Part shown: positions 1-64,000 of the stretch, in pieces | Layout of the letters: each line of letters opens with the position of its first letter | Numbering within the stretch: position 1 is the stretch's first letter | From: Dehalococcoidia bacterium | GTDB lineage: Bacteria > Chloroflexota > Dehalococcoidia > SZUA-161 > SpSt-899 | Length of the DNA stretch: 64,000 nucleotides | Direction: 5' to 3' | Assembly: GCA_046484125.1 (NCBI GenBank) | Contig: JAWOBX010000049.1 | Location: forward strand, 4,437-68,436 | The notes under the pieces: model-generated | The model's input: the letters and a program-made list of their open reading frames with translations, nothing else | What the model was told of the DNA's origin: nothing | The model's database searches: none | Program-made: the position numbers and the translations under genes

Positions 1-627
1 GCCTCCAGTATGGAGCGATCCATGAAGGCTCCCGGGTCTCCTTCATCCGCGTTGCAAATCACGTACTTGACAGGGCCGGGAGCGTCATGGCAGAATTGCC
101 ATTTCATGGCGGTCGGAGCGCCCGCCCCACCCCTGCCCCTCAGTCCAGAAAGTCTCACCTCCTCTATCACATCTTCCGGCGTCATGGTGGCAAGCACTTT
201 TCTGAGGGCCCTGTAACCGTCCCGTTCGATATAATCCTCGATTCTTTCCGGATTAATATGCCCGCAGTTACGCAGTATCACGCGATGCTGTTTGAGGTAG
301 AAGTTTATATCGGAATAGAGAGATATGACCTCACCTGTCATCGGTTCCGTGTAGAAGAGGCGCTCCACAGGTTTGCCTTCTTTCAAATGCATTCCAACTA
401 TGTCGACAGCATCCTCAGGCTGAACCTGGGTATAGAAATATCCATCCGGTTCGATGACAACGTTGGGTCCCTGCTGGCAAAAACCGTGACAACCGCTGAA
501 ATCTATTGAGGCGTTTTCGACGCGCTGCTTTTCCATCTCCTCGAGCAACGCGTTATATACCGCGTCTCCTCCACCGGAGACACATCCAGTTCCTCGACAG
601 ACAAACACAGTGTAATACGGCTTTTCC
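1..627 (-). CDS. NuoF-like NAD(P)H-binding flavoprotein subunit (N-terminal thioredoxin-like 2Fe-2S domain + FMN/NAD domain); partial, runs off window start
   Basis: Own minus-strand translation starts ATG at 627: MEKPYYTVFVCRGTGCVSGGGDAVYNALLEEM...LSGLRGRGGAGAPTAMKWQFCHDAPGPVKYVICNADEGDPGAFMDRSILE. No stop before coordinate 1. Paralogous to the 6706-8631 protein. Absent from the ORF track because it is truncated. Confidence 0.8.
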
Positions 628-639
628 ATAATATTACCT

Positions 640-1119
640 CTACTGCCTGTTACCGAATATCTGACTGACTTTCTTCGGATTCAGTTGACCGTATGTATCG
701 TTGTTGATGACCATATTGGGTGCCAGCGCGCAGACGCCAATGCAGGCCACGGTTTCCAGCGTGTATTCGAGGTCCGCGCTTGTCTCCCCCTCTTCCAACT
801 CAAGTTGTTGCTTTACCAGCTTCAGAATGGTCTTACCTCCACGTACGTGACACGCTGTTCCACGGCATACCTTTACGACATTCCTGCCCCTCGGGGTAGT
901 ATAAAGGCCGGTGTAGAAGCTGATTACGCCCTGAACCTGACTGGGGAATAAACCCAGGCCATCCGCTATGGGTTTAATAGCTGCAGGGGGGATATATCCT
1001 ATCTCAGATTGCACCTCTTGCAAAAGAGGTATCAACAACCATTTCTGTCCTCTGTATTTATCGACGATTTCACCGATTTTGTTCAGGTCTATCTCCGGGA
1101 TTTCCACATTCTCTACCAT
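640..1119 (-). CDS. NuoE-like thioredoxin-fold [2Fe-2S] ferredoxin subunit (HoxE/HndA family)
   Basis: 159 aa; CRGTACHVRGG ... CIGVCALAP four-Cys pattern typical of NuoE/HoxE. Confidence 0.8.
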   Translation of the reverse strand: MVENVEIPEIDLNKIGEIVDKYRGQKWLLIPLLQEVQSEIGYIPPAAIKPIADGLGLFPSQVQGVISFYTGLYTTPRGRNVVKVCRGTACHVRGGKTILKLVKQQLELEEGETSADLEYTLETVACIGVCALAPNMVINNDTYGQLNPKKVSQIFGNRQ

Positions 1120-1156
1120 ATACAGCCCTCAAATCAGCAAATTCACGGCTTATACC

Positions 1157-3544
1157 TTAAAACATCCGGTTTTCAGGATTCATAGCATTCAATCGTGGAG
1201 ACATCGTACTCCGAACTTCGCTGCCAAACCTGTACAGGGACCTGCTCGAAAGAAGCCAGAAAGGATAGTCATTCAGGCTTTTTTCATCAGGAAGCCTCGA
1301 CGGCGCCGGAAGGAATCTTCCATAACCTTCATCGAACCTCTCCTCGTATAGTCGCCGTGTTCCACCACGCCGGCCGTTTACGTTTGGCCAGTAAATCCCC
1401 CCCGTTTCCAGGTTCTCATATGTTATTCCCTGGTACAAAGGTACCATAGAGGAAACCTCATCCATGATCTCCCTGTCGGAACCGTATGACATTGTATGGC
1501 CCATCTTCTCGGCCAGATTGGCTATGATCTGCCAGTCGGGCATGCTCTCCCCCGGCGGGTCGACCACCCTTCTAACCCTCTGAACCCTCCGTTCAAAGCT
1601 GGTGAATGTTCCGTCCTTTTCAGCGAAGCAGGAGGCGGGGAAAACGACGTCGGCCAGCCTGGCTGTATCATTGAGGAATAAATCTTGTACTACCAGGAAA
1701 TCAAGCTGCTTAAAAGCCGCTTCAGCGTCAATGACTCCCGCAATGGTGCCGATAAGATTCTCACCCATGATATACATGCCCTTTATCTTTCCCGATCGGG
1801 CCTGATTGATCATTTCGAAAACGGTTAGCCCGGCTTTACCCGAAACTTCATACCCGGGACGGAAATCCGGAAGGCAGCCCATATCTGACGCGCCCTGAGC
1901 GTTGTTCTCTTCAAGAAGGGCCAGGATTCCCGCTCCCTCCTTGCCGATGTTTCCGGTTAGCAGGGCCAGGTTACTGAGGGCGGTAACGCAATCTGTGCCG
2001 TTCTGCTGGCGCGAGACGCCGGGCCCGTAGATTATTAAAACCGAGTTTGCCTGAGCGATTGTTCTGGCTGCCTCCTGAAGCTCTTTGACGGTGACACCTG
2101 TTGAATTCTCCACATCCTCGGCATTGTAGATCTCGAGCGACCTTTTAAGTTCCTCAAAGCTTTCGGTTCTCCGTGAGACAAAGCTTTTATTCCAGATGCC
2201 CTGATCGATGATCGTCTTTATTATGCCGTTGATAACCGCTGATTCGGTTCCAGCTTTGGGATATAAACCAGGACTTGCGAAGCGGTCGACTGATGTTTCA
2301 ACCGGATTTATACTTATCAGCGGTATATTCCTTAACTTTGAGGCCCTCTTCACCGCGTAGCCTACCAGCGGCGCTGATATCTCGGGGTCGGCCCCAACCA
2401 GCAGTATTACCTCGGCCAGTTCGATATCATCTACAGGATTTGTACTTGCCGGCAATCCAAGGCATTCCCGGAGTGTGGCAATCGAAGTAGAGTAATACAA
2501 TTGTCCGCCGTTATCAATGTTCGGGGTCTCAAGGACCTCACGGGCAAACCTCTGAAGAATGTAATTATCTTCGTTGGTACATTTGGTCGAACCGATGACA
2601 GCGATGCTGTCCGGGCCGTGCTCCGCCTTTATTCTGTTTAACTCGCCCGCCACTTTATCAAAAGCCTCTTCCCATGAGACTGGCTGGAATTCCTCCCCCG
2701 CCTTCACAAGGGGCCGGGTAAGTCGATGGGGGCTGTCAATATAGTCGAATCCATATGAACCGCGTACGCATGCGGTAACTCCATTGGGGGTATCACCATC
2801 CGCTGGCCTGGCTCTGATAATCATGTTGCCGGCAACTTCAAGAGACAGGTTGCATCCCGAAGCGCAGAACCCGCATACCGTCGGCACTACTTTCGTTGTG
2901 GTTCCGTGATAGGGCTTCGCTTTTTCTGATAGTGCCCCGGTAGGGCATATAGCCACACATGTTCCACAGAAGGTGCACTCTGAGAGCTCCAGTCCCACAT
3001 CCCCGACGGTGGCCGGCCTTGACGAAAAACCACGGTTAAAATAATCTATAGCGCCTTCAACGACCAGCTCCTGATCAGCCCTGATGCACTTGGCGCACAT
3101 GATGCACTTACTGAGATCACGCTCGATGAAGGGATTTACGTCACGGATTTCAGCCGGATGGGGAATTCTGTGCAGATCGATCCATCCCACCCCAAGTTCT
3201 CCGGCGATTTGTCGGAGTTGACAACGATTGCCCTTATCACATACCATGCACGAATCGGGATGGCTCGCCAGCATAAGTCTGACGATGGTCCTTCTTCCCT
3301 CAAGCACTTTCTCAGATCTGGTGTTGATGACCATGCCGGGGCCGATAGGGGCTACACAAGAAGCGAGCAGGGATCCGTTTTGTTCATTTTCAACCAGGCA
3401 GATCCTGCAAGCGCCGTACGGCTTCAGGTGCTCATCGTGACACAGGGTAGGGATATGTATTCCTGATTCTCTCGCCAGTTCAAGGATAGTCATTCCCGGC
3501 TGACCGCTTACTTCAACGCCATCCAAGGTGATCGTAATGGCCAT
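1157..3544 (-). CDS. NuoG/FdhA-family large subunit: N-terminal 2Fe-2S + multiple 4Fe-4S motifs fused to a molybdopterin-oxidoreductase-fold domain
   Basis: 795 aa; CHDEHLKPYGACRICLV, CDKGNRCQLR, CIMCAKCIRAD, CTFCGTCVAICP, then molybdopterin-oxidoreductase-like region (VTACVRGSYGFDY ... KCTNEDNYILQRFAREV). I could not see the Sec/Cys-His active-site pair expected for formate dehydrogenase. Confidence 0.7.
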   Translation of the reverse strand: MAITITLDGVEVSGQPGMTILELARESGIHIPTLCHDEHLKPYGACRICLVENEQNGSLLASCVAPIGPGMVINTRSEKVLEGRRTIVRLMLASHPDSCMVCDKGNRCQLRQIAGELGVGWIDLHRIPHPAEIRDVNPFIERDLSKCIMCAKCIRADQELVVEGAIDYFNRGFSSRPATVGDVGLELSECTFCGTCVAICPTGALSEKAKPYHGTTTKVVPTVCGFCASGCNLSLEVAGNMIIRARPADGDTPNGVTACVRGSYGFDYIDSPHRLTRPLVKAGEEFQPVSWEEAFDKVAGELNRIKAEHGPDSIAVIGSTKCTNEDNYILQRFAREVLETPNIDNGGQLYYSTSIATLRECLGLPASTNPVDDIELAEVILLVGADPEISAPLVGYAVKRASKLRNIPLISINPVETSVDRFASPGLYPKAGTESAVINGIIKTIIDQGIWNKSFVSRRTESFEELKRSLEIYNAEDVENSTGVTVKELQEAARTIAQANSVLIIYGPGVSRQQNGTDCVTALSNLALLTGNIGKEGAGILALLEENNAQGASDMGCLPDFRPGYEVSGKAGLTVFEMINQARSGKIKGMYIMGENLIGTIAGVIDAEAAFKQLDFLVVQDLFLNDTARLADVVFPASCFAEKDGTFTSFERRVQRVRRVVDPPGESMPDWQIIANLAEKMGHTMSYGSDREIMDEVSSMVPLYQGITYENLETGGIYWPNVNGRRGGTRRLYEERFDEGYGRFLPAPSRLPDEKSLNDYPFWLLSSRSLYRFGSEVRSTMSPRLNAMNPENRMF

Positions 3545-3768
3545 AAGGTGAAATACTCCTGCTATCGTCGTTTAAAGGGACATCCAAGGGGGACTTTGAC
3601 AGTTAGGGTACACCAGTATTTCTGATATTGTCAAGCATTTTTCTTTACCGTAAAATTAGCGACGGTTATTTTGAGCTTGCGGGAGCGTCGATGAAGTAAT
3701 TTATCGCGCTTAAAATCAATGGTTGAATATTTTCACTTGAAACGCTGTTTTGGTGTTCGGTACGGCAC

Positions 3769-3797
3769 TTGACTTCCTCACAAATGGTTGGCATAAT
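3769..3797 (+). promoter_or_regulatory. sigma70-like promoter candidate (TTGACT, 17 nt spacer, CATAAT) upstream of the histidine kinase gene
   Basis: ttgacttcctcacaaatggttggcataat read directly in the divergent intergenic region 3545-3842. Confidence 0.35.
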
Positions 3798-3842
3798 TGT
3801 GCCAATTCGTGATGACTACGCAAGTCGAAGTGGAACGGAGGA

Positions 3843-5120
3843 ATGGAAAACAAGTCCGTGGATATTTACAAAGCACTGTACGATATAGCGGTGCAAGTCT
3901 ATTCAAGCACCTCAACTGAGACAGTGCTGAACGACATCGTCAGGAGTACCGCTCTCGCGCTCGGACTTAAAGGATGCTCCCTGATGCTGCTTTCGCCGAA
4001 TCGGAAACAGCTCATCCACACTGCATCATATGGACTGAGCGAACCATACCTTGGTAAAGGACCGGTCGGTGTCGGGCCGATTCTCGCTGAGGTGTTGAAG
4101 GGAAATCCGGTTGCCGTAGACGACGTAACCACCGACCAGCGCGTCCAGTACCGGGATCAGGCCATCCGAGAAGGAATAGTCTCCATGCTGTCAGTACCCA
4201 TGGTACTCCGGAACGAAACTACGGGCGTCTTGAGAGTGTATACTAACGAGCCCAGGCACTTCACCTTTGACGATATACAGTTTCTACACCTGGTCGCCAG
4301 CCTGGGGGCCATAGCCCTTAAAAAGGCTCGTGAGTATGAATCTCAGGAAGAGTATTATGAGCAGCGCTTGCGAGAGAAGGTGAATCAGCTCGAAGCGGCA
4401 ACCATGGAGCTGGAAAAGCTGGAGGAGGGCAAGAAACGGCTCTTAACCTTCATGTCCATAGTCGCCCATGATCTGAAATCGCCTCTGGCTGCGATTCAGA
4501 GCTATTTCGGCGTAATGCTGGGAGGCTATGCCGGTGAGCTCAATGATAAACACCGCCAGATGATAGAGAGGAGCAGTACACGTATCGACGAATTGCTGGA
4601 ACTGATAAGCGACCTGCTGGATATCTCCCGCATAGAGACCGGACAGACCGTCCAGGAGATGAAAGAGGTGTCGCTCGTTGAACTCTGCCGGAACCCGGTG
4701 GAGGACGCCCAAAGGCTGGCGGAACATAAAAAGATCCGTCTTGCCGCCTCAGTTGAACGTGACCTGCCTGCTATTTACGGTTCGCCTATAAGGATTCGAC
4801 AGTTGTTTACCAATCTGTTGAGCAATGCCGTAAAGTTCACTCCAGAAGGAGGAAATGTCAACTTCTCTCTTTACGAAAGAAACGGCTTTATCGTTGGCGA
4901 GGTGAAGGATAACGGAGCCGGCATCCCTGAGGAGGACCTGGAACATGTGTTCAACGATTTCTACCGCGCCAGCAATGTGGAGGTGCCCGGCACAGGACTG
5001 GGCCTGCCTATCGTAAAACGGATTGTCGAGTCGCATGGTGGTGAAATCAAGGTGGAGAGCCCGTGTCCAGATACCGGCACGGGATGCAGATTCATATTTA
5101 CGCTTTACGTTGAAGACTAG
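3843..5120 (+). CDS. Sensor histidine kinase with N-terminal GAF domain (HisKA + HATPase_c)
   Basis: 425 aa; H-box VAHDLKSPLAAI; G-boxes DNGAGIPEE and GTGLGLPIVKRIVESHGGEI; no obvious TM segment. Confidence 0.85.
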   Translation: MENKSVDIYKALYDIAVQVYSSTSTETVLNDIVRSTALALGLKGCSLMLLSPNRKQLIHTASYGLSEPYLGKGPVGVGPILAEVLKGNPVAVDDVTTDQRVQYRDQAIREGIVSMLSVPMVLRNETTGVLRVYTNEPRHFTFDDIQFLHLVASLGAIALKKAREYESQEEYYEQRLREKVNQLEAATMELEKLEEGKKRLLTFMSIVAHDLKSPLAAIQSYFGVMLGGYAGELNDKHRQMIERSSTRIDELLELISDLLDISRIETGQTVQEMKEVSLVELCRNPVEDAQRLAEHKKIRLAASVERDLPAIYGSPIRIRQLFTNLLSNAVKFTPEGGNVNFSLYERNGFIVGEVKDNGAGIPEEDLEHVFNDFYRASNVEVPGTGLGLPIVKRIVESHGGEIKVESPCPDTGTGCRFIFTLYVED

Positions 5121-5145
5121 ACTTACTTACTTCACTGTTAGTATA

Positions 5146-5592
5146 ATGAATACGCTGAGAAACACCGGAGGCTCGCAATTGCCACAAGGGCCAAAAATAT
5201 TAGTCATTGATGACGACCCCGATATCAGAGAGGCTCTCGCCATAATACTTGAAACCGAGGATTACCAGGTAACCACAGCCCGATATGGCGCTGAGGGGCT
5301 GGAGAAGGTCAAGTCTGATAAACCGGACCTGATTATTCTCGATCTTATAATGCCGGGAGTAGGTGGATTCGCGGTGTACAAGAAACTCAAGAGTCCGGAT
5401 AAACCCGAATGGAACGATATACCGATTCTGGTTCTGACATCCCTGAGGGAGGATTCCAGCCGGGCGAGATTTGAGGAAGAAACGGGTATGGAGATGAGGG
5501 TTGATGACTATATTGAGAAGCCGATTTCTCCGGCGACAATAGTGGAACGGATTGGAAGGCTGCTTAAAAACACAAAGGAACATACAACTTGA
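5146..5592 (+). CDS. Stand-alone response-regulator receiver (CheY-like)
   Basis: KILVIDDDPDIREAL ... DLIILDLIMPGVGG; start moved to in-frame ATG at 5146 to avoid overlap with the kinase gene. Confidence 0.75.
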   Translation: MNTLRNTGGSQLPQGPKILVIDDDPDIREALAIILETEDYQVTTARYGAEGLEKVKSDKPDLIILDLIMPGVGGFAVYKKLKSPDKPEWNDIPILVLTSLREDSSRARFEEETGMEMRVDDYIEKPISPATIVERIGRLLKNTKEHTT

Positions 5593-5626
5593 TGTTCAAC
5601 CTGTGATAAGTTGAAAGGAGAGACTG

Positions 5627-6013
5627 ATGGATGACAAAGAAGCCAGAATTCTGCTAGTGGATGACGACCCGGATTTCGTGGAAGCGACAAAGACCGTGCT
5701 GGAGACCAAATACTCAGTGAGTATTGCCACTGAGGGTGAAGAGGGTTTGAAAAAGGCAAGGGAAGAAAAACCTGACCTGATAATCCTCGATGTGATAATG
5801 CCCGTTAAGGATGGATTCACAGCGGCTGAGCAGTTGAAAAAGGATTCTGAGCTAAGTGATATACCCGTGATCATGCTTACGAGCTATGCCGAGAGGAAGG
5901 GAGAGACCAGTATACCTGTCTCCAAAGGTATGAGCCTCGAGGCGGAGGATTACATCGAGAAACCGGTCAAGCCTGAGGAGCTCCTTAAAAGGGTTGATGC
6001 TCTCTTAAAATAG
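5627..6013 (+). CDS. Stand-alone response-regulator receiver (CheY-like), second copy
   Basis: RILLVDDDPDFVEATK ... DLIILDVIMPVKDG ... YIEKPVKPEELL. Confidence 0.8.
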   Translation: MDDKEARILLVDDDPDFVEATKTVLETKYSVSIATEGEEGLKKAREEKPDLIILDVIMPVKDGFTAAEQLKKDSELSDIPVIMLTSYAERKGETSIPVSKGMSLEAEDYIEKPVKPEELLKRVDALLK

Positions 6014-6181
6014 GCCATGATCGCCGCTATTACCAGTTAATCCGGTGGGTCAGCTTATTCTAGTCAATAAATAATGCTACGAGACGCGCAGGGGCAGGGG
6101 AATAACCTGCCCCTGTAATTTGAAATAATACTTACGGAATAGCAATTCCCCATTCCGATCAGCAAGTTCGGAGAAGGTGAT

Positions 6182-6709
6182 TTGACTGAGGCAACCTCTG
6201 AGACAACGGAAGAAGAGAAGAAACAGATAAACGGCCTGCTGAAAAACCTTGACCAGAAGTTTTCCAAAGACCGCAGGAATCTCATTCCGATACTGCAGGA
6301 AGCGCAAAGTCTGCTTGGATACCTTCCACATGAAGCCATGCAGGGAATTGCCGGGTTCCTTCGAATTCCGGCAATTGATGTATTCAGCGTGGTAACCTTC
6401 TATAACCAGTTCAGACTTAACCCGCCCGGTAAACACTCTATCAGAGTCTGTTTGGGCACAGCCTGTCATATTGCGGGCGGTAAAATAATTCTTGACTCGT
6501 GGAAAAGGCGGCTGAATATCGGTACGCGGGAAACTACCCCGGATCGTGGATTTGACCTTGACACTGTAGCGTGCGTTGGATGCTGCGCCATGGCGCCGGT
6601 AACGGTGATAGACGGGCAGGTCAACGGCAGGATAACTCCCACCAGAGTGGATGGCATCCTTCTCTCATACAAGATGGAGCAGGATAGCGAGAATGAGGAA
6701 AGCCGATGA
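6182..6709 (+). CDS. NuoE/HoxE-like [2Fe-2S] thioredoxin-fold subunit
   Basis: 175 aa, TTG start after GGAGAAGG; CLGTACHIAGG ... CVGCCAMAP; 4-nt overlap with the next gene. Confidence 0.8.
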   Translation: MTEATSETTEEEKKQINGLLKNLDQKFSKDRRNLIPILQEAQSLLGYLPHEAMQGIAGFLRIPAIDVFSVVTFYNQFRLNPPGKHSIRVCLGTACHIAGGKIILDSWKRRLNIGTRETTPDRGFDLDTVACVGCCAMAPVTVIDGQVNGRITPTRVDGILLSYKMEQDSENEESR

Positions 6710-8631
6710 ATTCCGACGTCGCCTCCATTTTTGAAAAACTGCGAAAACAGGCGGTTGCCAGGTGGGAATCGGTTTTTCGTGGAGATAATCCAGTGGTTCT
6801 GGTGGGAACAGCGACATGCGGCAGGGCCGCCGGCGCTATTGATGTACTCAACACCATAAGAGATAAACTGGCCGCGGAACACCCGGAGATCGCCGTTCTT
6901 GAAGTGGGATGCATGGGCCATTGTTACGCGGAGCCGCTGGTGACCATTATAAAGCCGGGGGGCGAATATCCTCCCATATTGTACGGATACGTCACTCCTG
7001 AAATCGCGAGTTTGCTGGTACGTGACTATGTCCTGGGAGAAGATCCTTCCTTCGAGTTCATGCTGGGAGCGCTTGAGGAACACCAGGTAATACCTTCTAT
7101 TTACGATCTGCCCCGGTACTCTTATGAACAGCATTTACTGCTAAGGAATTGTGGCAACATCGATCCCGATAGTATAGAACATTATATAGCGAACGGGGGT
7201 TATTCGGCCCTATCAAAGGCACTGCAACTTAAGCCGGAAGATATCATCGGGAGCCTGATAGAATCCGGCTTGAGGGGAAGGGGCGGGGCGGGTTTCCCCA
7301 CTGGAGAGAAATGGCAGATATGCCGGGATGCCGGAGCTGACAGCAGCTATTTGATCTGTAACGCTGATGAAGGCGATCCCGGGGCCTTCATGGACCGGTC
7401 CATTCTGGAGAGCGACCCCCATTCGGTTATCGAAGGAATGGCCATCGCCGGTTATGCCATCGGGACTCACGAGGGTTACGTTTATGTGCGCGCGGAATAC
7501 CCCCTGGCGGTTGACCGCGTAAAGATGGCAATAGAACAGGCACGCGAATGGAACCTGCTTGGAAAGGGTATTCTAGGCAGTGATTACGACTTCGATATTG
7601 ATGTATTCCGGGGTTCGGGGGCTTTTGTCTGTGGAGAGGAGACCGCGCTCATTGCGTCTATGGAGGGAAGACCGGGAATGCCGCATCACCGCCCCCCGTT
7701 CCCCGCCATCGCAGGACTTTATAGTAAACCCACCGTAATCAATAATGTCAAAAGCCTTGCCTCGGTCCCTCACATAATCGGAGAGGGCCCTGAATGGTTT
7801 TCAAGTACCGGGACTGAGGAGACCAGCGGAACCGCGGTCTTCGCCCTGGCGGGTAAGTTGGTCAACACCGGCCTGACAGAGGTTCCAATGGGAACTACAT
7901 TGCGTCAGGTTATATTTGATATAGGCGCGGGCATTCCACAAGGTAAGAAATTCAAGGCGGTGCAGATCGGCGGCCCGTCGGGTGGTTGCCTCCCGGAATC
8001 CGAGCTGGACAGGCCGATTGATTTTGATTCCCTGAGAGAGGCTGGAGCCATGATGGGATCGGGTGGCATGGTGGTTCTCGATGAAGATGACTGCATGGTT
8101 GATGTGGCACGGTACTTCCTTGAGTTTACACAGGGGGAATCCTGCGGGAAATGCACTATGTGCCGGCTCGGCACCAGGCAGATGCTTGAGATTCTCGAGG
8201 ATATAACCAGGGGCGAGGCCAGCATGGAACAGCTCGACACGCTTGAAAAGCTGGCCGCTGACATTAAGGACGGGTCATTGTGCAATCTGGGAAAGACAGC
8301 GCCGAATCCAATCATGACAACTCTCAGGTATTTCAGGGAGGAATACGAAGCTCATATCAACGAAAAAAGGTGTCCGGCGCTGCGCTGTCCAGAGCTGATA
8401 GCATATTACATAGTGCCGGAGAAATGCGAGCGCTCGTGCGACGCCTGTGTGGGAACATGTACGGTCGAGGCGATATATACCGGCACCAAAAGAGTGAAAG
8501 TCATCGATCAGAGCAAGTGCGTCAAATGCAATACCTGTGTCGATGCGTGTCCGCCTCAATACAATGCGATTGTAAAGATATCCCCGTTAAGCGAGCTGCC
8601 GGAGGCTTTGCCTCCCCTCGAGCAGAAGTAG
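6706..8631 (+). CDS. NuoF/HoxF-like NAD(P)H:FMN flavoprotein subunit with C-terminal 2x[4Fe-4S] ferredoxin extension
   Basis: 641 aa; GLRGRGGAGFPTGEKW (NADH/FMN), ESCGKCTMCR (N3 cluster), C-terminal CDACVGTC ... CVKCNTCVDACP. Confidence 0.85.
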   Translation: MNSDVASIFEKLRKQAVARWESVFRGDNPVVLVGTATCGRAAGAIDVLNTIRDKLAAEHPEIAVLEVGCMGHCYAEPLVTIIKPGGEYPPILYGYVTPEIASLLVRDYVLGEDPSFEFMLGALEEHQVIPSIYDLPRYSYEQHLLLRNCGNIDPDSIEHYIANGGYSALSKALQLKPEDIIGSLIESGLRGRGGAGFPTGEKWQICRDAGADSSYLICNADEGDPGAFMDRSILESDPHSVIEGMAIAGYAIGTHEGYVYVRAEYPLAVDRVKMAIEQAREWNLLGKGILGSDYDFDIDVFRGSGAFVCGEETALIASMEGRPGMPHHRPPFPAIAGLYSKPTVINNVKSLASVPHIIGEGPEWFSSTGTEETSGTAVFALAGKLVNTGLTEVPMGTTLRQVIFDIGAGIPQGKKFKAVQIGGPSGGCLPESELDRPIDFDSLREAGAMMGSGGMVVLDEDDCMVDVARYFLEFTQGESCGKCTMCRLGTRQMLEILEDITRGEASMEQLDTLEKLAADIKDGSLCNLGKTAPNPIMTTLRYFREEYEAHINEKRCPALRCPELIAYYIVPEKCERSCDACVGTCTVEAIYTGTKRVKVIDQSKCVKCNTCVDACPPQYNAIVKISPLSELPEALPPLEQK

Positions 8632-8669
8632 TCGCATCTACGGCGATAATATGTAATGGCTCAGAGCAG

Positions 8670-9326
8670 GATGTTATGGCGATGAAGGAAGTCACACTCA
8701 CTATCGACGGCAGGGAGGTCACTGCTGCCCAGGGCGAGACAGTTCTATGGACAGCTCTGGATAATGATATATACATACCTAACCTGTGTGCCATTCGTGA
8801 GGCCCCGGAGGTGAGCGCCTCCTGCCGGCTCTGTTTCGTAGAAGTCGAAGGGAAATCCCGGCCGGTAACCGCATGCACCGAACCGGTTGATGAAGGTATG
8901 GTTGTCAATACGCGCGGTGAGTCCTCCACACAATTGGCCCGAACGGCACTGGAGTTGCTGCTGGCGAGCCATGACGTGGATTGCAAAAACTGTTCGGCTA
9001 ATGGTTCATGCGAACTGCAGAGAGCGGCGAGGCACCTTGGTGTCAAGCTAAAGACGAAAAGGCTTAAAAAGCTGGTCCGGGACCTGCCTGTAGATGATAG
9101 CAGCCCGATTTTCATATATGATCCAAACAAGTGCGTACTATGCGGGAAGTGCGTGTGGAAGTGCCGGGAGCAAGGGATCGGCGCCATCGGATTTGCCTAC
9201 CGCGGATTTGAAAGGATGGTAACCTCTTACGGGGGTCAGCCTATAGGTCAGTCACAGTGCAACCAATGCAGAGAATGCGTAGAGATATGTCCTGTCGGAG
9301 CACTGAGTCTAAAGGAGAACAAATGA
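8670..9326 (+). CDS. HoxU/NuoG-N-terminal-like small Fe-S subunit (2Fe-2S + 4Fe-4S motifs), no catalytic domain
   Basis: About 218 aa from in-frame ATG 8670 (MAMKEVTLTIDGREV...): CRLCFVEVEG, CKNCSANGSCELQ, CVLCGKCVWKC, CNQCRECVEICP. The track ORF 8280-9326 extends upstream into the NuoF-like gene. Confidence 0.7.
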   Translation, partial: DVMAMKEVTLTIDGREVTAAQGETVLWTALDNDIYIPNLCAIREAPEVSASCRLCFVEVEGKSRPVTACTEPVDEGMVVNTRGESSTQLARTALELLLASHDVDCKNCSANGSCELQRAARHLGVKLKTKRLKKLVRDLPVDDSSPIFIYDPNKCVLCGKCVWKCREQGIGAIGFAYRGFERMVTSYGGQPIGQSQCNQCRECVEICPVGALSLKENK

Positions 9327-10108
9327 CATACCAATCACTTCTCCTGGAAAAAGATAGCGGTCTGGCTACAGTCACGCTTAACAGGCCTGAGAAGATGAAC
9401 GCCATCTCTCCCGAACTGGTGGACGAATTGATTGAAGTGATAGATGAAACAGAGCGCGATGACGAAGTCCGCGCGGTACTGATTACCGGGGCGGGGAGGG
9501 CATTTTGCGCGGGAGGGGATGTCGAAACCCTTCTTTCCGGGACCGATAACCCGGCTGAAGTCTACAGCTCCAGCCTGAAGGGTGCCAAGATAATCTCCGG
9601 AATTAGAAACGCCTCCAACCCATGGATAGCGGCGGTCAATGGTCCGGCGGTCGGTGCCGGGTGTAATCTTGCTATCGGTTGTGATATTATAATTGCGGCC
9701 AGTAGCGCTACGTTCAGCCTGGCGTTCATGAAGCTCGGGTTGCACCCGGATACCGGGGGCATTTACCTGCCCACCCGATTGTTGGGCCCAGCTCGTGCGC
9801 TTGAGCTGGTTTTAACCGGTAAAACAATCGGAGCGGAAGAGGCTGAAAGAATAGGATTGATAAACCTGGTTGTACCGGATGATGAACTGGCGATCAGATC
9901 AAAAGAGATGGCACTAAAGCTGGCTCACGGTCCATCAAGGAGTATAGCGATGGCCAAGTCCAGCATCTATAGCGCCGCGAGTATGGATATGGAGTCGATA
10001 CTGGAGAGTGAAGCTCGTGCGATCAGTCTGACAATGGCAACAGACGATGCGCGAGAGGGAATAAGAGCTTTTCTGGAAAAGAGAAAGCCTCAGTTCAAAG
10101 GAAAGTAA
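9323..10108 (+). CDS. Enoyl-CoA hydratase/isomerase (crotonase family)
   Basis: LITGAGRAFCAGGDV oxyanion-hole motif; about 261 aa from in-frame ATG at 9323. Confidence 0.8.
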   Translation: MTYQSLLLEKDSGLATVTLNRPEKMNAISPELVDELIEVIDETERDDEVRAVLITGAGRAFCAGGDVETLLSGTDNPAEVYSSSLKGAKIISGIRNASNPWIAAVNGPAVGAGCNLAIGCDIIIAASSATFSLAFMKLGLHPDTGGIYLPTRLLGPARALELVLTGKTIGAEEAERIGLINLVVPDDELAIRSKEMALKLAHGPSRSIAMAKSSIYSAASMDMESILESEARAISLTMATDDAREGIRAFLEKRKPQFKGK

Positions 10109-10110
10109 TT

Positions 10111-10866
10111 TTGGCTGTCACGATAGTAACCGCGGGCAAGGGCGGAACGGGTAAGACGACCATAGCCGCTCTTTTAATTGATCTACTTTCGAAAAAAGGG
10201 ACCGTTCTGGCCGTCGACGCCGATCCAAGCACCAACCTCAACCTGGCGCTTGGAATGCCCGTGGAAGAAACAATCGGCAAGATCAGAGAGGATATGGCGG
10301 TGGCGGTCAAAAGCGGCACATACGATAACAGCGTATCCAAACCAGACTATATAGAGATGAAGATAATGGAGTCGCTGGTCGAGTCAGAGAAGGTGGATTT
10401 ACTTGCCATGGGGCGTCCGGAGGGGCCGGGGTGCTACTGCGCGGCAAACAACATGCTCAGGGCGTCAATTGACCGCCTGGGGAAGAATTATGATTACGTG
10501 GTAATTGATTGCGAAGCGGGCATGGAGCATGTGAGCCGCCAGACGACCAGGGATATAGATATATTGCTTATCGTCTCCGATCCTACCATAAGAGGTATTA
10601 TAGCCGCTTCGAGGATGAAACCTCTGATAAAAGAGATGAGGGCTAGGGTAGAGCAGATATGGCTGATAGTAAACAGGGTAGATGGAGATCTTCCTGAGGA
10701 AATACTGAACGCGGTAAAGGAAAACGAGCTTGACCTGCTGGCCAGCATCCCCGCGGACCCAAATCTGGCTGCACTTGAGTTGAAGGGTGAGCCCTCAATA
10801 AACCTTCCGGTGGAATCACCGTTGAAGACAGGGATAGCTGAGATCGCCGGTAAACTGGGACTTTGA
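10111..10866 (+). CDS. cooC: CooC/AcsF-type Ni-insertion ATPase for CO dehydrogenase (MinD/ParA family)
   Basis: Deviant Walker A AGKGGTGKTT; CooC-like length; GPGCYC motif typical of CooC metal site. Confidence 0.7.
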   Translation: MAVTIVTAGKGGTGKTTIAALLIDLLSKKGTVLAVDADPSTNLNLALGMPVEETIGKIREDMAVAVKSGTYDNSVSKPDYIEMKIMESLVESEKVDLLAMGRPEGPGCYCAANNMLRASIDRLGKNYDYVVIDCEAGMEHVSRQTTRDIDILLIVSDPTIRGIIAASRMKPLIKEMRARVEQIWLIVNRVDGDLPEEILNAVKENELDLLASIPADPNLAALELKGEPSINLPVESPLKTGIAEIAGKLGL

Positions 10867-10955
10867 GTCAATCAAGAGGCAAGTCCTCTTCAGATGCGTC
10901 GGCTTCCGAACGAGGCCATTACGAACATAAATACTTAAGGAAGGAGAAAAACAAC

Positions 10956-11882
10956 ATGGAAGTAATCGGAGAGAACATTCACATCATCTCCAAGCAGATC
11001 CGGGAGGCCGTTGACAATCGCGACAAAGGGTTTATTCAGGACCTGGCCAGAAAACAGCAGGAGGCAGGAGCCAAATTCCTGGACCTGAACATCGGTCCGC
11101 GGAAAAAGGATGGCGTGGAGGTCATGCAATGGATGGTTGAGACAGTCAAAGAGATAACAGATCTCCCTATCTCTCTGGATACCACCAATGCCGCTGCTAT
11201 TGAAGCCGGACTTAAGATGCTGCCGCCAAAAACCATAATAAACAGTACAAACGCCAACCCTGAAAGGATGCAGGTTCTCATGCCTATGGCGGCTGAGCAC
11301 GATGCGATGCTGATTTGCCTGACCTTGAGAGCCACCGGCCTGCCGGCTACGGCGGACGAGCGAGCCGAAATCGCCGCCACCGATCTGATGATGACCGCTA
11401 TGGAATACGGTCTGCCCATGGAGAATATCATATTCGATCCTCTGGCTATGACCGTCAATGGAACGCAGTCTCATGGCCCCGAGGTTATAAAGGCGACGCA
11501 GGTCATAAAATCGTTGAACGATCCGCCCTTCCTTACCACCTGCGGGCTTTCCAACGTCTCAAATTCCTGCCGTGACGAAGTTCGGCCCATTCTCAATCGA
11601 GTGTATGCCGCCATGCTGGCCGGAGCCGGGATGGACTGGCCGATCGCCGATGCTTTTGACCAGGAACTTCGTAAAGTAATTGACATAGTTAATAACCGTG
11701 ATGACTCAACACCGCTCAATAAGTTGTATCTTGCGCTGCATGATGCCTCGGCAGCGGGTGCCGCCGAGGAGTTTGATTTCAGCATCGTTGATCAGAATGA
11801 CCCCGAGCAGGTTGCTGTCATGAAAACCGCCAAGGTGCTGTTAAACCAGACGCTTTACGCTCACGGTTTTCTAAATCTCTAA
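10956..11882 (+). CDS. acsE: Methyltetrahydrofolate:corrinoid/iron-sulfur protein methyltransferase (pterin-binding, AcsE/MeTr)
   Basis: Matches, region by region, Moorella MeTr as I remember it: IGENIH..., FLDLNIGP, INSTNAN, GLPMENIIFDP, GLSNVSN. Strong RBS AAGGAAGGAG upstream of ATG 10956. Confidence 0.8.
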   Translation: MEVIGENIHIISKQIREAVDNRDKGFIQDLARKQQEAGAKFLDLNIGPRKKDGVEVMQWMVETVKEITDLPISLDTTNAAAIEAGLKMLPPKTIINSTNANPERMQVLMPMAAEHDAMLICLTLRATGLPATADERAEIAATDLMMTAMEYGLPMENIIFDPLAMTVNGTQSHGPEVIKATQVIKSLNDPPFLTTCGLSNVSNSCRDEVRPILNRVYAAMLAGAGMDWPIADAFDQELRKVIDIVNNRDDSTPLNKLYLALHDASAAGAAEEFDFSIVDQNDPEQVAVMKTAKVLLNQTLYAHGFLNL

Positions 11883-11885
11883 AAA

Positions 11886-11930
11886 TCAAAACAGCCTCCC
11901 GGAGTCAAATTCTCCGGGAGGCTGTTCTTA
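11886..11930. terminator. Bidirectional hairpin between convergent acsE and mutL (12-13 bp GC-rich stem; T-run on the mutL side)
   Basis: cagcctcccggag-tcaaattc-tccgggaggctg; the minus-strand reading gives stem followed by ttttgattttt. Confidence 0.6.
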
Positions 11931-11949
11931 AATCATCTCCGTATCGCGG

Positions 11950-13656
11950 TTATCTTCCGAATTCCCTTTCCAAACGGGACAGGTCGAGACTGATGATAGA
12001 AGGCCTGCCATGGGGACATGTGCGGGGTGAGGCAGTCTCCTCAAGTTCCCTCAACAACTGTTCCATCTCCTGTAAACTGAGCGCCTGCCTCGCTTTGATA
12101 GCTCCGTGACACGCGAGTGAAGCCGCGATTCTCTCCATCGTCGAGCTGGTAAGTAGATCATCCAGGAAGTCTATCGTCTCCAGTAGAAAAGGAACTATCT
12201 CCTGCCGACTGAGAAACGCCGGAATTGCGCGTAAAAGATAGGTCCTCTCACCGAATTGCTCAATATCAAAACCTGATTCCCTCAGTTCATCCAGGTGAGT
12301 ACTGATGACCTCAGCCTGACTGGCTGTCAGGTCTACGCTGACAGGTTCAAGCAACCCCTGTACCTCTATGTTTGAATCTGCTTGTTGACGGCGGACCTTC
12401 TCAAAAAGGACCCTTTCATGCGCCGCGTGTTGATCGATGAGAAAAAGTCCGTCGGGGCCTTCAGCCAGTATATACGTCCCGTGAAATTGCCCGATAATGC
12501 GCAGTATGGGAAGATGAGTCGAGACTTCTCCGCGACTTACCTCTGTTAGTGCCTGTCTGGCCTGATAGGGTGTATGCCGTGCCGTTTCAGGTAACGGTAT
12601 CGGTGACGGAATGGCGTTCGAGGTCAGTTGGGTGCGCTCATTAATGGCGGGAACGACCGGTTTACCGATGAGCGCCTCGCGTACAGCTTTCTGAACCGTG
12701 GTGAAGATCGTCCCTTCATCACGGAACTTGACCTCGCGCTTGGTCGGGTGAACGTTTACATCAACTTCGCTCGATGGTATAAAGATGTTCAGAACTACTA
12801 CCGGATGTTTACCGGAGATGAGCATACCCCGATACGCTTCTTCAGCGGAGTAATTGAGCATACGGCTCTGCACCCATCTCCTGTTGACAAAAAAGCTCAG
12901 GTAATTGCGGTTCGAGCGTGATACTGTGGGCGGGCTTACGAACCCGGATAGTCGCACCGAATGGCCTTCCAGCAGGCCTTCATGGGAAAGCTCTATCATC
13001 GATTCCGCGATATCCAGTCCATACGCTTCAACAAGTACGTCCTTCAGACTGCCATTTCCTGGTGAGCGCAGAGTTGTCCGGCCATTTATTAAAAGTTCCA
13101 GCTTGACCTCCGGATAGGCCATACTGTACTGGGTAACCATGTGGCTTATATGACCGCTCTCAGTTGATGTTGACTTTAAGAACTTCAGTCGAGCCGGCAC
13201 GTTCTGAAACAGGTTTGTTACGGTTACAGTCGTGCCAGGCGGTGCGCCCTGTTTGCTGCGGCTCTTGATTACGCCGCTCTCCAGTTTTAGGCTGGTTCCT
13301 GCGACATCACCGGCGTTCCTTGTAATCAGTGAAACGTCGGAGACAGAAGCGATCGTTGGTAGCGCCTCGCCCCGGAATCCAAGAGTCGAAAGATTTTCGA
13401 TGTCGGCCTCGGAGCTTATCTTACTGGTGGCATGCCGATGGAAGGCCAGCTCTATCTCACCCTCAGCGATACCCGACCCGTTATCAGAAACGCGAATCAG
13501 ATCCTTTCCGCCTCCTTTGACTTCAATCGATATCTGAGTAGCGCCGGAATCAAGGGAATTCTCGATGAGTTCCTTTACGACGGAGGATGGCCGTTCAACC
13601 ACCTCACCGGCGGCGATTTTAGAGACAACGATAGGGGGTAGAGTCTGAATCGGCAA
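11950..13656 (-). CDS. mutL: DNA mismatch repair protein MutL
   Basis: N-terminal GHKL ATPase motifs (KELIENSLDSGA, DNGSGI); 568 aa. Confidence 0.9.
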   Translation of the reverse strand: MPIQTLPPIVVSKIAAGEVVERPSSVVKELIENSLDSGATQISIEVKGGGKDLIRVSDNGSGIAEGEIELAFHRHATSKISSEADIENLSTLGFRGEALPTIASVSDVSLITRNAGDVAGTSLKLESGVIKSRSKQGAPPGTTVTVTNLFQNVPARLKFLKSTSTESGHISHMVTQYSMAYPEVKLELLINGRTTLRSPGNGSLKDVLVEAYGLDIAESMIELSHEGLLEGHSVRLSGFVSPPTVSRSNRNYLSFFVNRRWVQSRMLNYSAEEAYRGMLISGKHPVVVLNIFIPSSEVDVNVHPTKREVKFRDEGTIFTTVQKAVREALIGKPVVPAINERTQLTSNAIPSPIPLPETARHTPYQARQALTEVSRGEVSTHLPILRIIGQFHGTYILAEGPDGLFLIDQHAAHERVLFEKVRRQQADSNIEVQGLLEPVSVDLTASQAEVISTHLDELRESGFDIEQFGERTYLLRAIPAFLSRQEIVPFLLETIDFLDDLLTSSTMERIAASLACHGAIKARQALSLQEMEQLLRELEETASPRTCPHGRPSIISLDLSRLEREFGR

Positions 13657-13939
13657 AACTTCCTCACCCTGAATAATTATGTCTTATTTTACCAGAGCCG
13701 GTTCTACTTCCACAAAAAAGATGCGTGCCCGAAAACGGCGATTAGTTCGGCCGCAAATGGCATACTGTCAATATACGGTTTACCCTCCGCCATGCAAACA
13801 TACCGTTTCATCACATAGTTCAAATTTTTGCCGTATGTTTACCGCAATGAGCATCCCCTCACCTTGCGTTTCCATTCATTTTGTCTTAGAATAAGCCTAG
13901 AATCGCAACATCTTATTCAACCCCTTAGGAGGCCATCTG

Positions 13940-15493
13940 GTGAAAACCGTCTCTCAACGTTTGGAAGAGCTGCGCGAGCGCCGGGGAAAAGAACTGGCAA
14001 TGGGAGGCCCTGACCGGATAAACAAACAGCATGATTCAGGTAAGTTGACGGCAAGGGAAAGGCTCCACCTGCTATTCGATGAAGGAAGTTTCGTAGAAAC
14101 CGACATGTTCGTGAGGCACCGGTGTGACATGTTTGGCATGGAAAAAACATTCATTCCCGGCGAGGGAGTCGTCACCGGCTATGGGATGGTTGAAGGCAGA
14201 AAAGTATGCGCGTTCGCCCAGGACTTCACATCTACCGGTGGCACACTGGGTGAGATGCACGCTAAAAAGATATGCAAGGTAATGGACCTGGCCATGAAAA
14301 CAGGGTGCCCCCTCATAGGTCTGAATGACTCAGGCGGCGCGAGAATCCAGGAGGGCGTAGACGCGCTCAGCGGATACGGCGACATATTCTATCGGAACGC
14401 AATCGCCTCGGGCGTTATACCTCAAATATCCGCCATAATGGGGCCGAGCGCCGGAGGCGCCGTTTATTCGCCGGCAATGACGGACTGGATCTTCATGGTC
14501 AAGAAAACAAGCTATATGTTCATCACCGGCCCGGGAGTAATTAAAGAGGTGACCGGTGAAGAGATCACGTCAGAGGAACTTGGCGGCGCAATGTCCCACT
14601 CGACCAAGAGCGGGGTGTGCCATTTCGCCTGTGAAAGCGACGAGGACGCGATAGAGAAGGTAAAGGAGTTGCTCAGGTATCTGCCCAACAACAATATGGA
14701 AGACCCGCCCATGGTTCAAACGGAGGACGATCCGGACCGGACCGAACCCGGACTCGATACCTTAATCCCGGATAACCCCCAGCAGGTTTACGATATGAGA
14801 AAAGTAATTGAGGCGATAGTCGACAACGGGGTGACCGTCGAGCCTCATTATCATTATGCTAAAAACCTCATCGTTTGCTTCGCCCGCCTCAACGGCAGAG
14901 CGGTGGGGATCATCGCCAATCAGCCGATGCACCTGGCCGGTTGCCTCGACGTTGACGCCTCGGATAAACTCACCCGATTTGTCAGGTTCTGCGACGCCTT
15001 TAACATACCCATGCTCACCATCGCTGACGTCCCTGGATATCTCCCCGGCACCAATCAGGAGTGGTCGGGAATAATACGGCATGGCGCGAAGATACTCTGG
15101 TGCTATTCGGAGGCGACCGTTCCCAAAGTCACATTAATCACTCGGAAAGATTACGGTGGATCTTATCTGGCGATGTGCAGCAAGGCGCTTGGCGCTGATC
15201 TGACGTTCGCCTGGCCGACGGCCGAGATCGCTGTCATGGGAGCCCAGGGAGCTATCCCCATCCTTTATGGCAAAGAGATAAAAAAGGCGGAAGATCCCGA
15301 AGCGGTGAGGGCACAGAAGCTGGATGAATACAAGGATGCGTTGTACAACCCTTATATCGCGGCAGCCCGCGGACTGGTGGACGAGGTGATAATGCCCAGT
15401 GAAAGCAGGCCCAGGATAATCAATGCTTTCGAGATGCTCGATACCAAGCGTGAGGTAAGGCCACCGAAGAAGCACGGCAACATACCGGTATAG
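13940..15493 (+). CDS. Acyl-CoA carboxyltransferase, 12S-type (methylmalonyl-CoA carboxyltransferase / propionyl-CoA carboxylase beta family)
   Basis: 517 aa; typical N-terminal LEELRERR...GGPDRINKQHDSGKLTARERL and both carboxyltransferase halves. Confidence 0.85.
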   Translation: MKTVSQRLEELRERRGKELAMGGPDRINKQHDSGKLTARERLHLLFDEGSFVETDMFVRHRCDMFGMEKTFIPGEGVVTGYGMVEGRKVCAFAQDFTSTGGTLGEMHAKKICKVMDLAMKTGCPLIGLNDSGGARIQEGVDALSGYGDIFYRNAIASGVIPQISAIMGPSAGGAVYSPAMTDWIFMVKKTSYMFITGPGVIKEVTGEEITSEELGGAMSHSTKSGVCHFACESDEDAIEKVKELLRYLPNNNMEDPPMVQTEDDPDRTEPGLDTLIPDNPQQVYDMRKVIEAIVDNGVTVEPHYHYAKNLIVCFARLNGRAVGIIANQPMHLAGCLDVDASDKLTRFVRFCDAFNIPMLTIADVPGYLPGTNQEWSGIIRHGAKILWCYSEATVPKVTLITRKDYGGSYLAMCSKALGADLTFAWPTAEIAVMGAQGAIPILYGKEIKKAEDPEAVRAQKLDEYKDALYNPYIAAARGLVDEVIMPSESRPRIINAFEMLDTKREVRPPKKHGNIPV

Positions 15494-15494
15494 G

Positions 15495-15686
15495 ATGTCA
15501 ATCATGGAGGATAAGAAAAAGCTGTCAGCCATTACCGCTGCCATAAACGCCTACATCGAGGAAGAGTCAGCGCCTGGAATTCGAAAGCAACCTGTACCCG
15601 AGGTAAGCTTATGGAGGGCATCAGGACGGCAGGAGATAATGATGATGTCCAATCTATGGCAGCGTAGAATCGTACCGTTACGTTGA
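15495..15686 (+). CDS. Small hypothetical protein (63 aa) between the 12S and 5S genes; possible carboxylase-associated small subunit
   Basis: Tightly packed between two co-oriented genes; no TM segment; no family recognised. Confidence 0.3.
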   Translation: MSIMEDKKKLSAITAAINAYIEEESAPGIRKQPVPEVSLWRASGRQEIMMMSNLWQRRIVPLR

Positions 15687-15705
15687 ATCTGAAAGGAGCT
15701 TTTAA

Positions 15706-17670
15706 GTGAAGGGAATTAAAGAGGGCACGATTAAGGCCAGAGACCTTACCTCGGATAAAGTAAAGGAGAGGCCCAAACAGCCCAATCCTGTCAAAATATG
15801 TGATACCACTCTTCGCGACGGACATCAATCCCTGCTGGCCACCCGCATGCGCACCGAGGATATGGAATACGTGGCGGAGGAAATCAGCAAATGCGGCTTT
15901 CATGCCGTCGAGGTATGGGGAGGCGCCACATTCGATGTTCCGCACAGGTACCTGGGGGAGGATCCGTGGGAACGCCCCAGAACCCTGAAAAAACTGATTC
16001 CCGATACCCCTTTTCAAATGCTGCTGAGGGGACAGAACATCGTTGCCTATCGCAATCACCCGGATGACCTGGTAGACGCCTTCGTCGAGCAGGCGGCGGA
16101 AGTCGGGATCGATATTTTCCGCGTCTTCGACGCTGTTAACGACGAGCGAAATATGGAAAGAGCCGGAAAGGCGGTCAAAAAGGTAGGTAAGCATTTCCAG
16201 GGAACGGTATGCTATTCACTGACCCAGCCGCGTATGGGCGGTCCTGTATACAACGTCGACTTTTATGTAAACAAGGCGATCACTCTCCAGAACATGGGCG
16301 CCGATTCGATTTGCATCAAGGATCAGGCCGGACTGATATCACCGTATGACGCGTTCGAACTGATAAAGGCGCTTAAGAAAGCTTTGAGTATACCGGTGGA
16401 ATTGCACACCCACTACACCAGCGGACAGGCCTCTATGTCATATCTAAAAGCGATTGAGGCTGGTGTCGATATCATCGATACAGCGATATCGCCGTTTGCT
16501 TTGCGAACATCCCAGCCCGCGATAGAGCCATTGATAGTTGCCCTCTACGGAACCGAAAGGGATACCGGTCTCGATGTTGAGCAGATATTCAAGGTCGCGC
16601 AGATGCTCGAGGAAATAGCTCCCAAATACCGCGATTTCCTTGATACGTCTTCAATGTCGGTAATCGATTCCGGCGTGCTGGTCCACCAGATACCCGGCGG
16701 GATGACCAGCAATCTTGTATCTCAGCTCAGGCAAGCGGGCTCGCTTGATAAGCTGGCGGAAGTGCGAGCCGAAACCGCCAGAACACGCGCTGAACTGGGT
16801 TACCCGCCCCTCGTAACACCCACAAGCCAGCTGGTAGGTGTTCAGGCTGTCCAAAACGTGCTTGGCGGAAGATACAATATGATAGCCAAAGAGACCAGGG
16901 ACTATTGCTATGGACTCTACGGCAAGCCGCCGGCTCCTATTGATAAAAACGTGCAGAAGGCTATTCTGAAAGGATATGAACGGGGAGAAAAACCCATTAC
17001 GGGAAGGGCCGCGGACGAACTGGAGCCCGAACTGGAAAAAGCCAGGGAGGAATCAAAGGAATTTGCCCGAAACGATCAGGACGTACTCCTGTATGCTATG
17101 TTTCCTACCACAGGCGCCAGGTTCCTGAAGTATAAGTACGGGATTGATAAGACAATACCTCCCGACTGGAAACCGCCAAGCGCTCCAAAGACACTGGAAG
17201 AGGTCAGACGGGAGGACGATTTGATCGCGAAGGCTAAAGCCGGCGAATTGACTGAGAAAAAAGAAGCGCCGCCGAAAGGAGGCGGAGTCAGAACCTTCAA
17301 TGTGTATATAGGTGACGAGTTTTACGAGGTTGATGTTGAGCCGGTGGGCAATGCCCCAGTTGCGGTCAATCAGTCCGTAAGGTCCCAGCCGGCACCACCC
17401 ACGGATGCCGGAGCCCAAAAGCCGGAAACTCCTTCGGTAACTGCGAGCGTTGAAGGAGAGCCGGTTGTCGCGCCGATGCCCGGCATGATTATAAATTACA
17501 CTGTAAATGTCGGTGATAAAGTATCGGCGGGTGACCCGCTGGTAATACTCGAGGCCATGAAGATGCAGAACACTATTTCAGCTCCGGTCGGAGGTACCAT
17601 TGCCTCTATCAACTGCAAGCCGGGGGCGAATGTCGCCAGAGAAGATGTTCTGGCAGTGATAAAGTCGTGA
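15706..17670 (+). CDS. Pyruvate/oxaloacetate carboxyltransferase 5S-type subunit fused to C-terminal biotin carboxyl carrier domain (PycB/OadA-like)
   Basis: ICDTTLRDGHQS TIM-barrel carboxyltransferase motif; C-terminal biotinyl-lysine motif EAMKMQN; Ala/Pro-rich linker. Confidence 0.85.
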   Translation: MKGIKEGTIKARDLTSDKVKERPKQPNPVKICDTTLRDGHQSLLATRMRTEDMEYVAEEISKCGFHAVEVWGGATFDVPHRYLGEDPWERPRTLKKLIPDTPFQMLLRGQNIVAYRNHPDDLVDAFVEQAAEVGIDIFRVFDAVNDERNMERAGKAVKKVGKHFQGTVCYSLTQPRMGGPVYNVDFYVNKAITLQNMGADSICIKDQAGLISPYDAFELIKALKKALSIPVELHTHYTSGQASMSYLKAIEAGVDIIDTAISPFALRTSQPAIEPLIVALYGTERDTGLDVEQIFKVAQMLEEIAPKYRDFLDTSSMSVIDSGVLVHQIPGGMTSNLVSQLRQAGSLDKLAEVRAETARTRAELGYPPLVTPTSQLVGVQAVQNVLGGRYNMIAKETRDYCYGLYGKPPAPIDKNVQKAILKGYERGEKPITGRAADELEPELEKAREESKEFARNDQDVLLYAMFPTTGARFLKYKYGIDKTIPPDWKPPSAPKTLEEVRREDDLIAKAKAGELTEKKEAPPKGGGVRTFNVYIGDEFYEVDVEPVGNAPVAVNQSVRSQPAPPTDAGAQKPETPSVTASVEGEPVVAPMPGMIINYTVNVGDKVSAGDPLVILEAMKMQNTISAPVGGTIASINCKPGANVAREDVLAVIKS

Positions 17671-17784
17671 TGATCTATCGGTTATAATACGGAGCGCCAG
17701 CTATTAATGATCCAACTTATTCCCGATAAGTGCGGAAGTCAGACGATAATTGCTGGATAAACGTGAATTTATGGAGGTAGAAGG

Positions 17785-18711
17785 ATGAGAAGCAAGGTCT
17801 CGATAATAGGCGCTGGTAACGTGGGGGCAACCTGCGCCTTCAGGATTGCCGAATGGGGGTATTCCGACGTTGTGCTGGTCGATATAATCGAGGGCATGCC
17901 GCAGGGAAAAGGCCTGGATATGCTGGAGGCCACTCCGATATTGGGTTCGGACATAACTGTAACAGGCACAAACAGCTACGAGGAAACGGCTAACTCTGAT
18001 ATCGTGGTTATAACATCGGGTATAGCCAGAAAACCGGGGATGAGCCGGGATGATCTGGTTCTTACCAATACAAAAATTGTACAGGAAGTCACTGAAAACG
18101 TTGTCAAAAACTCGCCTGACTGCATCATAATTGTGGTATGTAATCCGCTTGACGCCATGGCTCAACTGGCGTTACATGTCAGCAAGTTCCCGAAGAACAG
18201 GGTCTTCGGGCAGTCAGGAGTTCTGGACAGCGCCCGATTTCGCACGTTCATCGCCCAGGAACTTAAGGTTTCTGTTAAGGATGTGTTCACCTGCGTCCTC
18301 GGTGGCCATGGTGATACGATGGTTCCGGTCATAAGTCTCTGTACCGTGGGAGGAATTCCCATTACCGAGCTCTTGCCGAAGGATAAGATTGATGAGATGG
18401 TAAAGCGCACCGTCAATGGTGGTGCCGAGATCGTAAACCTGCTAAAAACCGGGAGCGCTTTCTATGCCCCAGGCGTGGCTACGGCTCAAATGGTGGAAGC
18501 GGTATTACTCGACCAGAAAAAAATACTGCCGTGCTCTACACTGCTTGAGGGAGAATATGGAATAAACGGTGTATTCGCGGGCATCCCGTGTAAGCTGGGT
18601 AAGGATGGTGTCGAGCAGATTGTTGAATTGAAGCTCTCGGATGACGAGAACGCCGGCTTGAAGAAATCCGCCGAGGCTGTCCGGGAGTTACTCAACGTTA
18701 TGGGGATCTAG
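17785..18711 (+). CDS. mdh: Malate dehydrogenase (LDH-like family)
   Basis: [11 protein letters not shown] Rossmann motif, 308 aa, MDH-type substrate residues. Confidence 0.85.
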
Positions 18712-18818
18712 CGCTCGAAAAAGCATACCGCCAAAAATACGAGGGCCTGATTCCCTTTGAGAGAGGGGAACAGGCCTTTCAATTGTTAAGACTTCTCGTT
18801 GTCGAGCAGGAGAGATAA

Positions 18819-19664
18819 ATGAGAGATATAAACACAGGTGATGTAACAGCGACTGTGTCTAGATTATGTAAAGAGGCCAATTTCTACCTCGGTGATGATG
18901 TCCGTTCAGCCCTCCAGAGGGCAAAGGATTCGGAGAAGTCAGAGATCGGCAAAGAGGTGATAGAACAAATCCTGAAAAACGCCGATATAGCCGCCAGTGA
19001 ACAAATACCGTTGTGCCAGGATACCGGCCTGGCGGTGGTGTTCCTGGATATAGGGCAGGATGCCCATATCTCAGGCGGCGATCTCTATCAGGCAGTGGAG
19101 GAGGGGATAAGGAAGGGTTACGAGGAAGGCTTTCTCAGAAAATCTGTGGTCGAACATCCATTTTCGACACGTGATAATTCCAGAGACAACACACCACCGG
19201 TTATCCACACCCGAATAGTTTCTGGTGATCGATTGAAGGTGATCGTAGCACCGAAAGGCGGCGGCAGCGAGAATATGAGCAGGGTAACGGTGCTCAAGCC
19301 CGCTCAGGGACGCCGGGGTATTATAGACTACGTGGTCCAGGTCGTAGTTGAAGCCGGCAGCAATCCATGTCCGCCATTGATAATAGGAGTTGGTATAGGG
19401 GGCACCATCGAGCAAACGGCCCTTATAGCCAAAAGATCGCTGCTTCGCGAAGTGGGCAAGCCCAATCCCGACCCCGAGATCGCCGAGCTGGAGACCGAAC
19501 TTCTGCAGCGGATCAACGAATCCGGCGTAGGGCCTCAGGGATTTGGGGGAACCTCCACAGCGCTCGCCGTTCATATAGAGACCTATCCAGCCCACATAGC
19601 AAGTATGCCGGTGGCTGTCAATATCCAGTGTCATAGCGCGAGGCACAAGGAAGCTGTATTGTAA
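18819..19664 (+). CDS. Class I (Fe-S) fumarate hydratase, alpha subunit (N-terminal domain)
   Basis: 281 aa; CQDTGLAVVF and 4Fe-4S hydro-lyase alpha-type cysteines. Confidence 0.8.
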   Translation: MRDINTGDVTATVSRLCKEANFYLGDDVRSALQRAKDSEKSEIGKEVIEQILKNADIAASEQIPLCQDTGLAVVFLDIGQDAHISGGDLYQAVEEGIRKGYEEGFLRKSVVEHPFSTRDNSRDNTPPVIHTRIVSGDRLKVIVAPKGGGSENMSRVTVLKPAQGRRGIIDYVVQVVVEAGSNPCPPLIIGVGIGGTIEQTALIAKRSLLREVGKPNPDPEIAELETELLQRINESGVGPQGFGGTSTALAVHIETYPAHIASMPVAVNIQCHSARHKEAVL

Positions 19665-19682
19665 GGTTGTAAGGTAAAAACC

Positions 19683-20081
19683 ATGAAAAAGATCAATCCG
19701 AAAAAGACCGACTTTATCCAGAGGATTAACGCTATAAGCGGCCAGAATGCTGGACAGTGTTACCAGTGCGGTACCTGCTCAGCGGCGTGCCCTAACGCGG
19801 AAGATCTGGACTTGCTGCCCAGACAAATAATGAGGCGGACGCAACTGGGTATGGAGGCAGATGTCAAGAATGCCACGGCCCCCTGGATATGCGCTTCGTG
19901 CCTTTCATGTACGATTCGTTGCCCTAGGGGAATAGACCTGGCAAGGGTTATGGAAGCCATAAGGCTTCTTAAACTGAGGGATAATGTGGATTATGTCAAT
20001 CCAAGAGAGCTTTCGCTCGAGGTACTGGAGGATTTGCCTCAAATCGCGCTGATAAGCAGTTTTAGAAAACACACAGCCTGA
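19683..20081 (+). CDS. HdrC-like 2x[4Fe-4S] ferredoxin-type subunit
   Basis: CYQCGTCSAACP and CASCLSCTIRCP motifs; 132 aa. Confidence 0.7.
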   Translation: MKKINPKKTDFIQRINAISGQNAGQCYQCGTCSAACPNAEDLDLLPRQIMRRTQLGMEADVKNATAPWICASCLSCTIRCPRGIDLARVMEAIRLLKLRDNVDYVNPRELSLEVLEDLPQIALISSFRKHTA

Positions 20082-20091
20082 GGAATGAGAA

Positions 20092-20982
20092 ATGAAGTTG
20101 AACTATCTGCCGGGATGTACACTGAAAACCAGAGCCACAGAGCTTGATACGACCACAGTTGCCGCCATGGAGAAGCTTGGTATCGAGCTTGAGGAACTTC
20201 CCAGGTGGAACTGTTGCGGCACAGTCTATTGCTTCGCCGAAGATGACTTGATGCACCAGATAGCGCCCGTCCGTAATCTCATCAGAGCCCAGGAGCAGGG
20301 TGGTGGCAAGCTGGTGACCGTGTGCTCATTCTGTTATAACACCCTTAAACGCGCCAGTCTGTTAATGGAAAATGACGAGGAGAAGCTCAACATCCTGAAT
20401 GATTTCATGGATGAAGAGCCTGACTACACCAGAAGCGTAAGTGTGGTTCACCTACTCGAGTTAATTCGTGATGATATTGGCTGGGAAGAGGTGGCCAGAC
20501 ATGTCGAGAATCCCCTGAAAGGACTTAAGGTTGCGCCCTACTATGGGTGCACTCTCCACAGGCCGAAGGAGGCGGCGATTGAGCCCGCCGATAATCGAAC
20601 CGTGTTGCCCGACCTGCTCAAGACTCTGGGGGCTGACGCTGTTAAATTCCCGGACGAGGACAAGTGTTGCGGGTCTTATCAGGTGGTAGCTAATCCGCAA
20701 ATACCCTTGAACCGCGCGAGAGAGATACTTAATTCGGCTCGTGAAAAAGGTGCCGAGGTTCTCTGCGTGAGTTGTCCTCTTTGTGAATGCAACTTGAGGC
20801 AAATGCAAATAAAACTCAGGGAAGAAGAGGGATTCAGGGAACTCCCTATAATCTATTTCACGCAGCTTATGGCGCTGGCCTTCGGTCTGGAGTCCAGCCT
20901 GTGTCAATGCGAAGCCTCAGTGGCTGACGCGAGCCCGGTTCTCGAAAACAAGGGAATTCTACCCGCACGATCAAAGGCTTGA
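20092..20982 (+). CDS. HdrB/SdhE-like subunit with two cysteine-rich CCG domains
   Basis: CCG-type motifs NCCGTVY...CSFC and KCCGSYQ...CPLCECN; 296 aa. Confidence 0.75.
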   Translation: MKLNYLPGCTLKTRATELDTTTVAAMEKLGIELEELPRWNCCGTVYCFAEDDLMHQIAPVRNLIRAQEQGGGKLVTVCSFCYNTLKRASLLMENDEEKLNILNDFMDEEPDYTRSVSVVHLLELIRDDIGWEEVARHVENPLKGLKVAPYYGCTLHRPKEAAIEPADNRTVLPDLLKTLGADAVKFPDEDKCCGSYQVVANPQIPLNRAREILNSAREKGAEVLCVSCPLCECNLRQMQIKLREEEGFRELPIIYFTQLMALAFGLESSLCQCEASVADASPVLENKGILPARSKA

Positions 20983-21106
20983 GAGAGTCTGGTTAACCTT
21001 TGAAAACTGGTAAAGCGGTGATATATCACGGAACTGAGGGCAGGTTTTTTTGCGCAAGGTCGGCTGAGTCGCAGCACCAGTAGTTTGCGACGAGGGATCA
21101 TAAACT

Positions 21107-21895
21107 ATGGAGGATACCACTGTGGAAGAGCAAATTGCAGCGGTTGAGACAAGAATGATACCAATATTCATAATGGGGAAGAGATATGATGTCCCTGAGG
21201 GACTGACCATAATGAAGGCGCTGGAATATGCCGGGTATCAATACATACGGGGATGTGGGTGCCGGGGGGGCATATGCGGCGCCTGCGGAACGATTTACCG
21301 CAAGCCGGGCGATTACAAAATATACAGCGCGCTTGCCTGTCAGACAGCCGCCGAACCGAACATGTATTTGACCCAGTTGCCGTTCTTTCCGGCAAATCAT
21401 GTCGCATGTAATTACGAGGAACTTGCGGGAAAACCGGAGGAGATTTACAAACTGTACCCTGAGTTGTTCAGATGCGTAGCATGCAACGCGTGCAGCAAGA
21501 TATGCCCGATGGATGTTCCCGTTATGGACATAATATCCTACATCAAACAGGGTAATATTGAAAAAGCTGCCTTTGAATCCTTCGATTGTATCCAGTGCGG
21601 TCTCTGTACCAGCCGCTGCTTTGCGGAGGCACCTCAGTACCATATCATGCAGCTGGCCAGGCGTTTATATGGAGGCAAGCTGGCGCCACAGGCCAAACAT
21701 AACGCCCGTGCGGCTCAGGCTGTTAAATACGAACATAAGTTCAATGATATGCTGGATGAACTGAAAAAGATGAGCGTCGATGAGTTGAAGAAAACCTATA
21801 CGGAAAGGGAGATAGAGCCCGAGACAGCGGGAGAGGATTGGCAACCAAAGGACTTCAGATTCCTGCTAGATGATTTCAAGAAACAGGCAGTGTAA
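21107..21895 (+). CDS. Succinate dehydrogenase/fumarate reductase iron-sulfur subunit (SdhB-like)
   Basis: N-terminal 2Fe-2S plant-ferredoxin-like fold (CGCRGGICGACG) plus two 4Fe-4S motifs (CVACNACSKICP, CIQCGLCTSRC). Confidence 0.75.
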   Translation: MEDTTVEEQIAAVETRMIPIFIMGKRYDVPEGLTIMKALEYAGYQYIRGCGCRGGICGACGTIYRKPGDYKIYSALACQTAAEPNMYLTQLPFFPANHVACNYEELAGKPEEIYKLYPELFRCVACNACSKICPMDVPVMDIISYIKQGNIEKAAFESFDCIQCGLCTSRCFAEAPQYHIMQLARRLYGGKLAPQAKHNARAAQAVKYEHKFNDMLDELKKMSVDELKKTYTEREIEPETAGEDWQPKDFRFLLDDFKKQAV

Positions 21896-21905
21896 GGAGA
21901 AGGAT

Positions 21906-23579
21906 ATGGCTTACCCGGAGAGTTTAAGAAACCTCATTAAGAAAGTGGAGGAGACCAGACCGGAGCGAGTGGAAAAGAAGAAAGCCGGCATCGAAGTGCC
22001 CATGCTGTCGCTCGATGAACGGAGTGAAATCCTTGAGAATTTTCACCCCGATTATATTCCAGGGACAAGAAGAGATCTCAGGGTGGGGCCAAGTAAGGGG
22101 TACGCTGTGGCTCACGAGTTCGCCGATCTTCTTGAATCGAAAAGCCGGGTCGATCCTGACAGGGTGGATCTCACAAAGATTGATTACGAGACCGATGTAC
22201 TGGTGATCGGTGGAGGCGGTGCCGGAACGGCCGCGGCCCTGCTCGCTCAGGAAAACGGCGCTAAAGTTATTATCGCTACCAAACTGCGGCATGGAGACGC
22301 AAACACCATGATGGCGGAAGGGGGCATACAGGCAGCCGACAAGCTCTGGAAGGATTCGCCCGCCTATCACTATCTTGACACCATCGGAGGCGGCCATTTT
22401 ACCAATGATCCTGACCTTGCCGCCAGGCTGGTAACCGAGGCTCCTGATGTTCTGAACTGGCTTGAAAGACTCGGTATGATGTTCTGGAAGAATTCCGATG
22501 GCACCATGGACACTTTGCCGGCAGCGGGATTCAGTCGCAGCCGACTGCACTATTCCGGGGATATAACCGGCGCGGAGATAATGCGTGTGATCAGAGATGA
22601 AGCCAGAAACCGGAAAGATGATATCACCGTGCTCGAGTTCTGCCCGGCAGTAGACCTTATACTCGACGAGAACGGCCAATGCGCCGGCGCGCTTATGTAC
22701 AATCTGGATACCGAAGAATACTTCATAATCAAAGCCAAAGCTACCGTAATAGCTACAGGGGGTTCAGGCAGGCTTCACGTTCAGGGATTCGTCACTACAA
22801 ATCACTACGGAGCAACAGCCGACGGTATAGTCCTCTCATATCGAGCCGGCATACCGCTTAAATTCCTTCATACATTGCAGTATCATCCCACTGGCTGTAT
22901 ATTCCCCGAGCAGCTCGAAGGTTTGCTCATAACCGAGAAGTTCAGGGCCGCCGGAGCCAATGTACTCAATGTCGACGGCGAGCAGTTTGTATACGAACGC
23001 GAGCCAAGAGATATTGAAGCAGCAGCGTACATCAGGGAATGCGCTGAGCGGGGCAAGGGTGTTCCAACTCCTACGGGGAAACAGGGTATATGGCTTGACT
23101 CTCCCATGCTGGACCTGATTCACTGGGAGGGATATGTCAGGAAAGAGTTTCCCGGCAAGTGTAAGCAGTTCGGAAGGCACGGGATTGACATATCCAGGGA
23201 GCCTATGCTTGTATATCCAACACTCCATTATCAAAACGGTGGTGTGGAGTTTAAGGCATCGGGCGAGACGAGTATACCGGGACTTTACCTCGCCGGTGAG
23301 GTTGGGGGAGGTATACATGGTGAGAATCGGCTGATGGGTAACTCGCTGCTCGATATCCTGGTGTTCGGCAGGATATCGGGTGAGAACGCCGCGATATATG
23401 CCAGAGAGCACTCAGAGTCAGGAAAACTGAGCCTGGAACATGTGAGAGCATACAACCGGGAAGTGGATGAGGCCGGCATTGAAACTGACATCGTCTCTCC
23501 GATGTTGCTTCCAAATTACACCAGTCCGGAGGTAAGGGAAAGGCAGCTGAGTTCAAAATATGTTGGCAATCTAAGATAA
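21906..23579 (+). CDS. Succinate dehydrogenase/fumarate reductase flavoprotein subunit with about 100 aa N-terminal extension
   Basis: VLVIGGGGAGTAAA FAD Rossmann; RHGDANTMMAEGGIQA covalent-FAD-type His motif; about 557 aa from ATG 21906 after GGAGAAGG. Confidence 0.8.
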   Translation: MAYPESLRNLIKKVEETRPERVEKKKAGIEVPMLSLDERSEILENFHPDYIPGTRRDLRVGPSKGYAVAHEFADLLESKSRVDPDRVDLTKIDYETDVLVIGGGGAGTAAALLAQENGAKVIIATKLRHGDANTMMAEGGIQAADKLWKDSPAYHYLDTIGGGHFTNDPDLAARLVTEAPDVLNWLERLGMMFWKNSDGTMDTLPAAGFSRSRLHYSGDITGAEIMRVIRDEARNRKDDITVLEFCPAVDLILDENGQCAGALMYNLDTEEYFIIKAKATVIATGGSGRLHVQGFVTTNHYGATADGIVLSYRAGIPLKFLHTLQYHPTGCIFPEQLEGLLITEKFRAAGANVLNVDGEQFVYEREPRDIEAAAYIRECAERGKGVPTPTGKQGIWLDSPMLDLIHWEGYVRKEFPGKCKQFGRHGIDISREPMLVYPTLHYQNGGVEFKASGETSIPGLYLAGEVGGGIHGENRLMGNSLLDILVFGRISGENAAIYAREHSESGKLSLEHVRAYNREVDEAGIETDIVSPMLLPNYTSPEVRERQLSSKYVGNLR

Positions 23580-23657
23580 GCTTAAACGTTGTTTTTTTTG
23601 CATTCCAAATAGTTAACGGAAATTCTGATCCGGGTGGTTAACCAATGAGGAGGGTGT

Positions 23658-24215
23658 ATGGCACTTCGAATCAGTTCCCCGATCGATTCCACGACAATCG
23701 ACAAGTTGAAAGCGGGCGACCAGGTGGTTATCAGCGGCACTCTTTACGTCGCCAGGGATGCGGCGCACAAACGAATGATTGAGGCGCTTGAGATGGGAGA
23801 GGGCCTCCCATTTGATATATCAGGCCAGACTATATACTATATGGGTCCCTCACCAGCTAAACCAGGTCAGGTAATCGGCGCGGCGGGGCCAACCACAAGC
23901 GGAAGGATGGACGCTTACGCGCCAAGACTGATGGAGGCAGGCCTTAAAGCTATGATTGGTAAAGGTCTCCGCTCTGATGAAGTCAAGAATGCCATGAGGA
24001 AGCATAAGGCCGTTTACCTTGCTGCCATCGGGGGGGCGGGAGCGCTTATCTCAAAGAGCATAAAAAGCTCCGAGATCGTGGCCTACGAGGACCTTGGAGC
24101 CGAGGCGCTGCGAAAGCTTGAGATTGAGGATTTCCCGGCCACGGTTATCAACGACATTCACGGGGGAGACCTGTACCAGGAAGGTAAAGCCAGGTACCGG
24201 GTGCCGGCGGGCTGA
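23658..24215 (+). CDS. Class I (Fe-S) fumarate hydratase, beta subunit (C-terminal domain)
   Basis: 185 aa; GPTTSGRMD ... AIGGAGAL beta-subunit signature. Confidence 0.8.
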   Translation: MALRISSPIDSTTIDKLKAGDQVVISGTLYVARDAAHKRMIEALEMGEGLPFDISGQTIYYMGPSPAKPGQVIGAAGPTTSGRMDAYAPRLMEAGLKAMIGKGLRSDEVKNAMRKHKAVYLAAIGGAGALISKSIKSSEIVAYEDLGAEALRKLEIEDFPATVINDIHGGDLYQEGKARYRVPAG

Positions 24216-24242
24216 TAACCTGAAAGTACATGGTCGCTGGAC

Positions 24243-24785
24243 TTACGGCATCTCCAGTCGGCCGACCGCGATTTTCAGAAGTCCGGCGACACTCTTAGCG
24301 TCACATATTTCGCCGCTGAAAATCATTTGAAGAGCCTCATTCAGTGATACGAGAAGAACATCCGATATTTCATCGTCATCAGTATTGCTCTCCTCGCGTT
24401 TCAAATCAGTGGCCAGGAACAGGTGCAGATACTCGGTGGAGTAACCGGGACCCGCGTAAAACCCTCCAAGTTGCTCTATATTGCCGGCTGAGTAACCCGT
24501 CTCCTCCTCGAGTTCACGGATAGCGCACTCCAGGGGCGACTCACCAGGTTCCCTTTTGCCGGCGGGAACTTCAATAAGCGAATCCCCAACGGCTGTCCGG
24601 AACTGTTTGACAAGTATCACGTTATCATAAGCGTTAATGGCTACTACTACGACAGAGTCGGTATGTTCCACGATCTCACGAGTTGTTCGCCTCCCTGAAG
24701 GAAGCTCAACTGAGTCGACTCTGAGGTTTATCATCCTTCCCTGATAAACCGGATTGCTCTCCAATACCCTCTCGCCTCTTACCAT
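24243..24785 (-). CDS. NUDIX hydrolase (ADP-ribose pyrophosphatase-like)
   Basis: Nudix box GKREPGESPLECAIRELEEETGY. Confidence 0.8.
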   Translation of the reverse strand: MVRGERVLESNPVYQGRMINLRVDSVELPSGRRTTREIVEHTDSVVVVAINAYDNVILVKQFRTAVGDSLIEVPAGKREPGESPLECAIRELEEETGYSAGNIEQLGGFYAGPGYSTEYLHLFLATDLKREESNTDDDEISDVLLVSLNEALQMIFSGEICDAKSVAGLLKIAVGRLEMP

Positions 24786-25255
24786 TTTACCTCGGCCTCC
24801 GGTTCCAGCTTGAGAACCATGGCGTTCTCATCGCAGTCAGGGTATTTGGGGCACCTCTGACACTCACCCCAAACCTTTCTGGGAAGCTCCATTAGGTCAA
24901 TCTCTGAGAATCCGAACCGGCTGAAGAACCCTGGTTCATAAGTGAGGGCGAAGACAACCGGCGCGCCCAGGTCCCTGGCTTCTTTAAGGCAGGCCTGGAC
25001 TATGGCCGCCCCCACACCCCGCCCCTGCCTTTCCTCGGCTACAGCTACCGCCTTTATCTCCAGGAGGTCAGACCAGCATATGTGAAGAGCTCCACATCCA
25101 ACGACCTCATCCTCTTCCCGTACAACGTAGAAATCCCGCATGTTCTCATACAGCTCGCTCAGCGGCCTGGGCAGCATGAGGCCCCGAGACCCGTATTTGT
25201 TGACGAGTTTGTGTATCTGCGTGACGTCCTTTATCGTCGCTTTGCTGGCTTTCAT
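24779..25255 (-). CDS. GNAT N-acetyltransferase (short ArgA-like amino-acid N-acetyltransferase)
   Basis: 158 aa; acetyl-CoA motif QGRGVGAAIV; strong overall resemblance to short-form ArgA. Confidence 0.7.
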   Translation of the reverse strand: MKASKATIKDVTQIHKLVNKYGSRGLMLPRPLSELYENMRDFYVVREEDEVVGCGALHICWSDLLEIKAVAVAEERQGRGVGAAIVQACLKEARDLGAPVVFALTYEPGFFSRFGFSEIDLMELPRKVWGECQRCPKYPDCDENAMVLKLEPEAEVKW

Positions 25256-26100
25256 TTCTCTGTATCTCTGCCAATGCTGAGTTTCTTCAGCAGTATCTGG
25301 TAATAGGATGATCTGGGCTGTAACCTTAACAATCGTGTTACCAGTGGACTCCTTCTGATCTTGATTGTATCGACATTCCTCAGTGAGACCTCAACCTGTC
25401 CATCAATGCTTACCCTTGACTCGTGGGCTGTCTGCACGGCAAGCTCTACTTCAGTATCATCAGGCATTACCAGCGAAGGTGACGGGCCTTTGATGGGTAT
25501 CAGCGGTGTGAGAACGAATTCCCTCGCGTTGGGGAAAAGCATCGGCCCGCCGGCCGCCAGTGAGTAAGCGGTACTTCCAGTGGCGGTTGCCACCACCACC
25601 CCATCTGTTGTGTAACTCGCGACCGGCTGTCCATTGATGTTAGCCTTTATCTTTATGACCCTTATGACAGATCCGCGCCCCACAACAACATCGTTCAACG
25701 CGTGTGCTGTGATAAAATCCGAATGTAAGGGCAGCTCGACCTCAAGCATTGCCCTTTCGTCAATCCATCCAGCGCCATTCATCAAGTCGGGTATTCTATC
25801 CATTGCCTCGGACGCGGGGAATTCCGTGGTGAAACCAAGGGTGCCCATGTTAATGCCCAGAATGGGTATACCAGCGGGTGAGGCCAGTCTGGCCACACGG
25901 AGAATAGTTCCATCGCCTCCAAGGCTTATAATGACCGCCGTTCCGGAAAGCCTCTTACTTGCCGTGTTCTCGTCGGACGCGGGGCAAAGCCAGGAATCAA
26001 CTTTCTTCTCTTTCAGGAAGCCCTGAAGATTCCGGGCGAATTCCTCAGATTCAGCAATACGCGCGTTGTAAAGTATGCCAGCCTTTTTCATTTGTGCCAC
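25252..26100 (-). CDS. nadK: NAD kinase
   Basis: GGDGTILR and NMGTLGF motifs. Confidence 0.85.
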   Translation of the reverse strand: MAQMKKAGILYNARIAESEEFARNLQGFLKEKKVDSWLCPASDENTASKRLSGTAVIISLGGDGTILRVARLASPAGIPILGINMGTLGFTTEFPASEAMDRIPDLMNGAGWIDERAMLEVELPLHSDFITAHALNDVVVGRGSVIRVIKIKANINGQPVASYTTDGVVVATATGSTAYSLAAGGPMLFPNAREFVLTPLIPIKGPSPSLVMPDDTEVELAVQTAHESRVSIDGQVEVSLRNVDTIKIRRSPLVTRLLRLQPRSSYYQILLKKLSIGRDTEK

Positions 26101-26576
26101 TCATTTGATTCTAACACATCTCCTAACTCCTCAACCATCCTCTCCCAGTGAGTACCTTTCCAGTAAACCCGTCCACATTCAGGGCACTGCATGAACGTAT
26201 TACGGGTTTCGAATACATATGGTGGAACAAGATTCCTTATCTCCTCCTTTTCTCTCGTTACCAGCCTGGTATTACATTCCATGCATATGGTAAACGGATC
26301 GGACTCACCTCCAAGTTCCAACTCGTCAATAACCTGCTGTAACTGCTCTTTAACCTCGCCCGCCTCTATTAATAAAGCCCGGGCCTTTCCCGAGGTTACG
26401 ACCCTTCTTTTCATTATCCCCGAATCCCTTGTCAGTAGAACCCTGCCCTCTTTCCACGCGATCTTCAGGAGCTCGTCATCGTGGGCCCCGTTTATGAACA
26501 TGGTGTCATAGCCCAGCATCCTGAGCCTCCGGGCAAGTTTCCCCGCGTTAACGTCGACGATGAACCTTTCTTTCAC
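26088..26576 (-). CDS. Mut7-C RNase-domain protein (DUF82, PIN-like) with C-terminal zinc ribbon
   Basis: N-terminus RFIVDVNAGKLARRLRMLGYDT matches the family consensus; C-terminal CxxC...CxxC. Confidence 0.65.
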   Translation of the reverse strand: MKERFIVDVNAGKLARRLRMLGYDTMFINGAHDDELLKIAWKEGRVLLTRDSGIMKRRVVTSGKARALLIEAGEVKEQLQQVIDELELGGESDPFTICMECNTRLVTREKEEIRNLVPPYVFETRNTFMQCPECGRVYWKGTHWERMVEELGDVLESNEWHK

Positions 26577-26810
26577 ATCTTCAATAATAACATGATCAAT
26601 TATGCCCTTTCATTACAACCTGGAACAGCGTTTTATTCGTAAACCGTTCAGCCGGCGGACTAACAGTATATCAGGTAATAACACCACACCAGACCAGCGC
26701 TTTGTTATCACCTCATGGAGGCAAAAAAGCAGCGATTGATATGATGCCGGCATGGAATGACTTCAATCGCTGTTCTGGGTACAGGACAAATCTGCTATAA
26801 TGCATCTACC

Positions 26811-27224
26811 ATGCCTGAATTCGAGATAATCGATCACACCGCCGACACCGCGATTGTCGCGTATGGTGATAACATGGAAGAGCTCTTCATTAACGCGGCT
26901 CGCGGAACTATGAGTCTGGTCGCTGACCTCGAAAAAGTCGAGCCTGTTGTTTCACATGTGATAACAGCGGAAGCGGCCAACCAGGAAGAGCTCCTCGTGG
27001 CATGGATCAACGAGCTGCTGTATTTATTTGATGCTGAAGAGCTCATATTCAGCCGCTTTGTGATTGACTTCGTCGGGACTGACCATGTGAAAGCCACTGG
27101 TTACGGTGAAAAAGTCGATGCATCCCGGCATGACCTGAGGACACAGGTAAAGGCGGCCACATACCATGAACTGGAGATCAATGCGACGGACGGCTATAGG
27201 GCGCATATAATTCTTGATGTTTAA
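26811..27224 (+). CDS. Archease (RtcB activator)
   Basis: MPEFEIIDHTADTAIVAYG...; start at in-frame ATG 26811. Confidence 0.8.
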   Translation: MPEFEIIDHTADTAIVAYGDNMEELFINAARGTMSLVADLEKVEPVVSHVITAEAANQEELLVAWINELLYLFDAEELIFSRFVIDFVGTDHVKATGYGEKVDASRHDLRTQVKAATYHELEINATDGYRAHIILDV

Positions 27225-27237
27225 AGGGGATTAAGAG

Positions 27238-28698
27238 ATGGCCCCCGAATTAAGAGATCACCTGAGGAAAATAGACGATTACCGATGGGAGATATCAACG
27301 GATTACAAGCAGGGCATGCTGGTACCGGGAATGCTTTATGCCAGCGATTCGATGATAGAGCAGATAGCAAAGGATAAAACTCCCGAGCAGGTAGCCAATG
27401 TCGCCTTTCTCCCCGGGATTGTAGGCAGGTCAATGGCCATGCCCGATATTCACTGGGGATACGGTTTCCCTATCGGTGGCGTCGCCGCCACGCGATTTTC
27501 GGATGGTGTGATTTCACCTGGCGGTGTCGGGTTCGATATTAACTGCGGTGTCAGGCTCTTGAGAACCGGATTGACGGAGGAAGAGGTCAGACCACGTATC
27601 AGGCAGATAATAGCTGAACTGTTCACGAGTATACCTTCAGGGGTAGGCTCAGAAGGCAGGATAAAACTGAAGGGTAACGAGATCAACAGGGTTTTGAGAA
27701 ACGGCGCAAAATGGGCGGTGGATGAGGGTTACGGCAATGAAGATGATCTGGAGCGCACGGAGGATGGTGGCTGTGTCAAGTATGCGGACCCCGGGAGTGT
27801 CAACGAAAAGGCGAAAAAGAGGGGAGTTCCTCAATTGGGAACGCTCGGATCAGGGAACCACTTCGTTGAAGTCCAGGCGGTTGATCACATCTATGATGAG
27901 GATACAGCTAAGGCATTCGGGGTTGAAAGATTGGGACAGGTGCTGATTCTCATTCATACCGGTTCGCGGGGATTCGGGCATCAGGTATGCGACGACTATC
28001 TTAAAACAATGGGAAGTGCGGTAAAAAAATACGGCATTCAATTGCCGGATCGACAGCTCGCGTGTGCCCCGCTCAAATCGGAGGAGGGGCAGGCCTATTT
28101 ATCGGCCATGGCATGCGCGGCGAATTACGCCTGGGCCAATCGTCAATGTATCACTCACTGGGTGAGGGAAGGCTTATCTAATATCTTCGGCCGGAACCTG
28201 GGAGAAGCCGGTCTCTACCTGATATATGATGTAGCCCACAACATCGCCAAAATTGAAGAGCATCAGTTTCAGGGTAAGATAGCAAAACTCTGCGTACATA
28301 GAAAGGGTGCCACCAGAGCGTTTCCGGCGGGGCACCCGGATGTCAGTCCAGTGTATAGACACGTCGGTCAGCCTGTGCTCATACCCGGCGATATGGGACG
28401 TTACTCCTATGTTGCCGTGGGAACCGAGACAGCAATGAATGAGACATTTGGTTCAACGTGCCACGGGGCAGGGCGAATTATGAGCCGCTCAGCGGCCAAG
28501 CGCGAACTGTCAGCTTCAGATGTTACCGATGTGCTGAGGGAGAAAGGCATTGAATTCAAGACAGCGAGCAAATCGGGCCTGGTGGAAGAGGCCTCAGAGG
28601 TATATAAGGATGTCTCAGATGTGGTCGACGTAGCGCATGGAGCCGGTATCTCCAGGAAGGTGTTTAAAGCGCGGCCAATCGGCGTGATTAAGGGGTGA
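27238..28698 (+). CDS. rtcB: RNA-splicing ligase RtcB
   Basis: 486 aa; metal-binding motifs (DIHWGYGFPIGG, GSGNHF, HTGSRGFGHQ, CHGAGR). Confidence 0.9.
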   Translation: MAPELRDHLRKIDDYRWEISTDYKQGMLVPGMLYASDSMIEQIAKDKTPEQVANVAFLPGIVGRSMAMPDIHWGYGFPIGGVAATRFSDGVISPGGVGFDINCGVRLLRTGLTEEEVRPRIRQIIAELFTSIPSGVGSEGRIKLKGNEINRVLRNGAKWAVDEGYGNEDDLERTEDGGCVKYADPGSVNEKAKKRGVPQLGTLGSGNHFVEVQAVDHIYDEDTAKAFGVERLGQVLILIHTGSRGFGHQVCDDYLKTMGSAVKKYGIQLPDRQLACAPLKSEEGQAYLSAMACAANYAWANRQCITHWVREGLSNIFGRNLGEAGLYLIYDVAHNIAKIEEHQFQGKIAKLCVHRKGATRAFPAGHPDVSPVYRHVGQPVLIPGDMGRYSYVAVGTETAMNETFGSTCHGAGRIMSRSAAKRELSASDVTDVLREKGIEFKTASKSGLVEEASEVYKDVSDVVDVAHGAGISRKVFKARPIGVIKG

Positions 28699-28739
28699 TT
28701 GGCCGCGTGTCGTTTGTACAAGAAAGGAGCCTTTTTGTA

Positions 28740-29549
28740 ATGAAAAAAATATGCCTTATGAATTTTACACTGGTGGTCGCCATGTTCTTGTTGATCACCG
28801 GATGCGTGAGCAATTCACCGAGTGACAAGGACGTTAAGGAACATCATGAAACGCTCACTCAGGTATCGACCTTAGATGCCCTTCTAAACGGAATATACGA
28901 TGGCGTGATCTCATATGAAGAGTTATCTGAATATGGTGATTTCGGTCTGGGCACATTTGAAGGACTGGATGGGGAGATGCTCGCTTTTGATGGAGAATTC
29001 TATCAGGTGAAGGCTGATGGGGTGGCTTACAGGGTCAAAGATGAGATGAACACACCGTTTGCGCAAATTGTGTTCTTCAACGCTGAGCAGTCCCTTCCTT
29101 TGGCCGACGAAATTGATTATGACAACCTTGACGATTTCTTAGATAACCATTTACCAACGGAAAATATTTTCTACGCCATAAGAATAGAGGGCAACTTCGA
29201 TTATGTTAAAACTCGCAGTGTTCCCGGTCAATCAAAGCCATATCCACCGCTCGCGGAAGTAACAGTAGAACAGTCCACATTTGAATTCCACGATGTGGAC
29301 GGAACGATTGTCGGGTTCAGGTCACCTCCATATGTAGGTGGAATTGGAGTGCCGGGATATCACCTTCACTTCCTCACCAAAGATGGTACGGCCGGAGGAC
29401 ATGTTCTGGAACTGGATGTAAATGAGGCTACAGCCTCGATAGACCATATATCGGATTTTTTCATGATATTACCCGGTGAAGGTAGTGATTTTTATCAGGT
29501 TGATCTGAATGAAGATAAACTGGACGATCTGCGTCAAGCGGAGCGATAA
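28740..29549 (+). CDS. Alpha-acetolactate decarboxylase with lipoprotein signal peptide
   Basis: GLGTFEGLDGEMLAFDGEFYQV core; N-terminal MKKICLMNFTLVVAMFLLITGC lipobox. Confidence 0.75.
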   Translation: MKKICLMNFTLVVAMFLLITGCVSNSPSDKDVKEHHETLTQVSTLDALLNGIYDGVISYEELSEYGDFGLGTFEGLDGEMLAFDGEFYQVKADGVAYRVKDEMNTPFAQIVFFNAEQSLPLADEIDYDNLDDFLDNHLPTENIFYAIRIEGNFDYVKTRSVPGQSKPYPPLAEVTVEQSTFEFHDVDGTIVGFRSPPYVGGIGVPGYHLHFLTKDGTAGGHVLELDVNEATASIDHISDFFMILPGEGSDFYQVDLNEDKLDDLRQAER

Positions 29550-29568
29550 TGGATGCGCTTCTTTTCGA

Positions 29569-30162
29569 CTATTTCCATGAACTGCGAACTTGATCCAGCC
29601 ATAGGTTAAGCTCTTCATAGAAGGCCAGGCGGTCTTCCCCTTCCGGTGCACTCATGGTAGCAGCTTCAACAGGATGAAAAACCTGCTCTTCTCCCGCTGG
29701 TTTTATGGGTAAAGATGTATTGCTCACTCCATCCCATTCCTTATTTACCGGAAGTCCGAGTCTCTCAAGAGGCGGATCGACCGTGGCGTCGATAAGGACG
29801 AAATCGCCATTGACCTCCGCGCGGCACGCGAGATGGTGACTCAACGGAAGCTTCATAGCCAGAGACCTCAGCCTCTCAGGCATATCTATTTCAAGGTCCG
29901 CCCAGTTAAAAGGAAAGACCGAATAAAGCACTGTCATACCCAGCCTCTCATACATGCCGGCCATAAGGAAGTGCTTTGGTGTGCATGAGCCCTTCCAGTA
30001 TCTCAGGATGTCTGCATACGTCTCATGGCTGACAAGTTCGGGAATGACCGCGTACGGAATATCCCTGATGCTCTCGAAAATCTTGATTCTGGCCTCAATC
30101 GCTGTTTTCCCCACGGACCATTCCCGGAATTTCCGGTTGACCAGTTCCGACTGCATTGTCAT
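29569..30162 (-). CDS. Hypothetical protein, possibly transglutaminase-like (Cys/His/Asp) fold
   Basis: 197 aa; candidate catalytic GSCTPKHF ... HHLACRAEVNGDFVLIDA. Weak assignment. Confidence 0.3.
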   Translation of the reverse strand: MTMQSELVNRKFREWSVGKTAIEARIKIFESIRDIPYAVIPELVSHETYADILRYWKGSCTPKHFLMAGMYERLGMTVLYSVFPFNWADLEIDMPERLRSLAMKLPLSHHLACRAEVNGDFVLIDATVDPPLERLGLPVNKEWDGVSNTSLPIKPAGEEQVFHPVEAATMSAPEGEDRLAFYEELNLWLDQVRSSWK

Positions 30163-30566
30163 CCCTCGAGTTCATTAAGTCCTGTATATTTGTCCAGGTA
30201 CCGGCTCAGTTGAAAATCAAGCTCTCCTATCATAACTTCGGCTGTGGAGAATACCTCCGCCTCCACCAGATGCCCTCCGGAACAGCCCTTATCGCTGGCG
30301 AGCTGTATGTGAATATGGAGTATTCGTTCGCCATTCTTCAACGCCACGGAACCCTGCGCGCATACTATTTCCAGTGGACCTTCGTACCGATGCGATTCAT
30401 ATTTCCCCGGCAACTGCTTCAGGTAGTTTAGCGTAGCGCTATTTACCGAGCCTATTATGCCGATAATAATCCCTGATGTAATCTCCCGAGACGTGCAGAA
30501 GTGTTCTATTCCCTCGACTATGTCAACCCCTGGTTGTATTCTGAATACGTGTATATTCTTGAACAT
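30159..30566 (-). CDS. PPC-domain (DUF296) protein
   Basis: 135 aa; start resembles DUF296 consensus (FRIQPGVDIVEGIEHF...SGIIIGIIGS). Confidence 0.55.
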   Translation of the reverse strand: MFKNIHVFRIQPGVDIVEGIEHFCTSREITSGIIIGIIGSVNSATLNYLKQLPGKYESHRYEGPLEIVCAQGSVALKNGERILHIHIQLASDKGCSGGHLVEAEVFSTAEVMIGELDFQLSRYLDKYTGLNELEG

Positions 30567-30591
30567 TAAAACAAATATCCGATTTCATCAT

Positions 30592-30777
30592 TTACGGAAA
30601 ACAGCCAAGCTGACAAGCCGCGATCTTTACATCCATCTCGTTGGCGGCATCCCCGATTCTCCGGGGGTTGATACCCATATCCTGCGCGATCTTAAAGGCA
30701 ACCGGGCAGAGCAACTTGCCGTCCACCAGTGATGAACTTATTTTTTCTTTAATTTCCTCATCTGAGACCGTACTCAT
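30592..30777 (-). CDS. Small Cys-containing hypothetical protein (61 aa)
   Basis: LCPVAFKIAQDMGI ... KIAACQLGCF; family not recognised. Confidence 0.35.
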   Translation of the reverse strand: MSTVSDEEIKEKISSSLVDGKLLCPVAFKIAQDMGINPRRIGDAANEMDVKIAACQLGCFP

Positions 30778-30783
30778 ATTTTA

Positions 30784-31569
30784 TCATCCTCCCTTAAAGA
30801 TAAACCGTTTTATCGATTCGAAGTAAACATCCTTACCGACCAGCATTATATCATTATGCCCGGCATTCGGAACGATGACCAGCCGCTTCTGGTCAGTACC
30901 GATATGATTGTAAATCACTTCAGACTCATCAGGGGAGATCAGCGTATCCCGCTCGCCATGAATCAATAATGCCGGCATCGTGATCGTACTCAACAGTTCA
31001 AGGTTCTTCTTCTCGAACTCTTCCATGCCGGGTATAACAAGAGGCAATCCTATCTGGCCGAGTAAACGGCGGTTCTGAGTAAATCCGCTCTCCAGTATGA
31101 GGCCACTCATCCTCTCAGGATAGTTCGCAGCCAGTTCGATAGCCGACTGGCTGCCCAGTGAACGCCCCATTACGAACTTGTTGCTGGTGTAGCCACCGGA
31201 AAGGAGCATTTCTTCGAAATAATCCAAAATCAAATGAGCGTCTGAGGCGGCACTGGAAAACGCTGGAGTACCATTGCTTCTTCCATACCCACGATAGTCC
31301 GCCACGAAAAGGTTTATTCCGATCTGGTTGTAAAGCGGAGCGATCCAGTCATAGTCACTCGCCACTTCCCCGTTTCCGTGAAAATACAGGATCGACGGGG
31401 AATGCTGGCCGATGGGATAAAATCGGCAGGATATGGAGAGATCCTCCCAGACTGGCACAAAATGATCGACCACTCCGGCGGGACTCGGGGTCCAGTCCTG
31501 CCGCGGGAAGAACACAAATTGAATCAGGGAAGGATCGTCCAGTATGGAGTAGTCAAGTTGATCGGCCAC
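30784..31569 (-). CDS. Alpha/beta-fold hydrolase
   Basis: Nucleophile elbow GRSLGS; HGNGE oxyanion region; 261 aa. Confidence 0.75.
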   Translation of the reverse strand: MADQLDYSILDDPSLIQFVFFPRQDWTPSPAGVVDHFVPVWEDLSISCRFYPIGQHSPSILYFHGNGEVASDYDWIAPLYNQIGINLFVADYRGYGRSNGTPAFSSAASDAHLILDYFEEMLLSGGYTSNKFVMGRSLGSQSAIELAANYPERMSGLILESGFTQNRRLLGQIGLPLVIPGMEEFEKKNLELLSTITMPALLIHGERDTLISPDESEVIYNHIGTDQKRLVIVPNAGHNDIMLVGKDVYFESIKRFIFKGG

Positions 31570-31633
31570 GGACTTATATTATCATATCAATCGGCAGGCA
31601 TACTACAGGAGACCAGCCGCTGTATTGCTGGGA

Positions 31634-31897
31634 CTAATCCGCGCGCCTGAGTTCGAACACAACAGGGTTCTCAGGATCCGGGCAAGCTACCGTGGTCCTG
31701 CCTTGTTCGTTCTCCCAGGGGAATGAGCATCCCATTTGCAGCACCGTCGCGAAGGGGAACAGGGCACAGAAGGCCCAGGAACACATATCCGCCGGTGTAA
31801 CTTGCCCGATGATGAATCGATCACCGACTTTATGGCCGGCCGAACATGTACCCTGCTGGGATATTACTATGGCTAATACGTCACGCATCTCTTCCAT
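31634..31897 (-). CDS. TIGR04076-family small cysteine-rich protein
   Basis: CSAGHKVGD ... FPWENEQG ... CPDPENPVVFEL matches the family signature as I remember it. Confidence 0.65.
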   Translation of the reverse strand: MEEMRDVLAIVISQQGTCSAGHKVGDRFIIGQVTPADMCSWAFCALFPFATVLQMGCSFPWENEQGRTTVACPDPENPVVFELRRAD

Positions 31898-31905
31898 AGA
31901 AATCC

Positions 31906-33171
31906 TCAGACTTTGAACTCATTCAATTTTCCAAAATCGAGCGTGGCAAAATAATCCTCGATGGTTTCAGGCCTTCGGATCCGGACCACATCGCCGTTCT
32001 CCCTGAGAAGCAACTCAGCCGACCTCAGCTTGCCATTGTAGTTGAATCCCATGGCGTAACCGTGCGCCCCGGTATCGTGAATTACTATCAGGTCGCCGGG
32101 TTCCAGTTCGGGAAGCGGTCGATCAATGGCGAACTTGTCTATGTTCTCACAGAGAGAACCGGTAACATCGTAAAACCTGTCATGGGGAAGGTCTTCCTTA
32201 CCCATGACCGTTATGTGATGATACGCCCCATAAATGGCCGGTCTCATGAGATCGGCCATCGTAGCATCAAGTCCGGCGAAATTCTTATAGGTACTCTTTA
32301 CGTGACGCACGCGGGAAACGAGATATCCATAGGGTCCTGTGACCATTCGACCGCATTCCATGAATATTTTCACAGGCGCCAGTCCGTTTGCCTCAATGAT
32401 CCCCTCATATCGCTGTTTTATTCCCTCGCTCACGGCGTTGAGGTCAACCGGCTGCTCCTCAGGCCTGTAGGGTATGCCTATACCACCACCGATATTCACG
32501 AACTCAAAACCAATCCCAAGTTCTCGTGCAATATCGACAACCAGATTGAAAAGTATCTCAGCCGTCTCCACGAAATAATCCCGATCAAGTTCATTGGAGG
32601 CGACCATGGCGTGAAGGCCGAATCGCGTGACGCCCCTGTCACGAGCCTGACGATACCCGTCGAACAGCTGTTCCCTGGTGAATCCGTACTTGGCTTCCTC
32701 GGGTTTACCAATGATCACATTCCCTCTCTTTAAAGAGCCGGGATTGTACCTCATACAGAGAATTTCGGGCAGTCCAGCGTGTTTTTCCAGGTAGCTGAGG
32801 TGTGTTATATCGTCCAGATTTATTATGGCTCCAAGTTGCCTGGCTTTAATAAACTCCTCTGCCGGGGTATCATTGGAGCTGAACATTATCTGCTCACCCG
32901 TGATGCCGGTCCTCTCAGCCAGTATCAATTCCGGAAGAGAGCTGCAATCGGCGCCAAATCCCTCAGCTTTGAGAATTTTCATCAGGAAGGGATTAGGAGT
33001 TGCCTTCACGGCGAAGAACTCTTCAAATCCCTGGTTCCAGTTAAAAGCCTTTTTCAAGTAACCGGCATTCTCCCTGATAGCCTTCTCATCATAAATGTGA
33101 AAAGGCGAGGGATACTGTGCAAGTATATCTTCAAGTTGCTGGTGTGAAAATGGAACTTTTTTTTCTACCAC
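31906..33171 (-). CDS. PLP-dependent decarboxylase of the Orn/DAP/Arg decarboxylase (alanine-racemase-fold) family; LysA-like
   Basis: 421 aa; FAVKATPNP PLP-lysine region; C-terminal CENID...GAHGYAMGFNYN. Confidence 0.6.
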   Translation of the reverse strand: MVEKKVPFSHQQLEDILAQYPSPFHIYDEKAIRENAGYLKKAFNWNQGFEEFFAVKATPNPFLMKILKAEGFGADCSSLPELILAERTGITGEQIMFSSNDTPAEEFIKARQLGAIINLDDITHLSYLEKHAGLPEILCMRYNPGSLKRGNVIIGKPEEAKYGFTREQLFDGYRQARDRGVTRFGLHAMVASNELDRDYFVETAEILFNLVVDIARELGIGFEFVNIGGGIGIPYRPEEQPVDLNAVSEGIKQRYEGIIEANGLAPVKIFMECGRMVTGPYGYLVSRVRHVKSTYKNFAGLDATMADLMRPAIYGAYHHITVMGKEDLPHDRFYDVTGSLCENIDKFAIDRPLPELEPGDLIVIHDTGAHGYAMGFNYNGKLRSAELLLRENGDVVRIRRPETIEDYFATLDFGKLNEFKV

Positions 33172-33342
33172 TTTTTATCCCTTACTCTGATCGTCAGTTG
33201 AATTAAGGAACCTCTGATCAACCCCCTTAAGTCCCACAGTCTCGGTCAACATATGATACATAAGTGAGAACGTATCAGTCAATCAAAATGGGTATATTAA
33301 TGACCGCAGGTAAAGCATTATTAGAGATTTGAGCGCTTGAAG

Positions 33343-34338
33343 TTAAGTTCCCAGCACCCTCGTTGCCGCCTCCTGGAATTCGTTGAACACCTCAGAATCA
33401 TATTTCTCTATCTCGCCCTTATCCGACAGGGTTGCCAGTTGTGGATCAAGCGGGATTTGCCCCAGTATCGGTGCGCCTGTCCTTGAAGCCATCTCTCCTA
33501 CCCTGCTCGGCCCGAATATCTCTACCTTGTTGCCGGTCTCCGGTACCAGGAAATAGCTCATATTTTCGACCAGGCCCAGTACAGGCACGCTCATTTGATT
33601 GGCCATATTTACCGCCTTACGTACAACCATCGCGGCCAAATCCTGGGGACTCATAGCTATTATCACGCCGGATAGAGGCAATGATTGCATCACGGTCAGG
33701 GGCACGTCAGCGGTTCCGGGCGGTAAATCCACTATAAGATAGTCAAGTTTACCCCAGAGCACATCCTCCCAGAACTGCGTGACTGATTTCCCAACCAGCG
33801 GCCCTCTCCAGATAACGGCATCATCCTCATTGGGAAGCAGGAGGTTTATCGACATGATCTCAATACCGCTTTTAGATGTAACAGGCAGGAGACCGTTATC
33901 ACTTCCACCTGGGCGTCCGTTAATACCGAACATCTTTGGTATGCTTGGCCCGGTGACGTCCGCATCAAGTATGCCCACGGCCTTTCCCTGTCTCCTCATA
34001 GCAATCGCGAGTAGAGCCGTAACCAGTGACTTGCCTACCCCTCCCTTCCCGCTCATCACCGCCACAACCTTATTGACTTTGTTGATATCCTTTGGAGTGG
34101 CCTGTTCAAAATCCACCGCGACCGCGTCGACACCCTCCAGGCCGGTCAGATTGTTTTGAATCTCGTTGCGCAGCCATTCCTGCACGTCAGAAGCCAGCGC
34201 GGCATCGGAGAGCGTTATCTTCATGCGGTTTTCCTTTATCTCAATGCTGCGCAGCAAATTCAACTGAGTAACACTGCGCAATACCGCTGGCACAAGTATT
34301 TCTTCCAGCTTCTGTTCGACCTGTTCTTTCGTAGCCAT
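33343..34338 (-). CDS. apbC: Mrp/ApbC-type Fe-S cluster carrier ATPase with N-terminal DUF59-like domain
   Basis: MSGKGGVGKS deviant Walker A; CxxC dimer-bridging motif region; start set at MATKEQ. Confidence 0.8.
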   Translation of the reverse strand: MATKEQVEQKLEEILVPAVLRSVTQLNLLRSIEIKENRMKITLSDAALASDVQEWLRNEIQNNLTGLEGVDAVAVDFEQATPKDINKVNKVVAVMSGKGGVGKSLVTALLAIAMRRQGKAVGILDADVTGPSIPKMFGINGRPGGSDNGLLPVTSKSGIEIMSINLLLPNEDDAVIWRGPLVGKSVTQFWEDVLWGKLDYLIVDLPPGTADVPLTVMQSLPLSGVIIAMSPQDLAAMVVRKAVNMANQMSVPVLGLVENMSYFLVPETGNKVEIFGPSRVGEMASRTGAPILGQIPLDPQLATLSDKGEIEKYDSEVFNEFQEAATRVLGT

Positions 34339-34434
34339 TAGTTGATCCTCCTCATTTCTTTGAAAATATTTTATAGTAACCCTTATCAATCCCTTTTTAA
34401 TTACCCGAACACTCTTTCTCGATCCCCGGTTCTA

Positions 34435-35024
34435 CTACGTGAGTTTCCTTAGTAAAGCAAAGATCTCCTCCACCTGTTGCCTCGTATTCTGGAAAGATCC
34501 ATCGTTATCGATTACATAATCAGCGTATTTCGATTTCTCCTTAATCGGCATCTGGACCTCGATTACCCGCTCGGCATCCTCTTCAGCCAACCCCCTGGCT
34601 TTCAACCGCTCAATCCTGTTCCTTCTGCTTGCTGAAACCACTACCACCTTATCCACTGTCGTGTGAATTCCGGTTTCTATCAACAGGGGCACGTCTTTTA
34701 TTACTATCGCCTCCGGATCAGTCTCGGCTATTTCTATCAACCTCCTGTCGGCCTCATCGAATATGGCGGGATGAGTTATGCGATTGAGAGTGTTCAGCTT
34801 TTCTGGATTTCTGAACACCATCTCACCCAGTTTTTCCCTGTTTAGAGTCGAATCCTGGCTCAATATCTCTTCGCCTAATTCCTCAACAAGCCTCGACCAG
34901 GCCGGTTTCCCCGGTTCCACCACCTCCCTCGCCAGTAAATCATAATCAATTATGTAAGCCCCCAGATCTCTGAATATTCCCGATACCGTGCTTTTGCCAG
35001 ACCCAATGCCGCCCGTCAAACCGA
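34435..35024 (-). CDS. coaE: Dephospho-CoA kinase
   Basis: GLTGGIGSGKST P-loop; start moved to GTG 35024 (GGAGG 6 nt upstream), which removes the overlap with the upstream ORF. Confidence 0.8.
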
Positions 35025-35030
35025 CTACTA

Positions 35031-35303
35031 TCACAGGACCTCCATCCGATGCGCGGCTCCACCCGACTCCCACCACAACATAAACCGTACGGTTTTGCCC
35101 TCTACCAGGCAGGGCTCGTATTCGCTCCGAAGTTTATTGAAATCGTTTGTCTCTAGAAAGGATTTCAATATCTCGAGTCTTTCGGCCAGATCCGGATCCT
35201 CCTCTCCGATCTCCAGCAACTGTCTCATAACCCGCTCGTATTCCCTCCTGGCACGGGTTTGTACGCACTGGGAAAGATCCGGCTCGAGTTCAATTTCCGT
35301 CAT
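35031..35303 (-). CDS. Hypothetical protein (90 aa)
   Basis: In-operon position; no family recognised. Confidence 0.4.
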   Translation of the reverse strand: MTEIELEPDLSQCVQTRARREYERVMRQLLEIGEEDPDLAERLEILKSFLETNDFNKLRSEYEPCLVEGKTVRFMLWWESGGAAHRMEVL

Positions 35304-36127
35304 GGCAATGTCAGCACTGTCCCGGAGTTATTCAGGAAGAATCTGTCGGGGAACTCCCCGGCAAGCCAGCACGAGGCATTGAAACCTGTACAATGTGATA
35401 CCCCTATTTTCTCAACTCCTATCTCACGCAGGTCCGCCGTTGTTCTTACCAGCCTCTCTTCATCGGCGGATATAAGATGCGTACCGCCCAGTACGCAGTA
35501 AACCTTTTCCTCGCCGGTGATATTTTGCATGTGCCGAATGGTGTTGATCATACCTCTGTGACCACACCCGAGTATAACTATGAGGCCCTTTTCGCTCTTT
35601 ATACCGAGGGCGAGGTCATCCATTAGCTGATCCGGAGTGAAACTTCCGTTATCTTTGACATACATCCCGGCATCGATTCTCTCATAGTCGTTCTCCATGG
35701 GGATCTCCCCGCTGGTGACCATGAGGTCAGTAAGCCAAAGCGGTTCCCTGGTCAGTTGAAACTTCGCCCCCATACCCTCCAGTTCCTCCCGGTGGAAAGG
35801 TATTCCGATATAGCGCTGGATTTCCCCATAAACCGCATACTTTAAATCCCACATATCGGGGTGGGCGATTATTTCGATTTCGCCCGTTTGCGCCAGTACG
35901 CTGACAAGTCCACCGGTGTGATCGTAGTGACCGTGACTGAGAATAAGTTTATTCACCCGGGCGAGGTCTATCCCCAGCAATTGCGCGTTATGCGCCGCTG
36001 AGATTCCCTGCCCGGTATCCAGCAAAAACATGCTTCCATTCAGTTCAATCAATACACTGAGGCCCCATTCAGCCAGCACGGCCGGATTAGCTGTATTCTC
36101 ACTTAAGGTTGTTACTCTAATTTCCAT
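35300..36127 (-). CDS. MBL-fold metallo-hydrolase
   Basis: HGHYDHTGG motif. Confidence 0.75.
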   Translation of the reverse strand: MEIRVTTLSENTANPAVLAEWGLSVLIELNGSMFLLDTGQGISAAHNAQLLGIDLARVNKLILSHGHYDHTGGLVSVLAQTGEIEIIAHPDMWDLKYAVYGEIQRYIGIPFHREELEGMGAKFQLTREPLWLTDLMVTSGEIPMENDYERIDAGMYVKDNGSFTPDQLMDDLALGIKSEKGLIVILGCGHRGMINTIRHMQNITGEEKVYCVLGGTHLISADEERLVRTTADLREIGVEKIGVSHCTGFNASCWLAGEFPDRFFLNNSGTVLTLP

Positions 36128-36129
36128 AG

Positions 36130-36684
36130 CTAATCGCCTCCATTGAGCTCAGCCTGACTTGCCTTTCGTTCCGCTTCGTCAATTGAACCGTACCCAATCC
36201 TCTCGAAAAGCCAGTCGAAACGCTCCTTGGCAAGATTCCTGCCGTCCTTTTCCGCTTCGAGCACATCGCGTAAATACAAATCGAGGGTTCCATCCGAATA
36301 TGTTTCCAGCTCGCTGGCCAGATAAACCCTGAATGCCGGTCCCCCCTTGATTACCCGGGAATAACGCTCGGCAAGTTCTTTCATCCACCTTTCCTCGACA
36401 GTGGCGATGATTTCGATTGCCGGGTTTTCTTTGATGGGAGGTATTTGCCGGTCAATTCTGGCATATTTCAATGTCAATAGATTCCTGCCTTCGTCTCGGG
36501 CGTTGTGCAGATCGCTCAGGTATGATCCCAGCGTCTCTGTGCTGAGTACCGAATGTGTCATGGATCGCATGGATCTGAAGGTTTCGGGGTTTTCTTTGCA
36601 ACGGGCTGGCTCTGATGTTCTCACGTGATTGAACATATCCAGTTCAAGCTCAACTATCTCTTTCAAAAGCTCTTCCCGGTTCAT
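36130..36684 (-). CDS. DUF4125-like protein
   Basis: MNREELLKEIVELELDMF ... CKENPETFRSMR ... GRNLLTLKYARI matches my recollection of the DUF4125 consensus. Confidence 0.5.
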   Translation of the reverse strand: MNREELLKEIVELELDMFNHVRTSEPARCKENPETFRSMRSMTHSVLSTETLGSYLSDLHNARDEGRNLLTLKYARIDRQIPPIKENPAIEIIATVEERWMKELAERYSRVIKGGPAFRVYLASELETYSDGTLDLYLRDVLEAEKDGRNLAKERFDWLFERIGYGSIDEAERKASQAELNGGD

Positions 36685-37277
36685 TATCTATGGCTCCAGT
36701 TCATGCATGGATTCAGCTCATACATCGGTGAACCGGCGTGTAAAGAGCGCTGAGTAACCGGACTCATAATGCCGCATCTGACGAAATGATCCAGCGTGTC
36801 GTGCATATCCAGATCGATGCCGAGGTCCGTTTGCAGTACCTGCATTTCGCTGACCTTCATACGGTTATTCTTCGCCATCTTTATGACTGTATTCAGAAAG
36901 CTCACCGTCTGTTCGACATCCTGATTGCCCGCTTCTTTGAGAGCTTCTCTTATGGCATAATCACAGTCCCATAAGCCAGATTCTTCCGCTCGGAGAGCCA
37001 GTAATTTCACGACTCTGGGCAGATGATATCTTTCATTTTCCGCGAAGTTCAGTATTCTGTCCTCCCACGCTGAACCCCTGATCGATTTGACAGGAAGCAA
37101 TAACCTTTCCTCATACGCCAGAAGGATGATCTCGTCTTTCTGCTCAGGTACGATGCCGATATCATTGTAGCGAATGCCATCATCACGGACGCAACAGGAG
37201 AGAATCACCGCGATATTATGTGCCTCTTCCTGAGAGAAATAAGCGCTCAGAGCTCTGATAAGGTTAAAGCGGTCCAT
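36684..37277 (-). CDS. Hypothetical protein, paralog A of a tandem pair
   Basis: 197 aa; shares RLL(L/I)PV(K/R)..W(E/D)DR and C-terminal P(M/L)YE(L/F)NP with 37492-38127. Confidence 0.5.
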   Translation of the reverse strand: MDRFNLIRALSAYFSQEEAHNIAVILSCCVRDDGIRYNDIGIVPEQKDEIILLAYEERLLLPVKSIRGSAWEDRILNFAENERYHLPRVVKLLALRAEESGLWDCDYAIREALKEAGNQDVEQTVSFLNTVIKMAKNNRMKVSEMQVLQTDLGIDLDMHDTLDHFVRCGIMSPVTQRSLHAGSPMYELNPCMNWSHR

Positions 37278-37283
37278 TCCCTT

Positions 37284-37439
37284 CTAAGCGAGTCCGTCCG
37301 ACCCCCTCCTGAGCTTTTCCAGTTTCTCTTCCATTTCCTCCAGTTGCTCCAGCATACGGGGAGGCACTGAATGGGGCGGAATCCTGCTTCTGATCTCCTC
37401 AATGCGTTTAATTAATTCCTCTTCTGATTCTTCGCTCAT
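37284..37439 (-). CDS. Small ORF (51 aa), acidic and predicted helical, between the tandem paralogs
   Basis: Own translation: MSEESEEELIKRIEEIRSRIPPHSVPPRMLEQLEEMEEKLEKLRRGSDGLA. Below the ORF-track size cutoff. Confidence 0.3.
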   Translation of the reverse strand: MSEESEEELIKRIEEIRSRIPPHSVPPRMLEQLEEMEEKLEKLRRGSDGLA

Positions 37440-37491
37440 TTTCTCTCTCTACATCGTCATTGCGACGTGAGTTCGACTTATCCTGTTACGG

Positions 37492-38127
37492 TCAAAGCGT
37501 CCCACTGTCGCTGACATGAAGCCCAACCGTCGACTCAGCGAATACACTCGGATTGAACTCATAGAGAGGCGCTCCAAACTCTGATACCAGGGCAAGTGAC
37601 CCCAGTTTCGGACTGATTACTCCCGCGCCTTTCAGGATCGCTATCATGGTATCCGCCCTGTCCTTCAGACCGGCAGCATTACATGCCTTGCTTATTCCAG
37701 GCGCATCAATGGTATAGTTTGAACACATCTCCTTTATCCTCATTACCAGATCGGGCAGTTTATCCCAGTCACGCTCATGGCTCTGCTGGAAGTATATCTC
37801 TACGGCGAGGTGAGTGTTCCACTTACGGCTGGATATGGCTTCATCGACCAGAAAACATACGATATTCGGCATCTCGAATTCTTCTCCGGGTTCCAGCATA
37901 ATTACCCTGTCATCCCATTCTCCACACCTGGAGGTCCGCACCGGAATGAGAAGCCTCCATTGCCAGCCAGTCAGAATGATATCTTCAGCATTATCTCCGG
38001 CTATTTCCTCAACCCGACTATAATCAATTTTACCGGATTTTCGGGCGTATTCCATAATTTGGGATAGCATCCATGCCGTCTTCTCATCATGAACAAAGCA
38101 TTCTAACGCGTTGGCCAGATTATTCAC
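37492..38127 (-). CDS. Hypothetical protein, paralog B of a tandem pair
   Basis: 211 aa; see paralog A. Confidence 0.5.
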   Translation of the reverse strand: MNNLANALECFVHDEKTAWMLSQIMEYARKSGKIDYSRVEEIAGDNAEDIILTGWQWRLLIPVRTSRCGEWDDRVIMLEPGEEFEMPNIVCFLVDEAISSRKWNTHLAVEIYFQQSHERDWDKLPDLVMRIKEMCSNYTIDAPGISKACNAAGLKDRADTMIAILKGAGVISPKLGSLALVSEFGAPLYEFNPSVFAESTVGLHVSDSGTL

Positions 38128-38130
38128 TTT

Positions 38131-38433
38131 TTATGCCTGTTCCCGTTTCAGAGATTCAAGCTTGCCCTTTATACTGACTTCCCGGTCGCGGCGATCATCT
38201 ATTCGAATCAGGGTTTCAACTCGCATAACATCATCAGAAAAGGCGCTTTCATGCATCCTTCTGGCAACCTGCATCAGCCGGTCCAGGTCCCCTTCAATGA
38301 TGGTTCCCATTGCCGTGGACTCGTATTTCAGGTCAGGTTCTTCCTTCAAGACCTCTATCACGCGAGCCACGACCTTACTGACCGAGGGCGTTTTCGTACC
38401 AAGCGGAACCACTACAACTTCAACAACTGCCAT
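38131..38433 (-). CDS. MTH1187/YkoF-family (DUF77) small protein
   Basis: MAVVEVVVVPLGTKTPSVSKVVARVIE ... typical start of this family; 100 aa. Confidence 0.65.
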   Translation of the reverse strand: MAVVEVVVVPLGTKTPSVSKVVARVIEVLKEEPDLKYESTAMGTIIEGDLDRLMQVARRMHESAFSDDVMRVETLIRIDDRRDREVSIKGKLESLKREQA

Positions 38434-38696
38434 CTCTTCCCCTTTTCGACAATAGCATCATCCATGCTAACATTCAAATCACTCGCTGTAACCGTAACGT
38501 CCTTGTGATCAAATCGCGATAATACTCAAGTCAAGAGTCGATCCAGGATAACTCTGATCAATCTCTTTTACCCCCCCCGGGTTTGACCGCAGCCCACAAC
38601 GTATCCGCTGAACTACTTATCCTCTTTTGCATTCGCAGTCACTGGTTTTCCAATCCCTCCCCGCACCATAGAGAGAACTATAAAATCCCGCATATA

Positions 38697-39377
38697 TCAT
38701 CTCATCCACTCAGCGAGAGAGTCGATCGGCTCACGATCGCTCTTGAAACTATTGGCCGGGAAATCCCAATCCGGATAGCCGATATCCACAGCGACGATGA
38801 GCTTCTTTGAATCAGGAATGCCAAGCGCCTCTTTGAGTTCGTCCGGATAAAATACCGTATCCTGTTGTATACATGTGCCAAGGCCGTATTCGAGCGCTGC
38901 CAAAGCAATTGTCTGGGTGATTATCCCTATATCCAGTAGTGATATATGGTGGGCCTCGTTGTACATACCCTCATCCACACATACGATAATTGCGGCGGGA
39001 GCATCGAAGAATCGTTTTCCTCTAAACTGCCACTCCTTTCGTCTGTGCCTGTCATCGCGTTCAATACCCATTGCCCCGAAGAGTCCCCTGGCGAGATCAT
39101 TCTGACGGTCCACGTACGGGCTGGGGAGTTTATTGGGTGGCAGTGCCTTGAAATCCGGGCTGATGGGCGCACCTTCATTAAGTTTTTGCTCGTTTATCCT
39201 CTTTGACCGGGCGAGTGCATCCCCGTTGAGTACAATGAACTTCCAGGGCTGACAATTGGTTGCCGAAGGTGCCAGCCGTGCCAGATCAAGGACGGCTTTT
39301 ATAATCTCTTCCGGCACCGGCTCTGACTTAAATCCCCTGATGCTTCTCCGTTCTCTTATGGCATCTTTTATATCCAT
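38697..39377 (-). CDS. Nitroreductase-family flavoprotein
   Basis: RRSIRGF ... PSATNCQPW motifs. Confidence 0.8.
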   Translation of the reverse strand: MDIKDAIRERRSIRGFKSEPVPEEIIKAVLDLARLAPSATNCQPWKFIVLNGDALARSKRINEQKLNEGAPISPDFKALPPNKLPSPYVDRQNDLARGLFGAMGIERDDRHRRKEWQFRGKRFFDAPAAIIVCVDEGMYNEAHHISLLDIGIITQTIALAALEYGLGTCIQQDTVFYPDELKEALGIPDSKKLIVAVDIGYPDWDFPANSFKSDREPIDSLAEWMR

Positions 39378-39389
39378 TGGCCCCCTATA

Positions 39390-39665
39390 CTACCTCTTGA
39401 GTTTCCCAATGCGGTCGATGATTTTTTCCGTCTCAGCCCGCAAACCGTAGACTTCCTCAATAAGACGGGGCAGATCAACAGGCTCAGATTCGGCCGCCAG
39501 AATTGCGCCTTGAGTGCATACCGTCACACATAACCCGCACCCGTTGCACCTGGCCTGATCTATGCAAGCTACTCCCGATTCCAGCGAAATTGCGCCGCGA
39601 AAACAGGTCATGGCACATCTTCCACAGGCCTGGCAGAGATCTTTCCTTACCCTGAACCGCTTCAA
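39390..39665 (-). CDS. 4Fe-4S dicluster ferredoxin
   Basis: CQACGRC and CNGCGLCVTVC. Confidence 0.8.
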   Translation of the reverse strand: MKRFRVRKDLCQACGRCAMTCFRGAISLESGVACIDQARCNGCGLCVTVCTQGAILAAESEPVDLPRLIEEVYGLRAETEKIIDRIGKLKR

Positions 39666-40357
39666 ACTGTCAATTCCTTACCGACACCAACTTCTACGAA
39701 ATTATCACCGAACGATTCCTTAAAAGCCTTCATAGCCTCAGCACCGGAACAATGACAAGGCGCAACTTTCTGGACGCCGAGCTCAATGAACCTGTCCACT
39801 ACAGATTCGGGGGGAGAATGGAACCCGCCGAGTACCAGATGTATGCCTGTGCCTGCTACTTCCTTCGCGGTTTGGACAATATTTACGATGCCCGGGTGAG
39901 CACATCCCGTAATAATCACTGTACCTTTAGTGGTTCTAAAAGCTAGTGCTTGTTCCGGGATTATGCCGTGCATCTCACCGGTGGTGAACACCCCTTCAAG
40001 AATTTCCCCTCCCTCAGCTATGTCTTTTACAGCGACTCCGAAGTGTCTCACATTAGACTTATACGATTCAGGGAATGATTCCGGCAGGTAAACCATTACA
40101 TGGTTGTTTGATTCCAGCAATACTCCCAGCCCGTTAGCGTGATCCCAATGAGCATGTGAGAGCGCAACCACTTCAATTTCTCCCGGATCAACACCCAGCT
40201 TTTTCATATTTTCGATGAGAATTGTTCCGTTGGCACCGGTATCGAACAGCATTGTCTTTCCCCCGTACCATATAACGCAGGCAAATCCCCAATCCGCTAC
40301 CAGCTCTGATTTCAACGTTTTATTGTCGAATACTACCAATCCTGAAAATTCCGCCAT
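39662..40357 (-). CDS. MBL-fold metallo-hydrolase
   Basis: SHAHWDHANG motif. Confidence 0.75.
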   Translation of the reverse strand: MAEFSGLVVFDNKTLKSELVADWGFACVIWYGGKTMLFDTGANGTILIENMKKLGVDPGEIEVVALSHAHWDHANGLGVLLESNNHVMVYLPESFPESYKSNVRHFGVAVKDIAEGGEILEGVFTTGEMHGIIPEQALAFRTTKGTVIITGCAHPGIVNIVQTAKEVAGTGIHLVLGGFHSPPESVVDRFIELGVQKVAPCHCSGAEAMKAFKESFGDNFVEVGVGKELTV

Positions 40358-40406
40358 ACTGATCTGACCTCTCTCTGTATATGAGAAGACAATAGAATCG
40401 ATATTA

Positions 40407-41288
40407 CTAAGATTGCTTTATATATGTATAGGGCTCTTTCCTGTATTTCATTGCTTCATTCAAGAACAGTTTACCCGTGAGATATTTAAGCACGGGCGAT
40501 AAATCCACTGACTTGGCGCCCCGCGGACAGTTCTTAACACAACTCATACAACCAAGGCATAAGTTTTCTGCGGATTTGTTCTTGTAAATTTTTGTCTCCC
40601 AATCTATTATACCCATCGGACAGAATTGCACACAAATTCCACAATGGTCGCACTTCTCCAGGTCAGTTTTCGGCTTCGGCGGGATTTCAGGAGTGATCCT
40701 CAGAAGCACATCCCGCTGACCTGGAACATCCTCGGCATGTACTTCATTGAGTGTACCCAGAGAGTCATGAATAGCCTTACCAAAACCACGGGCCAGAGTC
40801 ATATCATTATCGTCAGGTCGCCCCAGAGCTATCGGGAACTCTGAGGACAATGAATGTTCACCTATGAAAGAGGCCACCCCCACAACTTTAAAATCGTTCT
40901 TATCAAGCATCGTTACCAGTTGCTTCAGCCCGATACCAGCCCCCTTATTACCGTATACGACGATGGCTATAGCCAGCTTTCCGTTCCCGTTTACTTCTGC
41001 AAAGCTCTTCGAAAAGAACTTGGGTATCTTATCGAAATAGACCGGCAAACCTACGATGAGCAAATCCGATTCATTTATGAAAGCATCGGGACTGTTGAAA
41101 AAACTTTCCCTCTCATCTGCATTTGAAAGGTTAATGACCTCGTCGTTATTCAACCCCAACCCACAGGATACATTCTCTACTACGGTTCTGGTTGTACCGG
41201 TCGGCGAAAAATACAATTGCTTTATGTTATGTTGTTTCAAGCCACCCCCTGGCTCAAAAGGAACTACCACCATTAATTTACAAAGCAA
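40407..41288 (-). CDS. Flavodoxin-like domain fused to 4Fe-4S dicluster ferredoxin (EFR1-like)
   Basis: YFSPTGTT flavodoxin start; C-terminal CDHCGICVQFCP and CLGCMSCVKNCP. True start may lie downstream of the track start. Confidence 0.6.
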   Translation of the reverse strand: MLCKLMVVVPFEPGGGLKQHNIKQLYFSPTGTTRTVVENVSCGLGLNNDEVINLSNADERESFFNSPDAFINESDLLIVGLPVYFDKIPKFFSKSFAEVNGNGKLAIAIVVYGNKGAGIGLKQLVTMLDKNDFKVVGVASFIGEHSLSSEFPIALGRPDDNDMTLARGFGKAIHDSLGTLNEVHAEDVPGQRDVLLRITPEIPPKPKTDLEKCDHCGICVQFCPMGIIDWETKIYKNKSAENLCLGCMSCVKNCPRGAKSVDLSPVLKYLTGKLFLNEAMKYRKEPYTYIKQS

Positions 41289-41343
41289 TTTGATCGATAG
41301 TAGTCCTAATTATGTTTTCCTCTTGCCGAATAACACACTCGAA

Positions 41344-41802
41344 TTACCTGGGCCGAAATAAAACCTCGCAGGAATCAGCTCCTGTTGCGCGTGATTCAAC
41401 AATATGCATCTCGACATCAATACCACTGACCGATTTGAACTGACCTTGATTGACGCTCATAACCGCTTCGCAAATCTGACGTCCGGCGCCTTCCAGTCCG
41501 ACAGCACATGGTTGACCCTGCTCAGTCCTGAAGTGATATCCATTATTCGAAAGCTCCAAAAGTTGACCACCCAGTTCATCCAGTTTGAACGAAAGGTCGT
41601 TGATGGCACTCGCTGCCGTTTTAAAATCATGGATTTCACGTTTAGTCTTCAAACGCTCCCCGAGTTCCAGTCCCATGTAATACCATGCATCTCTGACTGC
41701 CGGAATCGCTTCATCACCGAACAACTGGTACGAACGCAAAGACAGTCGACAAAGTGCCTGGTAGGCAATGGTGAAGGGGCTTTTATTAGTCTGGTCTTGC
41801 AT
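41344..41802 (-). CDS. Hypothetical protein (152 aa), possibly V4R-like domain
   Basis: No confident family; sits between EFR1-like and HdrD-like genes. Confidence 0.3.
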   Translation of the reverse strand: MQDQTNKSPFTIAYQALCRLSLRSYQLFGDEAIPAVRDAWYYMGLELGERLKTKREIHDFKTAASAINDLSFKLDELGGQLLELSNNGYHFRTEQGQPCAVGLEGAGRQICEAVMSVNQGQFKSVSGIDVEMHIVESRATGADSCEVLFRPR

Positions 41803-41826
41803 CTCTCCTCCCTGTTAACTGGAGCC

Positions 41827-42930
41827 TTATCCTAACGCACGGAGAACAATACCGGTAAAATAGGTCACTGTCTGTTCAAGCTGTCTCTTTTTTGAAGCAT
41901 AGTTCAGGTTGAACGTACAAAACGGACAGGCGCTTATTATCGAATCTGCGGGCATCTCGTTAAGAGTACTGGCGGCTATATCCATCGATAAATCGCGGTA
42001 AACGGATCTTATTCCCCCACCCGCACCGCAGCAAGTTGCCTGCCCCCGGTTATTTTCAGCTTCTTTCAGTTCCACCCCGCACCACCGTAAAACCTCGCGT
42101 GGCTGCTCGGTTATCCCTTCACCCCTGGACAACCTGCATTGATCCTGATACGTTGCGGATTCCTCGATATTGCGGAGAGCGGTTTTGTTCTCCTTGAGGG
42201 AATCGTAAATCAATTCAATAACATGCCTTACACGAAATTCCGTCTCTCCGAGCATGTCCGGATAGAAATATTTGAAGCACTTGAGACAACCGTTACAGGG
42301 GACAACGATCTCTTTAACACCGAGCGAATTGAAACGCTCAACATTTCTCTGAAATAATTCGCCGGCCAGGTCGGTTCGGCCGGATTCATAAAGGTAAGTC
42401 CCGCAACAACCCTCATCCTCGAGAATCATGAAATCCACATCGAGTTTCTTCAGACACAGATAAGTGGAGGCAGCGGAATCCTTTACCAGATACGATGGCA
42501 GACAACCAAGATAAAGAAGTCTTTCAGACTCGTTCTTCGGAAACCTCTCGGGTAACCAGTCGAGGCGGGTCTGAGGATCTCCGTTAACGGAATTACCCTT
42601 TTCTAAAATCCCTTCAATTACCTTGTTGTGTTTTTGTGTCGGCCCCAGACCACGCCTGACCAGCTCTTTACGGGACTCGTGTAATACGAGTGTGAAGGGT
42701 ATCTCTTCAGGACATACGGATTCGCACCGCATACACTTTGGACAGTTGTAAATGCTCTCCATCTGGAGCTCGCCTATGCTCCCGCCCTCAAATATGGCTG
42801 CTGCTGTCTCGAGTCGTTTCGGTGGTGAAAACAACTGGTTATGTGTCACATTATACGTAGGGCATATATCCACGCATTCTCCACAGTCGGTACAGGCTCT
42901 GGCCACAACCGCTACGTCTATCATCAACAA
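41827..42930 (-). CDS. HdrD/GlpC-like Fe-S oxidoreductase (2x[4Fe-4S] + two CCG domains)
   Basis: CTDCGECVDICP, CPKCMRCESVCP, then CCG-type cysteine clusters (CCGTY, CNGCLKC, CCGAGGG, CPFCTFN). Confidence 0.75.
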   Translation of the reverse strand: MLMIDVAVVARACTDCGECVDICPTYNVTHNQLFSPPKRLETAAAIFEGGSIGELQMESIYNCPKCMRCESVCPEEIPFTLVLHESRKELVRRGLGPTQKHNKVIEGILEKGNSVNGDPQTRLDWLPERFPKNESERLLYLGCLPSYLVKDSAASTYLCLKKLDVDFMILEDEGCCGTYLYESGRTDLAGELFQRNVERFNSLGVKEIVVPCNGCLKCFKYFYPDMLGETEFRVRHVIELIYDSLKENKTALRNIEESATYQDQCRLSRGEGITEQPREVLRWCGVELKEAENNRGQATCCGAGGGIRSVYRDLSMDIAASTLNEMPADSIISACPFCTFNLNYASKKRQLEQTVTYFTGIVLRALG

Positions 42931-42946
42931 TCCTGAAATATGTTAC

Positions 42947-43615
42947 CTATATGCGTTCGTACCATCTGGCGACATCATCCGGTGTGAAGGGACCGCCATG
43001 CCCCGGATAAATCACATTCGGATTGTGGTCCAGCAGGTGTTTGACGCTCTCTTTGAGGAGAGACCGGTCGACTTCAAAGGGTGGCAGATTGGGGTGATGG
43101 GGGCGAATTTTCCCAAAAAAACCTCCCATAATCAGGTCGCCTACAAAAGCCTCACCCGTATCAAGTATTACCGAAACAGACCCCCTTGTATGACCCGGCG
43201 TCAACAGGATTCCGCCACTTATTCCGTATTCACCCAGACTCATTTCATTTTCTATGACTAAATCAGGCTCAACCGGAGCTGTTTTTGTAGATCGCATGAA
43301 CAGTGGCATAAGCCGCGCTATTATACCAACAGGTTTGTCCATCCTGGATATACCCGTGCGCGTACAATCCGCATCTTCTGAATGTATGGCAATCTCCGCG
43401 CTTGTCGAACTTTTTAATGAGGAAGCTGATCCCATGTGGTCGAAATGACCGTGTGTGATTATGATCAGATTTGGCATAATTTCCATCTCTTGGCACTTGG
43501 AAATAATATCCGTTTCACCTCCTGGTAAGCCAGTATCGATCAACACCGCTTTTCCAAGTTCCTCTACGATATATGTATTGGCAAATCCTCTAACAGCAAC
43601 CCGTTCAATCCTCAT
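42947..43615 (-). CDS. MBL-fold metallo-hydrolase
   Basis: THGHFDHMG motif. Confidence 0.75.
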   Translation of the reverse strand: MRIERVAVRGFANTYIVEELGKAVLIDTGLPGGETDIISKCQEMEIMPNLIIITHGHFDHMGSASSLKSSTSAEIAIHSEDADCTRTGISRMDKPVGIIARLMPLFMRSTKTAPVEPDLVIENEMSLGEYGISGGILLTPGHTRGSVSVILDTGEAFVGDLIMGGFFGKIRPHHPNLPPFEVDRSLLKESVKHLLDHNPNVIYPGHGGPFTPDDVARWYERI

Positions 43616-43627
43616 AAACAGTCCTGC

Positions 43628-44398
43628 TTATAACTGAGGCCTTCGACGAAGCGTCTGTTCCATGTTTACAGGTTCCACAGCAGGTTTTTGGGATTCGTAT
43701 ACCATGACCACCCGGTCACCGAGCTCCTTGAACTTAGACTTAATGGAAATCATCGTGTCCTCGGCCAGCGGCCGGACTGCGCATGGCCTGGTCGGCGTAT
43801 TGACTTGAACTTCATTCGGTGAAATGGCGGCTGCCAGTTCAGCCATGTCACTGACTCTGACATAGTTCTCCTCCATGAACATCATCTGCAGTGCCAGCCT
43901 GCCGGAAAACCGGCTCCTGAACTTCTTTATGCCTTCGATTATTCCATTCAACCGAATCCCTTCAACGGGCCGATTAACCATTTGGAACGTATGTTCATCC
44001 GGTGCATCCATTTTGGCTACAACAACATCCGCGCGTGACAAATCCCTCCTGACATCGTCAAGAGAGATCAGTGAGGAATTGGTCAATATCGCAACCGGTA
44101 AATCAAGTGTGTCTCTGACAAGTTGAATAGCATCACCAAGGTTAGATGCCAGCGTCGGTTCACCTGTCCCCGAAAAGGTGACAAAATCTGCCGCGATACC
44201 TTTTACTGATATCAACTCTCGAGCAAGCGTATCTATGGAAATATACTCTGACCTTCCAGACGCAAAAGCTTTCGTCTTACCCAGTTGGCAATAGATACAA
44301 TCGAAGGAACATGTTTTTCCCTCTTGAGAAATAAGGTCTACACCCAGAGACCTTCCCAATCTCCATGAAGCGACGGGACCGTATATAATCTCGTTCAT
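43628..44398 (-). CDS. Radical SAM protein
   Basis: CSFDCIYC (Cx3Cx2C) near N-terminus; GTGEPTL glycine-rich SAM motif. Confidence 0.75.
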   Translation of the reverse strand: MNEIIYGPVASWRLGRSLGVDLISQEGKTCSFDCIYCQLGKTKAFASGRSEYISIDTLARELISVKGIAADFVTFSGTGEPTLASNLGDAIQLVRDTLDLPVAILTNSSLISLDDVRRDLSRADVVVAKMDAPDEHTFQMVNRPVEGIRLNGIIEGIKKFRSRFSGRLALQMMFMEENYVRVSDMAELAAAISPNEVQVNTPTRPCAVRPLAEDTMISIKSKFKELGDRVVMVYESQKPAVEPVNMEQTLRRRPQL

Positions 44399-44428
44399 GG
44401 CTTCAAGTCCGATGACTTATGCTCTTAT

Positions 44429-44809
44429 CTAACCCCATTTCTGAACCGTATAGCCTTTTGGCAGATGGGCAGTTCCTTTCACGCATGGGATACCCGTATC
44501 ATTGTGCACCCTTTCGATTATGCTGTCGATATCAGGGCAGAAACCGCCACCTTCCAGCTTCCAGCCCTGGTCCGTTTTATTGGCGAACGTGCAGGTGCAA
44601 AAGTGGATCACCTCAGCACCCTTTTGCTGAAGTATCCTGGCCAGTTCCGGGGTGGAGTCTCCGGGACAGTGACATGTAAAGACACCTGAAAGAGTACACT
44701 CATCATACATAGAGAAGCCCTCTTTTCGGCCTGCCAGACAAGCAAAACAGGCCGTCAATGGACACTGATCCATGTTCTTCTCGCATCTCATGATAGCTAC
44801 CTTCGCCAT
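44429..44809 (-). CDS. CGGC-domain protein
   Basis: AIMRCEKNMDQCPLTACFACL ... FTCHCPG ... IHFCTCTF pattern. Confidence 0.65.
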   Translation of the reverse strand: MAKVAIMRCEKNMDQCPLTACFACLAGRKEGFSMYDECTLSGVFTCHCPGDSTPELARILQQKGAEVIHFCTCTFANKTDQGWKLEGGGFCPDIDSIIERVHNDTGIPCVKGTAHLPKGYTVQKWG

Positions 44810-44825
44810 TGTTCATTGCTCCTTT

Positions 44826-45185
44826 TCAGAAATTGTTATTCAAATCATCGGCCATTCTTCTTTTCCAGCATCTGCCTCCCCTCCCACGACCTCTTCCACA
44901 TCTTCCACCACCCCTCATAAACCAGGTTGAACCTGTCTCACCTAAATGAACAGCCCTTCCCATACGGTTGTCATAAAGCCAGCGAGATGTCGGGTCGCTC
45001 AAAACCTGATAGGCCTCGTTAATCTCTTTGAAACGTTCCTCCGCCCATGCTGTATTTGCCGGATTTCTATCCGGGTGATAAAGTTGCGCCAGCCTTCGAA
45101 ACTCCCTCTTTATATCATCCTGACCGGCGTTTCTGTTCAGGTTTAGAATCCTGTAGTAGTCTTTTTGAACATCATATGGCAGCAT
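44826..45185 (-). CDS. J-domain (DnaJ-like) protein with Gly/Arg-rich C-terminus
   Basis: DYYRILNL...HPDRNP...EAYQVLSD J-domain with HPD; tail GGGRCGRGRGRGGRC. Confidence 0.75.
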   Translation of the reverse strand: MLPYDVQKDYYRILNLNRNAGQDDIKREFRRLAQLYHPDRNPANTAWAEERFKEINEAYQVLSDPTSRWLYDNRMGRAVHLGETGSTWFMRGGGRCGRGRGRGGRCWKRRMADDLNNNF

Positions 45186-45187
45186 AT

Positions 45188-45934
45188 CTACCTCGCCCAG
45201 TGAACGATTTCAAGCAACTTCGCCGGGATAAGCCCTCCCGCCAACCCGACATATTTCCGAATAAGCGCACCGTGTGATTTCGGCTCAAAAGAAGGGAGCC
45301 TTTTCATATCAGGACTCTGGTGTATTTCCTTGATTTTTTGCAGTAACTCAAGATTTCCGCCCCTTCTCTCGATTTCTCTCCACACACAGTCCCTTTGGGT
45401 ATCCAAGGTGCATTCCACACCATCTTCAGGCGCTTTACTGCAAGGCCCGTACAGGCTTCTTGCCGGACATAAAGCAACTGGACATATACCTGCCGTGTAA
45501 GAAATCACACAGTGGCCGCACGATTTGCAAAGTGACTCCGCTATCATATCGCCTTCATAATCACCAGGATGAACCAGGCTGGATGCACCGACCGTGTCGC
45601 ACGCTGCGATGACCGGGATTCCGGGTTCGCACAGGATGGCAGATTTAACTCCTGCAGCGCAGCTAATAACGATAAGTTTGTCTGTATCGGATTTACGCAA
45701 AACAGACTGCTGTGCCTGTTTCATAATCGGTTGAGGGCAGCATGCGGCTATCGTCTTTGAGGCGGTTACCTTGTTTCCCCACCCCTCCACAAGCCCCTTT
45801 ATGAAGTTCATTCCCCTCACACCACCCACATCACATAAATTGGCGCAAGCCCCGCATGATATGATGGCTACGTTATCGTTTTCGCCTATTGAAAATCTCA
45901 ACTCCTCTGCCGATTTGTACCTCGTCTCGATCAT
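45188..45934 (-). CDS. Cysteine-rich Fe-S protein resembling the MTHFR C-terminal domain / MetV family
   Basis: CGACANLCD, CKSCGHCV...GICP motifs; 248 aa; no metF nearby. Confidence 0.45.
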   Translation of the reverse strand: MIETRYKSAEELRFSIGENDNVAIISCGACANLCDVGGVRGMNFIKGLVEGWGNKVTASKTIAACCPQPIMKQAQQSVLRKSDTDKLIVISCAAGVKSAILCEPGIPVIAACDTVGASSLVHPGDYEGDMIAESLCKSCGHCVISYTAGICPVALCPARSLYGPCSKAPEDGVECTLDTQRDCVWREIERRGGNLELLQKIKEIHQSPDMKRLPSFEPKSHGALIRKYVGLAGGLIPAKLLEIVHWAR

Positions 45935-46136
45935 TTTGCTCCTAAGATGCCGCCTGCCAGTGCTGCTGCGATTGCGCTGAGGGAGTCAAGATAAGTTTAT
46001 GCTACACTAATACATGTTATTATAAATCCGCGGGAACCGAAGCTTTCGAGGTGCTGATGTGAAGGTTTGTGTTGATTCCCGGAAATCCGGTAAAAGTAAT
46101 ACAAAAATCTCGATGATTGGTATATTTCCGCTGGTT

Positions 46137-46598
46137 CTATCTTCTCCTGTATGCTTTCTTCCACGGCTCGCGCTTCATCTTGAGGTAATCCTTGATGGCC
46201 TCTTTTATCGCATTGGCTGCCAGCGCAGCGCAATGCTCGTTCTCCTCCGGTAAGCCATCAAGTGATTTCAACACGTCCTGTTGTCCTATCCTTTGCGCTT
46301 CAGCTAGGGGCTTGCCCTTGGCCATCTCAGTGATGACGCTTCCACATGCGATCGTGCTGGAACACCCATCCGTCCAGAATCTTGCATCACGTACAACGTC
46401 ATCTTTAACTTTCAACCATATCTCCATGGAATCCCCGCATGAGCCAAGCGCGCCGCCATACCCATCAGCAGCAGGCATTTCGCCCACATTGCGTGGATTC
46501 ATAGCGTGATCTATGGTCTTTTCCGAATATATCTTTCTGATGTCTTCCAGGACCATTTCCTGAAGCTCTTGCTGGATCTGGTCGATATCTTTTTCCAT
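46137..46598 (-). CDS. IscU/NifU-N-terminal-like Fe-S cluster scaffold protein
   Basis: Three scaffold cysteines in GSCGDSMEIWLKV, DGCSSTIACGS, HCAALAANAIKEA. Confidence 0.75.
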   Translation of the reverse strand: MEKDIDQIQQELQEMVLEDIRKIYSEKTIDHAMNPRNVGEMPAADGYGGALGSCGDSMEIWLKVKDDVVRDARFWTDGCSSTIACGSVITEMAKGKPLAEAQRIGQQDVLKSLDGLPEENEHCAALAANAIKEAIKDYLKMKREPWKKAYRRR

Positions 46599-46764
46599 TT
46601 CTGCCTTTACCCACTATCAATTTTACGTCATATCAAGAGCAAACCTCTTTTATAATTTGCTTGAAATTCCAGATGACCTCTTGTTTCTCCACGTACGGGC
46701 TGAGTATTTGCTTTGTAACCACCTTACTTCAGTGCTGCAGTCTAATTACCAGATAATACAAAGA

Positions 46765-47103
46765 CTAGTGGTCGCATGTATTATCGCCCGTCTCCAGATT
46801 TCCCTTCAGATATTCCATGACTATCTCTTGCGGTTCCATAGAGGGTGCACCGATAACCACATGGATTCTGCTCTGCCAGAACAGGTCCTGTGCCCGTGTA
46901 CCCATACCGCCCGCAATGACTACCGAAACTCCCTGCTCGGCGAGCCAGCCTGGCAGAACCCCCGGCTGGTGTCCGGGAGAAGGAACAATCTCCTTACTTT
47001 TGACAACCTTGCTATCCTCATCCGCATCTACAAGTGCAAATGCCTGGCAATGACCGAAATGCTGATCAAGAACACCATCGCTTACAGGTATTGCGTATCT
47101 CAT
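46765..47103 (-). CDS. NifB/NifX/NafY-family dinitrogenase FeMo-cofactor-biosynthesis-domain protein (stand-alone)
   Basis: MRYAIPVSDGVLDQHFGHCQAFALV start typical of PF02579 proteins; 112 aa. Confidence 0.7.
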   Translation of the reverse strand: MRYAIPVSDGVLDQHFGHCQAFALVDADEDSKVVKSKEIVPSPGHQPGVLPGWLAEQGVSVVIAGGMGTRAQDLFWQSRIHVVIGAPSMEPQEIVMEYLKGNLETGDNTCDH

Positions 47104-47148
47104 CTTCCTCCTCTTTAATGCTGTGCATTATCTTAACTAAAATTACCG

Positions 47149-47394
47149 TCAGTTTTCATTCTTTCGGCATGTACCACCTGTGGAACAGGGTGGTGCGTCA
47201 CAACGCTCCTCTCTACCACAGCATGTCGTGCCTGATGTAGTAATCCCCGTCCTTATTGCATACGACTTGTTGAGGAGTCTTTCCACATTGGCGCTTCCAC
47301 AATCCGGACAGCTCACGCCACTGATATCCGAACTATGCAGCAACACCTCGGCTACCGCTCCGCAATCACTACACTTAAAATCGTATATGGGCAT
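47149..47394 (-). CDS. FmdB-family zinc-ribbon protein with Cys-rich tail
   Basis: MPIYDFKCSDCG...CPDCG; C-terminal TTCCGREERCDAPPCSTGGTC. Confidence 0.7.
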   Translation of the reverse strand: MPIYDFKCSDCGAVAEVLLHSSDISGVSCPDCGSANVERLLNKSYAIRTGITTSGTTCCGREERCDAPPCSTGGTCRKNEN

Positions 47395-47424
47395 TATTTC
47401 TCCATATCGCCAGAAATTTTTATT

Positions 47425-47634
47425 TCAGGCCCAGCTTCCAGGACGAATATATTTTGCCTTTTCCCCACCACCCCCATAGGCCATTCTCCAGTACCTGCAG
47501 ATCCTGTAAGTGCTGTTCTCAGGCTTAAAAGCTCCACAATGAGGACAGTATGGCGGGTCACCTTCCTCCTTACAGGGTTCAAGCAATTCAAATTCCTCAC
47601 CACATTTGTCGCACCGATATCCAAAAATAGGCAT
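47425..47634 (-). CDS. FmdB-family zinc-ribbon protein
   Basis: MPIFGYRCDKCGEEFE...CPHCG. Confidence 0.7.
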   Translation of the reverse strand: MPIFGYRCDKCGEEFELLEPCKEEGDPPYCPHCGAFKPENSTYRICRYWRMAYGGGGEKAKYIRPGSWA

Positions 47635-47695
47635 TATTCCCCTTTCTAGGTATCATAACTCACTGTCAGGACAGACCTGCCCTATCTCAAATTGC

Positions 47696-47884
47696 TCAAC
47701 CTCCTGAAGGGGCCGGAGCGCATCCGGTATCCGAGCCTCCGCTCCTCGCGAACACAGATACACTTCTCTCAGGACTCTCCTCCCCGCATCTGGGGCACTT
47801 GATCTCGGAATCATCGTCACTGAAGCGCCTCATCAACTCGAACTTGTGACCGCATTTGCTGCACACGTACTCATAAATCGGCAT
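47696..47884 (-). CDS. FmdB-family zinc-ribbon protein
   Basis: MPIYEYVCSKCGHKFE...CPRCG. Confidence 0.7.
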   Translation of the reverse strand: MPIYEYVCSKCGHKFELMRRFSDDDSEIKCPRCGEESPERSVSVFARSGGSDTGCAPAPSGG

Positions 47885-47895
47885 GACAGATCACC

Positions 47896-48756
47896 TCAAG
47901 ATGCTATTATTCTGGAGACCGATTGCCACATCGACTCCATTTGTCGGGCAACTTCTCCACTGGTGTATTCTATCACAGGTACACCTTTAATAAGAGCCTC
48001 CGTGATCACATCATCATATGGAATCCTGGCAACAACCTCAAGTCCAAGCTCCTGGCACGTAGACTCAATACTGGTGGTATTTTCTTCGCTCAGATCATAT
48101 TTGTTAATGCAAACCATAGCCGGGACGCCAAAATGTTTACAAACTCCAATGACTCTCTCAAGATCATGCATACCCGAGAGTGTCGGTTCGGTAACAACAA
48201 GCGCGGCGCTCGCGCCAGACAGTGATGAGATCACCGGACACCCGATGCCCGGCGGCCCATCGGTGATAACATAGTCAAGTCCCATCTCCTCACCCACCCT
48301 CCAGGCCTCTTTTCTTACCGTGCTCACCAGTTTACCGGAGTTCTCCTCGGCTATTCCGAGCCTGGCATGTACGAGCGGCCCATATCTGGTATCCGAAAAA
48401 TACCAGTGCCCTGAAAGGTTATCCTCCATTATGATGGCTTCCTCGGGGCATATGTGAGAACAAAAACCGCAGCCCTCGCAGAACGAAGGATTAACCGCAT
48501 AATCACTGATGGCATCAAACCGGCACATATCCTCGCATAGACCGCATTGCGTACATTTTTCCGGCTCTATTCTGGCGGTCTGACCGCTCCAGAATTCGTT
48601 ATCCTGTTTCCTGACCGGATCAAGCAAAAGGAATAGGTCAGCGGCGTCAACATCGCAATCGCACAGGACCTTATTATCCACGAGGCAGGCCAATCCGCCT
48701 ACTATACTGGTTTTTCCGGTACCACCCTTACCGCTGAGAACAACGACCTCTTTCAT
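47896..48756 (-). CDS. MinD/ParA-family P-loop ATPase with inserted 2x[4Fe-4S] ferredoxin domain (MinD-Fer)
   Basis: SGKGGTGKTS deviant Walker A; CTQCGLCEDMC and CEGCGFCSHICP insert; start set at MKEVVV. Confidence 0.75.
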   Translation of the reverse strand: MKEVVVLSGKGGTGKTSIVGGLACLVDNKVLCDCDVDAADLFLLLDPVRKQDNEFWSGQTARIEPEKCTQCGLCEDMCRFDAISDYAVNPSFCEGCGFCSHICPEEAIIMEDNLSGHWYFSDTRYGPLVHARLGIAEENSGKLVSTVRKEAWRVGEEMGLDYVITDGPPGIGCPVISSLSGASAALVVTEPTLSGMHDLERVIGVCKHFGVPAMVCINKYDLSEENTTSIESTCQELGLEVVARIPYDDVITEALIKGVPVIEYTSGEVARQMESMWQSVSRIIAS

Positions 48757-49013
48757 TCCGGCACCTTCGCCCAAATCCGAAATACCCTCTCGCCGTCACG
48801 CTCATAACAGGCCAATCCCGCTGGATCCACCTCTTCTACCTCAATATCCCCGTCCCCATACACTTCCCTGAACTGTTCCAGCCAGTTACGAAAGTGAGAG
48901 CCACCTCCGAAATAGACTTTTCTCCACATGTTACCTTCTCTATCGGCTCTCTCTCTGATCGCTTCTTCACGTGCTATCCATTCAGGGGCGCAAGCCTCGC
49001 TCTCCATTAACAT
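48753..49013 (-). CDS. Small hypothetical protein between the two MinD-Fer genes
   Basis: 86 aa, acidic; overlaps both neighbours by a few codons (translational coupling). Confidence 0.4.
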   Translation of the reverse strand: MLMESEACAPEWIAREEAIRERADREGNMWRKVYFGGGSHFRNWLEQFREVYGDGDIEVEEVDPAGLACYERDGERVFRIWAKVPE

Positions 49014-49849
49014 ACCCCCTGTTTTATTCCCTCATAAAGAGCACAAAATCTCTCTTTCCATTCGGGTTTACCTGTAACAAGCGGAACACCCTTCGCGTAC
49101 ATCCTGGCGATATCCATATCCAGAGGTATCTTCATCATCACAGGGATGCCCTTCGAGTGACAATATTTTTCGACGTTAATGTCACCATCACCGCTACGAT
49201 TAATAACCACACCGCGTGGTATCTTCAGGGTGGCGATCGCGTCAACCGCCAGTTCAAGGTCATTGAGGCCGAAAGGTGTAGGGTCAGTAACCAGCAGGCA
49301 GAAATCGCTTCCCTTAACCGCTTCAATAACCGGGCACGATGTGCCGGGCGACGCATCGATAATGGTGATATCCTCACCACCAACGCATTTCTTCACCTGC
49401 CGAATAACCGGAGGTGCCATAGCCTCCCCTACATTGAGCACACCCTGAGCGAATTCTATTCCACTGGCTCGGCCCTTCTCGATCTTCCCGATTGCCCTTG
49501 GCTCTTCTGTAATGGCCTTTTCCGGACACAGATAACCGCATGCTCCACACCCATGGCAAAGCTCATGAAAAGTCATCACCGTCGTCTTCAAAACCGCGAG
49601 GGCATTGTACGCGCATACATCCGCGCATAAACCACAATGAGTGCAAGCATTTTCGTCAATTACCGGAACAGGAATTACGGCGACTTCGCTCTCAACAAAC
49701 TCAGGCCGCATAAATATATGGTCGTTCGGCTCCTCGACATCACAGTCGAGGAGTTTTACCCGGTAACTTCCCGAAAGCGACAGCGCCAGGCTGGTTGCTA
49801 CCAGTGTCTTTCCTGTACCGCCTTTTCCACTGGCAACCGAGATTATCAT
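49007..49849 (-). CDS. MinD/ParA-family P-loop ATPase with inserted 2x[4Fe-4S] ferredoxin domain (second MinD-Fer)
   Basis: SGKGGTGKTL; CTHCGLCADVC and CHGCGACGYLCP. Confidence 0.75.
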   Translation of the reverse strand: MIISVASGKGGTGKTLVATSLALSLSGSYRVKLLDCDVEEPNDHIFMRPEFVESEVAVIPVPVIDENACTHCGLCADVCAYNALAVLKTTVMTFHELCHGCGACGYLCPEKAITEEPRAIGKIEKGRASGIEFAQGVLNVGEAMAPPVIRQVKKCVGGEDITIIDASPGTSCPVIEAVKGSDFCLLVTDPTPFGLNDLELAVDAIATLKIPRGVVINRSGDGDINVEKYCHSKGIPVMMKIPLDMDIARMYAKGVPLVTGKPEWKERFCALYEGIKQGVC

Positions 49850-49850
49850 C

Positions 49851-50078
49851 CTATTCTCTCACCATGGCCGTACTGCATTTCGGGCAACTGATTTCGGTGC
49901 ACGGTGTTCCCGGCTGATGCGGAACTCTCTCACCACAGCTCGGGCAAACGCAATTACCCCCAGGCCCCATTCCCGGTCGACCCATTTGCCCACTCTGCCT
50001 CTTTTGCCCTTTGCCTCTCATTCCTCTGCCCGTCCCCGGGCCCTTTCCAGTCGGTCCTGTTCCATCACCTCTGGGCAT
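49851..50078 (-). CDS. DUF5320-like small protein with C-terminal zinc ribbon
   Basis: N-terminal MPRGDGTGPTGKGPGTGRG matches the DUF5320 start motif; CVCPSCG...CPKC ribbon. Confidence 0.55.
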   Translation of the reverse strand: MPRGDGTGPTGKGPGTGRGMRGKGQKRQSGQMGRPGMGPGGNCVCPSCGERVPHQPGTPCTEISCPKCSTAMVRE

Positions 50079-50107
50079 TATTCCACTCCTTTTGCCATAC
50101 AGGCAAT

Positions 50108-50608
50108 CTATTTGATTCTTTTCTCCAGATCATTTATCCGCGAGATCATATCATCCATCTGCCGTTTCATTGAGTCGGCCCTGCTCTTTAAATCTTCGAT
50201 CTCAGTGCTGGCATTGCCGGCATACCCGACATCTCCAGCGTTCTTCCCTATACCCGCGTGCGCCCCCACCGTGGGACCGTGCGCAACATTCATGCTTCCT
50301 GATTTATAACGCTCAACCGCTTCTTTTACGCTGCCGGAAACACCGGTCAGTATTTCAATTCCCGCCTGGGCGAGAACCCGGTGTGCGTTCGGGCCAATAT
50401 TGCCGGTCAACACCGCCTGTACTCCCCTGTTGGCAACAACCTGGGCGGTGGCAATACCAGCTCCTCCGCCCGCCGAGCTATCGGCATTATTGTGCGCTTC
50501 GTATTCCATGTTTTCGGTATCTACAAATATAAGGTACTGGCATCTTCCAAATCTGGGATCCACTTCTGCGTCAAGTGTCTGGCCTTTAGCTGAAACTGCT
50601 ACTTTCAT
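50108..50608 (-). CDS. NifB/NifX-domain protein with C-terminal DUF5320-like Gly-rich/coiled-coil tail
   Basis: MKVAVSAKGQTLDAEVDPRFGRCQYLIFVDTEN (PF02579-like); tail ...EIEDLKSRADSMKRQMDDMISRINDLEKRIK. Start set at MKVAVS, not the upstream track Met. Confidence 0.6.
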   Translation of the reverse strand: MKVAVSAKGQTLDAEVDPRFGRCQYLIFVDTENMEYEAHNNADSSAGGGAGIATAQVVANRGVQAVLTGNIGPNAHRVLAQAGIEILTGVSGSVKEAVERYKSGSMNVAHGPTVGAHAGIGKNAGDVGYAGNASTEIEDLKSRADSMKRQMDDMISRINDLEKRIK

Positions 50609-50830
50609 CAATCCTTCCTTTTTCAATTTATGGAGTTTTATTTGGCGTACCTGTTCAGGCAAACTCATGAGCAAATTTTCCGGCATCAAACATGGGAATT
50701 GCGAACATAGGTACGACATTCAAATCCACAAACTTGCCACCTGTTCATGAGTCCTCACTGAATTTATGATACTCCTCTATCATCAAAGATATACCAATCC
50801 TTATATCCAGTCAAACAGTAATTTCCCTTC

Positions 50831-50886
50831 GCTAACGGCGGGAACTACCCCGAAGGTAAATCCCCGCCGTTAGCTTTCTTTTTTGT
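50831..50886 (+). terminator. Strong hairpin (12 bp perfect stem) plus T-run, intrinsic-terminator-like in the plus-strand sense, inside a minus-strand gene cluster
   Basis: gctaacggcggg-aactaccccgaaggtaaat-cccgccgttagc followed by tttcttttttg. Confidence 0.5.
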
Positions 50887-50937
50887 TCAATGGCCCGCTA
50901 ATCCAGTACACATCTAACAGCTTATTGAAAAGTCATA

Positions 50938-51270
50938 TCAACTCTGGTTTTGCTGCAACTCTTTTATTCTGGACTCGATATCCTCGAGTTCTTCCTTTAT
51001 GGCCTGCGCCTGATTTTGTAGCATATCCATTTCCTGCTCCCGGCTCATGGCAGGCGGGGCATACGCTGTATCATACGGTGCGCCATATGCCGCACCGTAT
51101 GCTGGGCCTCTCCAGCCCATCCCCCGGCCACGCCCGAATCCAGGGCCGCGTCCAAATCCTCGGCCTCTGCCAAACCACCCTCTTCCCGCTCCCCAGGGAT
51201 TGCAGAAACCTCTTCCTCCGCCGGTCATGGGTCCCATGCCGAGCGGTCCTGTTCCATCAAATCCTGGCAT
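50938..51270 (-). CDS. DUF5320-family protein: Gly/Arg-rich N-terminal region plus C-terminal coiled coil
   Basis: MPGFDGTGPLGMGPMTGGGRGFC start; GRGWFGRGRGFGRGPGFGRGRG repeats; C-terminal EQEMDMLQNQAQAIKEELEDIESRIKELQ. Confidence 0.6.
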   Translation of the reverse strand: MPGFDGTGPLGMGPMTGGGRGFCNPWGAGRGWFGRGRGFGRGPGFGRGRGMGWRGPAYGAAYGAPYDTAYAPPAMSREQEMDMLQNQAQAIKEELEDIESRIKELQQNQS

Positions 51271-51298
51271 TGCTTTTACCTCCTTTCCAAGATATTAT

Positions 51299-51598
51299 CT
51301 ACCATCGGTAGGGATTATTATATGGTCCAGTTGGTGCCGGCGCGGGTGGACCGTACATCGCACCCGGGTACCAGGCTCTTCCGGGTGCCCATGGATAAAT
51401 CCTGCACATCCTGCCCCGGCCGAAACCGCGTCCCCATCCACCCCCGAAACCTCTTCCACGACCCATTCCGAGTCCTCGACCGAAGCCTCTGCCCCAGCCA
51501 AAACCCGGACCGGGGCCCATACCGTACCCGGGGGCCCATCCAAAGCCACCGCCCCAACCGAACCATCCTCTTCCTTTTCCAAACGGCATTTCCATCAC
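51299..51598 (-). CDS. Gly/Arg/Trp/Phe-rich low-complexity protein (paralogous to the DUF5320 Gly-Arg region)
   Basis: FGKGRGWFGWGGGFGW...GRGFGRGLGMGRGRGFGGGWGRGFGRGR. Shares the GRGWFG motif with the neighbouring protein. Several overlapping ORFs on both strands here; frame chosen by operon orientation and paralogy. Confidence 0.45.
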   Translation of the reverse strand: MMEMPFGKGRGWFGWGGGFGWAPGYGMGPGPGFGWGRGFGRGLGMGRGRGFGGGWGRGFGRGRMCRIYPWAPGRAWYPGAMYGPPAPAPTGPYNNPYRW

Positions 51599-51611
51599 CC
51601 CCTTTCGGGAT

Positions 51612-52277
51612 CTATTCCTTTCTTTTCAATTTGCTGTAGTATGAATCGGATAAATACAATCCAGCAGCCGGATTGTGACCGAATACTCTGTCTTTGGCAA
51701 TCAGCACCGTGACCGGTGCCTTACAATGCCTGAAGAACAGGGAATCATGCCCGACACACAGACCTACTGCGATATTGAAGTCCGTCTCTTCATCATTGAG
51801 TATCTGCGCCTGCGCTATTGGATTGCACATGGCCTCGCGTACATCCGGTCCGGCAATCTTCTGCTCTCTGGAGACCCCTATCTGTTCCTTGGGAACGGAA
51901 CCCGCTTTACAACAGACTGAAACCACATCGAATCCACGGTTCTCAAGTATATCTGTCAACGTTAGCGCCTCATTCCGCAGGCCAACACAGAATGCTATAC
52001 CGAGCCTCTTGTATCCCAGCTTCTTCGCGAACTGGGCAACCTCCTCAACCCTCGGATTGCGCGGAGTTCTTCCTTCCGGCAGATTCATATAACATTCATA
52101 TTCCTGAATCGAGGCTTCCTTCGCGAATTCCTTTGTCTCAGACTCTTCATATGTCTTCAGTGCCCTTTTTACAGCATCAGAATGCCTTACCATCGGGCAG
52201 TTCTCCGGCGCCTGGTTCGTTTCCTCACGATAGCACTTGAAACTCGAACACCTCGCGCAATCCGTTTTCATCTCCAT
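51612..52277 (-). CDS. DUF1847-like cysteine-rich metal-binding protein
   Basis: MEMKTDCARCSSFKCY ... FCVGL ... VCCKAG ... CVGHD pattern. Confidence 0.5.
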   Translation of the reverse strand: MEMKTDCARCSSFKCYREETNQAPENCPMVRHSDAVKRALKTYEESETKEFAKEASIQEYECYMNLPEGRTPRNPRVEEVAQFAKKLGYKRLGIAFCVGLRNEALTLTDILENRGFDVVSVCCKAGSVPKEQIGVSREQKIAGPDVREAMCNPIAQAQILNDEETDFNIAVGLCVGHDSLFFRHCKAPVTVLIAKDRVFGHNPAAGLYLSDSYYSKLKRKE

Positions 52278-52306
52278 TTCTATTCCTTACCTTAATTATT
52301 GCCTTT

Positions 52307-52783
52307 TTACCTTCGCCATCCTCTGCCCCTTCGTCTTCCACCCCTTATTTGTCGCCTGGCACCGGCAGCAGGCGGAGCCGGCTCCGAATACGGCTTCTGG
52401 CACCTTGGACATAAACTTAAATCCTCATGATCTACCATATCCAGCGGAACCTCCCATTCATGTCCATCCCAGTCACACCTCAACCTTCGCCGCTGAACCT
52501 CAAAATTGCCGCCTCCTATCCTTATTGCCTTGCCCATCGTAAGGGCCTCAGCCACCTTGGCACGGGCGGAACCAAGCACCCGGTGAAAAGTAGGCCTCGA
52601 TATTCCCATCCTGCTGGCACATTCCTCCTGTTGCAGTCCCTCTCTATCCTTAAGCCGCATCGCTTCCAGCTCCTCAAACGAGAGTGAAATCTCTTCAATC
52701 GATCGGATTGGTATTCCGGCCGGCTTGAAATGAGTGGCCTCAGGTACGTAACCAACGCGCCTTCCTTTTACTGGTCTTGGCAT
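52307..52783 (-). CDS. DUF134 (UPF0251) putative DNA-binding regulator with C-terminal zinc ribbon and Arg-rich tail
   Basis: MPRPVKGRRVGYVPEATHFKPAGIP...LSFEELEAMRLKDREGLQQEECASRMGISRPTFHRVL matches DUF134 consensus; CDWDGHEW...CPRCQ. Confidence 0.7.
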   Translation of the reverse strand: MPRPVKGRRVGYVPEATHFKPAGIPIRSIEEISLSFEELEAMRLKDREGLQQEECASRMGISRPTFHRVLGSARAKVAEALTMGKAIRIGGGNFEVQRRRLRCDWDGHEWEVPLDMVDHEDLSLCPRCQKPYSEPAPPAAGARRQIRGGRRRGRGWRR

Positions 52784-52972
52784 ATTCTCAACATCTCCAT
52801 TATGGACATACGTCCATAATAATGTTATCACCGGCATGTCCACATGTCAATCTGATGATAATAAAATGATTTCAGCTAAAAGGATATTGCATTCAAACGC
52901 CGATGTAAGTGGTAAAGCTTCCAATTGCAATCCTCAATTTGCTCATGTAACATTTTTATGCGGGATGTATTT

Positions 52973-53605
52973 ATGGGAAAACGCATAATCTCATTCGACC
53001 TTACCGGAACACTGGCGACCACCCGGTTTTGTGACTCGATATATTTTCAGGGGTTGCCGGAGATATACGCTTCAATTAATAATGTGGAAATAGAAGAGGC
53101 GAAGCGCTACCTGCGGGTATTCTATGACGAGGTGGGGGACAGGTCGCCGGAGTGGTATGATATTAAATACTGGTTCGAACGCCTCAGTCTGGGCAACGGC
53201 TGGATGGAGCTTCTCAGAGAAATGAGCCACAATATAGAATGGTACCCCGAATCCGAACAGGTTCTGGCCGAACTGAATTATGAATACGACCTGATATTGC
53301 TCACTAACGCGTGCCGTGAGTTTATGGAGGTGGAAACCGAGGCAATCAGCAAGTATTTCAAACGGATGATATCCTGCGTCTCGGAATTCGGCGAGGTGAA
53401 AAAGACACCGGAGTTCTATCTAAGGGTTTGCCAATCCCTCTCATGCGGGACTGAGGATATAATTCATGTGGGAGATCACTGGCATTTCGACTACGTGGCT
53501 CCCAGGGGATGCGGAATGACGGCTTTTTACCTGGACCGATCAGGACGTGATGATGGCGATTTCACTATCCATCAGCTTAGCGATTTGCGAACACGGATGA
53601 TATAA
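52973..53605 (+). CDS. HAD-superfamily hydrolase
   Basis: FDLTGTLA motif I (DxTGT); start inferred from the ORF-track frame. My line count gives 52972, so a 1-nt ambiguity remains. Confidence 0.65.
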   Translation: MGKRIISFDLTGTLATTRFCDSIYFQGLPEIYASINNVEIEEAKRYLRVFYDEVGDRSPEWYDIKYWFERLSLGNGWMELLREMSHNIEWYPESEQVLAELNYEYDLILLTNACREFMEVETEAISKYFKRMISCVSEFGEVKKTPEFYLRVCQSLSCGTEDIIHVGDHWHFDYVAPRGCGMTAFYLDRSGRDDGDFTIHQLSDLRTRMI

Positions 53606-53621
53606 TTTTATCGGAAGAGAA

Positions 53622-54314
53622 ATGGTTGAAGATTACAGTAATGAAATCGAATACGCCTTGAGCCACACCGAGATTGTGAGGCCTCCCATGCAAAGGCTCA
53701 ATACCTTTGGCAATACAAGTGTGCATTATTACCTCCTCACCGAACCAATGGATTCGGTCAATGAAACGCGTATCCGGGAAGGTAGAGTAATTGCGGAGAG
53801 GCCGAGGATCGTCACAGCCGATTATTTCCTCAACGCGTTCGAGGGATTCGGAGAACACGCCAGTGATCAGGCAAGGGAAATGCTCAGCAGGCTCGGCTAT
53901 TCGCCGGACATAATGGAATATAAATACCGGAATGAGGACACCCATAGCTGGGTACTATCGGAGGAAATAGGCGATGTGGCAATCAAGCTCGCCTCCAAGA
54001 TTGATTACGAGGACGACCCGATGGCGGCCATCCTCAAAGGGCCCGATGATGCCTGGCAGGTATCTCTCTTGCAGTTCATTATGCAGGTGACAAGGTCATC
54101 ACTGAGCAAGAATATCCATGATCTCAACAGCCATGGGCTCTTCCAGAGGGAACAGGGAATACCGAAATTCATCAGGGAGGAAATCGAAGACCTGTTCCGC
54201 CAGGTCCAGGAAAGCCGCATCGATATAGACGACCTTGGCTCGAGACTTCAGTCCTACGGTTTATTCGAGAGCTATCAGGATCGCTTTTTTGCCCTTTTCC
54301 ATCGCAACAGATAG
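53622..54314 (+). CDS. Hypothetical protein (230 aa)
   Basis: Long ORF co-oriented with the HAD gene; no family recognised. Confidence 0.4.
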   Translation: MVEDYSNEIEYALSHTEIVRPPMQRLNTFGNTSVHYYLLTEPMDSVNETRIREGRVIAERPRIVTADYFLNAFEGFGEHASDQAREMLSRLGYSPDIMEYKYRNEDTHSWVLSEEIGDVAIKLASKIDYEDDPMAAILKGPDDAWQVSLLQFIMQVTRSSLSKNIHDLNSHGLFQREQGIPKFIREEIEDLFRQVQESRIDIDDLGSRLQSYGLFESYQDRFFALFHRNR

Positions 54315-54419
54315 ATAGATGGCTCATGATACCGTTTCCGGGGAAAAAGCCTCGGCGGTAAGTACCATCAAGGGATCTCCCTCAAATCTATTCAACCCCG
54401 TCCGGGAAGACTTTCAGAA

Positions 54420-55172
54420 ATGGAGAATTACGACAAGGCAGCAAAATTGATAAACGAATCCAGGAGGCTGGTGGTTTTCACCGGAGCTGGTGTAAGTACG
54501 GAATCGGGTATTTCGGATTTCCGCAGTCCGGGCGGCCTCTGGGAGAAATACGATCCGGCCGAGTTCATATTCGACCGCTTCATCTCCAGTGAGCAGACCC
54601 GTGAAAAATACTGGGAGTTCAACCGGGTGCTCTGGCCGGGAATCGTTGAGGCCCAACCCAATGCCGCCCACCTGGCGATTGCCGAACTCGACCGTATGGG
54701 TAAACTTGACTGTGTGATAACTCAAAACATCGACGGACTTCATCAGCGAGCCGGACTTCCGGATGAAAAGGTGATAGAACTGCATGGTACCGCCCGATGG
54801 GTAATTTGCCTTGACTGCGCCAAGAGGTATCCGCGGCAGGAGATCCACGACCTGGTTGAGTCCGGCGTAAAGGCCCCGAGGTGTGACGAGTGCGGCGGCA
54901 TTTTGAAGCCGGCCACGGTATCCTTCGGTCAGGCGATGCCGGAAAAAGAGACTCGTGACGCGGAAAGGCGATCCGGCTCATGCGACCTTTTCATTGTTAT
55001 AGGTTCTTCTCTGGTCGTTTATCCGGCTGCACAGATGCCGCTTTTGGCCCGGCAATGTGGGGCAAAGCTGATCATTATAAATACGACTCCAACCCCGCAC
55101 GACAGCCATGCCGAGGTGATAATCAGAGAGAAGGCCGGGGAGGCCATGCAGGAGATCATCAGGCGGCTATAG
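54420..55172 (+). CDS. NAD-dependent protein deacylase (Sir2 family)
   Basis: GAGVSTESGISDFR; Zn motif CLDC...CDEC. Confidence 0.85.
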   Translation: MENYDKAAKLINESRRLVVFTGAGVSTESGISDFRSPGGLWEKYDPAEFIFDRFISSEQTREKYWEFNRVLWPGIVEAQPNAAHLAIAELDRMGKLDCVITQNIDGLHQRAGLPDEKVIELHGTARWVICLDCAKRYPRQEIHDLVESGVKAPRCDECGGILKPATVSFGQAMPEKETRDAERRSGSCDLFIVIGSSLVVYPAAQMPLLARQCGAKLIIINTTPTPHDSHAEVIIREKAGEAMQEIIRRL

Positions 55173-55259
55173 CCGCCTGAATGCGGGTAAATTCATTAAC
55201 TGTAAAAAGGTGCCCTGACATAGCGCCAGGGCACCCGTTACTACCCCCCTCAATACCGC

Positions 55260-56192
55260 CTAAATCTTCGCCCCACACTTTCCACAGAACTCGAAATCAC
55301 TGGGGATATGTACCGCTCCACAGCCTGAACATTTCTTGGTAGGCGGACCGAATTCGTATTCCGAGGGTATACCAGCGGCGTCTCGCTCCCTGAACCTCAT
55401 CCATTCGGCTTTGCGCTGGTCGACAAAGGCCGAAGTTCCCTCCATCATCTCAGCGGTATTGGCAACGTGAATCGCCCAGAAATCCCTCCCCTGCATCAGC
55501 ACTGTCGAGGATATATCATGCCAGAAGTTGAGCTGGGTCTTGGTGTACCGGATGGCCCACGGGAATTTGTTTATAAGGGTTTTACACAGCTTATCGACTT
55601 CTTCATCCAGCTGGTCGAACGGTACAACTTTATTGACTATACCCCAGTCAAGCGCGGTTTGCGCGTCGATGCGATCATCAGTCATCAGCAGCCAGCGGGC
55701 TCGCTTATCACCCATTATCATGGTAGCGAATTGAGTAGTGCCGATGGCGACGGCTCCAACGAAGGCCTCACCAGCAGTGAATTTCGTGTTATCAGCGGCA
55801 ATAGCCAGATCACAGAACACTAGCAACTCGAATCCTCCCCCGATAATCTGGCCAAAACAGCGTGCTACGACCGGCTTACCGCAACTCCTTATGGCGGCGC
55901 CCATCCTGGCGAAATCGCCAGTTAGCGCCAACCCTCCCATTGGGTCAGTACAGATATCCTCGTTTATTGCCTTTACATCAGCCCCGGCAGCGAACGCCTT
56001 ATCACCCGCCCCCGTCAGCACGATTACAGCGACCCGGCGATCATAACCAAGTTTGTCGAAAGCATCGGTCATCTCACGGAATACTTCGATTGTCAGGGCG
56101 TTGTAGGCCTTGGGTCGATTGATGGCAACTGTTGCCACCATATCCTTGATATCAACCAGAATTGAGTTATACGGGCCGTATTCCACAGCCAT
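55260..56192 (-). CDS. Crotonase-family enzyme (enoyl-CoA hydratase / MenB-like) with C-terminal zinc-ribbon extension
   Basis: LTGAGDKAFAAGADV, GGGFELL; C-terminal CSGCGAVHIPSDFEFCGKCG; start at MAVEYG so it does not run into the tRNA. Confidence 0.7.
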   Translation of the reverse strand: MAVEYGPYNSILVDIKDMVATVAINRPKAYNALTIEVFREMTDAFDKLGYDRRVAVIVLTGAGDKAFAAGADVKAINEDICTDPMGGLALTGDFARMGAAIRSCGKPVVARCFGQIIGGGFELLVFCDLAIAADNTKFTAGEAFVGAVAIGTTQFATMIMGDKRARWLLMTDDRIDAQTALDWGIVNKVVPFDQLDEEVDKLCKTLINKFPWAIRYTKTQLNFWHDISSTVLMQGRDFWAIHVANTAEMMEGTSAFVDQRKAEWMRFRERDAAGIPSEYEFGPPTKKCSGCGAVHIPSDFEFCGKCGAKI

Positions 56193-56220
56193 GCAGAACC
56201 TCCTCAGAATCTTAGATTGG

Positions 56221-56296
56221 GCATAAAAAATCGGGGAGAGAGGATTTGAACCTCCGACCCCCTGCACCCCATGCAGGTGCGCTCACCAGACTGCGC
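56221..56296 (-). tRNA. tRNA-Pro (anticodon GGG)
   Basis: Cloverleaf read by hand on the reverse complement: acceptor CGGGGAG/CTCCCCG, anticodon stem CCTGC/GCAGG with loop ATGGGGT, T-arm GGAGG-TTCAAAT-CCTCT. Confidence 0.65.
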
Positions 56297-56438
56297 CACT
56301 CCCCGATGTAAAGCCAACTTATGTTACCATAGCCATGGAGGAAAATCCAAGCGTCGTTTAGTTATGTCAAGCGGCATCCTGAGGATTCTTGACTTCGAAG
56401 GTGCCAAGATGATATATTAACGTTCGTCCAAACCGCGT

Positions 56439-56513
56439 GGCAGCGTAGCTCAAAGGTAGAGCAGGGGACTCATAAGCCCAAGGTTACAGGTTCGACTCCT
56501 GTCGCTGCCACCA
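56439..56513 (+). tRNA. tRNA with CAU anticodon (Met or Ile2), CCA encoded
   Basis: GGCAGCG...CGCTGCC-A-CCA acceptor, D-arm GCTC/GAGC, anticodon loop CTCATAA, T-arm ACAGG-TTCGACT-CCTGT. The anticodon stem has G-A and A-G end pairs around three G-C pairs. Confidence 0.6.
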
Positions 56514-56852
56514 TTAAGAGGGCCGGACCTCCACAAGCAACAAGGGGATTCCCGTCTTTCGTATTGGGACTAAGTCCACGGTACCGGATTCACATGTACC
56601 CTGTCAACCACCCTTTTCATAGAAGGCTCTACCCTTTAACGGACAGCCGGTGTCAAAGGTGGGGCAAGTTTCATATGTTACAAATCGCTGGTATCATTTC
56701 AACCATAATCAACGCCGCTAATCATTACTCTCCCCGGTTACAAGAGTGCTGAGAGGTCATAGTCACGGGTGAGAAATGATTTGTACTCAGGTATGGTTTT
56801 CACCCCTGGCTTAAATGGTGCTATAATATGCCTCGAAAGCCGTGAGCGAATT

Positions 56853-57398
56853 ATGAAAGTCGTCGCAATAGTGGGAATGAATGGCTCGGGTAAATCCGAG
56901 GTCTCGGCGCGGTTCGAGGAAGCCGGATTCGTCAGAATCCGGTTCGGTGATATTACCGACAAGGAACTCGACCGGCGCGGCATGGAGATCAACGAGGAAA
57001 ACGAGAGGCGCGTTAGAAAGGTTTTGAGGGATGAGCATGGCATGGAGGCATACGCCGTGCTGAATCTGCCCATAATAAATGAGGCTCTCAACCGTGCCCA
57101 TGTAGTTGTCGATGGCCTGTATTCATGGGAGGAATACAGGCTTCTGAAGGAACAATTAGGCGATGACCTGATAATTGTAGCCGTCTACGCCTCACCAAAA
57201 ACCCGGCAAAACCGCCTGCCGAATCGACGCATAAGACCGCTGAGTCCTGAAGAATCCCTCAGTCGCGACTATAACGAAATCGAGAAACTGAATAAGGGCG
57301 GCCCTATAGCTATGGCGGATTTCACCCTTATAAACGAATCGAACCTGCGGGAACTGAAAAGGGAGACCGGAAAGATCATCTCCTCTATCGCCTCATGA
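56853..57398 (+). CDS. P-loop nucleotide/nucleoside kinase-like protein
   Basis: MKVVAIVGMNGSGKSEV Walker A; about 180 aa; 4-nt overlap with the dCMP deaminase gene. Confidence 0.5.
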   Translation: MKVVAIVGMNGSGKSEVSARFEEAGFVRIRFGDITDKELDRRGMEINEENERRVRKVLRDEHGMEAYAVLNLPIINEALNRAHVVVDGLYSWEEYRLLKEQLGDDLIIVAVYASPKTRQNRLPNRRIRPLSPEESLSRDYNEIEKLNKGGPIAMADFTLINESNLRELKRETGKIISSIAS

Positions 57399-57877
57399 AA
57401 GAAGCACAACGACCGAACGCGGATGAATACTTCCTCAAGATAGCCTCAGTTGTGGCGGAACGGTCCACCTGCCTGCGTCATCACGTCGGCGCGGTGGCGG
57501 TCAGTAACAAACATATTCTGGCCACAGGGTACAACGGAGCCCCCGCCGGTTTGCGCGACTGCCTTGAGCTGGGTTGCCTGCGAGATGAACAGGCTATTCC
57601 TTCGGGGATGCGTCACGAAGTATGCCGGGCAATCCATGCCGAACAAAACGTTATTATCCAGGCTTCACTGCATGGCGTGAGCCTGGAGGGGGCCACCATC
57701 TACTGCACGCACACACCCTGCATCCTGTGCGCCAAAATGCTGGTAAATGCCAGGATCAGCCGCTTCGTCAGTTTCCGACAGTACGCCGATGATTCCTTTG
57801 TAAGGCTGTTCGATGAGGCTGGAATCACGGTAGACACCCTTCAGATGCCACCCACGGAGATCACTCACCTGGAATAA
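57395..57877 (+). CDS. dCMP deaminase (ComEB-like)
   Basis: HAEQNVI and TPCILCAKML zinc motifs. Confidence 0.85.
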   Translation: MKEAQRPNADEYFLKIASVVAERSTCLRHHVGAVAVSNKHILATGYNGAPAGLRDCLELGCLRDEQAIPSGMRHEVCRAIHAEQNVIIQASLHGVSLEGATIYCTHTPCILCAKMLVNARISRFVSFRQYADDSFVRLFDEAGITVDTLQMPPTEITHLE

Positions 57878-57906
57878 GACAGCCTCCACTCAGCCGGCTT
57901 TCCACC

Positions 57907-58812
57907 TCAAACCACGTGAATGATGGTCACGCCGCCAACTATCATACCAATGGCCAGCGACCTCATCACGACAGTGCGTACATCCATCCGGCGCTCGAGC
58001 AGTATACCGGAGGCGATCCTGCCTAATATCAACGCGTAGATGAACACGAAAACCGGCTGCGTGCTGGCGATGGTAGAAACCAGCGAAACCGGCCCCCGCT
58101 GAATCGACCAGAAGAGAAGAACAATCGCGACTGGAGCCAGCGTTTCGTTGATTGTCAGTATGGCAAACGTCGATCGCGGTCTCTCCACGCTCCGGAGCTG
58201 ATTGAAGAGACCGCTCCGGAGTGAGAAAACTATCGCCATTAATCCCCAAATCACCGCCCCGATAGCGTACATATTCCAGGAGGATATGTCCTCAAGGGCA
58301 TACTTGCTGGTGAGATTGGCGCCCGCCAGACACAGGGCCGCGATGAACGGCAACGCTACGTATTTATTGAGTCTGGTAGGCCCGGCTTGTTCGTCTCGCC
58401 CCGCCGAGATCAGTATCGCTCCCCCGACTGTGATCATTATCGCCAGCCATTCCACTCCCAGCAGCCTTTCATTCATTAAAGGAACGGCCAAGACCGCCAC
58501 GATTACCGGATGAATGTTGACCACCGGGATTATCCTTGAAACCTGCACCTTCTGCATGGCATAGAGGAACGAAAATACAGCCAGCCCCCTGATAAACCCG
58601 GAACCAGCCGCTACCAAAACAGGGCCGGACCCAACCCCTTCCGGCCAGGGCGCGGTTACCAGGACAATAACACCATAGAATACGGCTATGACACCTACCG
58701 GAAACAGAAAAGCCCACAGACTGGGCATTCTGCTGGCGATCAGGTGACTATCTATAACATTGACCGCGGAAAGGATGGCAGCCGCCAGGATGGCGGAATC
58801 GGCCCAGCTCAA
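57907..58812 (-). CDS. EamA/DMT-family transporter
   Basis: About 10 TM segments in two EamA repeats; 301 aa. Confidence 0.7.
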   Translation of the reverse strand: MSWADSAILAAAILSAVNVIDSHLIASRMPSLWAFLFPVGVIAVFYGVIVLVTAPWPEGVGSGPVLVAAGSGFIRGLAVFSFLYAMQKVQVSRIIPVVNIHPVIVAVLAVPLMNERLLGVEWLAIMITVGGAILISAGRDEQAGPTRLNKYVALPFIAALCLAGANLTSKYALEDISSWNMYAIGAVIWGLMAIVFSLRSGLFNQLRSVERPRSTFAILTINETLAPVAIVLLFWSIQRGPVSLVSTIASTQPVFVFIYALILGRIASGILLERRMDVRTVVMRSLAIGMIVGGVTIIHVV

Positions 58813-59305
58813 AACACATCGCTCACTTTCGGTATATTCACCGGATTATAGCTTACAGGATTCACGGAAGGATTCAAAGTTCCATCCCGATCACGAGAGA
58901 TTACGCGCTCGTCCCCACGAATTCGCGCCGCCTGGAGACTGGTTTAACGAACCTCTTGAGGAAAGTGGTGACTTCGCCCGGTCTGGGAGTTTCCCACGGA
59001 TTCAAATCTCCGCAGGTTTGGGGGATTCAAAGGGTTGATCTGATTTGCCTTAAGGAACCTCTCCAATAAGAGGTGACTTCGGGGGGCGGGGGGGGTCCCC
59101 CAGCTTTAAAAGTCCTCCATGATTGGGGGATTTAAGGAGGTTGATTTAAGTTGCCTTAATACGAACGGCAATGTATATCAGAATGGTACCGCTCCATGTC
59201 ATTCCGGCTTGAGGGCCGGAATCCACTTCCCACCATTCATCCGGATTCGGAGTTTTCGCCGCAAACGGCGGGTGATTATTCGCTCTTTATTTGCCGGTCT
59301 GGTGG

Positions 59306-59638
59306 CTAAGCCGCACAGCTATCATCACTGTGATGAACCACCCCGGCCACCTTCAAAACGGGAACTACAAATGCCAGTCCGGAACCGGGCTCGTTCAGTT
59401 CGGCGGCCTGGACGATTCCCTCAAGAATGGCCTCTACCCTGCCTTCATAGGCTATCGAAAGTATAATTTCCTTCTCCGGTTCGATGGGAATCCCCATTAT
59501 TTTACGCTTTTCATGAATCCCCACCCCGCGGCCATACATAACCGTACCGCCTTCGGCTCCAGCCCCGCATGAGGCCTCCAGAACTTTGGGACCCCATCCT
59601 TTTCTGACAATGCTGATGATAAGAAATATGTCCGACAT
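59306..59638 (-). CDS. P-II-like (GlnB-fold) protein of the type associated with DUF1538 membrane proteins
   Basis: 110 aa; MSDIFLIISIVRKGWGPKVLEASCGAGAEGGTVMYGRGVG; immediately downstream of two DUF1538 genes. Confidence 0.55.
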   Translation of the reverse strand: MSDIFLIISIVRKGWGPKVLEASCGAGAEGGTVMYGRGVGIHEKRKIMGIPIEPEKEIILSIAYEGRVEAILEGIVQAAELNEPGSGLAFVVPVLKVAGVVHHSDDSCAA

Positions 59639-59640
59639 TA

Positions 59641-60375
59641 TTATTCCTCCTTTTCGCGCAATTTGATACGAAACAAAAGTCCGAGCACCATAATGGGGAG
59701 GATGGGCGCCAGGGCTATCAGTGATATCAGTCCAAAACCATCAATAATCGGGTCACGGCCTTCGGTAGTTGAGGCGATACCCACAGCTATTGCCAGCAGG
59801 AAAGTTACTGCCATCGGACCGGTGGCGACCCCGCCGGCATCAAATGCAATTGTGATGAAGTTCTTGTCGGTAAACCATAGCATGATTATTGCCAGAAGGT
59901 AACCGGGTATAATTATCCATAGCAATGGTATTCCATATACTATTTTGCCCATCCCTAAAGCGACAAAAAGGGCAACCCCAATTGATATGGTATAGAGAAC
60001 CACTCTCTTAGGTATTGAACCGCTTGAGACTTCCTGAACCTGTTGACTGAGTATACGGACGGCGGGTTCTCCCAGGGTGGCCAGAAATCCCATCATGAAA
60101 CCAAACGGTATCAGAAGCCATTGCAGCTTAATGGTCCCCAGCATTTCTCCCATGGCCTCGCCCGCCGGGAAGAAGCCGGCGTTTACCCCCTGGAGAAAGA
60201 GGATAAGACCTGCCAGTGCCAGCACAGACCCTTTCAGGAGATTAAATACGTAGCTTACCGGAAGCCTCAGTACCAAAAAGTGAAATATAAGGAAAAGTCC
60301 CAGCAGTGGCGCTAACGCCTGGACGATTCCCAGTGCTGTATGCCCGATGCCGTCCCAGATGGTTATGCTGCTCAA
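59641..60375 (-). CDS. DUF1538-family integral membrane protein
   Basis: 244 aa, about 6 TM segments; paralog of the next gene. Confidence 0.6.
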   Translation of the reverse strand: MSSITIWDGIGHTALGIVQALAPLLGLFLIFHFLVLRLPVSYVFNLLKGSVLALAGLILFLQGVNAGFFPAGEAMGEMLGTIKLQWLLIPFGFMMGFLATLGEPAVRILSQQVQEVSSGSIPKRVVLYTISIGVALFVALGMGKIVYGIPLLWIIIPGYLLAIIMLWFTDKNFITIAFDAGGVATGPMAVTFLLAIAVGIASTTEGRDPIIDGFGLISLIALAPILPIMVLGLLFRIKLREKEE

Positions 60376-61067
60376 TTCAACACCATCCCCATGATCATGA
60401 CTCCTATTACCGGTCCGATGGATGCAAGCCCGATCAAGCCGAAACTGTCTGAGAGAGATGATTTTCCCGCCAGTACCGAACTGAATCCGAGTCCCAGCGC
60501 AAGAATAATGGGGACCGTCATAGGTCCGGTGGTGACACCGCCCGAATCGTACGCGACAGGCACGTATTCAGTAGGAGTGAAGAAAGCGAGGGTAATAACC
60601 GCGGCATAACCTCCTGCGAGAAGGTAAGCTATACGAAAATTCAACAGGATACGAATCATCGCCATCACAACGAAAAAGGCCACTCCAATGGAGATGACAT
60701 AGACCAGGACATTCTTTGAAACAGTCCCCTGAGAGACCTCATCGACCTGATGGGTCAGGACGATGACATCCGGCTCGGCCATTGTCGCGGCGAAACTGAT
60801 AACAAAAGCGATACCGATAACCCAAAATATCGAGCCCCGCCTCGGAAGTTCGGCTCCCAGCGCTTTGCCCATCGGCATTATCCCGATTTCAACACCTAGC
60901 AGAAAGAGAGCCATGCCGGCGATGACCATTATCGCTCCTACAACGAACTGGATGAAGACATCGGCGGGCATTCCGATTACAGCGAACTGTAAAATGAATA
61001 TTACGATAACCAGCGGTAAAACAGCCGATAAGACTTCCAGCAACTTGGCTTTAACATGTTTCCACAT
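60372..61067 (-). CDS. DUF1538-family integral membrane protein
   Basis: N-terminus KLLEVLSAVLPLVIVIFILQF typical of DUF1538; 231 aa. Confidence 0.6.
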   Translation of the reverse strand: MWKHVKAKLLEVLSAVLPLVIVIFILQFAVIGMPADVFIQFVVGAIMVIAGMALFLLGVEIGIMPMGKALGAELPRRGSIFWVIGIAFVISFAATMAEPDVIVLTHQVDEVSQGTVSKNVLVYVISIGVAFFVVMAMIRILLNFRIAYLLAGGYAAVITLAFFTPTEYVPVAYDSGGVTTGPMTVPIILALGLGFSSVLAGKSSLSDSFGLIGLASIGPVIGVMIMGMVLN

Positions 61068-61489
61068 ATCTATAGGATATCATGGTTATGTTGGCTTGAA
61101 ACTCGCCCGAGCGACTTTTTACAGGCAACCGGCTTAACCGATTACATTATTTAACCCGAAACCAGCGTTTCAAATACAATGGAATTCTCCCTGCGGGTGT
61201 CTTGTGAAATTGGGAACAATCCGTTTTCCCCTGACCGGGGAAAACCCTCCCCCTAACGAGGTAGGTTCTTCAGGCCACCTGATGGCACTTGCCATCAGGT
61301 GGCCTGAAGAACCTTATTAAACCGGGAGGGGAAAACAGCGATGCTGATATGCATCCGAATCAATCGCTGTTTTAGGGATTTAAGAGGGGGGCTTGACTTG
61401 TTAGCTCTTCTTTATGTAGTATATTGAACACCTTGGGAGCGGTGCCGCGGGAGAATGCGTCGCATATTACTCCCGCAAAGGAGGGGAAG

Positions 61490-61921
61490 ATGCCAAAGGA
61501 TTATCACAAGGCGTTTGAGAAGATAACAAGGCCTGAGGAAGAGGAGGGGAAGGAGGAAACCAGAGCTGATTTGCTGCGAAAATACCTGAAGGCCGCGGAG
61601 GAAACCGTTCCCCGTATCCATTCCGGCTGTAAATCTATGGCGGGTAAGAAAGGGTGGAAGTTCGATAAATGGAAGTACGCTACATGGGTAGATGATAATA
61701 CCTATCAGGTAAGTTGCGGCGCTGTTATTGGGGTCGATTCAGGGGGAAACAAGGTAAAAGTCGATATCCGGCTGTCATTTCCCTCCTCCTCCAGCAATTC
61801 CACCGAAAAAGGGTATGTTGAGCTTCGTTCGGAAAAATCGACGGTACCAAACAAGGCCATACTTATCAGGGACTTCAGCGAGGATTTTCTGGAGAAATCT
61901 CTGCCCTGGTTTTTCAAGTAA
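61490..61921 (+). CDS. Hypothetical protein (143 aa from internal Met)
   Basis: MPKDYHKAFEKITRPEEEEGKEE...; preceded by GGAGGGGAAG; no family recognised. Confidence 0.4.
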   Translation: MPKDYHKAFEKITRPEEEEGKEETRADLLRKYLKAAEETVPRIHSGCKSMAGKKGWKFDKWKYATWVDDNTYQVSCGAVIGVDSGGNKVKVDIRLSFPSSSSNSTEKGYVELRSEKSTVPNKAILIRDFSEDFLEKSLPWFFK

Positions 61922-62173
61922 AGATCAAGCCTCCATGTTCCTTATAGCATTTTGCTCACTGTTGGCTGAATGTATTTTGCCTTCCTCCGGCTCTGCGGAT
62001 GATTACGGCGGCCACTATCAGTAGAAAAGCTAAAGCCAGCTCGATGACACCTGTCTTCCATCCACCCCCATGTATAGAGTGACGTATCCCCAGCGCGAGC
62101 ATGGGTACGGCGACAGCCAGATTCAGCATGGAGTTGACAGGGATTGTTTGACACCAAACTGGCTTCTGATGAG

Positions 62174-63403
62174 CTAAAGATATCGAGCGCCCACCAGTGC
62201 CAGGGACTCGTTAACCCCGTCTTCGATCATCGCTGTCCGGGCGTCGCGAAAGATTTTTTCGACGGGACAATCCCGGGTCAGTCCGAAACTACCAAAAATT
62301 TGAATTGCTTCACTCGCCACTCTAAAAGCGGTATCAGTGGCCAGCGTCTTCGACGCTACAGCATGAGCCAGTGATCCTGGCTGGTTCGCATTATTATACT
62401 GTGCCACTTTCCGGGCAAAAACACGGGCCGCTTCAACCCTGGTGAACATATCCACAACCTTGAGTTTGATGTTCTGATGGTCAATGATTGGCGAACCACC
62501 CTGTACTCGCTGTTTTGCATAACTTAGAGCTTCATCAAAGGCCGCTTGCGCCAGTCCGGAAAAGAAGTTACCCATACCCGTGTTGCCTGCAGTTAAAATC
62601 ACGGGCATCAAGTCCGTCATAGCGGCGGGATCTGTTACTATCATGTACTTTTTCGGGATTCTCACATCGTCAAAAACGATCTCACCCTGGTTTAATGGCC
62701 GTTGTCCCATTTTGTCCAGTGGCCTGCCACGAGATATACCCGGCAGATCCAGCGGAATAACCGCAAGGCCGGTGCCATGCATCCCTTTCGAGGCATCCAG
62801 GCTCACATGCAAGGCAGCGTGAGTGGCTATGGTACCATTACTGACCCATGCCGCCTTGTTTCCATTGAGGATGTACTCATCCTGCTGCATAAAAGCCCGA
62901 ACAGAAGGAGTATACTTCGAATCGTTCATGTCAGGCAGGCTTCCCATTATCCAATCAGAACCATGGTCGGGTTCGGTGAGAGCCCAGCATCCGATCATAT
63001 TCGCGTCTGTATCTTCGGCAAACGCTTTTGCAAGCCCCTGTACTTCCGGATCAGGAGATAACATCGCGAACTGAAATGGAAAGATGGCGGATGTAAGGCT
63101 GATGGCTAAACCGGCATCAGCATAACCCATGGCTTCCCAGATCAGTGGAAAGGCCGTAGCTGGCATGTTCTCCTGCATGCCTCCAAAAGCCTCTGGCAGC
63201 CCCGTTTTATGGAAGCCGAGCTCGCGGAACTTCTTATGTACTTCATACAGGAGAGAGCCTTCTGCAATCACTTCCGACGGATCGGCAAATCTATCCAGTT
63301 CTATCCCGACCGGCCTCATGATTTCCAGGCCAAATTTTCTGGCTGTTTCGCGCATGGCCTTTGCTTCATCAGGGAGATCCGTATCCAGCTCATGGTATCC
63401 CAT
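62174..63403 (-). CDS. Acyl-CoA dehydrogenase family protein
   Basis: ACAD fold: WALTEPDHGSD, C-terminal IFGSFGLTRDCPVEKIFRDARTAMIEDGVNE; start set at MGYHELDTDLPDEAK. Confidence 0.75.
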   Translation of the reverse strand: MGYHELDTDLPDEAKAMRETARKFGLEIMRPVGIELDRFADPSEVIAEGSLLYEVHKKFRELGFHKTGLPEAFGGMQENMPATAFPLIWEAMGYADAGLAISLTSAIFPFQFAMLSPDPEVQGLAKAFAEDTDANMIGCWALTEPDHGSDWIMGSLPDMNDSKYTPSVRAFMQQDEYILNGNKAAWVSNGTIATHAALHVSLDASKGMHGTGLAVIPLDLPGISRGRPLDKMGQRPLNQGEIVFDDVRIPKKYMIVTDPAAMTDLMPVILTAGNTGMGNFFSGLAQAAFDEALSYAKQRVQGGSPIIDHQNIKLKVVDMFTRVEAARVFARKVAQYNNANQPGSLAHAVASKTLATDTAFRVASEAIQIFGSFGLTRDCPVEKIFRDARTAMIEDGVNESLALVGARYL

Positions 63404-63449
63404 TCTTTTTTTCTCCGGTATCCTTAAAATTCTGTACTTGATAATCGCT

Positions 63450-64000
63450 TCATAACAGGTTCTCAATTACCTTGCCAAACGATAGAACTCCATCAAACGC
63501 CATATGGGAGCAAAGTAACATATTACGTACGGGCAGCTTGTGCCATGGATCCAGCATCGATTCACCCGCAAAACTACAGCTTCCCGTGCCCATACTGACT
63601 TCTCCCTTTTCCATGATGTAGTCGACTTTAACCAGTTCCAATATTGAGTGCGTCCGGTTCTCCTCCGGACTGGGTATTGCCCTCAGCACTAACTGCGGCA
63701 GACGACTGTCATCGGGCATCGGACTGAAGACCATCTCATCCCTGACAACCGCGGAGCAGATCCGAATGCCTTTTGGACGTTCTACATACATCCCCAGCAC
63801 GTCCTCTTGCCGGGTGAACTCGATAATGGCCTTCTTTTTAGGGAACCCGTATACCTCGCGCCCCGCTAATATAGGAACGTCCTGATCCAGAAACAGGTAA
63901 ACGATATATGGCATCTGTTCCTCTTTATAGACCGCATCGATTGATAGTGTCACCTCCCGGTACGGGCCCAGGGAACTCTGCTCATACTCGATGAAGGCCA
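63450..64000 (-). CDS. Acetoacetate-decarboxylase (ADC) family protein; the N-terminal part runs off the window end
   Basis: The minus-strand frame stays open beyond 63953 to coordinate 64000 (...AFIEYEQSSLGPYREVTLSIDAVYKEE...); ADC-like beta-cone sequence features. Confidence 0.55.
   Translation of the reverse strand, partial: AFIEYEQSSLGPYREVTLSIDAVYKEEQMPYIVYLFLDQDVPILAGREVYGFPKKKAIIEFTRQEDVLGMYVERPKGIRICSAVVRDEMVFSPMPDDSRLPQLVLRAIPSPEENRTHSILELVKVDYIMEKGEVSMGTGSCSFAGESMLDPWHKLPVRNMLLCSHMAFDGVLSFGKVIENLL

Follow-up and report, generated by a model that had tools for sequence, protein, structure and literature searches.

The gene trio at positions 6182-9326 on the plus strand of the window, the 64,000-nucleotide stretch of Dehalococcoidia DNA that was analyzed, is on sequence grounds a member of the Bfu (HydABC-type) family, encoding a BfuCBA core with a minimal A subunit. 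On balance, its products probably form a free-standing, soluble module that bifurcates or confurcates electrons between NAD(H) and ferredoxin and trades them with a trans-encoded partner. For anaerobes that live close to the thermodynamic limit, Bfu-type enzymes are one of the main means of interconverting NADH, ferredoxin, and a third redox couple. To our knowledge, the site for the third substrate is built in or co-encoded in all characterized members. A widespread three-gene form in which the wiring subunit stands alone would mean that the bifurcating core also serves as a detachable module.

The three genes correspond to the set of NuoE, NuoF, and NuoG N terminus that a sequence-only reading of this DNA had recognized. 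The first, bfuC (6182-6709), encodes a NuoE/HydC-like [2Fe-2S] subunit of 175 residues, the carrier of cluster C1. Its start codon is TTG, with the Shine-Dalgarno sequence GGAGAAGGTG on the 5′ side. An ATGA overlap joins it to bfuB (6706-8631), which encodes a NuoF/HydB-like flavoprotein of 641 residues. The third gene, bfuA-min (8670-9326), encodes a "Y-junction" subunit of 218 residues. The open reading frame listed for this gene (8280-9326) is too long, and the true start is ATG 8670 or ATG 8676; the latter gives 216 residues and is the start used by NCBI for a 100% identical protein (P0121).

The A subunit was found to be a bare Y-junction. It matches Fer2_4 (4e-20), NADH-G_4Fe-4S_3 (2e-12), and two Fer4 domains in Pfam, as expected for the 2Fe-2S/4Fe-4S protein of about 218 residues reported earlier. 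Its ligands correspond to a [2Fe-2S] cluster (A1), a His-ligated [4Fe-4S] cluster (A2), and two [4Fe-4S] clusters (A3 and A4). In an alignment with T. maritima HydA (152 bits), the full length of the protein covers residues 3-205, and it ends after cluster A4, at the point where the H-domain of HydA would begin. It also matches the N-terminal region of NiFe-HydA. The HoxU structure (5xf9_B) scores below the HydA N terminus, at 101 bits, and StnC is matched over residues 1-110 only. Neither Pfam nor structure-sequence alignment revealed a catalytic domain in bfuA-min, be it an H-cluster, pterin, or GltD domain. Since this subunit is a Y-junction only, the site for the "third substrate" would lie outside the operon. 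The small-subunit cluster ligands, on which the sequence-only reading depended, are in place: all 16 are conserved in 77 relatives, except that C165 is Asp in 17. Because dead-end clusters are conserved in NfnA and NiFe-HydA as well (PMC12318220), the conservation of A3/A4 ligands is no proof of an external partner. None of its 120 nearest homologues in the database is shorter than 207 or longer than 241 residues. The nearest long relatives are A subunits of the formate dehydrogenase type, with 46%-53% identity over the Y-junction, and in one protein (P0261) a Y-junction is fused to an MvhD/FlpD domain. The predicted structure of bfuA-min is of low confidence (pLDDT 45). In JGI pipelines the protein is labeled "bidirectional [NiFe] hydrogenase diaphorase subunit."

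The flavoprotein carries the extra ferredoxin domain that had been noted before. A thioredoxin-like domain forms the N terminus of bfuB, and a 2x[4Fe-4S] ferredoxin-binding domain (B3/B4) forms the C terminus. Pfam identifies Complex1_51K (8e-46) and NADH_4Fe-4S (2e-34), and Fer4 models also match. The protein has the FMN/NAD(H) site, cluster B1 [4Fe-4S], and a Zn ("B2") site, with a GRGGAGF motif at residue 191. In phmmer searches of the PDB, NfnB, NiFe-HydB, StnB, and HydB score 593-711 bits against bfuB, whereas the nonbifurcating FdsB, Nqo1, and NuoF reach at most 395 bits; these scores place bfuB with the bifurcating (HydB/StnB) flavoproteins. The Zn-site ligands C463, T501, H550, C556, and C561 align with C438, C476, H525, C531, and C536 of the A. 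mobile protein, and further ligand sets are C480/483/486/526, C574/578/581/585, and C605/608/611/615. Between 75 and 83 of the 83 sequences keep the ligands of the Zn site and B1 and the eight Cys of B3/B4. Of the domains that mark a Bfu B subunit (the FMN-binding domain of NuoF, SLBB, the [4Fe-4S] domain of NuoF, and ferredoxin-type 4Fe-4S domains; PMC9304861), one, SLBB (PF10531), gave no match in bfuB of the window at E ≤ 1e-3 and is precomputed for many homologues of 68%-75% identity. At the N terminus, the "B5" site consists of three Cys and a conserved His, so the cofactor content of bfuB is partly guessed. The site resembles B5 of C. saccharolyticus NfnB, which has a single Cys in the first motif and holds Zn in the structure, and by analogy it probably binds Zn. 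Homologues of bfuB carry the NCBI name "NADH-quinone oxidoreductase subunit NuoF."

The C subunit, as claimed earlier, is a NuoE-like 2Fe-2S protein (2Fe-2S_thioredx, PF01257, E = 2e-45). Its best eight PDB matches are the C subunits of solved Bfu enzymes (110-137 bits), compared with at most 98 bits for 24-kDa subunits of complex I. The residues C90, C95, C131, and C135 are invariant among 63 relatives. Cluster B1, the Zn site, the eight Cys of B3/B4, and the Cys of C1 have been tied to bifurcation (PMC9304861, PMC11829005), and nonbifurcating homologues lack the Zn-site His and the C-terminal 2x[4Fe-4S] domain (PMC9304861). All of these features are present here and conserved in 83 relatives.

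The trio is conserved in 85 related loci of Dehalococcoidia, Bacillota, and Desulfobacterota at 54%-76% identity. Its hosts include sulfate-reducing and syntrophic Bacillota, and Desulfofundulus australicus DSM 11792 is a cultured carrier. The genomic neighborhood was compared over 10-kb flanks; a partner gene, be it for a hydrogenase or a formate dehydrogenase, may lie beyond them. No hydrogenase or intact formate dehydrogenase lies within 10 kb of the trio in any of the 85 related loci, so a cognate catalytic gene just beyond the operon, which would have counted against the sequence-only reading, was not found in relatives. H-cluster motifs and NiFe large-subunit motifs are absent from the open reading frames of 83 loci, and no HoxYH genes occur in the Pfam-annotated contexts (L001, L002, L083-L085). 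No FdhF gene adjoins the trio in the 86 loci. BLAST with the Mo domain retrieved molybdopterin proteins in the window and in L003 only; both are degenerate and represent the protein of a second operon described below. When the open reading frames of 83 loci were clustered all versus all, no cluster apart from the trio itself reached more than 13 loci, and the neighbors that did recur were housekeeping genes. Among 150 downstream genes classified by Pfam, no family occurred more than five times. Families of the nuo type are missing from the recurrent neighbor clusters and from the neighbor families sampled.

In the window, the trio is the core of a longer operon. On the 5′ side lie a GAF-HisKA-HATPase sensor kinase (3843-5120, plus strand) and two receiver-only response regulators (∼5146-5592 and ∼5627-6013, plus strand; Response_reg 1e-24 and 1e-25), all seen by Pfam where the earlier reading had placed them. 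This block of kinase, regulators, and trio is common to the window, L003, L083, and L084, and the three proteins are candidate regulators of the operon. Downstream, as the same reading had stated, no catalytic subunit follows on the plus strand. Instead, an enoyl-CoA hydratase/isomerase family gene (ech, 9323-10108; ECH_1 6e-68) is translationally coupled to bfuA through an ATGA overlap; it occupies the same place in L083 and L084 and is missing in L003. Next is a gene for a CooC-like Ni-insertion ATPase (10111-10866, plus strand; CbiA) with a GPGCYC CxC motif, whose best PDB match is CooC1 of C. hydrogenoformans (3kje, 4e-20) and which is kept 3′ of the trio in L003, L083, and L084. The last gene of the operon (10863-11882, plus strand; Pterin_bind) encodes an AcsE-like methyl-tetrahydrofolate:corrinoid/Fe-S protein methyltransferase. 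The best PDB matches of this protein are the Moorella and Carboxydothermus MeTr (1.5e-63), and it scores 228 bits with NCBIfam PRK07535, below the cut-off of 259. The order trio-ech-cooC-acsE is preserved in L083 and L084. Between acsE and a convergent mutL, the terminator scan found a GC-rich hairpin with a 17-bp stem (11888-11928), a probable bidirectional terminator that would mark the end of the operon.

A second NuoG/E/F-like operon, on which the earlier reading was silent, occupies the minus strand (3-3544), 2.6 kb upstream of the trio. It encodes a formate-dehydrogenase-like protein of 795 residues (1157-3544), a NuoE-like protein (640-1119), and a NuoF-like protein (3-629) cut at the window edge. 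In the 795-residue protein, Tyr replaces the catalytic Cys/Sec and the C-terminal pterin-binding domain (Molydop_binding) is missing. In relatives, the Bfu-like operon of this minus-strand type carries MetVF.

Genes of the Wood-Ljungdahl pathway and of ferredoxin metabolism recur near the trio. A gene for CooC, an AcsE-like protein, MetF, or MetV lies within 10 kb in 9 of 83 loci and, among the 41 loci that span 15 kb or more, in 7. The gene order is MvhD-HdrA-MvhD-MetV-MetF-RR-HK-trio in L011 and FolD-HdrA/MvhD-HdrCB-MetV-MetF-FolE2-CooC-trio in L049. A divergent MvhD-HdrCB-HdrA and OFOR operon is found in L084, and OFOR genes lie 3′ of the trio in Desulfofundulus (L025 and L026) and in L079. 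In ∼75 of the 86 loci no neighbor is informative, and the window, L003, L083, and L084 represent a single lineage, so the Wood-Ljungdahl/Hdr/OFOR link is seen in a minority of loci. The leading candidates for the partner, from gene context, are a complex of the MvhD-HdrABC(-MetFV) type, CODH/ACS, and a 2-oxoacid:ferredoxin oxidoreductase.

The solved homologues suggest how such a module may work. NAD(H) would bind at the FMN of the B subunit, and the C-terminal [4Fe-4S] clusters B3/B4 would be the site of ferredoxin reduction or oxidation. The low-potential branch would be gated by the C subunit through its mobile [2Fe-2S] cluster. Mid-potential electrons would pass in or out through cluster B1 to the A subunit, whose presumably exposed A3/A4 clusters may exchange them with a separately encoded iron-sulfur partner. 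A bolder version, which we consider rather unlikely, is that the trio is a universal exchangeable "plug" whose bare Y-junction docks through MvhD- or ferredoxin-like adaptors onto HdrABC-MvhD-MetFV, OFOR, and CODH/ACS in one cell. If so, coupling to HdrA would create a two-stage (Bfu and Hdr) bifurcation cascade, through which the Hdr-type methylene-tetrahydrofolate reductase of Wood-Ljungdahl organisms would gain its connection to NAD(H) and ferredoxin, a link long sought. Redox models of syntrophs and of subsurface Dehalococcoidia have a gap that the identity of the partner would close; it would also mend the present "NuoF / HoxU / complex I" annotations and could shed light on what donates electrons to, or accepts them from, Hdr-type methylene-THF reductases.

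Four other explanations of the trio were weighed against a module with a trans-encoded partner. It may be a stand-alone, nonbifurcating diaphorase that moves electrons between NAD(H) and ferredoxin or flavodoxin with no third partner, as reported for isolated cyanobacterial HoxEFU. The 86 loci without a cis-encoded partner would fit such an enzyme, as would the JGI label of the small subunit; E, F, and a four-cluster U are formally the HoxEFU architecture, and HoxE and HoxU are among the top NCBIfam matches. However, both equivalog cut-offs are missed widely (HoxE, 135 bits versus 224; HoxU, 173.7 versus 333), so the HoxEFU identity proposed in the sequence-only reading falls. Each of the three subunits scores best with bifurcating enzymes rather than with HoxFU/NuoEF, and the bifurcation-associated Zn-site His and B3/B4 domain are conserved. 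Characterized Bfu enzymes reduce NAD+ and ferredoxin only when both are present (PMC9304861), and an uncoupled Fd:NAD+ reaction would presumably cost energy-limited anaerobes ∼200 mV. A diaphorase is therefore judged unlikely. The same reading had also named the Stn type. The B and C subunits indeed resemble StnB/StnA and NfnB/NfnC to about the same degree as other Bfu cores, yet an NADH-dependent ferredoxin:NADP+ transhydrogenase of the Stn/NfnABC type is extremely improbable. What defines Stn/NfnABC is a subunit of 1172 residues in which a GltD-like NADPH/FAD domain is combined with an inactive FdhF-like one (PMC10482914). Neither of these domains of StnC/NfnA (PMC10482914, PMC11829005) is present in the 218-residue protein, and the Stn-type parts of the window sit outside the trio, in the minus-strand operon. 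What stands of the earlier family assignment is a bifurcating-type NuoE/F/G-N trio without a cis-encoded catalytic subunit.

A split bifurcating formate dehydrogenase or hydrogenase (HylABC-FdhF2, HydABC, or HoxEFUYH type) is suggested by the formate dehydrogenase-type A subunits nearest to bfuA-min, and HylABC-FdhF2, as described in PMC5861303 and PMC6085437, is a characterized precedent with a noncatalytic hydrogenase-like A subunit. Characterized enzymes of this kind, however, have their catalytic gene next door (within ±4 genes in PMC6085437), and none is found here in 86 loci; the sole nearby Fdh-like gene has its own E and F and encodes the protein with the altered catalytic residue and truncated C terminus. 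This makes a split enzyme quite improbable. Very improbable, too, is an NADH-input (N) module that completes an 11-subunit NuoABCDHIJKLMN complex I without its own EFG genes. The idea was raised earlier for marine Dehalococcoidia, and in a Chloroflexi genome an 11-subunit Nuo and a separate nuoEFG operon were read as one complex (PMC5736913). The NCBI name of the flavoprotein homologues points the same way, and Nuo-Bfu complexes were predicted by Schut et al. (PMC9304861), but the predicted type has the ABC genes within the nuo cluster (PMC9304861), and no membrane-subunit gene recurs among the neighbor clusters or families sampled here. The equivalog cut-offs are missed for nuoF_fam (475.5 versus 558.65) and NuoE (130.8 versus 141). 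At 218 residues, compared with ∼780-910 for NuoG, bfuA-min also lacks the C-terminal molybdopterin-like part, through which NuoG touches the remainder of the arm in complex I structures that have been solved.

A bifurcating module with a separate partner can be compared with several known systems. HoxEFU, like the trio, has three subunits, the small one with one [2Fe-2S] and three [4Fe-4S] clusters; apart from the scores, it is ruled out by the C-terminal 2x[4Fe-4S] domain, the Zn-site His, and the absence of HoxYH nearby. The trio shares its bifurcating core with StnABC/NfnABC (PMC7483475, PMC10482914, PMC11829005). With the Bfu family as a whole (solved members HydABC, NiFe-HydABCSL, NfnABC/StnABC, and WorABCSL; Schut et al., 2022, PMC9304861) it has in common the C and B subunits with the B1, Zn, B3/B4, and C1 ligands, the A1-A4 Y-junction, the C-B-A gene order, and tight coupling; solved B subunits show 55%-60% identity-level similarity to bfuB. 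In Bfu Types 1-3 the third-substrate module resides in A (Type 1) or in extra subunits (Types 2 and 3), and the trio has neither; Type 4 lacks the A subunit, which the trio has. In HylABC-FdhF2 of Gottschalkia acidurici, a bifurcating formate dehydrogenase (Wang et al., 2013, as cited in PMC5861303 and PMC6085437), the noncatalytic hydrogenase-like A does no more than conduct electrons to the HydBC-type core, as may the A subunit of the trio. The likeness to HylA is by description rather than by sequence, and FdhF adjoins HylABC, unlike the trio in 86 loci. WorA bears a Zn-finger/helix adaptor (PMC12318220), whereas bfuA-min keeps A3 and A4 and has no C-terminal domain at all. For benzoyl-CoA reductase (BamBCDEFGHI) and MetFV-HdrABC-MvhD, a NuoEFG/Bfu or NADH module has been modeled as feeding HdrA/MvhD (PMC9304861; "X-type MTHFR," PMC8515935). 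The likeness to these lies in the genes alone, in few loci: HdrA/MvhD and MetVF stand beside the trio in L011, L049, and L084, and the MetVF-linked NuoGEF-like set of the window is the minus-strand operon rather than the trio. There is precedent for BfuABC as a "plug" that serves separate modules, in WorABCSL (PMC12318220) and with Bam, Por, Codh, and Mbh (PMC9304861).

The sequence-only reading had placed three tightly spaced genes at window positions 6182–9326; these were borne out, all on the plus strand, and the observation is secure because their Pfam domain matches are strong and would not be expected by chance. The first gene (6182–6709, +; PF01257, 2e-45) encodes a NuoE-type thioredoxin-like [2Fe-2S] protein of 175 aa and starts with a TTG codon preceded by the Shine-Dalgarno sequence GGAGAAGGTG. 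It overlaps, through ATGA, the second gene (6706–8631, +), which encodes a NuoF-like protein of 641 aa in which Pfam recognizes the NuoF FMN-binding and [4Fe-4S] domains and a C-terminal two-[4Fe-4S] region. The mechanical ORF of the third gene spans 8280–9326 (+), and its true start is the ATG at 8670 or 8676, the latter being the choice of NCBI for a 100% identical database protein of 216 aa (P0121). Its product is a small Fe-S subunit with Pfam matches to Fer2_4, the His-ligated NuoG-type [4Fe-4S] motif, and a two-[4Fe-4S] domain. The GAF histidine kinase (3843–5120, +) and the two receiver-only response regulators (about 5146–5592 and 5627–6013, +) said to lie upstream were likewise recovered by Pfam. 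Within the 168-bp spacer between the second regulator and the trio is a GC-rich hairpin (AGGGGCAGG ... CCTGCCCCT, window 6089–6116), which the terminator scan did not flag because it has no T-run; it may be a terminator or attenuator that splits the regulator genes from the trio operon. The claim that no catalytic subunit follows the trio also holds, the downstream genes being ech, cooC-like, and acsE-like. Indeed, the operon runs past 9326: the stop codon of gene 3 shares an ATGA with the start of an enoyl-CoA hydratase gene, which is followed, gap-free, by the gene of a CooC-like ATPase (best PDB match CooC1) and then by that of an AcsE-like methyl-THF:corrinoid/Fe-S-protein methyltransferase (best PDB matches Moorella and Carboxydothermus MeTr, 1.5e-63). 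The terminator scan found a hairpin with a 17-bp stem after the acsE-like gene (11888–11928). Going by the names of its closest database proteins, the window comes from a bacterium of the Dehalococcoidia (Chloroflexota).

The trio was assigned to a family by ranking phmmer scores against solved structures. In a search of all PDB chains, the flavoprotein scored 593–711 bits with the B subunits of solved bifurcating enzymes (C. saccharolyticus NfnB, 711; A. mobile NiFe-HydB, 705; T. sibiricus NfnB, 697; S. ovata StnB, 681; the HydB of A. woodii, T. kivui, and T. maritima fall in the same group) and at most 395 bits with the non-bifurcating FdsB, Nqo1, NuoF, and NDUFV1. The top eight PDB matches of the NuoE-like subunit are C subunits of Bfu enzymes, the HydABC-type family of FMN/Fe-S electron-bifurcating enzymes (110–137 bits, with complex I at ≤98). 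The small subunit aligns end to end with residues 3–205 of T. maritima HydA (152 bits), also matches the corresponding N-terminal region of T. kivui HydA1 and NiFe-HydA, and ends exactly where the catalytic or C-terminal domains of these three proteins start. Because the scores are those of the bifurcating family and all of its characteristic cofactor ligands are kept, the trio is assigned as BfuC-BfuB-BfuA (nomenclature of PMC9304861), with BfuA cut down to the A1–A4 junction, described as a conserved "Y-shaped" element (PMC12318220). These comparisons make it very probable that the trio forms a core of the Bfu type whose A subunit is minimal. The composition without a catalytic partner noted by the sequence-only reading therefore stands, but neither of the families it named, HoxEFU and Stn, applies: a HoxEFU identity was ruled out by NCBIfam scores and by the 101 bits of the small subunit with HoxU of the solved NAD-reducing hydrogenase, against 152 with HydA. 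Modelled with AlphaFold2 on an alignment of 42 sequences, the small subunit reached a mean pLDDT of 45, too low for the model to be used.

For bfuB, the window protein was aligned to A. mobile HydB and conservation was checked in 83 family members; every cofactor site that the literature describes as characteristic of Bfu enzymes is present in the trio. In bfuB, these comprise B1 (C480, C483, C486, C526), the "B2" site (C463, T501, H550, C556, C561), which has turned out to hold Zn in most structures (PMC11829005), B3/B4 (C574, C578, C581, C585 and C605, C608, C611, C615), and the glycine-rich FMN/NADH motif GRGGAGF at residue 191; C1 lies in the NuoE-like subunit (C90, C95, C131, C135). The N-terminal thioredoxin-like domain of bfuB ("B5") has only three Cys (C38, C69, C73) and a conserved H72. 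Its first motif, with a single Cys, is that of C. saccharolyticus NfnB, where the site holds Zn and not [2Fe-2S] (PMC11829005), and by analogy the B5 site of the trio probably binds Zn or an atypical cluster. Sixteen cluster ligands are found in the small subunit, forming A1 (C40, C52, C55, C69), A2 (H101, C105, C108, C114), and A3/A4 (C155, C158, C161, C165 and C197, C200, C203, C207). The sequence-only reading had let its assignment hang on such ligands; checked by alignment, all are kept in 77 relatives, with the exception of C165. At this residue (window about 9162–9164), which closes the first CxxCxxCxxxC motif as its fourth Cys, 17 of the 77 have Asp. In other ferredoxins, a Cys-to-Asp change at this position leads to a cluster that is Asp-ligated or can convert between [4Fe-4S] and [3Fe-4S].

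Scanning genomes for the flavoprotein yielded 80 loci whose versions are 54%–76% identical to bfuB. Carriers include Dehalococcoidia, Bacillota (the cultured Desulfofundulus australicus DSM 11792, Desulfallas, Ammonifex, Syntrophomonadaceae, Dethiobacteria), and Desulfobacterota-type MAGs (Desulfatiglans, Desulfobacteraceae), together with a single Actinomycetota MAG and a single Polyangia MAG. In the latter (L058:740–3466), the NuoE-like and NuoF-like proteins appear fused in one 908-aa ORF, an arrangement that may be genuine or may stem from misassembly or a frameshift. At every locus whose contig extends far enough, the trio genes lie together in unchanged order. The small subunit measures 201–248 aa across the loci, and its closest 120 homologues in a collection of 5.8 billion proteins are all 207–241 aa long. 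At one Desulfobacterota-type locus, a second, different trio precedes the Bfu trio by about 7 kb (L076:370–2783; U-like, 214 aa; E-like, 142 aa; F-like, 409 aa); its F-like protein is without the extra N- and C-terminal domains, and the set is of the HoxEFU/NuoEF-type, non-bifurcating kind.

When the ORFs of 100 aa or more from the 10 kb on either side were clustered all-versus-all, no family apart from those of the trio was shared by more than 13 of 83 loci, and the recurrent neighbors (ABC ATPase, HAD phosphatase, phosphoglucomutase, Fur, radical SAM, DNA polymerase III delta, FtsK) were rejected as partners, being housekeeping genes. When the three genes that come after the trio were surveyed with Pfam at 57 loci, no family occurred in more than 5 of the 150 proteins, and hydrogenase, pterin, and POR families were absent from the top 25. 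No ORF with [FeFe] H-cluster or [NiFe] large-subunit motifs was detected in trio loci with flanks of up to 10 kb. A molybdopterin-domain query matched only in the window and its closest relative, L003, and five more Pfam-annotated trio contexts, including L083 and L084 of the window's lineage, likewise showed no partner. Since clustering, census, motif, and molybdopterin searches found none, the view that related genomes have no adjacent cognate hydrogenase or formate dehydrogenase (Fdh) was upheld within 10 kb.

The sole recurring functional theme near the trio is ferredoxin-linked and Wood-Ljungdahl chemistry. A CooC-like, AcsE-like, MetF, or MetV gene lies within 10 kb at 9 of 83 loci and at 7 of the 41 loci of at least 15 kb, compared with a roughly estimated chance of about 1%–2% for a Wood-Ljungdahl gene in a random 20-kb window of a 2–3 Mb genome. 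This is an enrichment, but one confined to a minority of loci; for this reason, and because the window, L003, L083, and L084 represent one lineage, it is taken as a lead and not as a finding. The block GAF kinase-two regulators-trio-ech-cooC-acsE is kept at 72%–76% identity in L083 and L084 and, without ech, in L003. Two further loci show the orders MvhD-HdrA-MvhD-MetV-MetF-RR-HK-trio (L011) and, on a single strand, FolD-HdrA/MvhD-HdrCB-MetV-MetF-FolE2-CooC-trio (L049). A 2-oxoacid:ferredoxin oxidoreductase (OFOR) directly follows the trio in two Desulfofundulus genomes and L079. As general partners, OFOR, which adjoins the trio in only 4 loci, and MetV/MetF, adjacent in a few loci only, were rejected. 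L084:1–6687 (minus strand) and L083:1–6807 share the kinase-RR-RR-trio-ech-cooC-acsE block but carry different divergent operons, a Bfu'-GltD-MetVF set in L083 and MvhD-HdrCB-HdrA(-MvhD) followed by OFOR in L084, which suggests interchangeable redox modules at one locus. The HdrA beside the trio is split in two ORFs in L049:1812–4854 (358 + 641 aa) and L084:2532–4973 (198 + 609 aa), and this could reflect an in-frame selenocysteine UGA. In one database relative of the small subunit, P0261, the Y-junction is fused to additional Fer4 motifs and to an MvhD/FlpD domain, which is the usual adaptor to HdrA.

Divergent from the kinase/regulator/trio block, a second NuoG/E/F-like (Bfu-like) operon occupies window positions 3–3544 on the minus strand. 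It encodes an Fdh-like A subunit of 795 aa (1157–3544, −) with a Y-junction as in the trio followed by Molybdop_Fe4S4 and Molybdopterin domains and, in Pfam, no Molydop_binding domain; a NuoE-like protein (640–1119, −); and a NuoF-like protein that the window edge truncates (3–629, −). Upon alignment of the 795-aa protein to B. subtilis YjgC/ForC, a Tyr stands at the position of the catalytic Cys, from which it appears that its FdhF-like domain is probably dead, as in StnC. Orthologues of the NuoF-like protein in L003 (70% identical) and L083 have 1020–1030 aa, with a four-Cys thioredoxin-like domain, FMN and B1 modules, and a Zn-site motif, and end in Fer4_20 and Pyr_redox_2 (GltD/NfnB-like NADPH-FAD) in place of B3/B4. 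Operons of this type extend into MetV in L083 and L003 and, in L083, into MetF too. By domains and orthologues, the Stn-type parts announced for the window are indeed there, but in this operon and rearranged, not in the trio. The Fdh-like gene was rejected as the partner of the trio: it has its own E and F, is without the catalytic Cys and C-terminal domain, and adjoins the trio only in the window's own lineage.

By homology to solved Bfu enzymes (PMC9304861, PMC10482914, PMC11829005, PMC12318220), the FMN of the B subunit would be the reaction site for NAD(H), and electron pairs would be split or merged at the flavobicluster B1-FMN-C1. Low-potential electrons would travel via the mobile C1 domain to B3/B4 and ferredoxin, and mid-potential electrons along B1-A1-A2 to A3 or A4. 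Because BfuA stops after A4, the third redox couple would have to be brought by a separate protein docking on the Y-junction. Separate modules feeding BfuA are known (WorSL, PMC12318220; NiFe-SL) or predicted (Por, Codh, Mbh, and Bam assemblies; PMC9304861). Gene context points to an MvhD/HdrA-type complex (with MetFV), CODH/ACS, or OFOR as the best candidates, and the partner may differ between lineages. Taken as a whole, a Bfu-type core with a minimal A subunit and a partner in trans is the reading we favor, with some reserve. A plain NADH:ferredoxin diaphorase seems unlikely. It is improbable that the trio belongs to a split Fdh or hydrogenase whose catalytic gene lies far away; in favor of this reading, a search of representatives of 1.84 billion proteins gave Fdh-type A subunits (46%–53% identity) as the closest long relatives of the small subunit. 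The N-module of an 11-subunit complex I, a reading proposed for marine Chloroflexi (PMC5736913), is quite improbable. Stn, in spite of the high StnB score, is hardly credible for the trio and was ruled out by comparison of the small subunit with PDB chains.

The window holds two further clusters. At 13940–23579 (+) lies a methylmalonyl-CoA/succinate pathway cluster encoding a carboxyltransferase, a biotin-carrying oxaloacetate-decarboxylase-alpha-like protein, malate dehydrogenase, and class I fumarase, then a CCG-domain protein, an Fe-S protein, and a fumarate-reductase-type flavoprotein; these last three were identified by Pfam, and the other names were read from translations and backed by Pfam labels on syntenic L083/L084 genes. 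The minus-strand cluster at 44429–52277 contains small Cys-rich and maturation-type genes. Pfam supports a CGGC-domain protein, a NifX-like protein, DUF1847, an orphan MetV-like protein with no MetF beside it (PF12225; 45188–45934, −), and a MinD/ParA-type ATPase with a 4Fe-4S insert (47896–48774, −); a second MinD-type ATPase (49007–49849, −), a NifU-like protein, another NifX-like protein, and a Zn-ribbon protein were read from translations only. In L002, a similar set (two CbiA-Fer4, Zn_ribbon_8, Nitro_FeMo-Co, CooT) comes immediately after the trio.

The Bfu family is already known, and the form of the trio is unlikely to astonish a specialist. Schut et al. reported 17 B-subunit clades without assigned function, and their supplement has no entry for a partner-less clade (PMC9304861). 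The literature searched yielded neither a publication on this particular trio nor a description of a widespread, strictly three-gene form with A1–A4 kept, no C-terminal domain, and no added subunit. In public pipelines, the trio genes bear the labels NuoE, NuoF, and either "2Fe-2S cluster-binding protein" or "bidirectional hydrogenase diaphorase subunit". The trio is thus a concrete, testable orphan with a cultured carrier, and it may bear on the open question of the Hdr-type methylene-THF reductase. The minus-strand operon, in which Stn-like parts are rearranged, matches a speculative "X-type" methylene-THF reductase that includes a NuoEFG homologue and has been noted in Desulfobacterales and Chloroflexi (PMC8515935), and its B-GltD fusion is also known from a hydrogenase subtype (PMC11406978). 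The trio itself fits none of the four published Bfu types.

Follow-up and report, generated by a model that had tools for sequence, protein, structure and literature searches.

Organization of the locus

The DNA analysed here (the window) is a 64-kb stretch of a single contig from a Dehalococcoidia metagenome-assembled genome (MAG). Positions 13940-24215 hold ten open reading frames (ORFs), all on the plus strand, which were re-found at the coordinates given by a first-pass annotation that had described them as one consecutive run. Together with a hairpin in one of the spacers they are as follows:

13940..15493, +, 12S-type methylmalonyl-CoA/propionyl-CoA carboxyltransferase (PF01039, 658 bits)
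15495..15686, +, conserved 63-aa protein (no Pfam or NCBIfam match)
15706..17670, +, 5S-type pyruvate/oxaloacetate carboxyltransferase with a C-terminal biotin carrier, 5S-BCCP (HMGL-like, PYC_OADA and Biotin_lipoyl domains)
17785..18711, +, NAD-dependent malate dehydrogenase, MDH (TIGR01763 MalateDH_bact, 464 bits, exceeding the cutoff of 352)
18741..18779, +, 17-bp hairpin in the MDH-FumA spacer (folding energy; conservation in locus L001)
18819..19664, +, class I (Fe-S) fumarase alpha, FumA (PF05681, 380 bits; NF004885, 407 bits, cutoff exceeded)
19683..20081, +, HdrC-like protein with two [4Fe-4S] clusters, 132 aa (eight Cys in two CxxCxxCxxxCP motifs)
20092..20982, +, HdrB-like protein with two CCG domains, 296 aa (PF02754 twice)
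21107..21895, +, FrdB-analogous Fe-S subunit, 262 aa (N-terminal [2Fe-2S] motif and two [4Fe-4S] motifs)
21906..23579, +, FrdA-like flavoprotein, catalytic subunit, 557 aa (FAD_binding_2; conserved residues)
23658..24215, +, class I fumarase beta, FumB (PF05683, 202 bits; NF005310, 276 bits, cutoff exceeded)

The start of the flavoprotein gene, formerly placed at 21870, is most likely 21906, which follows a ribosome-binding site and agrees with GenBank and with all homologs. Within the operon, fumA and fumB enclose the reductase genes, and fumarase genes likewise flank the reductase module in L001, L062 and L070. The block had been assigned to the methylmalonyl-CoA pathway; it covers only part of that pathway, since methylmalonyl-CoA mutase and epimerase (none in the 64-kb window) and succinyl-CoA synthetase and CoA transferase (none in the window or the operon) are missing from the operon. 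Two NuoEF-type modules noted previously were both located, at 6182-8631 (+) and at 640-1119 / 3-629 (-), the latter beside an FdhA-like gene.

The carboxyltransferase genes

The 12S protein, the 5S protein and the fused biotin carrier had been interpreted as a set with transcarboxylase architecture that has no biotin carboxylase in the window, and both observations are borne out. All the expected domains are found, with the AMKM motif at residues 617-620 of the 5S-BCCP protein and the biotinyl lysine at 619, and a search of the whole 64 kb recovered neither an ATP-grasp biotin carboxylase nor a membrane beta subunit (OadB/MmdB). The 12S protein scores 881 bits on TIGR01117 (mmdA), below the cutoff of 999, and matches PccB (1vrg, 678 bits), an MmdA-like protein (1x0u, 656) and the P. 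shermanii 12S subunit (1on3, 617); the 5S-BCCP protein matches PycB (5ks8_C, 479 bits), OadA (2nx9, 424) and the transcarboxylase 5S subunit (1rqb, 420). Sequence alone cannot part a transcarboxylase from PccB/MmdA or PycB/OadA, and the transcarboxylase call therefore rests on gene context.

The two proteins might instead belong to ATP-dependent carboxylases (propionyl-CoA carboxylase and two-subunit pyruvate carboxylase) or to Na+-pumping decarboxylases whose partners are encoded elsewhere. This is compatible with the best PDB and NCBIfam matches, which are to PccB/MmdA and PycB/OadA and not to the P. shermanii subunits, and with a view of the genome that consists of one contig. We consider it very unlikely, given that the ATP-grasp and OadB/MmdB genes are lacking from the 64 kb, that three Dehalococcoidia lineages (two besides that of the window) have the 12S and 5S-BCCP genes side by side, separated by a conserved small gene, and that the operon ties them to MDH, fumarase and a fumarate reductase (Frd), as a transcarboxylase pathway needs.

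The small gene retains its reading frame between 12S and 5S in L001 and L062, sharing the motifs AAITAA(I/V)NAY..EE and SGRQE(I/M)M..LWQRRIV with the protein of the window, whose exact sequence was not found in the protein collection. We propose that it encodes a small subunit of the carboxyltransferase complex. The methylmalonyl-CoA:pyruvate transcarboxylase of Propionibacterium freudenreichii (shermanii) is built from homologous 12S, 5S and biotin-carrier (1.3S) subunits and likewise has no ATP-grasp subunit. In the window, however, the carrier is fused to the 5S C-terminus, as in PycB/OadA, the 12S and 5S proteins are at least as close to PccB/MmdA and PycB/OadA, and the 63-aa protein is encoded between them. 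A comparable gene set in Pelotomaculum thermopropionicum has been read as a propionyl-CoA:oxaloacetate transcarboxylase, an arrangement that is accepted in syntrophs; its mmc cluster (PTH_1356-1369) groups transcarboxylase, malate dehydrogenase and two-subunit fumarase genes for the methylmalonyl-CoA pathway (PMC6046458). Unlike the window, this cluster lacks Sdh/Frd genes and additionally contains those for epimerase, mutase, succinyl-CoA synthetase and POR; Pelotomaculum, in which the pathway operates oxidatively, relies on separate, membrane-bound Sdh enzymes.

An anchorless reductase with Hdr-type subunits

The catalytic subunit of the reductase adopts the SdhA/FrdA fold across about 450 columns, preceded by a family-specific N-terminal extension of ~95 aa that is unmatched in the fold comparison. 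Four dicarboxylate-site residues (H327, R347, H441 and R475) are invariant, and N133, also invariant in the family, stands where the covalent-FAD histidine would be (His45 of E. coli SdhA); the FAD is thus probably bound non-covalently. From the invariant site residues and the fumarase, MDH and SucCD neighbours, we infer that the substrate is fumarate. The protein earlier labelled 'SdhA-like' represents a divergent subfamily: it lacks the SdhA C-terminal domain (Succ_DH_flav_C), and on its best model, TfrA, it scores 331 bits where the cutoff is 718. The label 'SdhB-like' for the Fe-S subunit applies only at the level of the cysteine motifs (C-x4-C-x2-C...LAC, CxxCxxCxxxCP and CxxCxxCxxxC), with 13 cysteines invariant across 22 homologs; its scores on SdhB and TfrB models (25-26 bits) fall far under the cutoffs, and its AF2 model is poor.

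The two remaining subunits are true homologs of HdrB and HdrC, with complete cluster motifs. The HdrB-like protein aligns over its full length with M. wolfeii HdrB (5odc_B, 136 bits), with both CxnCCGxmCxxC motifs kept, and scores 148 bits on the HdrB model; the HdrC-like protein reaches 75 bits on TIGR03290, below the cutoff of 160, and 68 bits against HdrC (7bkb_C). No transmembrane-grade segment was detected in any of the ten proteins (Kyte-Doolittle, 19-residue mean), the highest mean being 1.69 inside the MDH Rossmann core, which upholds the description of the reductase as lacking a membrane anchor and having separate HdrC and HdrB proteins. The first-pass annotation had found it reminiscent of thiol:fumarate reductase (Tfr) or type-E succinate:quinone reductase (SQR). 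The resemblance is real, and similar clusters have been likened to either enzyme in the literature (PMC3570798, PMC6315080), but the reductase fails the defining features of both and so resembles both while being a member of neither.

The soluble TfrAB of Methanothermobacter passes electrons from CCG/HdrB-type clusters through an Fe-S chain to an FrdA-like flavoprotein. The enzyme of the window could be a bacterial version of it, divided among four polypeptides, in which HdrB takes electrons from a dithiol carrier, be it a DsrC-like or lipoyl protein or a low-molecular-weight thiol, for delivery to fumarate. The flavoprotein, the [2Fe-2S] and two [4Fe-4S] clusters and the two CCG domains add up to TfrA plus TfrB, TfrA is the top-scoring model, HdrB has its full set of active-site cysteine motifs, and the name tfrAB has been given to related bacterial genes, with a DsrC-like shuttle proposed (PMC6315080, PMC11636981). 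Against this stand the low model scores (TfrA as above; TfrB 26-30 bits, cutoff 385), the N-terminal extension and short C-terminus by which the flavoprotein differs from TfrA, and the splitting of TfrB, one polypeptide in Methanothermobacter, into Fe-S and HdrB-like proteins with an added HdrC that has no counterpart in Tfr. Neither a CoM/CoB pathway nor a candidate thiol-carrier gene was found in the operon or window, CoM-SH and CoB-SH not being expected substrates in a Chloroflexota bacterium, and we regard this reading of the enzyme as unlikely.

In type-E enzymes the [3Fe-4S] motif of canonical SdhB is replaced by a second [4Fe-4S] motif, and Sulfolobus SdhABCD and Campylobacter MfrABE bind their FAD covalently and act at the membrane, where they oxidise succinate or use quinols. 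The enzyme of the window shares with them the absence of a haem or transmembrane subunit, the extra HdrB-like CCG protein and the second CxxCxxCxxxC motif of the Fe-S subunit. It may accordingly be asked whether it is a peripheral menaquinol:fumarate reductase, attached to the membrane by an HdrB-like subunit that acts as SdhE and draws electrons from quinol. On the SdhE anchor model (NF042965) the HdrB-like protein does reach 125 bits, which is under the cutoff and less than it scores on the HdrB model or the solved HdrB. The flavoprotein lacks the covalent-FAD histidine of type-E SdhA, the fourth subunit is a di-cluster protein of the HdrC type and not SdhF, and no hydrophobic or clearly amphipathic anchor was found, so that we view a quinol-linked enzyme of this type as rather unlikely. 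The probable counterpart, FrdABEF of Syntrophobacter fumaroxidans (Sfum_4092-4095), is a four-gene anchorless Frd classed as type E, in which FrdE is rich in Cys, FrdF holds Fe-S clusters and FrdB lacks the [3Fe-4S] motif (PMC3570798, PMC5947623, PMC8691401). Unlike the genes of the window, it lies outside any transcarboxylase/fumarase operon.

Distribution of the Fe-S-flavoprotein cassette

Loci were retrieved from species-representative genomes with the flavoprotein motif KLRHGDAN, yielding at least 595 that encode the Fe-S-flavoprotein pair, in many anaerobic phyla. The Fe-S gene lies directly 5' of the flavoprotein gene in at least 59 of 80 loci, and HdrB and HdrC accompany the pair in at least 45 of the 80. 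The pair is a portable catalytic cassette, whose partners across genomes are HdrCB alone (as in the window), HdrABC-MvhD or an NrfCD-type membrane module. The NrfCD-type loci demonstrate that the cassette is able to couple to the quinone pool, as a type-E enzyme would, whereas about 26/80 loci tie it to soluble HdrA/MvhD. MDH/FumAB or SucCD genes adjoin it in L052, L054, L056 and L003. The flavoprotein family is common in Syntrophaceae, Syntrophobacteraceae and Syntrophorhabdus MAGs, and in those of Syntrophobacteraceae the compact HdrC-HdrB-FeS-flavoprotein module of the window recurs with about 60% identity.

The reductase type is thus widespread in anaerobes, and similar clusters (S. fumaroxidans FrdABEF, Endoriftia "TfrAB") have already been noted. 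We know of no biochemical characterisation of it, though it has been noticed in genomes before. The tfrAB and flxABCD-hdrABC genes of Ca. Endoriftia persephone and Thioflavicoccus mobilis also place an anchorless FrdAB-type pair among HdrABC, with electrons proposed to come from a flavin-based bifurcating complex (PMC6315080, PMC11636981). The HdrA-MvhD-linked loci L003 and L013 follow the same logic, a likeness of cluster layout that does not imply a shared flavoprotein family. Unlike the window, in whose 64 kb neither HdrA nor Flx was found, the Endoriftia and Thioflavicoccus clusters belong to an rTCA cycle setting with Flx as NADH input. FrdABCDE of Hydrogenobacter thermophilus, described by Miura et al. 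in 2008, reportedly comprises five dispersed genes, one for an NAD(P)H-binding subunit; no gene for such a subunit is present in the operon of the window. This NADH-dependent enzyme is presented as the sole purified multi-subunit soluble bacterial Frd in a reductive pathway (PMC13147460).

A model for fumarate reduction

The genes observed, with their cofactor motifs and catalytic residues, the lack of an anchor and the conserved gene neighbourhoods suggest that this operon provides the arm of the methylmalonyl-CoA (Wood-Werkman) pathway that leads from oxaloacetate to succinate, operating in the fumarate-reducing direction; we put the probability of this reading at roughly two in three. An ATP-independent biotin transcarboxylase, composed of the 12S protein, the 63-aa subunit and the 5S protein with its own biotin domain, would transfer the carboxyl group of (S)-methylmalonyl-CoA to pyruvate, yielding propionyl-CoA and oxaloacetate. 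MDH would reduce the latter to malate, which the two-subunit Fe-S fumarase would dehydrate to fumarate. We propose that a cytoplasmic four-subunit enzyme then reduces fumarate to succinate at its non-covalent FAD, with electrons passing from the HdrB-like protein (two non-cubane clusters) and the HdrC-like protein (two [4Fe-4S]) to the Fe-S subunit, whose [2Fe-2S] and two [4Fe-4S] clusters would relay them to the flavin. The electrons may come from menaquinol at the membrane surface, from a thiol/disulfide carrier, or from a module of the HdrA, NuoEF or dehydrogenase type that docks to the enzyme.

Propionate fermentation and syntrophic propionate oxidation had both been put forward for this block. 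The fumarate-reducing direction is favoured over syntrophic oxidation because the covalent-FAD histidine is invariably lost and the sister Dehalococcoidia operons L062 and L070 hold lactate-utilisation genes, in which LarA (lactate racemase), a GlcD-type dehydrogenase and a Fer4-MvhD protein replace MDH, a set that suits lactate-to-propionate fermentation. SdhA relatives with non-covalent FAD reduce fumarate and cannot oxidise succinate (PMC9557727). The reductive direction is further supported by the higher abundance of FrdABEF, the probable counterpart, in S. fumaroxidans on fumarate (11-45-fold; PMC8691401).

An oxidative role stays conceivable, given how often the family occurs in syntroph lineages. 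The operon would then serve syntrophic or sulfidogenic propionate oxidation, its Hdr-linked enzyme being a succinate dehydrogenase whose Hdr subunits couple uphill succinate oxidation to confurcation or to a thiol/disulfide acceptor. The resemblance of the transcarboxylase, MDH and fumarase set to the mmc cluster of propionate oxidisers would suit this, as would the two NuoEF modules and the FdhA-like gene, which are typical of electron disposal in syntrophs. Beyond the invariant asparagine and the lactate genes, S. fumaroxidans itself oxidises succinate with a membrane-bound SdhABC, FrdABEF being barely detected in methanogenic coculture (PMC5947623). Confurcating succinate and ferredoxin towards NAD+ would be thermodynamically poor. 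The established potential for succinate is +33 mV. Overall we hold oxidative operation to be distinctly unlikely and retain the fumarate-reducing reading.

The MDH-FumA spacer folds with a minimum free energy of -35 kcal/mol (z = -3.1). A hairpin occupies the equivalent position in L001 (z = -4.7), where the outer stem is kept and the inner stem differs yet remains paired; the element is possibly a terminator, an attenuator or a stabiliser.

Gene content and organization of the operon

The first-pass annotation, which had described a methylmalonyl-CoA pathway block at this locus, proved correct in its observation and sound in its interpretation. The ORF listing places ten plus-strand ORFs (13940-24215), all in the same orientation and exactly at the coordinates first noted, and Pfam and NCBIfam searches assign their domains as listed below.

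Features of the operon and its flanks, in map order
11950-13656, minus strand: MutL, flank on the 5' side of the operon
Plus strand: 12S-type carboxyltransferase (PF01039, 658 bits; Pfam)
15495-15686, plus strand: 63-aa ORF between 12S and 5S, matching no Pfam or NCBIfam family
Plus strand: 5S-BCCP, a 5S carboxyltransferase with a fused C-terminal biotin carrier, 654 aa (HMGL-like, PYC_OADA and Biotin_lipoyl domains)
Plus strand: malate dehydrogenase (MDH; TIGR01763, 464 bits, above the cutoff; NCBIfam)
Plus strand: fumarase alpha (FumA) and, as a separate ORF at the end of the operon, fumarase beta (FumB) (Pfam/NCBIfam)
Plus strand: HdrC-like protein, 132 aa, two [4Fe-4S] motifs
Plus strand: HdrB-like protein, 296 aa, two CCG domains
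Plus strand: Fe-S protein (FeS), 262 aa
Plus strand, probable start 21906: flavoprotein (FAD_binding_2), numbered here in its 557-aa form
24243-24785, minus strand: NUDIX gene, flank on the 3' side of the operon

Annotation of the ~60 further ORFs in the 64-kb window revealed no ATP-grasp biotin carboxylase, as had been claimed, and no OadB or MmdB; genes for methylmalonyl-CoA mutase, epimerase, succinyl-CoA synthetase and CoA transferase are absent both from the window and from the flanks of L001 and L062, related loci from two further Dehalococcoidia lineages. The reported lack of a membrane anchor is borne out by the ten operon proteins, none of which has a hydrophobic stretch of transmembrane grade. 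The flavoprotein is 100% identical to a GenBank entry named "MAG: FAD-binding protein [Dehalococcoidia bacterium]" and the GenBank names of its neighbours are equally generic; pathway-reconstruction pipelines will therefore miss the fumarate reductase step.

Scanning the operon for promoter and terminator consensus sequences gave matches at chance level, and an Rfam search gave no match inside it. The spacer between MDH and FumA (18741-18779) holds a strong hairpin of 17 bp (z = -3.1), after which comes a weak U-tract; in the homologous spacer of L001 (6802-6890) the outer stem is the same and the inner stem is different yet paired (z = -4.7). This conserved hairpin may separate a transcarboxylase-MDH unit from a fumarase-fumarate reductase (Frd) unit within the operon.

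A predicted transcarboxylase

The 12S protein scores about equally against PccB (678 bits), an archaeal MmdA-like protein (656 bits) and the P. shermanii 12S subunit (1on3, 617 bits), as does 5S-BCCP against PycB (479 bits), OadA (424 bits) and the 5S subunit (1rqb, 420 bits); the latter protein also falls under the cutoff of the 5S equivalog model NF008984 (485 versus 827 bits). From these homolog scores the substrate classes, methylmalonyl-/propionyl-CoA and pyruvate/oxaloacetate, are secure and are those of methylmalonyl-CoA:pyruvate transcarboxylase (EC 2.1.3.1), while scores of this kind do not separate one enzyme type from another. The carrier is not a separate protein: it is a Biotin_lipoyl domain of the 5S polypeptide, its AMKM motif lying at residues 617-620. 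The proposed 12S, 5S and carrier architecture with its 5S-carrier fusion, and with no carboxylase partner in the window, stands.

The prediction of a transcarboxylase rests on gene context: both carboxyltransferases and a carrier are encoded side by side, in linkage with MDH, fumarase and Frd, and the 64 kb encode neither a carboxylase nor a pump subunit. The same 12S/5S-BCCP arrangement is found in L001 and L062, and a matching one in the mmc cluster of P. thermopropionicum is accepted as a propionyl-CoA:oxaloacetate transcarboxylase (PMC6046458). The 63-aa ORF is a real gene, its reading frame and two motifs being kept in L001 and L062. Its exact sequence is absent from the protein collection searched, and it is therefore probably unannotated in GenBank; we propose that its product is a small structural subunit.

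The flavoprotein and its iron-sulfur partners

The flavoprotein belongs to the SdhA/FrdA/NadB superfamily, with an invariant GGGGAG Rossmann motif at residue 102 and an invariant His-Arg-His-Arg catalytic set. When the protein is aligned with E. coli SdhA, M. smegmatis Sdh1/Sdh2 and human SDHA, the dicarboxylate-site residues H327, R347, H441 and R475 are seen to be kept. The position of the covalent-FAD histidine of E. coli SdhA (His45) is occupied by Asn133, which is invariant in 29 diverse homologs. His129, four residues before it, was considered as an alternative covalent-FAD site and dropped, as it varies among the 29 aligned sequences. An identity as L-aspartate oxidase was likewise dropped, since the FeS partner is obligate and the neighbouring genes encode fumarase, MDH and SucCD.

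The AlphaFold model of the flavoprotein (pTM 0.83) matches the SdhA/FrdA fold with E = 1e-27 over ~450 columns. It also contains a conserved and confidently folded N-terminal extension of ~95 residues with no counterpart in solved SdhA/FrdA structures; the SdhA C-terminal domain is missing (Pfam). An exhaustive search with the extension alone returned 310 representatives, each matching at the N-terminus of the target, with the Rossmann motif coming next in all targets of sufficient length and intact frame. Many of these representatives are fragments or frameshifted, so the search only hints that the extension is exclusive to this family.

The FeS protein carries an SdhB-style C-x4-C-x2-C...LAC motif and two CxxCxxCxxxC motifs (the first CxxCxxCxxxCP), with 13 invariant cysteines. 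It reaches only 25-26 bits on SdhB/TfrB models, its PDB matches are generic ferredoxin domains, and a poor AF2 model (pLDDT 54) gave a best Foldseek PDB match of E = 0.06, non-significant and to generic [2Fe-2S] domains; the description SdhB-like thus relies on the motifs and on constant adjacency to the flavoprotein. The separate HdrC- and HdrB-like proteins had been correctly recognized: the HdrB-like protein aligns over its full length to 5odc_B (136 bits) and the HdrC-like protein to 7bkb_C (68 bits), with all motif cysteines present in each, and both fall under curated equivalog cutoffs. Judged by sequence, they are genuinely homologous to HdrB and HdrC of methanogens and have all cluster motifs intact.

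A conserved cassette joined to different electron-input modules

A scan with two motifs spanning the Asn recovered at least 595 loci in species-representative genomes, and the 80 best of these, all from MAGs, were used to compare neighbourhoods. They come from Dehalococcoidia, Thermodesulfobacteriota (including Syntrophaceae, Syntrophobacteraceae and Desulfomonilaceae), Syntrophorhabdus, Gemmatimonadota, KSB1, Zixibacteria, Fermentibacteria, Aminicenantes, Ignavibacteriales, Holophagae and others. By tblastn and all-against-all ORF clustering, the FeS gene lies directly 5' of the flavoprotein gene in nearly every one of the 80 loci, and the only other recurrent neighbours are HdrB, HdrC, HdrA-like proteins (27 loci), MvhD (20 loci) and a 382-aa Fe-S protein (15 loci).

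Architectures among the 80 best loci
Compact HdrC-HdrB-FeS-flavoprotein, as in the window: 29-30 loci
HdrA-linked: ~26 loci, 16 of them also with MvhD
Pair followed by DsrO/NrfC-like and DsrP/NrfD-like membrane-module genes: 6 loci
Uninformative or other architecture: the remaining loci

The linked HdrA proteins score 733-815 bits on HdrA/HdrA2 models, and one such locus (L003) reads HdrA-HdrC-HdrB-tandem HdrA-MvhD-FeS-FeS-flavoprotein-SucC-SucD. Genes for fumarase, MDH or succinyl-CoA synthetase lie close to the cassette in at least 10 loci, which argues for fumarate/succinate as its substrate. Only in Dehalococcoidia do fumA and fumB stand apart on either side of the module. In L062 (3240-6939) and L070 (495-2805) MDH is replaced by a GlcD-type FAD dehydrogenase, a Fer4-MvhD fusion resembling the HdrA2 C-terminus and a LarA lactate racemase, encoded between 5S-BCCP and FumA; this gene set suggests a lactate-to-fumarate electron route.

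The survey adds that the catalytic pair is a single conserved cassette, found at no fewer than those 595 loci, and that it is joined to three different electron-input modules; in the sequences aligned, the covalent-FAD histidine is uniformly absent. The operon encodes a member of a large, generically annotated and biochemically uncharacterized family of predicted Hdr-linked fumarate reductases, placed in a new operon context in Dehalococcoidia.

Several loci depart from the common arrangements. The six with membrane-module genes (L049 at 12434-14062, L042, L044, L057, L058 and L009) are of Desulfomonilaceae type; their FeS-flavoprotein pair has no HdrCB nearby, and downstream of it lie DsrO/NrfC/TtrB-like and DsrP/NrfD-like genes, which make up a membrane quinol module. 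Multihaem cytochrome c genes lie upstream in L069. The thermodesulfobacteriotal MAG S_237_B13 has two flavoprotein copies of different architecture (L004 and L052), one HdrA-linked and the other beside PrpD/MmgE, LacI, MDH, FumA, FumB, HdrC, HdrB and HdrA-like genes.

Comparison with known systems

The cluster would work like TfrAB, type-E SQR and HdrABC, and is a member of none of these. It had been called reminiscent of thiol:fumarate reductase or type-E SQR; the likeness holds, and membership does not, as defining features of both fail. The flavoprotein reaches 331 bits on the TfrA model NF004900 against a cutoff of 718, aligning only to positions 6-416 of 546, and its termini differ, including the extra ~95-aa N-terminal extension. 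TfrB is a single polypeptide with one [2Fe-2S], two [4Fe-4S] and two CCG motifs, whereas in the window these are split over FeS and HdrB, with HdrC added; the TfrB model NF004898 yields only 23-30 bits against a cutoff of 385. No CoM or CoB genes were seen in the window of this bacterial host.

Type E SQR/MFR enzymes carry an 8-alpha-N3-histidyl covalent FAD in SdhA, where the window flavoprotein has Asn133. A two-CCG counterpart of SdhE is present, but it reaches 125 bits on NF042965 against a cutoff of 500 and scores higher on the HdrB model (148 bits). The second [4Fe-4S] in place of [3Fe-4S] is matched at motif level in the FeS protein, its cysteines all invariant, but the fourth subunit is of HdrC type. 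Membrane association and quinone reactivity are type E traits; no transmembrane segment was found in the operon proteins, a result that bears on integral and not on peripheral membrane binding. The two non-cubane CCG motifs of HdrB and the two [4Fe-4S] clusters of HdrC are both represented in the window proteins, but the bifurcating flavoprotein HdrA is missing, and the cluster is therefore not an HdrABC complex.

Related systems have been described elsewhere: FrdABEF of S. fumaroxidans as a "type E" Frd (PMC3570798), and "tfrAB" of Endoriftia and T. mobilis as interspersed with flxABCD-hdrABC, with bifurcated electron input proposed (PMC6315080, PMC11636981); a 2026 survey flags unexplained anchorless Frds (PMC13147460). 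Their link to the window cluster is a descriptive one, and none has been purified. With a flavoprotein from a Syntrophobacter MAG as the query, no match among the best 120 was named S. fumaroxidans.

Direction and mechanism

The most economical reading of the operon is the reductive C4 arm of a Wood-Werkman pathway, in which the transcarboxylase would feed MDH, fumarase and a cytoplasmic fumarate reductase in turn. SdhA relatives with noncovalent FAD reduce fumarate and do not oxidize succinate, the latter activity being lost because the FAD potential is ~90-150 mV lower without the covalent bond (PMC9557727), and FrdABEF, the probable counterpart in S. fumaroxidans, reaches high levels on fumarate and is all but missing from methanogenic coculture (PMC5947623, PMC8691401). 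This abundance pattern, the absent covalent-FAD histidine and the lactate-utilization genes in sister operons favour the reductive direction.

Electrons would likely pass from HdrB/HdrC to the FeS subunit and on to FAD. Since neither member of the FeS-flavoprotein pair contains a CCG domain, HdrB must touch the chain directly, where it could act as a thiol-oxidizing site or as an electron relay. No HdrA is encoded in the operon or the 64-kb window, and the donor of the compact form may be menaquinol oxidized peripherally, as in type E enzymes, a dithiol carrier, as in Tfr, or a docked soluble module of the HdrA, NuoEF or dehydrogenase type.

As a tentative model, to which we give about a one-in-four chance as a single joint claim, we propose that the cassette, with its non-covalent FAD and family-specific N-terminal domain, is the core of a widespread uncharacterized class of Hdr-coupled fumarate reductases in which fumarate replaces heterodisulfide as the high-potential acceptor. 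The HdrABC-MvhD versions would perform a new flavin-based bifurcation (donor, fumarate and oxidized ferredoxin), and in the compact Dehalococcoidia version HdrCB would be the docking point for soluble dehydrogenases, for example the L062 pair of GlcD-type lactate dehydrogenase and MvhD, to form a cytoplasmic, quinone-independent substrate:fumarate oxidoreductase.

Fumarate reduction and succinate oxidation are an energetic bottleneck in propionate metabolism and the reductive TCA cycle, and recent genome surveys report 'incomplete' or anchorless fumarate reductases with unexplained electron donors (PMC13147460), of which the window operon is a clean example. If the enzyme does couple to Hdr, bacterial Hdr-type chemistry would gain fumarate as an acceptor beside heterodisulfide, and energy-yield estimates would change for fermenters, syntrophs and rTCA autotrophs; the finding would be weightier still were the coupling to prove fumarate-dependent bifurcation or a quinone-independent substrate:fumarate oxidoreductase. 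For the Dehalococcoidia, better known for organohalide respiration, the operon suggests a fermentation that forms propionate or succinate and may start from lactate.

Other genes in the window

The two NuoEF modules reported earlier were both recovered. One is a stand-alone pair of NuoE and a long NuoF-like protein (641 aa) at 6182-8631, with no catalytic partner adjoining; the other consists of NuoE- and NuoF-like genes (640-1119 and 3-629, minus strand) that follow an FdhA-like NuoG fusion (1157-3544, minus strand). The fusion protein matches the Fdh-alpha model at positions 1-592 of 672 and then stops, and so apparently lacks the C-terminal molybdopterin-binding part; the set may represent a formate dehydrogenase, NAD-linked or confurcating, that is truncated or unusual. 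Genes for two receiver-only response regulators and a GAF histidine kinase (3843-6013) lie directly 5' of the stand-alone pair at 6182-8631.

Another Hdr-type protein of the window, HdrD-like (367 aa, Fer4 and two CCG), is encoded in a minus-strand cluster (41827-42930 to 45188-45934) with metallo-beta-lactamase-fold, radical SAM, CGGC-domain, DnaJ-domain and MetF-C-terminal-like DUF5981 proteins. Two divergent tRNA genes (56231-56305, minus strand; 56439-56510, plus strand) are the only Rfam matches in the window. Between the NuoEF pair and MutL, at 9257-11882, are genes for an enoyl-CoA hydratase, a CooC/CbiA-type ATPase and a pterin-binding (methyltransferase-like) protein, which hint at Wood-Ljungdahl-related functions nearby.

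Follow-up and report, generated by a model that had tools for sequence, protein, structure and literature searches.

Closest described systems

The closest described counterpart of the locus analyzed here is the ORP complex (Orp3, Orp4, Orp8, and Orp9) of Desulfovibrio vulgaris, an anaerobe-specific assembly of tandem two-[4Fe-4S] MinD-like ATPases with a PF02579 “orange protein” and a module of the Mrp/NBP35 type (PMC6345978, PMC8359166, PMC3897727). Orp3, Orp4, and Orp8 are recovered together on purification and, in vitro, accept Fe-S clusters from MrpORP, whose Di-Nase domain is the binding site of a [3Fe-4S] cluster (PMC6345978). A second point of reference is IssA, a thioferrate storage protein in which the PF02579 domain bears a Gly/Arg/Trp tail that is cationic and has been proposed as the thioferrate-binding part; MTH1175 was placed in its clade (PMC5524996). 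The orange protein of Desulfovibrio gigas holds a non-covalent [S2MoS2CuS2MoS2]3- cluster, which is Mo-Cu-S and not Fe-S (PMC6345978). When Palaeococcus pacificus grows on sulfur, the most induced genes include SipA/IssA, another PF02579 gene, and two annotated “CobQ, iron-sulfur cluster binding” (PMC6981617); we read the latter annotation as denoting MinD-Fer homologues.

Gene content and layout of the locus

A stretch of 64,000 nucleotides from a Dehalococcoidia bacterium (the window) holds the following features, given in order of transcription:

52822..52850, minus strand: promoter-like site TTGACA-17-TAACAT with TG, before the DUF134 gene
52801..52818, no strand: perfect palindrome TATGGAC-N4-GTCCATA, candidate operator, just downstream of the -10 element
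52307..52783, minus strand: DUF134 (UPF0251) helix-turn-helix regulator (Pfam DUF134 E 2.6e-21, 76.5 bits)
51612..52277, minus strand: DUF1847 protein, 8 Cys and 2 His invariant (Pfam E 5.8e-61, 205 bits)
51299..51589, minus strand: Gly/Arg/Trp-rich protein, probable gene, no Pfam match
50938..51270, minus strand: DUF5320 protein (Pfam E 5.8e-27, 95 bits)
50831..50874, minus strand: hairpin with a 16-bp stem and no U-tract after it, between the DUF5320 and NifX-tail genes
50786..50814, minus strand: second promoter-like site, TTGACT-17-TATCTT, consensus match only
50108..50608, minus strand: orange-protein/MTH1175-type PF02579 protein (86 bits) ending in a DUF5320 C-terminal helix (the NifX-tail gene)
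49851..50078, minus strand: protein joining a DUF5320 N-terminal motif to a Cys-rich zinc ribbon through a basic Gly-rich linker, its gene 1 nt away from that of the first ATPase
49007..49849, minus strand: MinD/Mrp-type ATPase A of the Orp3/Orp4 type, into which a 2x[4Fe-4S] ferredoxin domain is inserted (CbiA/ParA and 2xFer4 profile matches)
48753..49013, minus strand: 86-aa acidic Trp-containing protein, overlapping both ATPase genes
47896..48756, minus strand: MinD/Mrp-type ATPase B, paralogue of A with the same architecture and profile matches
47696..47884, minus strand: FmdB-family zinc ribbon 1 (Pfam Zn_ribbon_8 E 7e-17; NCBIfam TIGR02605, 70 bits)
47425..47634, minus strand: FmdB-family zinc ribbon 2 (profile searches)
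47149..47394, minus strand: FmdB-family zinc ribbon 3, with a Cys-rich tail (profile searches)
46765..47103, minus strand: stand-alone PF02579 protein of the MrpORP C-terminal (“Di-Nase”) type (72 bits), with HFGHC and C-terminal CDH motifs
46137..46598, minus strand: IscU/NifU_N-type Fe-S scaffold with the CGD, C, HC ligand set (Pfam E 1.1e-34, NifU_N 120 bits; also NCBIfam)
45188..45934, minus strand: DUF5981 (MTHFR C-terminal-like) Cys-rich protein, syntenic in the related loci L001 and L005
44826..45185, minus strand: J-domain protein with an Arg-Gly/Cys-rich tail (Pfam DnaJ E 3.9e-25)
44429..44809, minus strand: CGGC-domain protein, also in 8 related loci
43628..44398, minus strand: radical-SAM protein, recurring in the cluster in 25 of 84 loci
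33343..34338, minus strand: Mrp/NBP35-type P-loop protein (Pfam ParA/NUBPL E 7.8e-91)

All 14 co-oriented minus-strand genes that the sequence-only reading had placed at 46137-52843 exist in the ORF listing, and its domain assignments stand after small corrections by profile searches. Its “short gaps or overlaps” describe the core well, where start and stop codons overlap or lie 1 nt apart, but two gaps are longer: 329 nt between the DUF5320 and NifX-tail genes, holding a strong hairpin and a promoter-like site, and 166 nt between the stand-alone PF02579 gene and the IscU gene. Nor does the locus end at 46137, as had been proposed, since the co-directional cluster runs on into the DUF5981, J-domain, CGGC, and radical-SAM genes, which are syntenic in relatives. 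Every gene from about 30.8 to 52.8 kb lies on the minus strand, so that co-orientation by itself says little. The DUF134 gene probably starts at ATG 52783, which we prefer because the promoter-like site overlaps the GTG ORF start; the probable starts of the NifX-tail gene, the second ATPase gene, and the Gly/Arg/Trp ORF are ATG 50608 (RBS AAGGAAGGA), ATG 48756, and ATG 51589, respectively.

The locus shares with the D. vulgaris ORP complex the MinD-Fer tandem, an orange-protein-type PF02579 protein, a PF02579 protein of the MrpORP C-terminal type, and an Mrp homologue; orthology of the ATPases to DVU2103/DVU2104 is taken from architecture and synteny rather than from direct sequence comparison. 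The core had been called undescribed, a description that its match in composition to this complex contradicts (PMC6345978, PMC8359166, PMC3897727). The designation of the locus as metallocluster handling is well supported, because all assignable proteins are Fe-S- or metal-binding and the genes are co-conserved in Bacteria and Archaea. Among the window ORFs scanned we found no nitrogenase, hydrogenase, or CODH gene, as had been noted.

Conservation across genomes

Across more than 15 bacterial and archaeal phyla, the ATPase pair recurs with PF02579 genes in the 84 loci retrieved, a set of best-scoring matches in which relatives of the query are therefore over-represented. ATPase A precedes ATPase B in 82 of these 84 loci, and in a set of 38 loci with sufficient flanks, the pair is accompanied by an orange-protein-type PF02579 gene in 34 and by the second PF02579 type in 32. 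Anchoring on DUF5320 gave a similar picture, with MinD-Fer genes in 22 and PF02579 genes in 23 of 28 metagenome loci of at least 5 kb. Whichever anchor is used, the same order is seen in many phyla and both domains: DUF134, DUF5320, PF02579, DUF5320-zinc ribbon, ATPase A, ATPase B, zinc ribbon, PF02579, (Mrp), IscU. This clustering is far beyond chance.

DUF5320, DUF134, the FmdB ribbons, IscU (35/84 loci), and the radical-SAM gene are recurrent, lineage-dependent accessories. A DUF134 homologue comes first in the cluster in 25 loci from genomes and in 15 of the 28 centered on DUF5320. The DUF5320-zinc-ribbon type, counted in the genomes with a profile built in this analysis, occurs in 35 genome loci and in 17 of the 28 from metagenomes, as a rule immediately ahead of the ATPase pair. 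DUF1847 recurs next to the pair mainly in archaeal loci. The acidic 86-aa protein, without a family match in profile searches, is restricted to Dehalococcoidia-type loci (L001, L002, L005, L006, L007, and two metagenome loci), and J-domain homologues with a like tail occur in L001, L005, and L063. The window Mrp lies 12 kb downstream, while relatives carry its homologues inside the cluster, as L003 does (E 1.7e-130 between the two). The CXXC motif, which carries the transferable cluster in MrpORP, is missing from the sequence of the window Mrp.

PF02579 proteins, cationic proteins, and ATPases

The protein at 50108..50608 matches 1eo1 (E 9e-20) and 2wfb (E 3e-19) over its full length, its best PDB match being MTH1175. 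Of the “DUF5320-like tail” previously assigned to it, the last 30 residues hold (hhalign probability 88%, E 3e-6) and the remainder found no support. In 22 ORFs from other loci, spanning six phyla, this helix is likewise fused to PF02579, and three proteins have a PF02579+DUF5320 fusion that Pfam confirms. The stand-alone protein aligns with positions 265-365 of the 365-position NCBIfam MrpORP model (E 3.6e-35); its HFGHC and CDH motifs were read from the sequence and then compared with PMC6345978. Eight orange-protein-type proteins from MinD-Fer loci agree with the published criteria for IssA. The window homologue does not (pI 6.1, 5% Gly across the last 40 residues).

Homologues of DUF5320 fall into at least 4770 clusters. 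The protein at 50938..51270 comprises, by alignment, an MPGFDGTGPxGMGPMTGGGRGFC motif, an Arg-Gly/aromatic low-complexity stretch, and a C-terminal amphipathic helix. The neighboring Gly/Arg/Trp ORF, 99 aa if read from GTG 51598 (33 Gly, 11 Arg, 8 Trp, 13 Pro, 1 Cys; pI 11.4), has syntenic 75-aa homologues in L001 and L005, and its position, its conserved ends in these two relatives, and a weak third-position bias lead us to regard it, with moderate confidence, as coding. The 75-aa protein read earlier as “DUF5320 + zinc ribbon” matches at the N-terminal motif only, and its Pfam score of 21.6 bits is under the 27-bit threshold. A full-text literature search for DUF5320 returned unrelated papers only, in keeping with the view that the DUF5320 and Arg-Gly-rich components are uncharacterized. 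DUF5320 and the window Gly/Arg/Trp proteins (pI 10.8-11.4, 33% Gly, abundant aromatics, one Cys) share the chemistry of the IssA thioferrate-binding tail, a new comparison, and by analogy of composition DUF5320 may bind thioferrate. Also new is their tie to the orange-protein gene through the recurrent PF02579+DUF5320 fusions and the common C-terminal helix, as is the observation that Arg-Gly-rich tails mark the DUF134 regulator and the downstream J-domain protein too.

ATPases A and B are about 30% identical. Cys172 of switch II, like the eight ferredoxin Cys and Walker A (SGKGGTGKT), is 99-100% invariant across 81 A and 75 B paralogues; the presence of this ninth Cys in both is a new observation. 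By analogy, the MinD-Fer ATPases may resemble insertases of the NifH/CooC/ApbC type.

Regulatory sequences

L001 and L005 likewise have a TTGACw ... TGATAACAT arrangement ahead of their DUF134 genes, and in both the palindrome, present as a single perfect copy in the whole window, is kept as TTATGGACATATGTCCATAA. DUF134, which has a C-terminal Cys/His...CPxC element as well as its Arg-Gly-rich tail, may bind this candidate operator; a DUF134+PF02579 fusion is present in L038 (Pfam). The 126-nt segment bearing the hairpin folds at -45.3 kcal/mol (z = -4.8), and L001 and L005 have a different hairpin at the equivalent position. One such cluster, L085, is headed by a Fur-family gene, which we counted as a link to iron.

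Proposed function and alternatives

It is conceivable, if unlikely, that the locus is a MinD/ParA-type positioning or cell-division system, in which the ATPase pair patterns the cell and places the septum or a cargo, the disordered coiled-coil DUF5320 proteins are partners or adaptors like McdB for McdA or MinE for MinD, and the Fe-S clusters merely confer redox sensitivity. MrpORP is polar, Orp3 and Orp4 are reported with a MinD-like amphipathic helix (PMC6345978), to be compared with the C-terminal helix at residues 263-279 of the ATPase A model (AlphaFold, pLDDT 91.8), and loss of OrpR alters D. vulgaris cell morphology (PMC8359166). Both paralogues carry a deviant Walker A motif, and a disordered region with a coiled coil is the typical build of a ParA/MinD partner. 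Archaeal MinD and FlhG are the nearest solved folds, and McdA and ParA match as well, but ApbC, Cfd1, and ATPase-type HypB are just as close, and BchL is also among the nearest. An invariant switch-II Cys characterizes those members of this class that bind metals or clusters, not MinD; the constant neighbors are cluster-binding proteins and Fe-S scaffolds; MinC, MinE, FtsZ, and ParB families are absent from the 38 window ORFs scanned against Pfam; and the literature holds no confirmation of the division hypothesis.

More doubtful still is the handling of Mo/W (thiometalates), whereby PF02579 proteins and Arg-rich tails would bind anionic Mo/W-sulfide species for homeostasis or Mo/W enzyme maturation, assisted by the ATPases and the radical-SAM protein. 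PF02579 is a FeMo-cofactor-binding domain, L087 holds a MobB-like gene, and a molybdopterin oxidoreductase lies upstream in L003 and at 1157-3544 of the window, although the latter is 43 kb off. The best matches of the radical-SAM protein, a tungsten-cofactor maturase (E 3e-12) and MoaA (E 1.5e-10), are weak and far below cut-offs; no Mo/W transporter or moa/moe/mog gene was found in the examined clusters, where the partners that recur are IscU and Fe-S proteins of the Mrp type. The Mo-Cu-S cluster of the D. gigas protein favors this alternative, but the MrpORP Di-Nase domain, as isolated from D. vulgaris, binds [3Fe-4S], and IssA binds Fe-S (PMC6345978, PMC5524996). That unrelated small redox or metal-binding genes adjoin by chance on a strand-biased stretch is hardly credible: DUF1847, DUF5981, CGGC, and the acidic protein do occur in few related loci only, and the long minus-strand run weakens co-orientation as evidence, but the recurring gene order, the linkage of three families through domain fusions (Pfam), and the core's tight start/stop spacing contradict it.

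Several observations also weigh against Fe-S storage, namely the non-IssA-like window orange-protein homologue, the Mrp lacking CXXC, the Mo-Cu-S precedent, the absence of a cysteine desulfurase near IscU among the window ORFs scanned, and the ORP literature, which demonstrates no function for the complex and whose authors favor a role in cell division. On the observed gene content, conservation in Bacteria and Archaea, homologies (orange protein, MrpORP C-terminal domain, IscU), and PF02579+DUF5320 and DUF134+PF02579 fusions, we nevertheless lean, with modest confidence, toward a strict-anaerobe system of the ORP-complex type for binding, buffering, and handing on iron-sulfur material. The two PF02579 proteins would hold anionic Fe-S species, and the DUF5320, Gly/Arg/Trp, and DUF5320-zinc-ribbon proteins would act in trans as the IssA tail does in cis, wrapping and neutralizing an anionic Fe-S polymer such as thioferrate while pairing of the common C-terminal helix ties them to the orange-protein homologue. 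The ATPases may form an A/B heterodimer with two [4Fe-4S] clusters per subunit; where the subunits meet, the switch-II Cys could bind a bridging metal or cluster, by analogy with NifH or Mrp/Nbp35. Loading, remodeling, or release of what is stored would be brought about by ATP binding and hydrolysis in combination with electron transfer. Delivery of clusters to apo-proteins would fall to IscU, the J-domain protein, and the Mrp-like protein, and DUF134 would repress or activate the operon from the conserved palindrome beside the promoter. The most likely role of the locus would thus be the ATP- and redox-driven storage or traffic of iron-sulfur material.

Gene content of the array

All 14 minus-strand ORFs that a sequence-only reading had placed in 46137-52843 are present, and the families it had assigned to them were borne out by Pfam and NCBIfam.

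Features of the array, in order of transcription
52307-52783, minus strand: DUF134 regulator (Pfam/NCBIfam)
51612-52277, minus strand: DUF1847 protein (Pfam/NCBIfam)
51299-51598, minus strand: 99-aa Gly/Arg/Trp ORF, no above-threshold family in Pfam/NCBIfam
50938-51270, minus strand: DUF5320 protein (Pfam, 95.2 bits against a cut-off of 27)
50108-50608, minus strand: PF02579 protein, the orange-protein homologue (Pfam/NCBIfam)
49851-50078, minus strand: 75-aa protein, DUF5320 at 21.6 bits (N-terminal motif only, below the cut-off of 27)
49007-49849, minus strand: ATPase A, CbiA/ParA ATPase with an inserted 2x[4Fe-4S] ferredoxin domain (MinD-Fer)
48753-49013, minus strand: 86-aa acidic protein, no above-threshold family in Pfam/NCBIfam
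47896-48756, minus strand: ATPase B, same architecture as ATPase A
47696-47884, 47425-47634 and 47149-47394, minus strand: three FmdB zinc ribbons
46765-47103, minus strand: second, free-standing PF02579 protein (Pfam/NCBIfam)
46137-46598, minus strand: NifU_N/IscU protein (Pfam, 119.7 bits)

Three starts should probably be shifted, that of the DUF134 gene to ATG 52783, that of the orange-protein homologue to ATG 50608 and that of ATPase B to ATG 48756, and the Gly/Arg/Trp ORF probably begins at ATG 51589. This small low-complexity ORF is probably coding, although the openness of its frame is uninformative on the matter because the antisense frames are open too. The tight packing claimed for the array is found at most junctions, which are short or overlapping, but not at two of them: a 329-nt spacer, which contains a hairpin and a promoter-like site, separates the DUF5320 gene from the next gene, and 166 nt lie upstream of the IscU gene. 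The tight co-directional array also runs beyond the end originally given to it, into genes for DUF5981, J-domain, CGGC and radical-SAM proteins. At 35300-43615 (minus strand) the co-directional array goes on with three metallo-beta-lactamase-fold proteins, a nitroreductase, a DUF4125 protein and several family-less ORFs; a HdrD/TfrB-like CCG-domain Fe-S protein (41827-42930) and a ferredoxin-domain protein (40407-41288), both on the minus strand, also lie farther along the array.

The IscU protein has its complete ligand set in translation (GSCGD, DGCSS and EHC, that is, three Cys, Asp and His), and no aminotransferase class V protein that could be an IscS/NifS-type cysteine desulfurase was found among the window ORFs of at least 350 aa. 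The earlier statement that the window holds no nitrogenase gene stands, since the nifHDK/nifENB families are absent from the 38 scanned ORFs, which include every ORF of at least 350 aa. The only Mo/W enzyme seen in the window is a formate-dehydrogenase-like molybdopterin oxidoreductase with a NuoG-like Fe-S N-terminus (1157-3544, minus strand), about 43 kb from the locus and noted together with a NuoF-like flavoprotein (6706-8631, plus strand). Comparison with PDB sequences gave no meaningful relatives for DUF134 or DUF1847. In DUF1847 proteins (51612-52277 and the copies in the relative loci L058, L080, L082, L076, L029 and L015), eight Cys, arranged as an N-terminal CxxCx4C...C group plus four more, and two His are invariant; in archaeal loci the gene lies immediately upstream of the ATPase pair. 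The 86-aa acidic protein contains Trp, and its gene overlaps the two ATPase genes by 7 nt and 4 nt; it is confined to Dehalococcoidia-type loci, with more distant versions in L006 and L007 that carry CxxC motifs.

Correspondence to the ORP complex

The "anaerobe-specific" orange protein (ORP) complex of Desulfovibrio vulgaris Hildenborough includes the similar MinD-like proteins Orp3 and Orp4, both with a pair of [4Fe-4S] ferredoxin motifs, the PF02579 orange protein Orp8, the further component Orp5, and Orp9/MrpORP, in which a Mrp/NBP35 domain is fused to a PF02579 "Di-Nase" domain (PMC6345978, PMC8359166, PMC3897727). Judged from its predicted proteins, the core of the locus matches this complex by composition. 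Both comprise a pair of paralogous MinD-like ATPases encoded side by side and bearing two [4Fe-4S] ferredoxin motifs each (49007-49849 and 47896-48756 in the window), a single-domain orange-protein homologue, to which the window copy adds a C-terminal tail, a PF02579 domain like that at the C-terminus of MrpORP, with HFGHC and CDH motifs, and a Mrp/NBP35-type protein, and both are restricted to anaerobes. They differ in organization, as the window has one co-directional array headed by a DUF134 regulator, whereas D. vulgaris has two divergent sigma-54 operons with the sigma-54 activator (enhancer-binding protein) OrpR. Moreover, MrpORP is split in the window, where the Di-Nase domain is a separate 112-aa protein and the Mrp gene lies 12 kb off, and the window adds DUF5320 and Gly/Arg/Trp proteins, three FmdB ribbons, DUF1847, IscU and a J-domain protein.

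Residues 2-113 of the orange-protein homologue align with residues 6-119 of the D. gigas ORP (2wfb; E 3.2e-19), covering the whole globular domain, and its best PDB match is MTH1175 (E 9.3e-20). Against NCBI's MrpORP model, the second PF02579 protein aligns with positions 265-365 (E 3.6e-35); it carries HFGHC, a terminal CDH and a proline-rich SPGHQPGVLP segment resembling TPPPHXPGXXP, and HFGHC, CDH and TPPPHXPGXXP are motifs of the MrpORP C-terminal domain according to Pardoux et al. (PMC6345978). In relatives, a Mrp/NBP35 gene lies directly 3' of this second PF02579 gene, adjacent but unfused, and the Mrp/NBP35 homologue of the window (33343-34338, minus strand) matches the cluster-embedded copy of one relative locus (L003) with E 1.7e-130. 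The CXXC motif, which in MrpORP carries the transferable cluster, is missing from both the window protein (ENMSYFLVPETG) and the L003 copy. The N-terminal extension of the window Mrp is the counterpart of the FeS_assembly_P (DUF59) region in the cluster-embedded gene of L003 and L004, and Pfam returned no FeS_assembly_P match for it.

Proteins of the PF02579 fold family bind complex anionic Fe-S clusters non-covalently or via few ligands. NifX, NafY and the C-terminal domain of NifB belong to the same fold family, but the window proteins best match orange protein/MTH1175 and MrpORP rather than the solved NafY/NifX structures, and the window lacks nifHDKENB genes. Orthology of the ATPases to DVU2103/DVU2104 is presumed from architecture and synteny. 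That the locus proteins may form a physical complex is indirectly supported by their overlapping or 1-nt-spaced genes and by domain fusions in other genomes. Our literature search found no Orp papers later than 2021.

Conservation from two anchors

At E 1e-10 or better, the ATPase family numbers at least 8000 clusters. When one genome per species was scanned, with the two ATPase paralogues aligned as the query, 80 loci were retrieved, and profiles made from the window proteins were run against every ORF of the fetched loci. Bacterial sources were Chloroflexota, Acidobacteriota, Bacillota, Desulfobacterota, Omnitrophota, Ignavibacteria, Planctomycetota, Zixibacteria and Leptospirales; the archaeal ones included Bathyarchaeia, Methanocellaceae, Methanothrix, Methanohalophilus, Methanophagales, Altiarchaeota, Thermoplasmatota and Thorarchaeota. 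The fetched loci are the best-scoring hits, so that the following fractions are not unbiased frequencies: the A-then-B ATPase tandem is present in 82 of 84 loci and, among the 38 loci with enough flank, the pair is accompanied by an orange-protein-type PF02579 gene in 34, by the second PF02579 type in 32 and by DUF5320 in 18 (8/8 Chloroflexota, 9/22 other bacterial and 1/8 archaeal loci), while accessory genes in the same set are IscU (17), DUF134 (12), radical-SAM (13) and a third Mrp/MinD-like gene (18).

In the reverse direction, a DUF5320-anchored metagenome scan yielded 28 loci 5 kb or longer; 22 of them contain MinD-Fer, 23 PF02579 and 15 DUF134, typically in the gene order of the window. 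Three single look-ups were concordant, yielding two full clusters, one of them Fur-headed, and one isolated DUF134-DUF5320 pair. In the Fur-headed cluster (L085, 6469-11290), from a 3.4-Mb genome, the Fur-family regulator takes the place of DUF134; then come a DUF5320 protein whose N-terminal motif is duplicated, a small ferredoxin, two genes for PF02579 proteins and the ATPase pair. The co-occurrence proposed for these families is thus seen in both the ATPase-anchored and the DUF5320-anchored scan, and this conservation from both anchors marks the genes as one conserved unit which, going by gene content, is composed of a fixed core and lineage-dependent accessories. The alternative that the genes are co-located by chance is contradicted by the conservation and is excluded.

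The MinD-Fer ATPase pair

ATPases A and B, both of CbiA/ParA plus 2xFer4 architecture, are about 30% identical. An NCBI protein from a Dehalococcoidia MAG has 100% identity to ATPase A. Across 81 A and 75 B paralogues, the deviant Walker A (SGKGGTGKT), the switch I DxD and the eight ferredoxin cysteines are 99-100% invariant, and so is a ninth cysteine, Cys172, in switch II (PG[TI][SG]CP); for Cys36 the figures are 98% in A and 59% in B. The signature lysine in the Walker A implies that the protein dimerizes in a nucleotide-dependent way, as is established for this class of ATPases. The constant pairing of the two genes and the reported co-purification of Orp3 and Orp4 suggest an A/B heterodimer, in which, by analogy with NifH or Mrp/Nbp35, we infer that the switch-II cysteines might lie opposite one another and bind a cluster or metal.

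The AlphaFold model of the ATPase is confident (pLDDT 91.8), and its nearest solved folds are archaeal MinD, which gave the top Foldseek matches, FlhG, ApbC, Cfd1, ATPase-type HypB and BchL, a mixture that leaves the choice between a MinD-like and a Mrp/HypB/NifH-like function undecided by fold alone. With the SIMIBI ATPases (NifH/BchL, Mrp/Nbp35/ApbC/Cfd1, CooC and ATPase-type HypB) the window proteins share the deviant Walker A with its signature lysine, a close predicted fold and a conserved switch II cysteine, possibly at the dimer interface. They differ from them in carrying a complete 2x[4Fe-4S] ferredoxin domain inserted after switch I, in being always encoded as an A/B paralogue pair, and in lacking the CXXC (Mrp), CXC (CooC) or NifH Cys97-equivalent motif. 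SipB of Thermococcales was not equated with a MinD-Fer ATPase, its annotation being merely "ATPase C-terminus."

DUF5320, Arg-Gly-rich proteins and the likeness to IssA

DUF5320 (PF17253) counts at least 4770 sequence clusters and is built of a near-invariant N-terminal MPGFDGTGPxGMGPMTGGGRGFC motif, a low-complexity stretch of Arg-Gly and Phe/Trp/Tyr, and a C-terminal amphipathic helix. The disordered parts of the three DUF5320/Gly-Arg-type proteins of the window (51299-51589, 50938-51270 and 49851-50078) have a pI of 9.6-11.4, and the 99-aa ORF contains 33 Gly, 11 Arg, 8 Trp, 13 Pro and one Cys. By comparison with the published C-terminal tail of IssA (SipA, PF2025), the thioferrate Fe-S storage protein of Pyrococcus furiosus, these cationic proteins have the same chemistry (PMC5524996): a cationic Gly/Arg/Trp/aromatic low-complexity sequence with a single Cys and a pI of about 11. 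The globular domain is also alike, being PF02579/IPR003731 of the MTH1175 type, and Vaccaro et al. put MTH1175 in the IssA clade (PMC5524996). In the window, however, the cationic sequence is on separate polypeptides and not on the PF02579 protein, and neither the conserved N-terminal motif nor the C-terminal helix of the DUF5320 proteins has been described for IssA. IssA binds thioferrate and forms nanoparticles; by analogy of composition, the window proteins may bind thioferrate as well.

[quoted passage not shown] Within it are eight orange-protein-type proteins inside the MinD-Fer clusters of relatives. What the tail of the window homologue carries instead, in its last 30 residues, is the DUF5320 helix (hhalign 88%, E 3e-6). 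A profile of this helix, used because a strict regular expression overlooked most cases, detects it fused to PF02579 in 22 ORFs of other loci, from Chloroflexota, Acidobacteriota, Desulfobacterota, Clostridia, Methanobacteriota and Nitrososphaeria; Pfam itself calls PF02579 together with DUF5320 in three of them. These gene fusions suggest that proteins of the DUF5320 type are physically linked with PF02579 proteins.

Arg-Gly-rich segments are a mark of the locus. Only four ORFs of the 64-kb window reach five or more RG/GR dipeptides per 20 residues, namely the DUF134 protein (in its tail), the two Gly/Arg proteins and the J-domain protein (in its tail), and the counts for the genome loci are listed below. 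A DNA-repeat artefact as the origin of the Arg-Gly-rich genes was ruled out, the only repeat being an 18-nt unit present 2.3 times.

ORFs with an Arg-Gly-rich segment in the genome loci
DUF5320: 40/60
DUF5320-zinc ribbon: 27/36
Orange-protein type: 23/82
DUF134: 9/26
J-domain: 4/6
All other ORFs: 56/8101

Candidate regulatory elements

Upstream of the DUF134 gene, a promoter-like TTGACA-17-TAACAT with TG is directly followed by the palindrome TATGGAC-N4-GTCCATA (52801-52818), the sole perfect copy in the window. In three Dehalococcoidia genomes this palindrome (TTATGGAC-N4-GTCCATAA) comes right behind the -10 element of the promoter of the DUF134 gene, the two relatives having it at about 7541-7560 of L001 and about 2589-2608 of L005, and the conserved arrangement is a phylogenetic footprint of a candidate operator. 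DUF134, whose helix-turn-helix is sigma-70 region-4-like, is the obvious candidate for its binder. In another relative locus (L038, 665-1462), Pfam finds a DUF134 helix-turn-helix and a PF02579 domain in one polypeptide, which suggests that DUF134 regulators can sense a ligand bound by the carrier proteins.

Between the DUF5320 and orange-protein genes lies a hairpin with a 16-bp stem and no U-tract (50831-50874, minus strand; z = -4.8), and in L001 (about 8870-8905) and L005 (about 3895-3930) different hairpins occupy the equivalent position. Possible roles are those of an intercistronic attenuator or a processing/stability element; the hairpin may also give the two halves of the operon unequal expression. 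The sigma-54 -24/-12 pattern gave chance-level matches in the window and none upstream of the cluster. Rfam finds only two tRNAs in the window, hence no riboswitch. These are tRNA-Pro(GGG) and tRNA-Met(CAT), divergent at 56230-56513; the stop-to-start ORF 55260-56267 overlaps the tRNA-Pro gene, so that its true start is probably further downstream.

Proposed function and alternatives

On the basis of homology, composition, fusions and synteny, we lean towards the locus encoding an iron-sulfur storage and trafficking system. In such a system, the PF02579 domains and the cationic DUF5320-type proteins would hold anionic Fe-S material, the Fe-S-containing ATPase heterodimer would couple ATP and electrons to its loading or release, IscU, the Mrp-like protein and the J-domain protein would pass clusters on, and DUF134 would govern expression. 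Independent support comes from Palaeococcus pacificus grown on sulfur, in which SipA/IssA, a second PF02579 gene and two genes annotated as "CobQ, iron-sulfur cluster binding" are among the top-induced (PMC6981617); we read the annotation of the latter two as that of MinD-Fer homologues.

The original authors favored another role for the ORP complex, in MinD/ParA-type positioning or division, and both the fold and the polar location of MrpORP fit it. The window ATPases do combine a deviant Walker A with a MinD fold and, as in McdA/McdB and MinD/MinE, adjoin small proteins with a disordered charged region and a coiled coil. They differ from those systems, however, in their Fe-S domains and conserved cysteine and in having neighbors that bind clusters. 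The NCBIfam models minD_arch and minD_bact score 59-63 bits against cut-offs above 200, MinC/MinE families are absent from the scanned neighbors, and no division or cargo genes were identified near the ATPases; we regard such a role as unlikely. A part in handling Mo/W-thiometalates, for which the Mo-Cu cluster of the D. gigas orange protein would be a precedent, seems rather improbable to us: radical-SAM, MobB and molybdoenzyme neighbors give weak hints of it, but uptake or cofactor genes for Mo/W are absent.

Beyond the storage and trafficking system that we favor, it is tempting to speculate that the DUF5320 and Gly/Arg/Trp proteins and the orange-protein homologue build a thioferrate-like storage body, that is, a mineral-protein particle or a condensate, which the ATPase heterodimer would assemble and dissolve in a redox-sensing manner. 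The Arg-Gly tag would then recruit DUF134 and the J-domain protein to it, so that gene expression and the delivery of clusters would follow how full the store is. We think this elaboration a long shot; if true, the ORP complex, long unexplained, would turn out to be the ATP-driven machinery that Fe-S storage of the IssA type has so far lacked, and that machinery would occur across anaerobic Bacteria and Archaea.

The core of the locus cannot be called undescribed, because it has the composition of the published ORP complex, and the IssA principle is published as well. In the searchable literature we did not find the assignment of DUF5320 as a free-standing counterpart of the IssA tail that is tethered by a helix, its reciprocal conservation with the ORP-type ATPase pair, an Arg-Gly tag common to regulator and co-chaperone, the invariant switch-II cysteine or a DUF134 operator, and full-text searches on DUF5320, DUF134/UPF0251 and COG1149/COG1433/COG1342 returned nothing relevant. 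Taken alone, the window is a modest result, a well-preserved Dehalococcoidia instance of a widespread cluster. Strict anaerobes depend heavily on Fe-S enzymes, and how they store and distribute iron and sulfide is poorly known; the literatures on the Desulfovibrio ORP complex and on Pyrococcus IssA each describe some of these genes but offer no mechanism. The data on conservation and gene fusions join these two strands and add to them the large uncharacterized DUF5320 family, providing a hypothesis for the function of the ORP complex, in which a MinD-type Fe-S ATPase pair would act on IssA-like cationic carriers.
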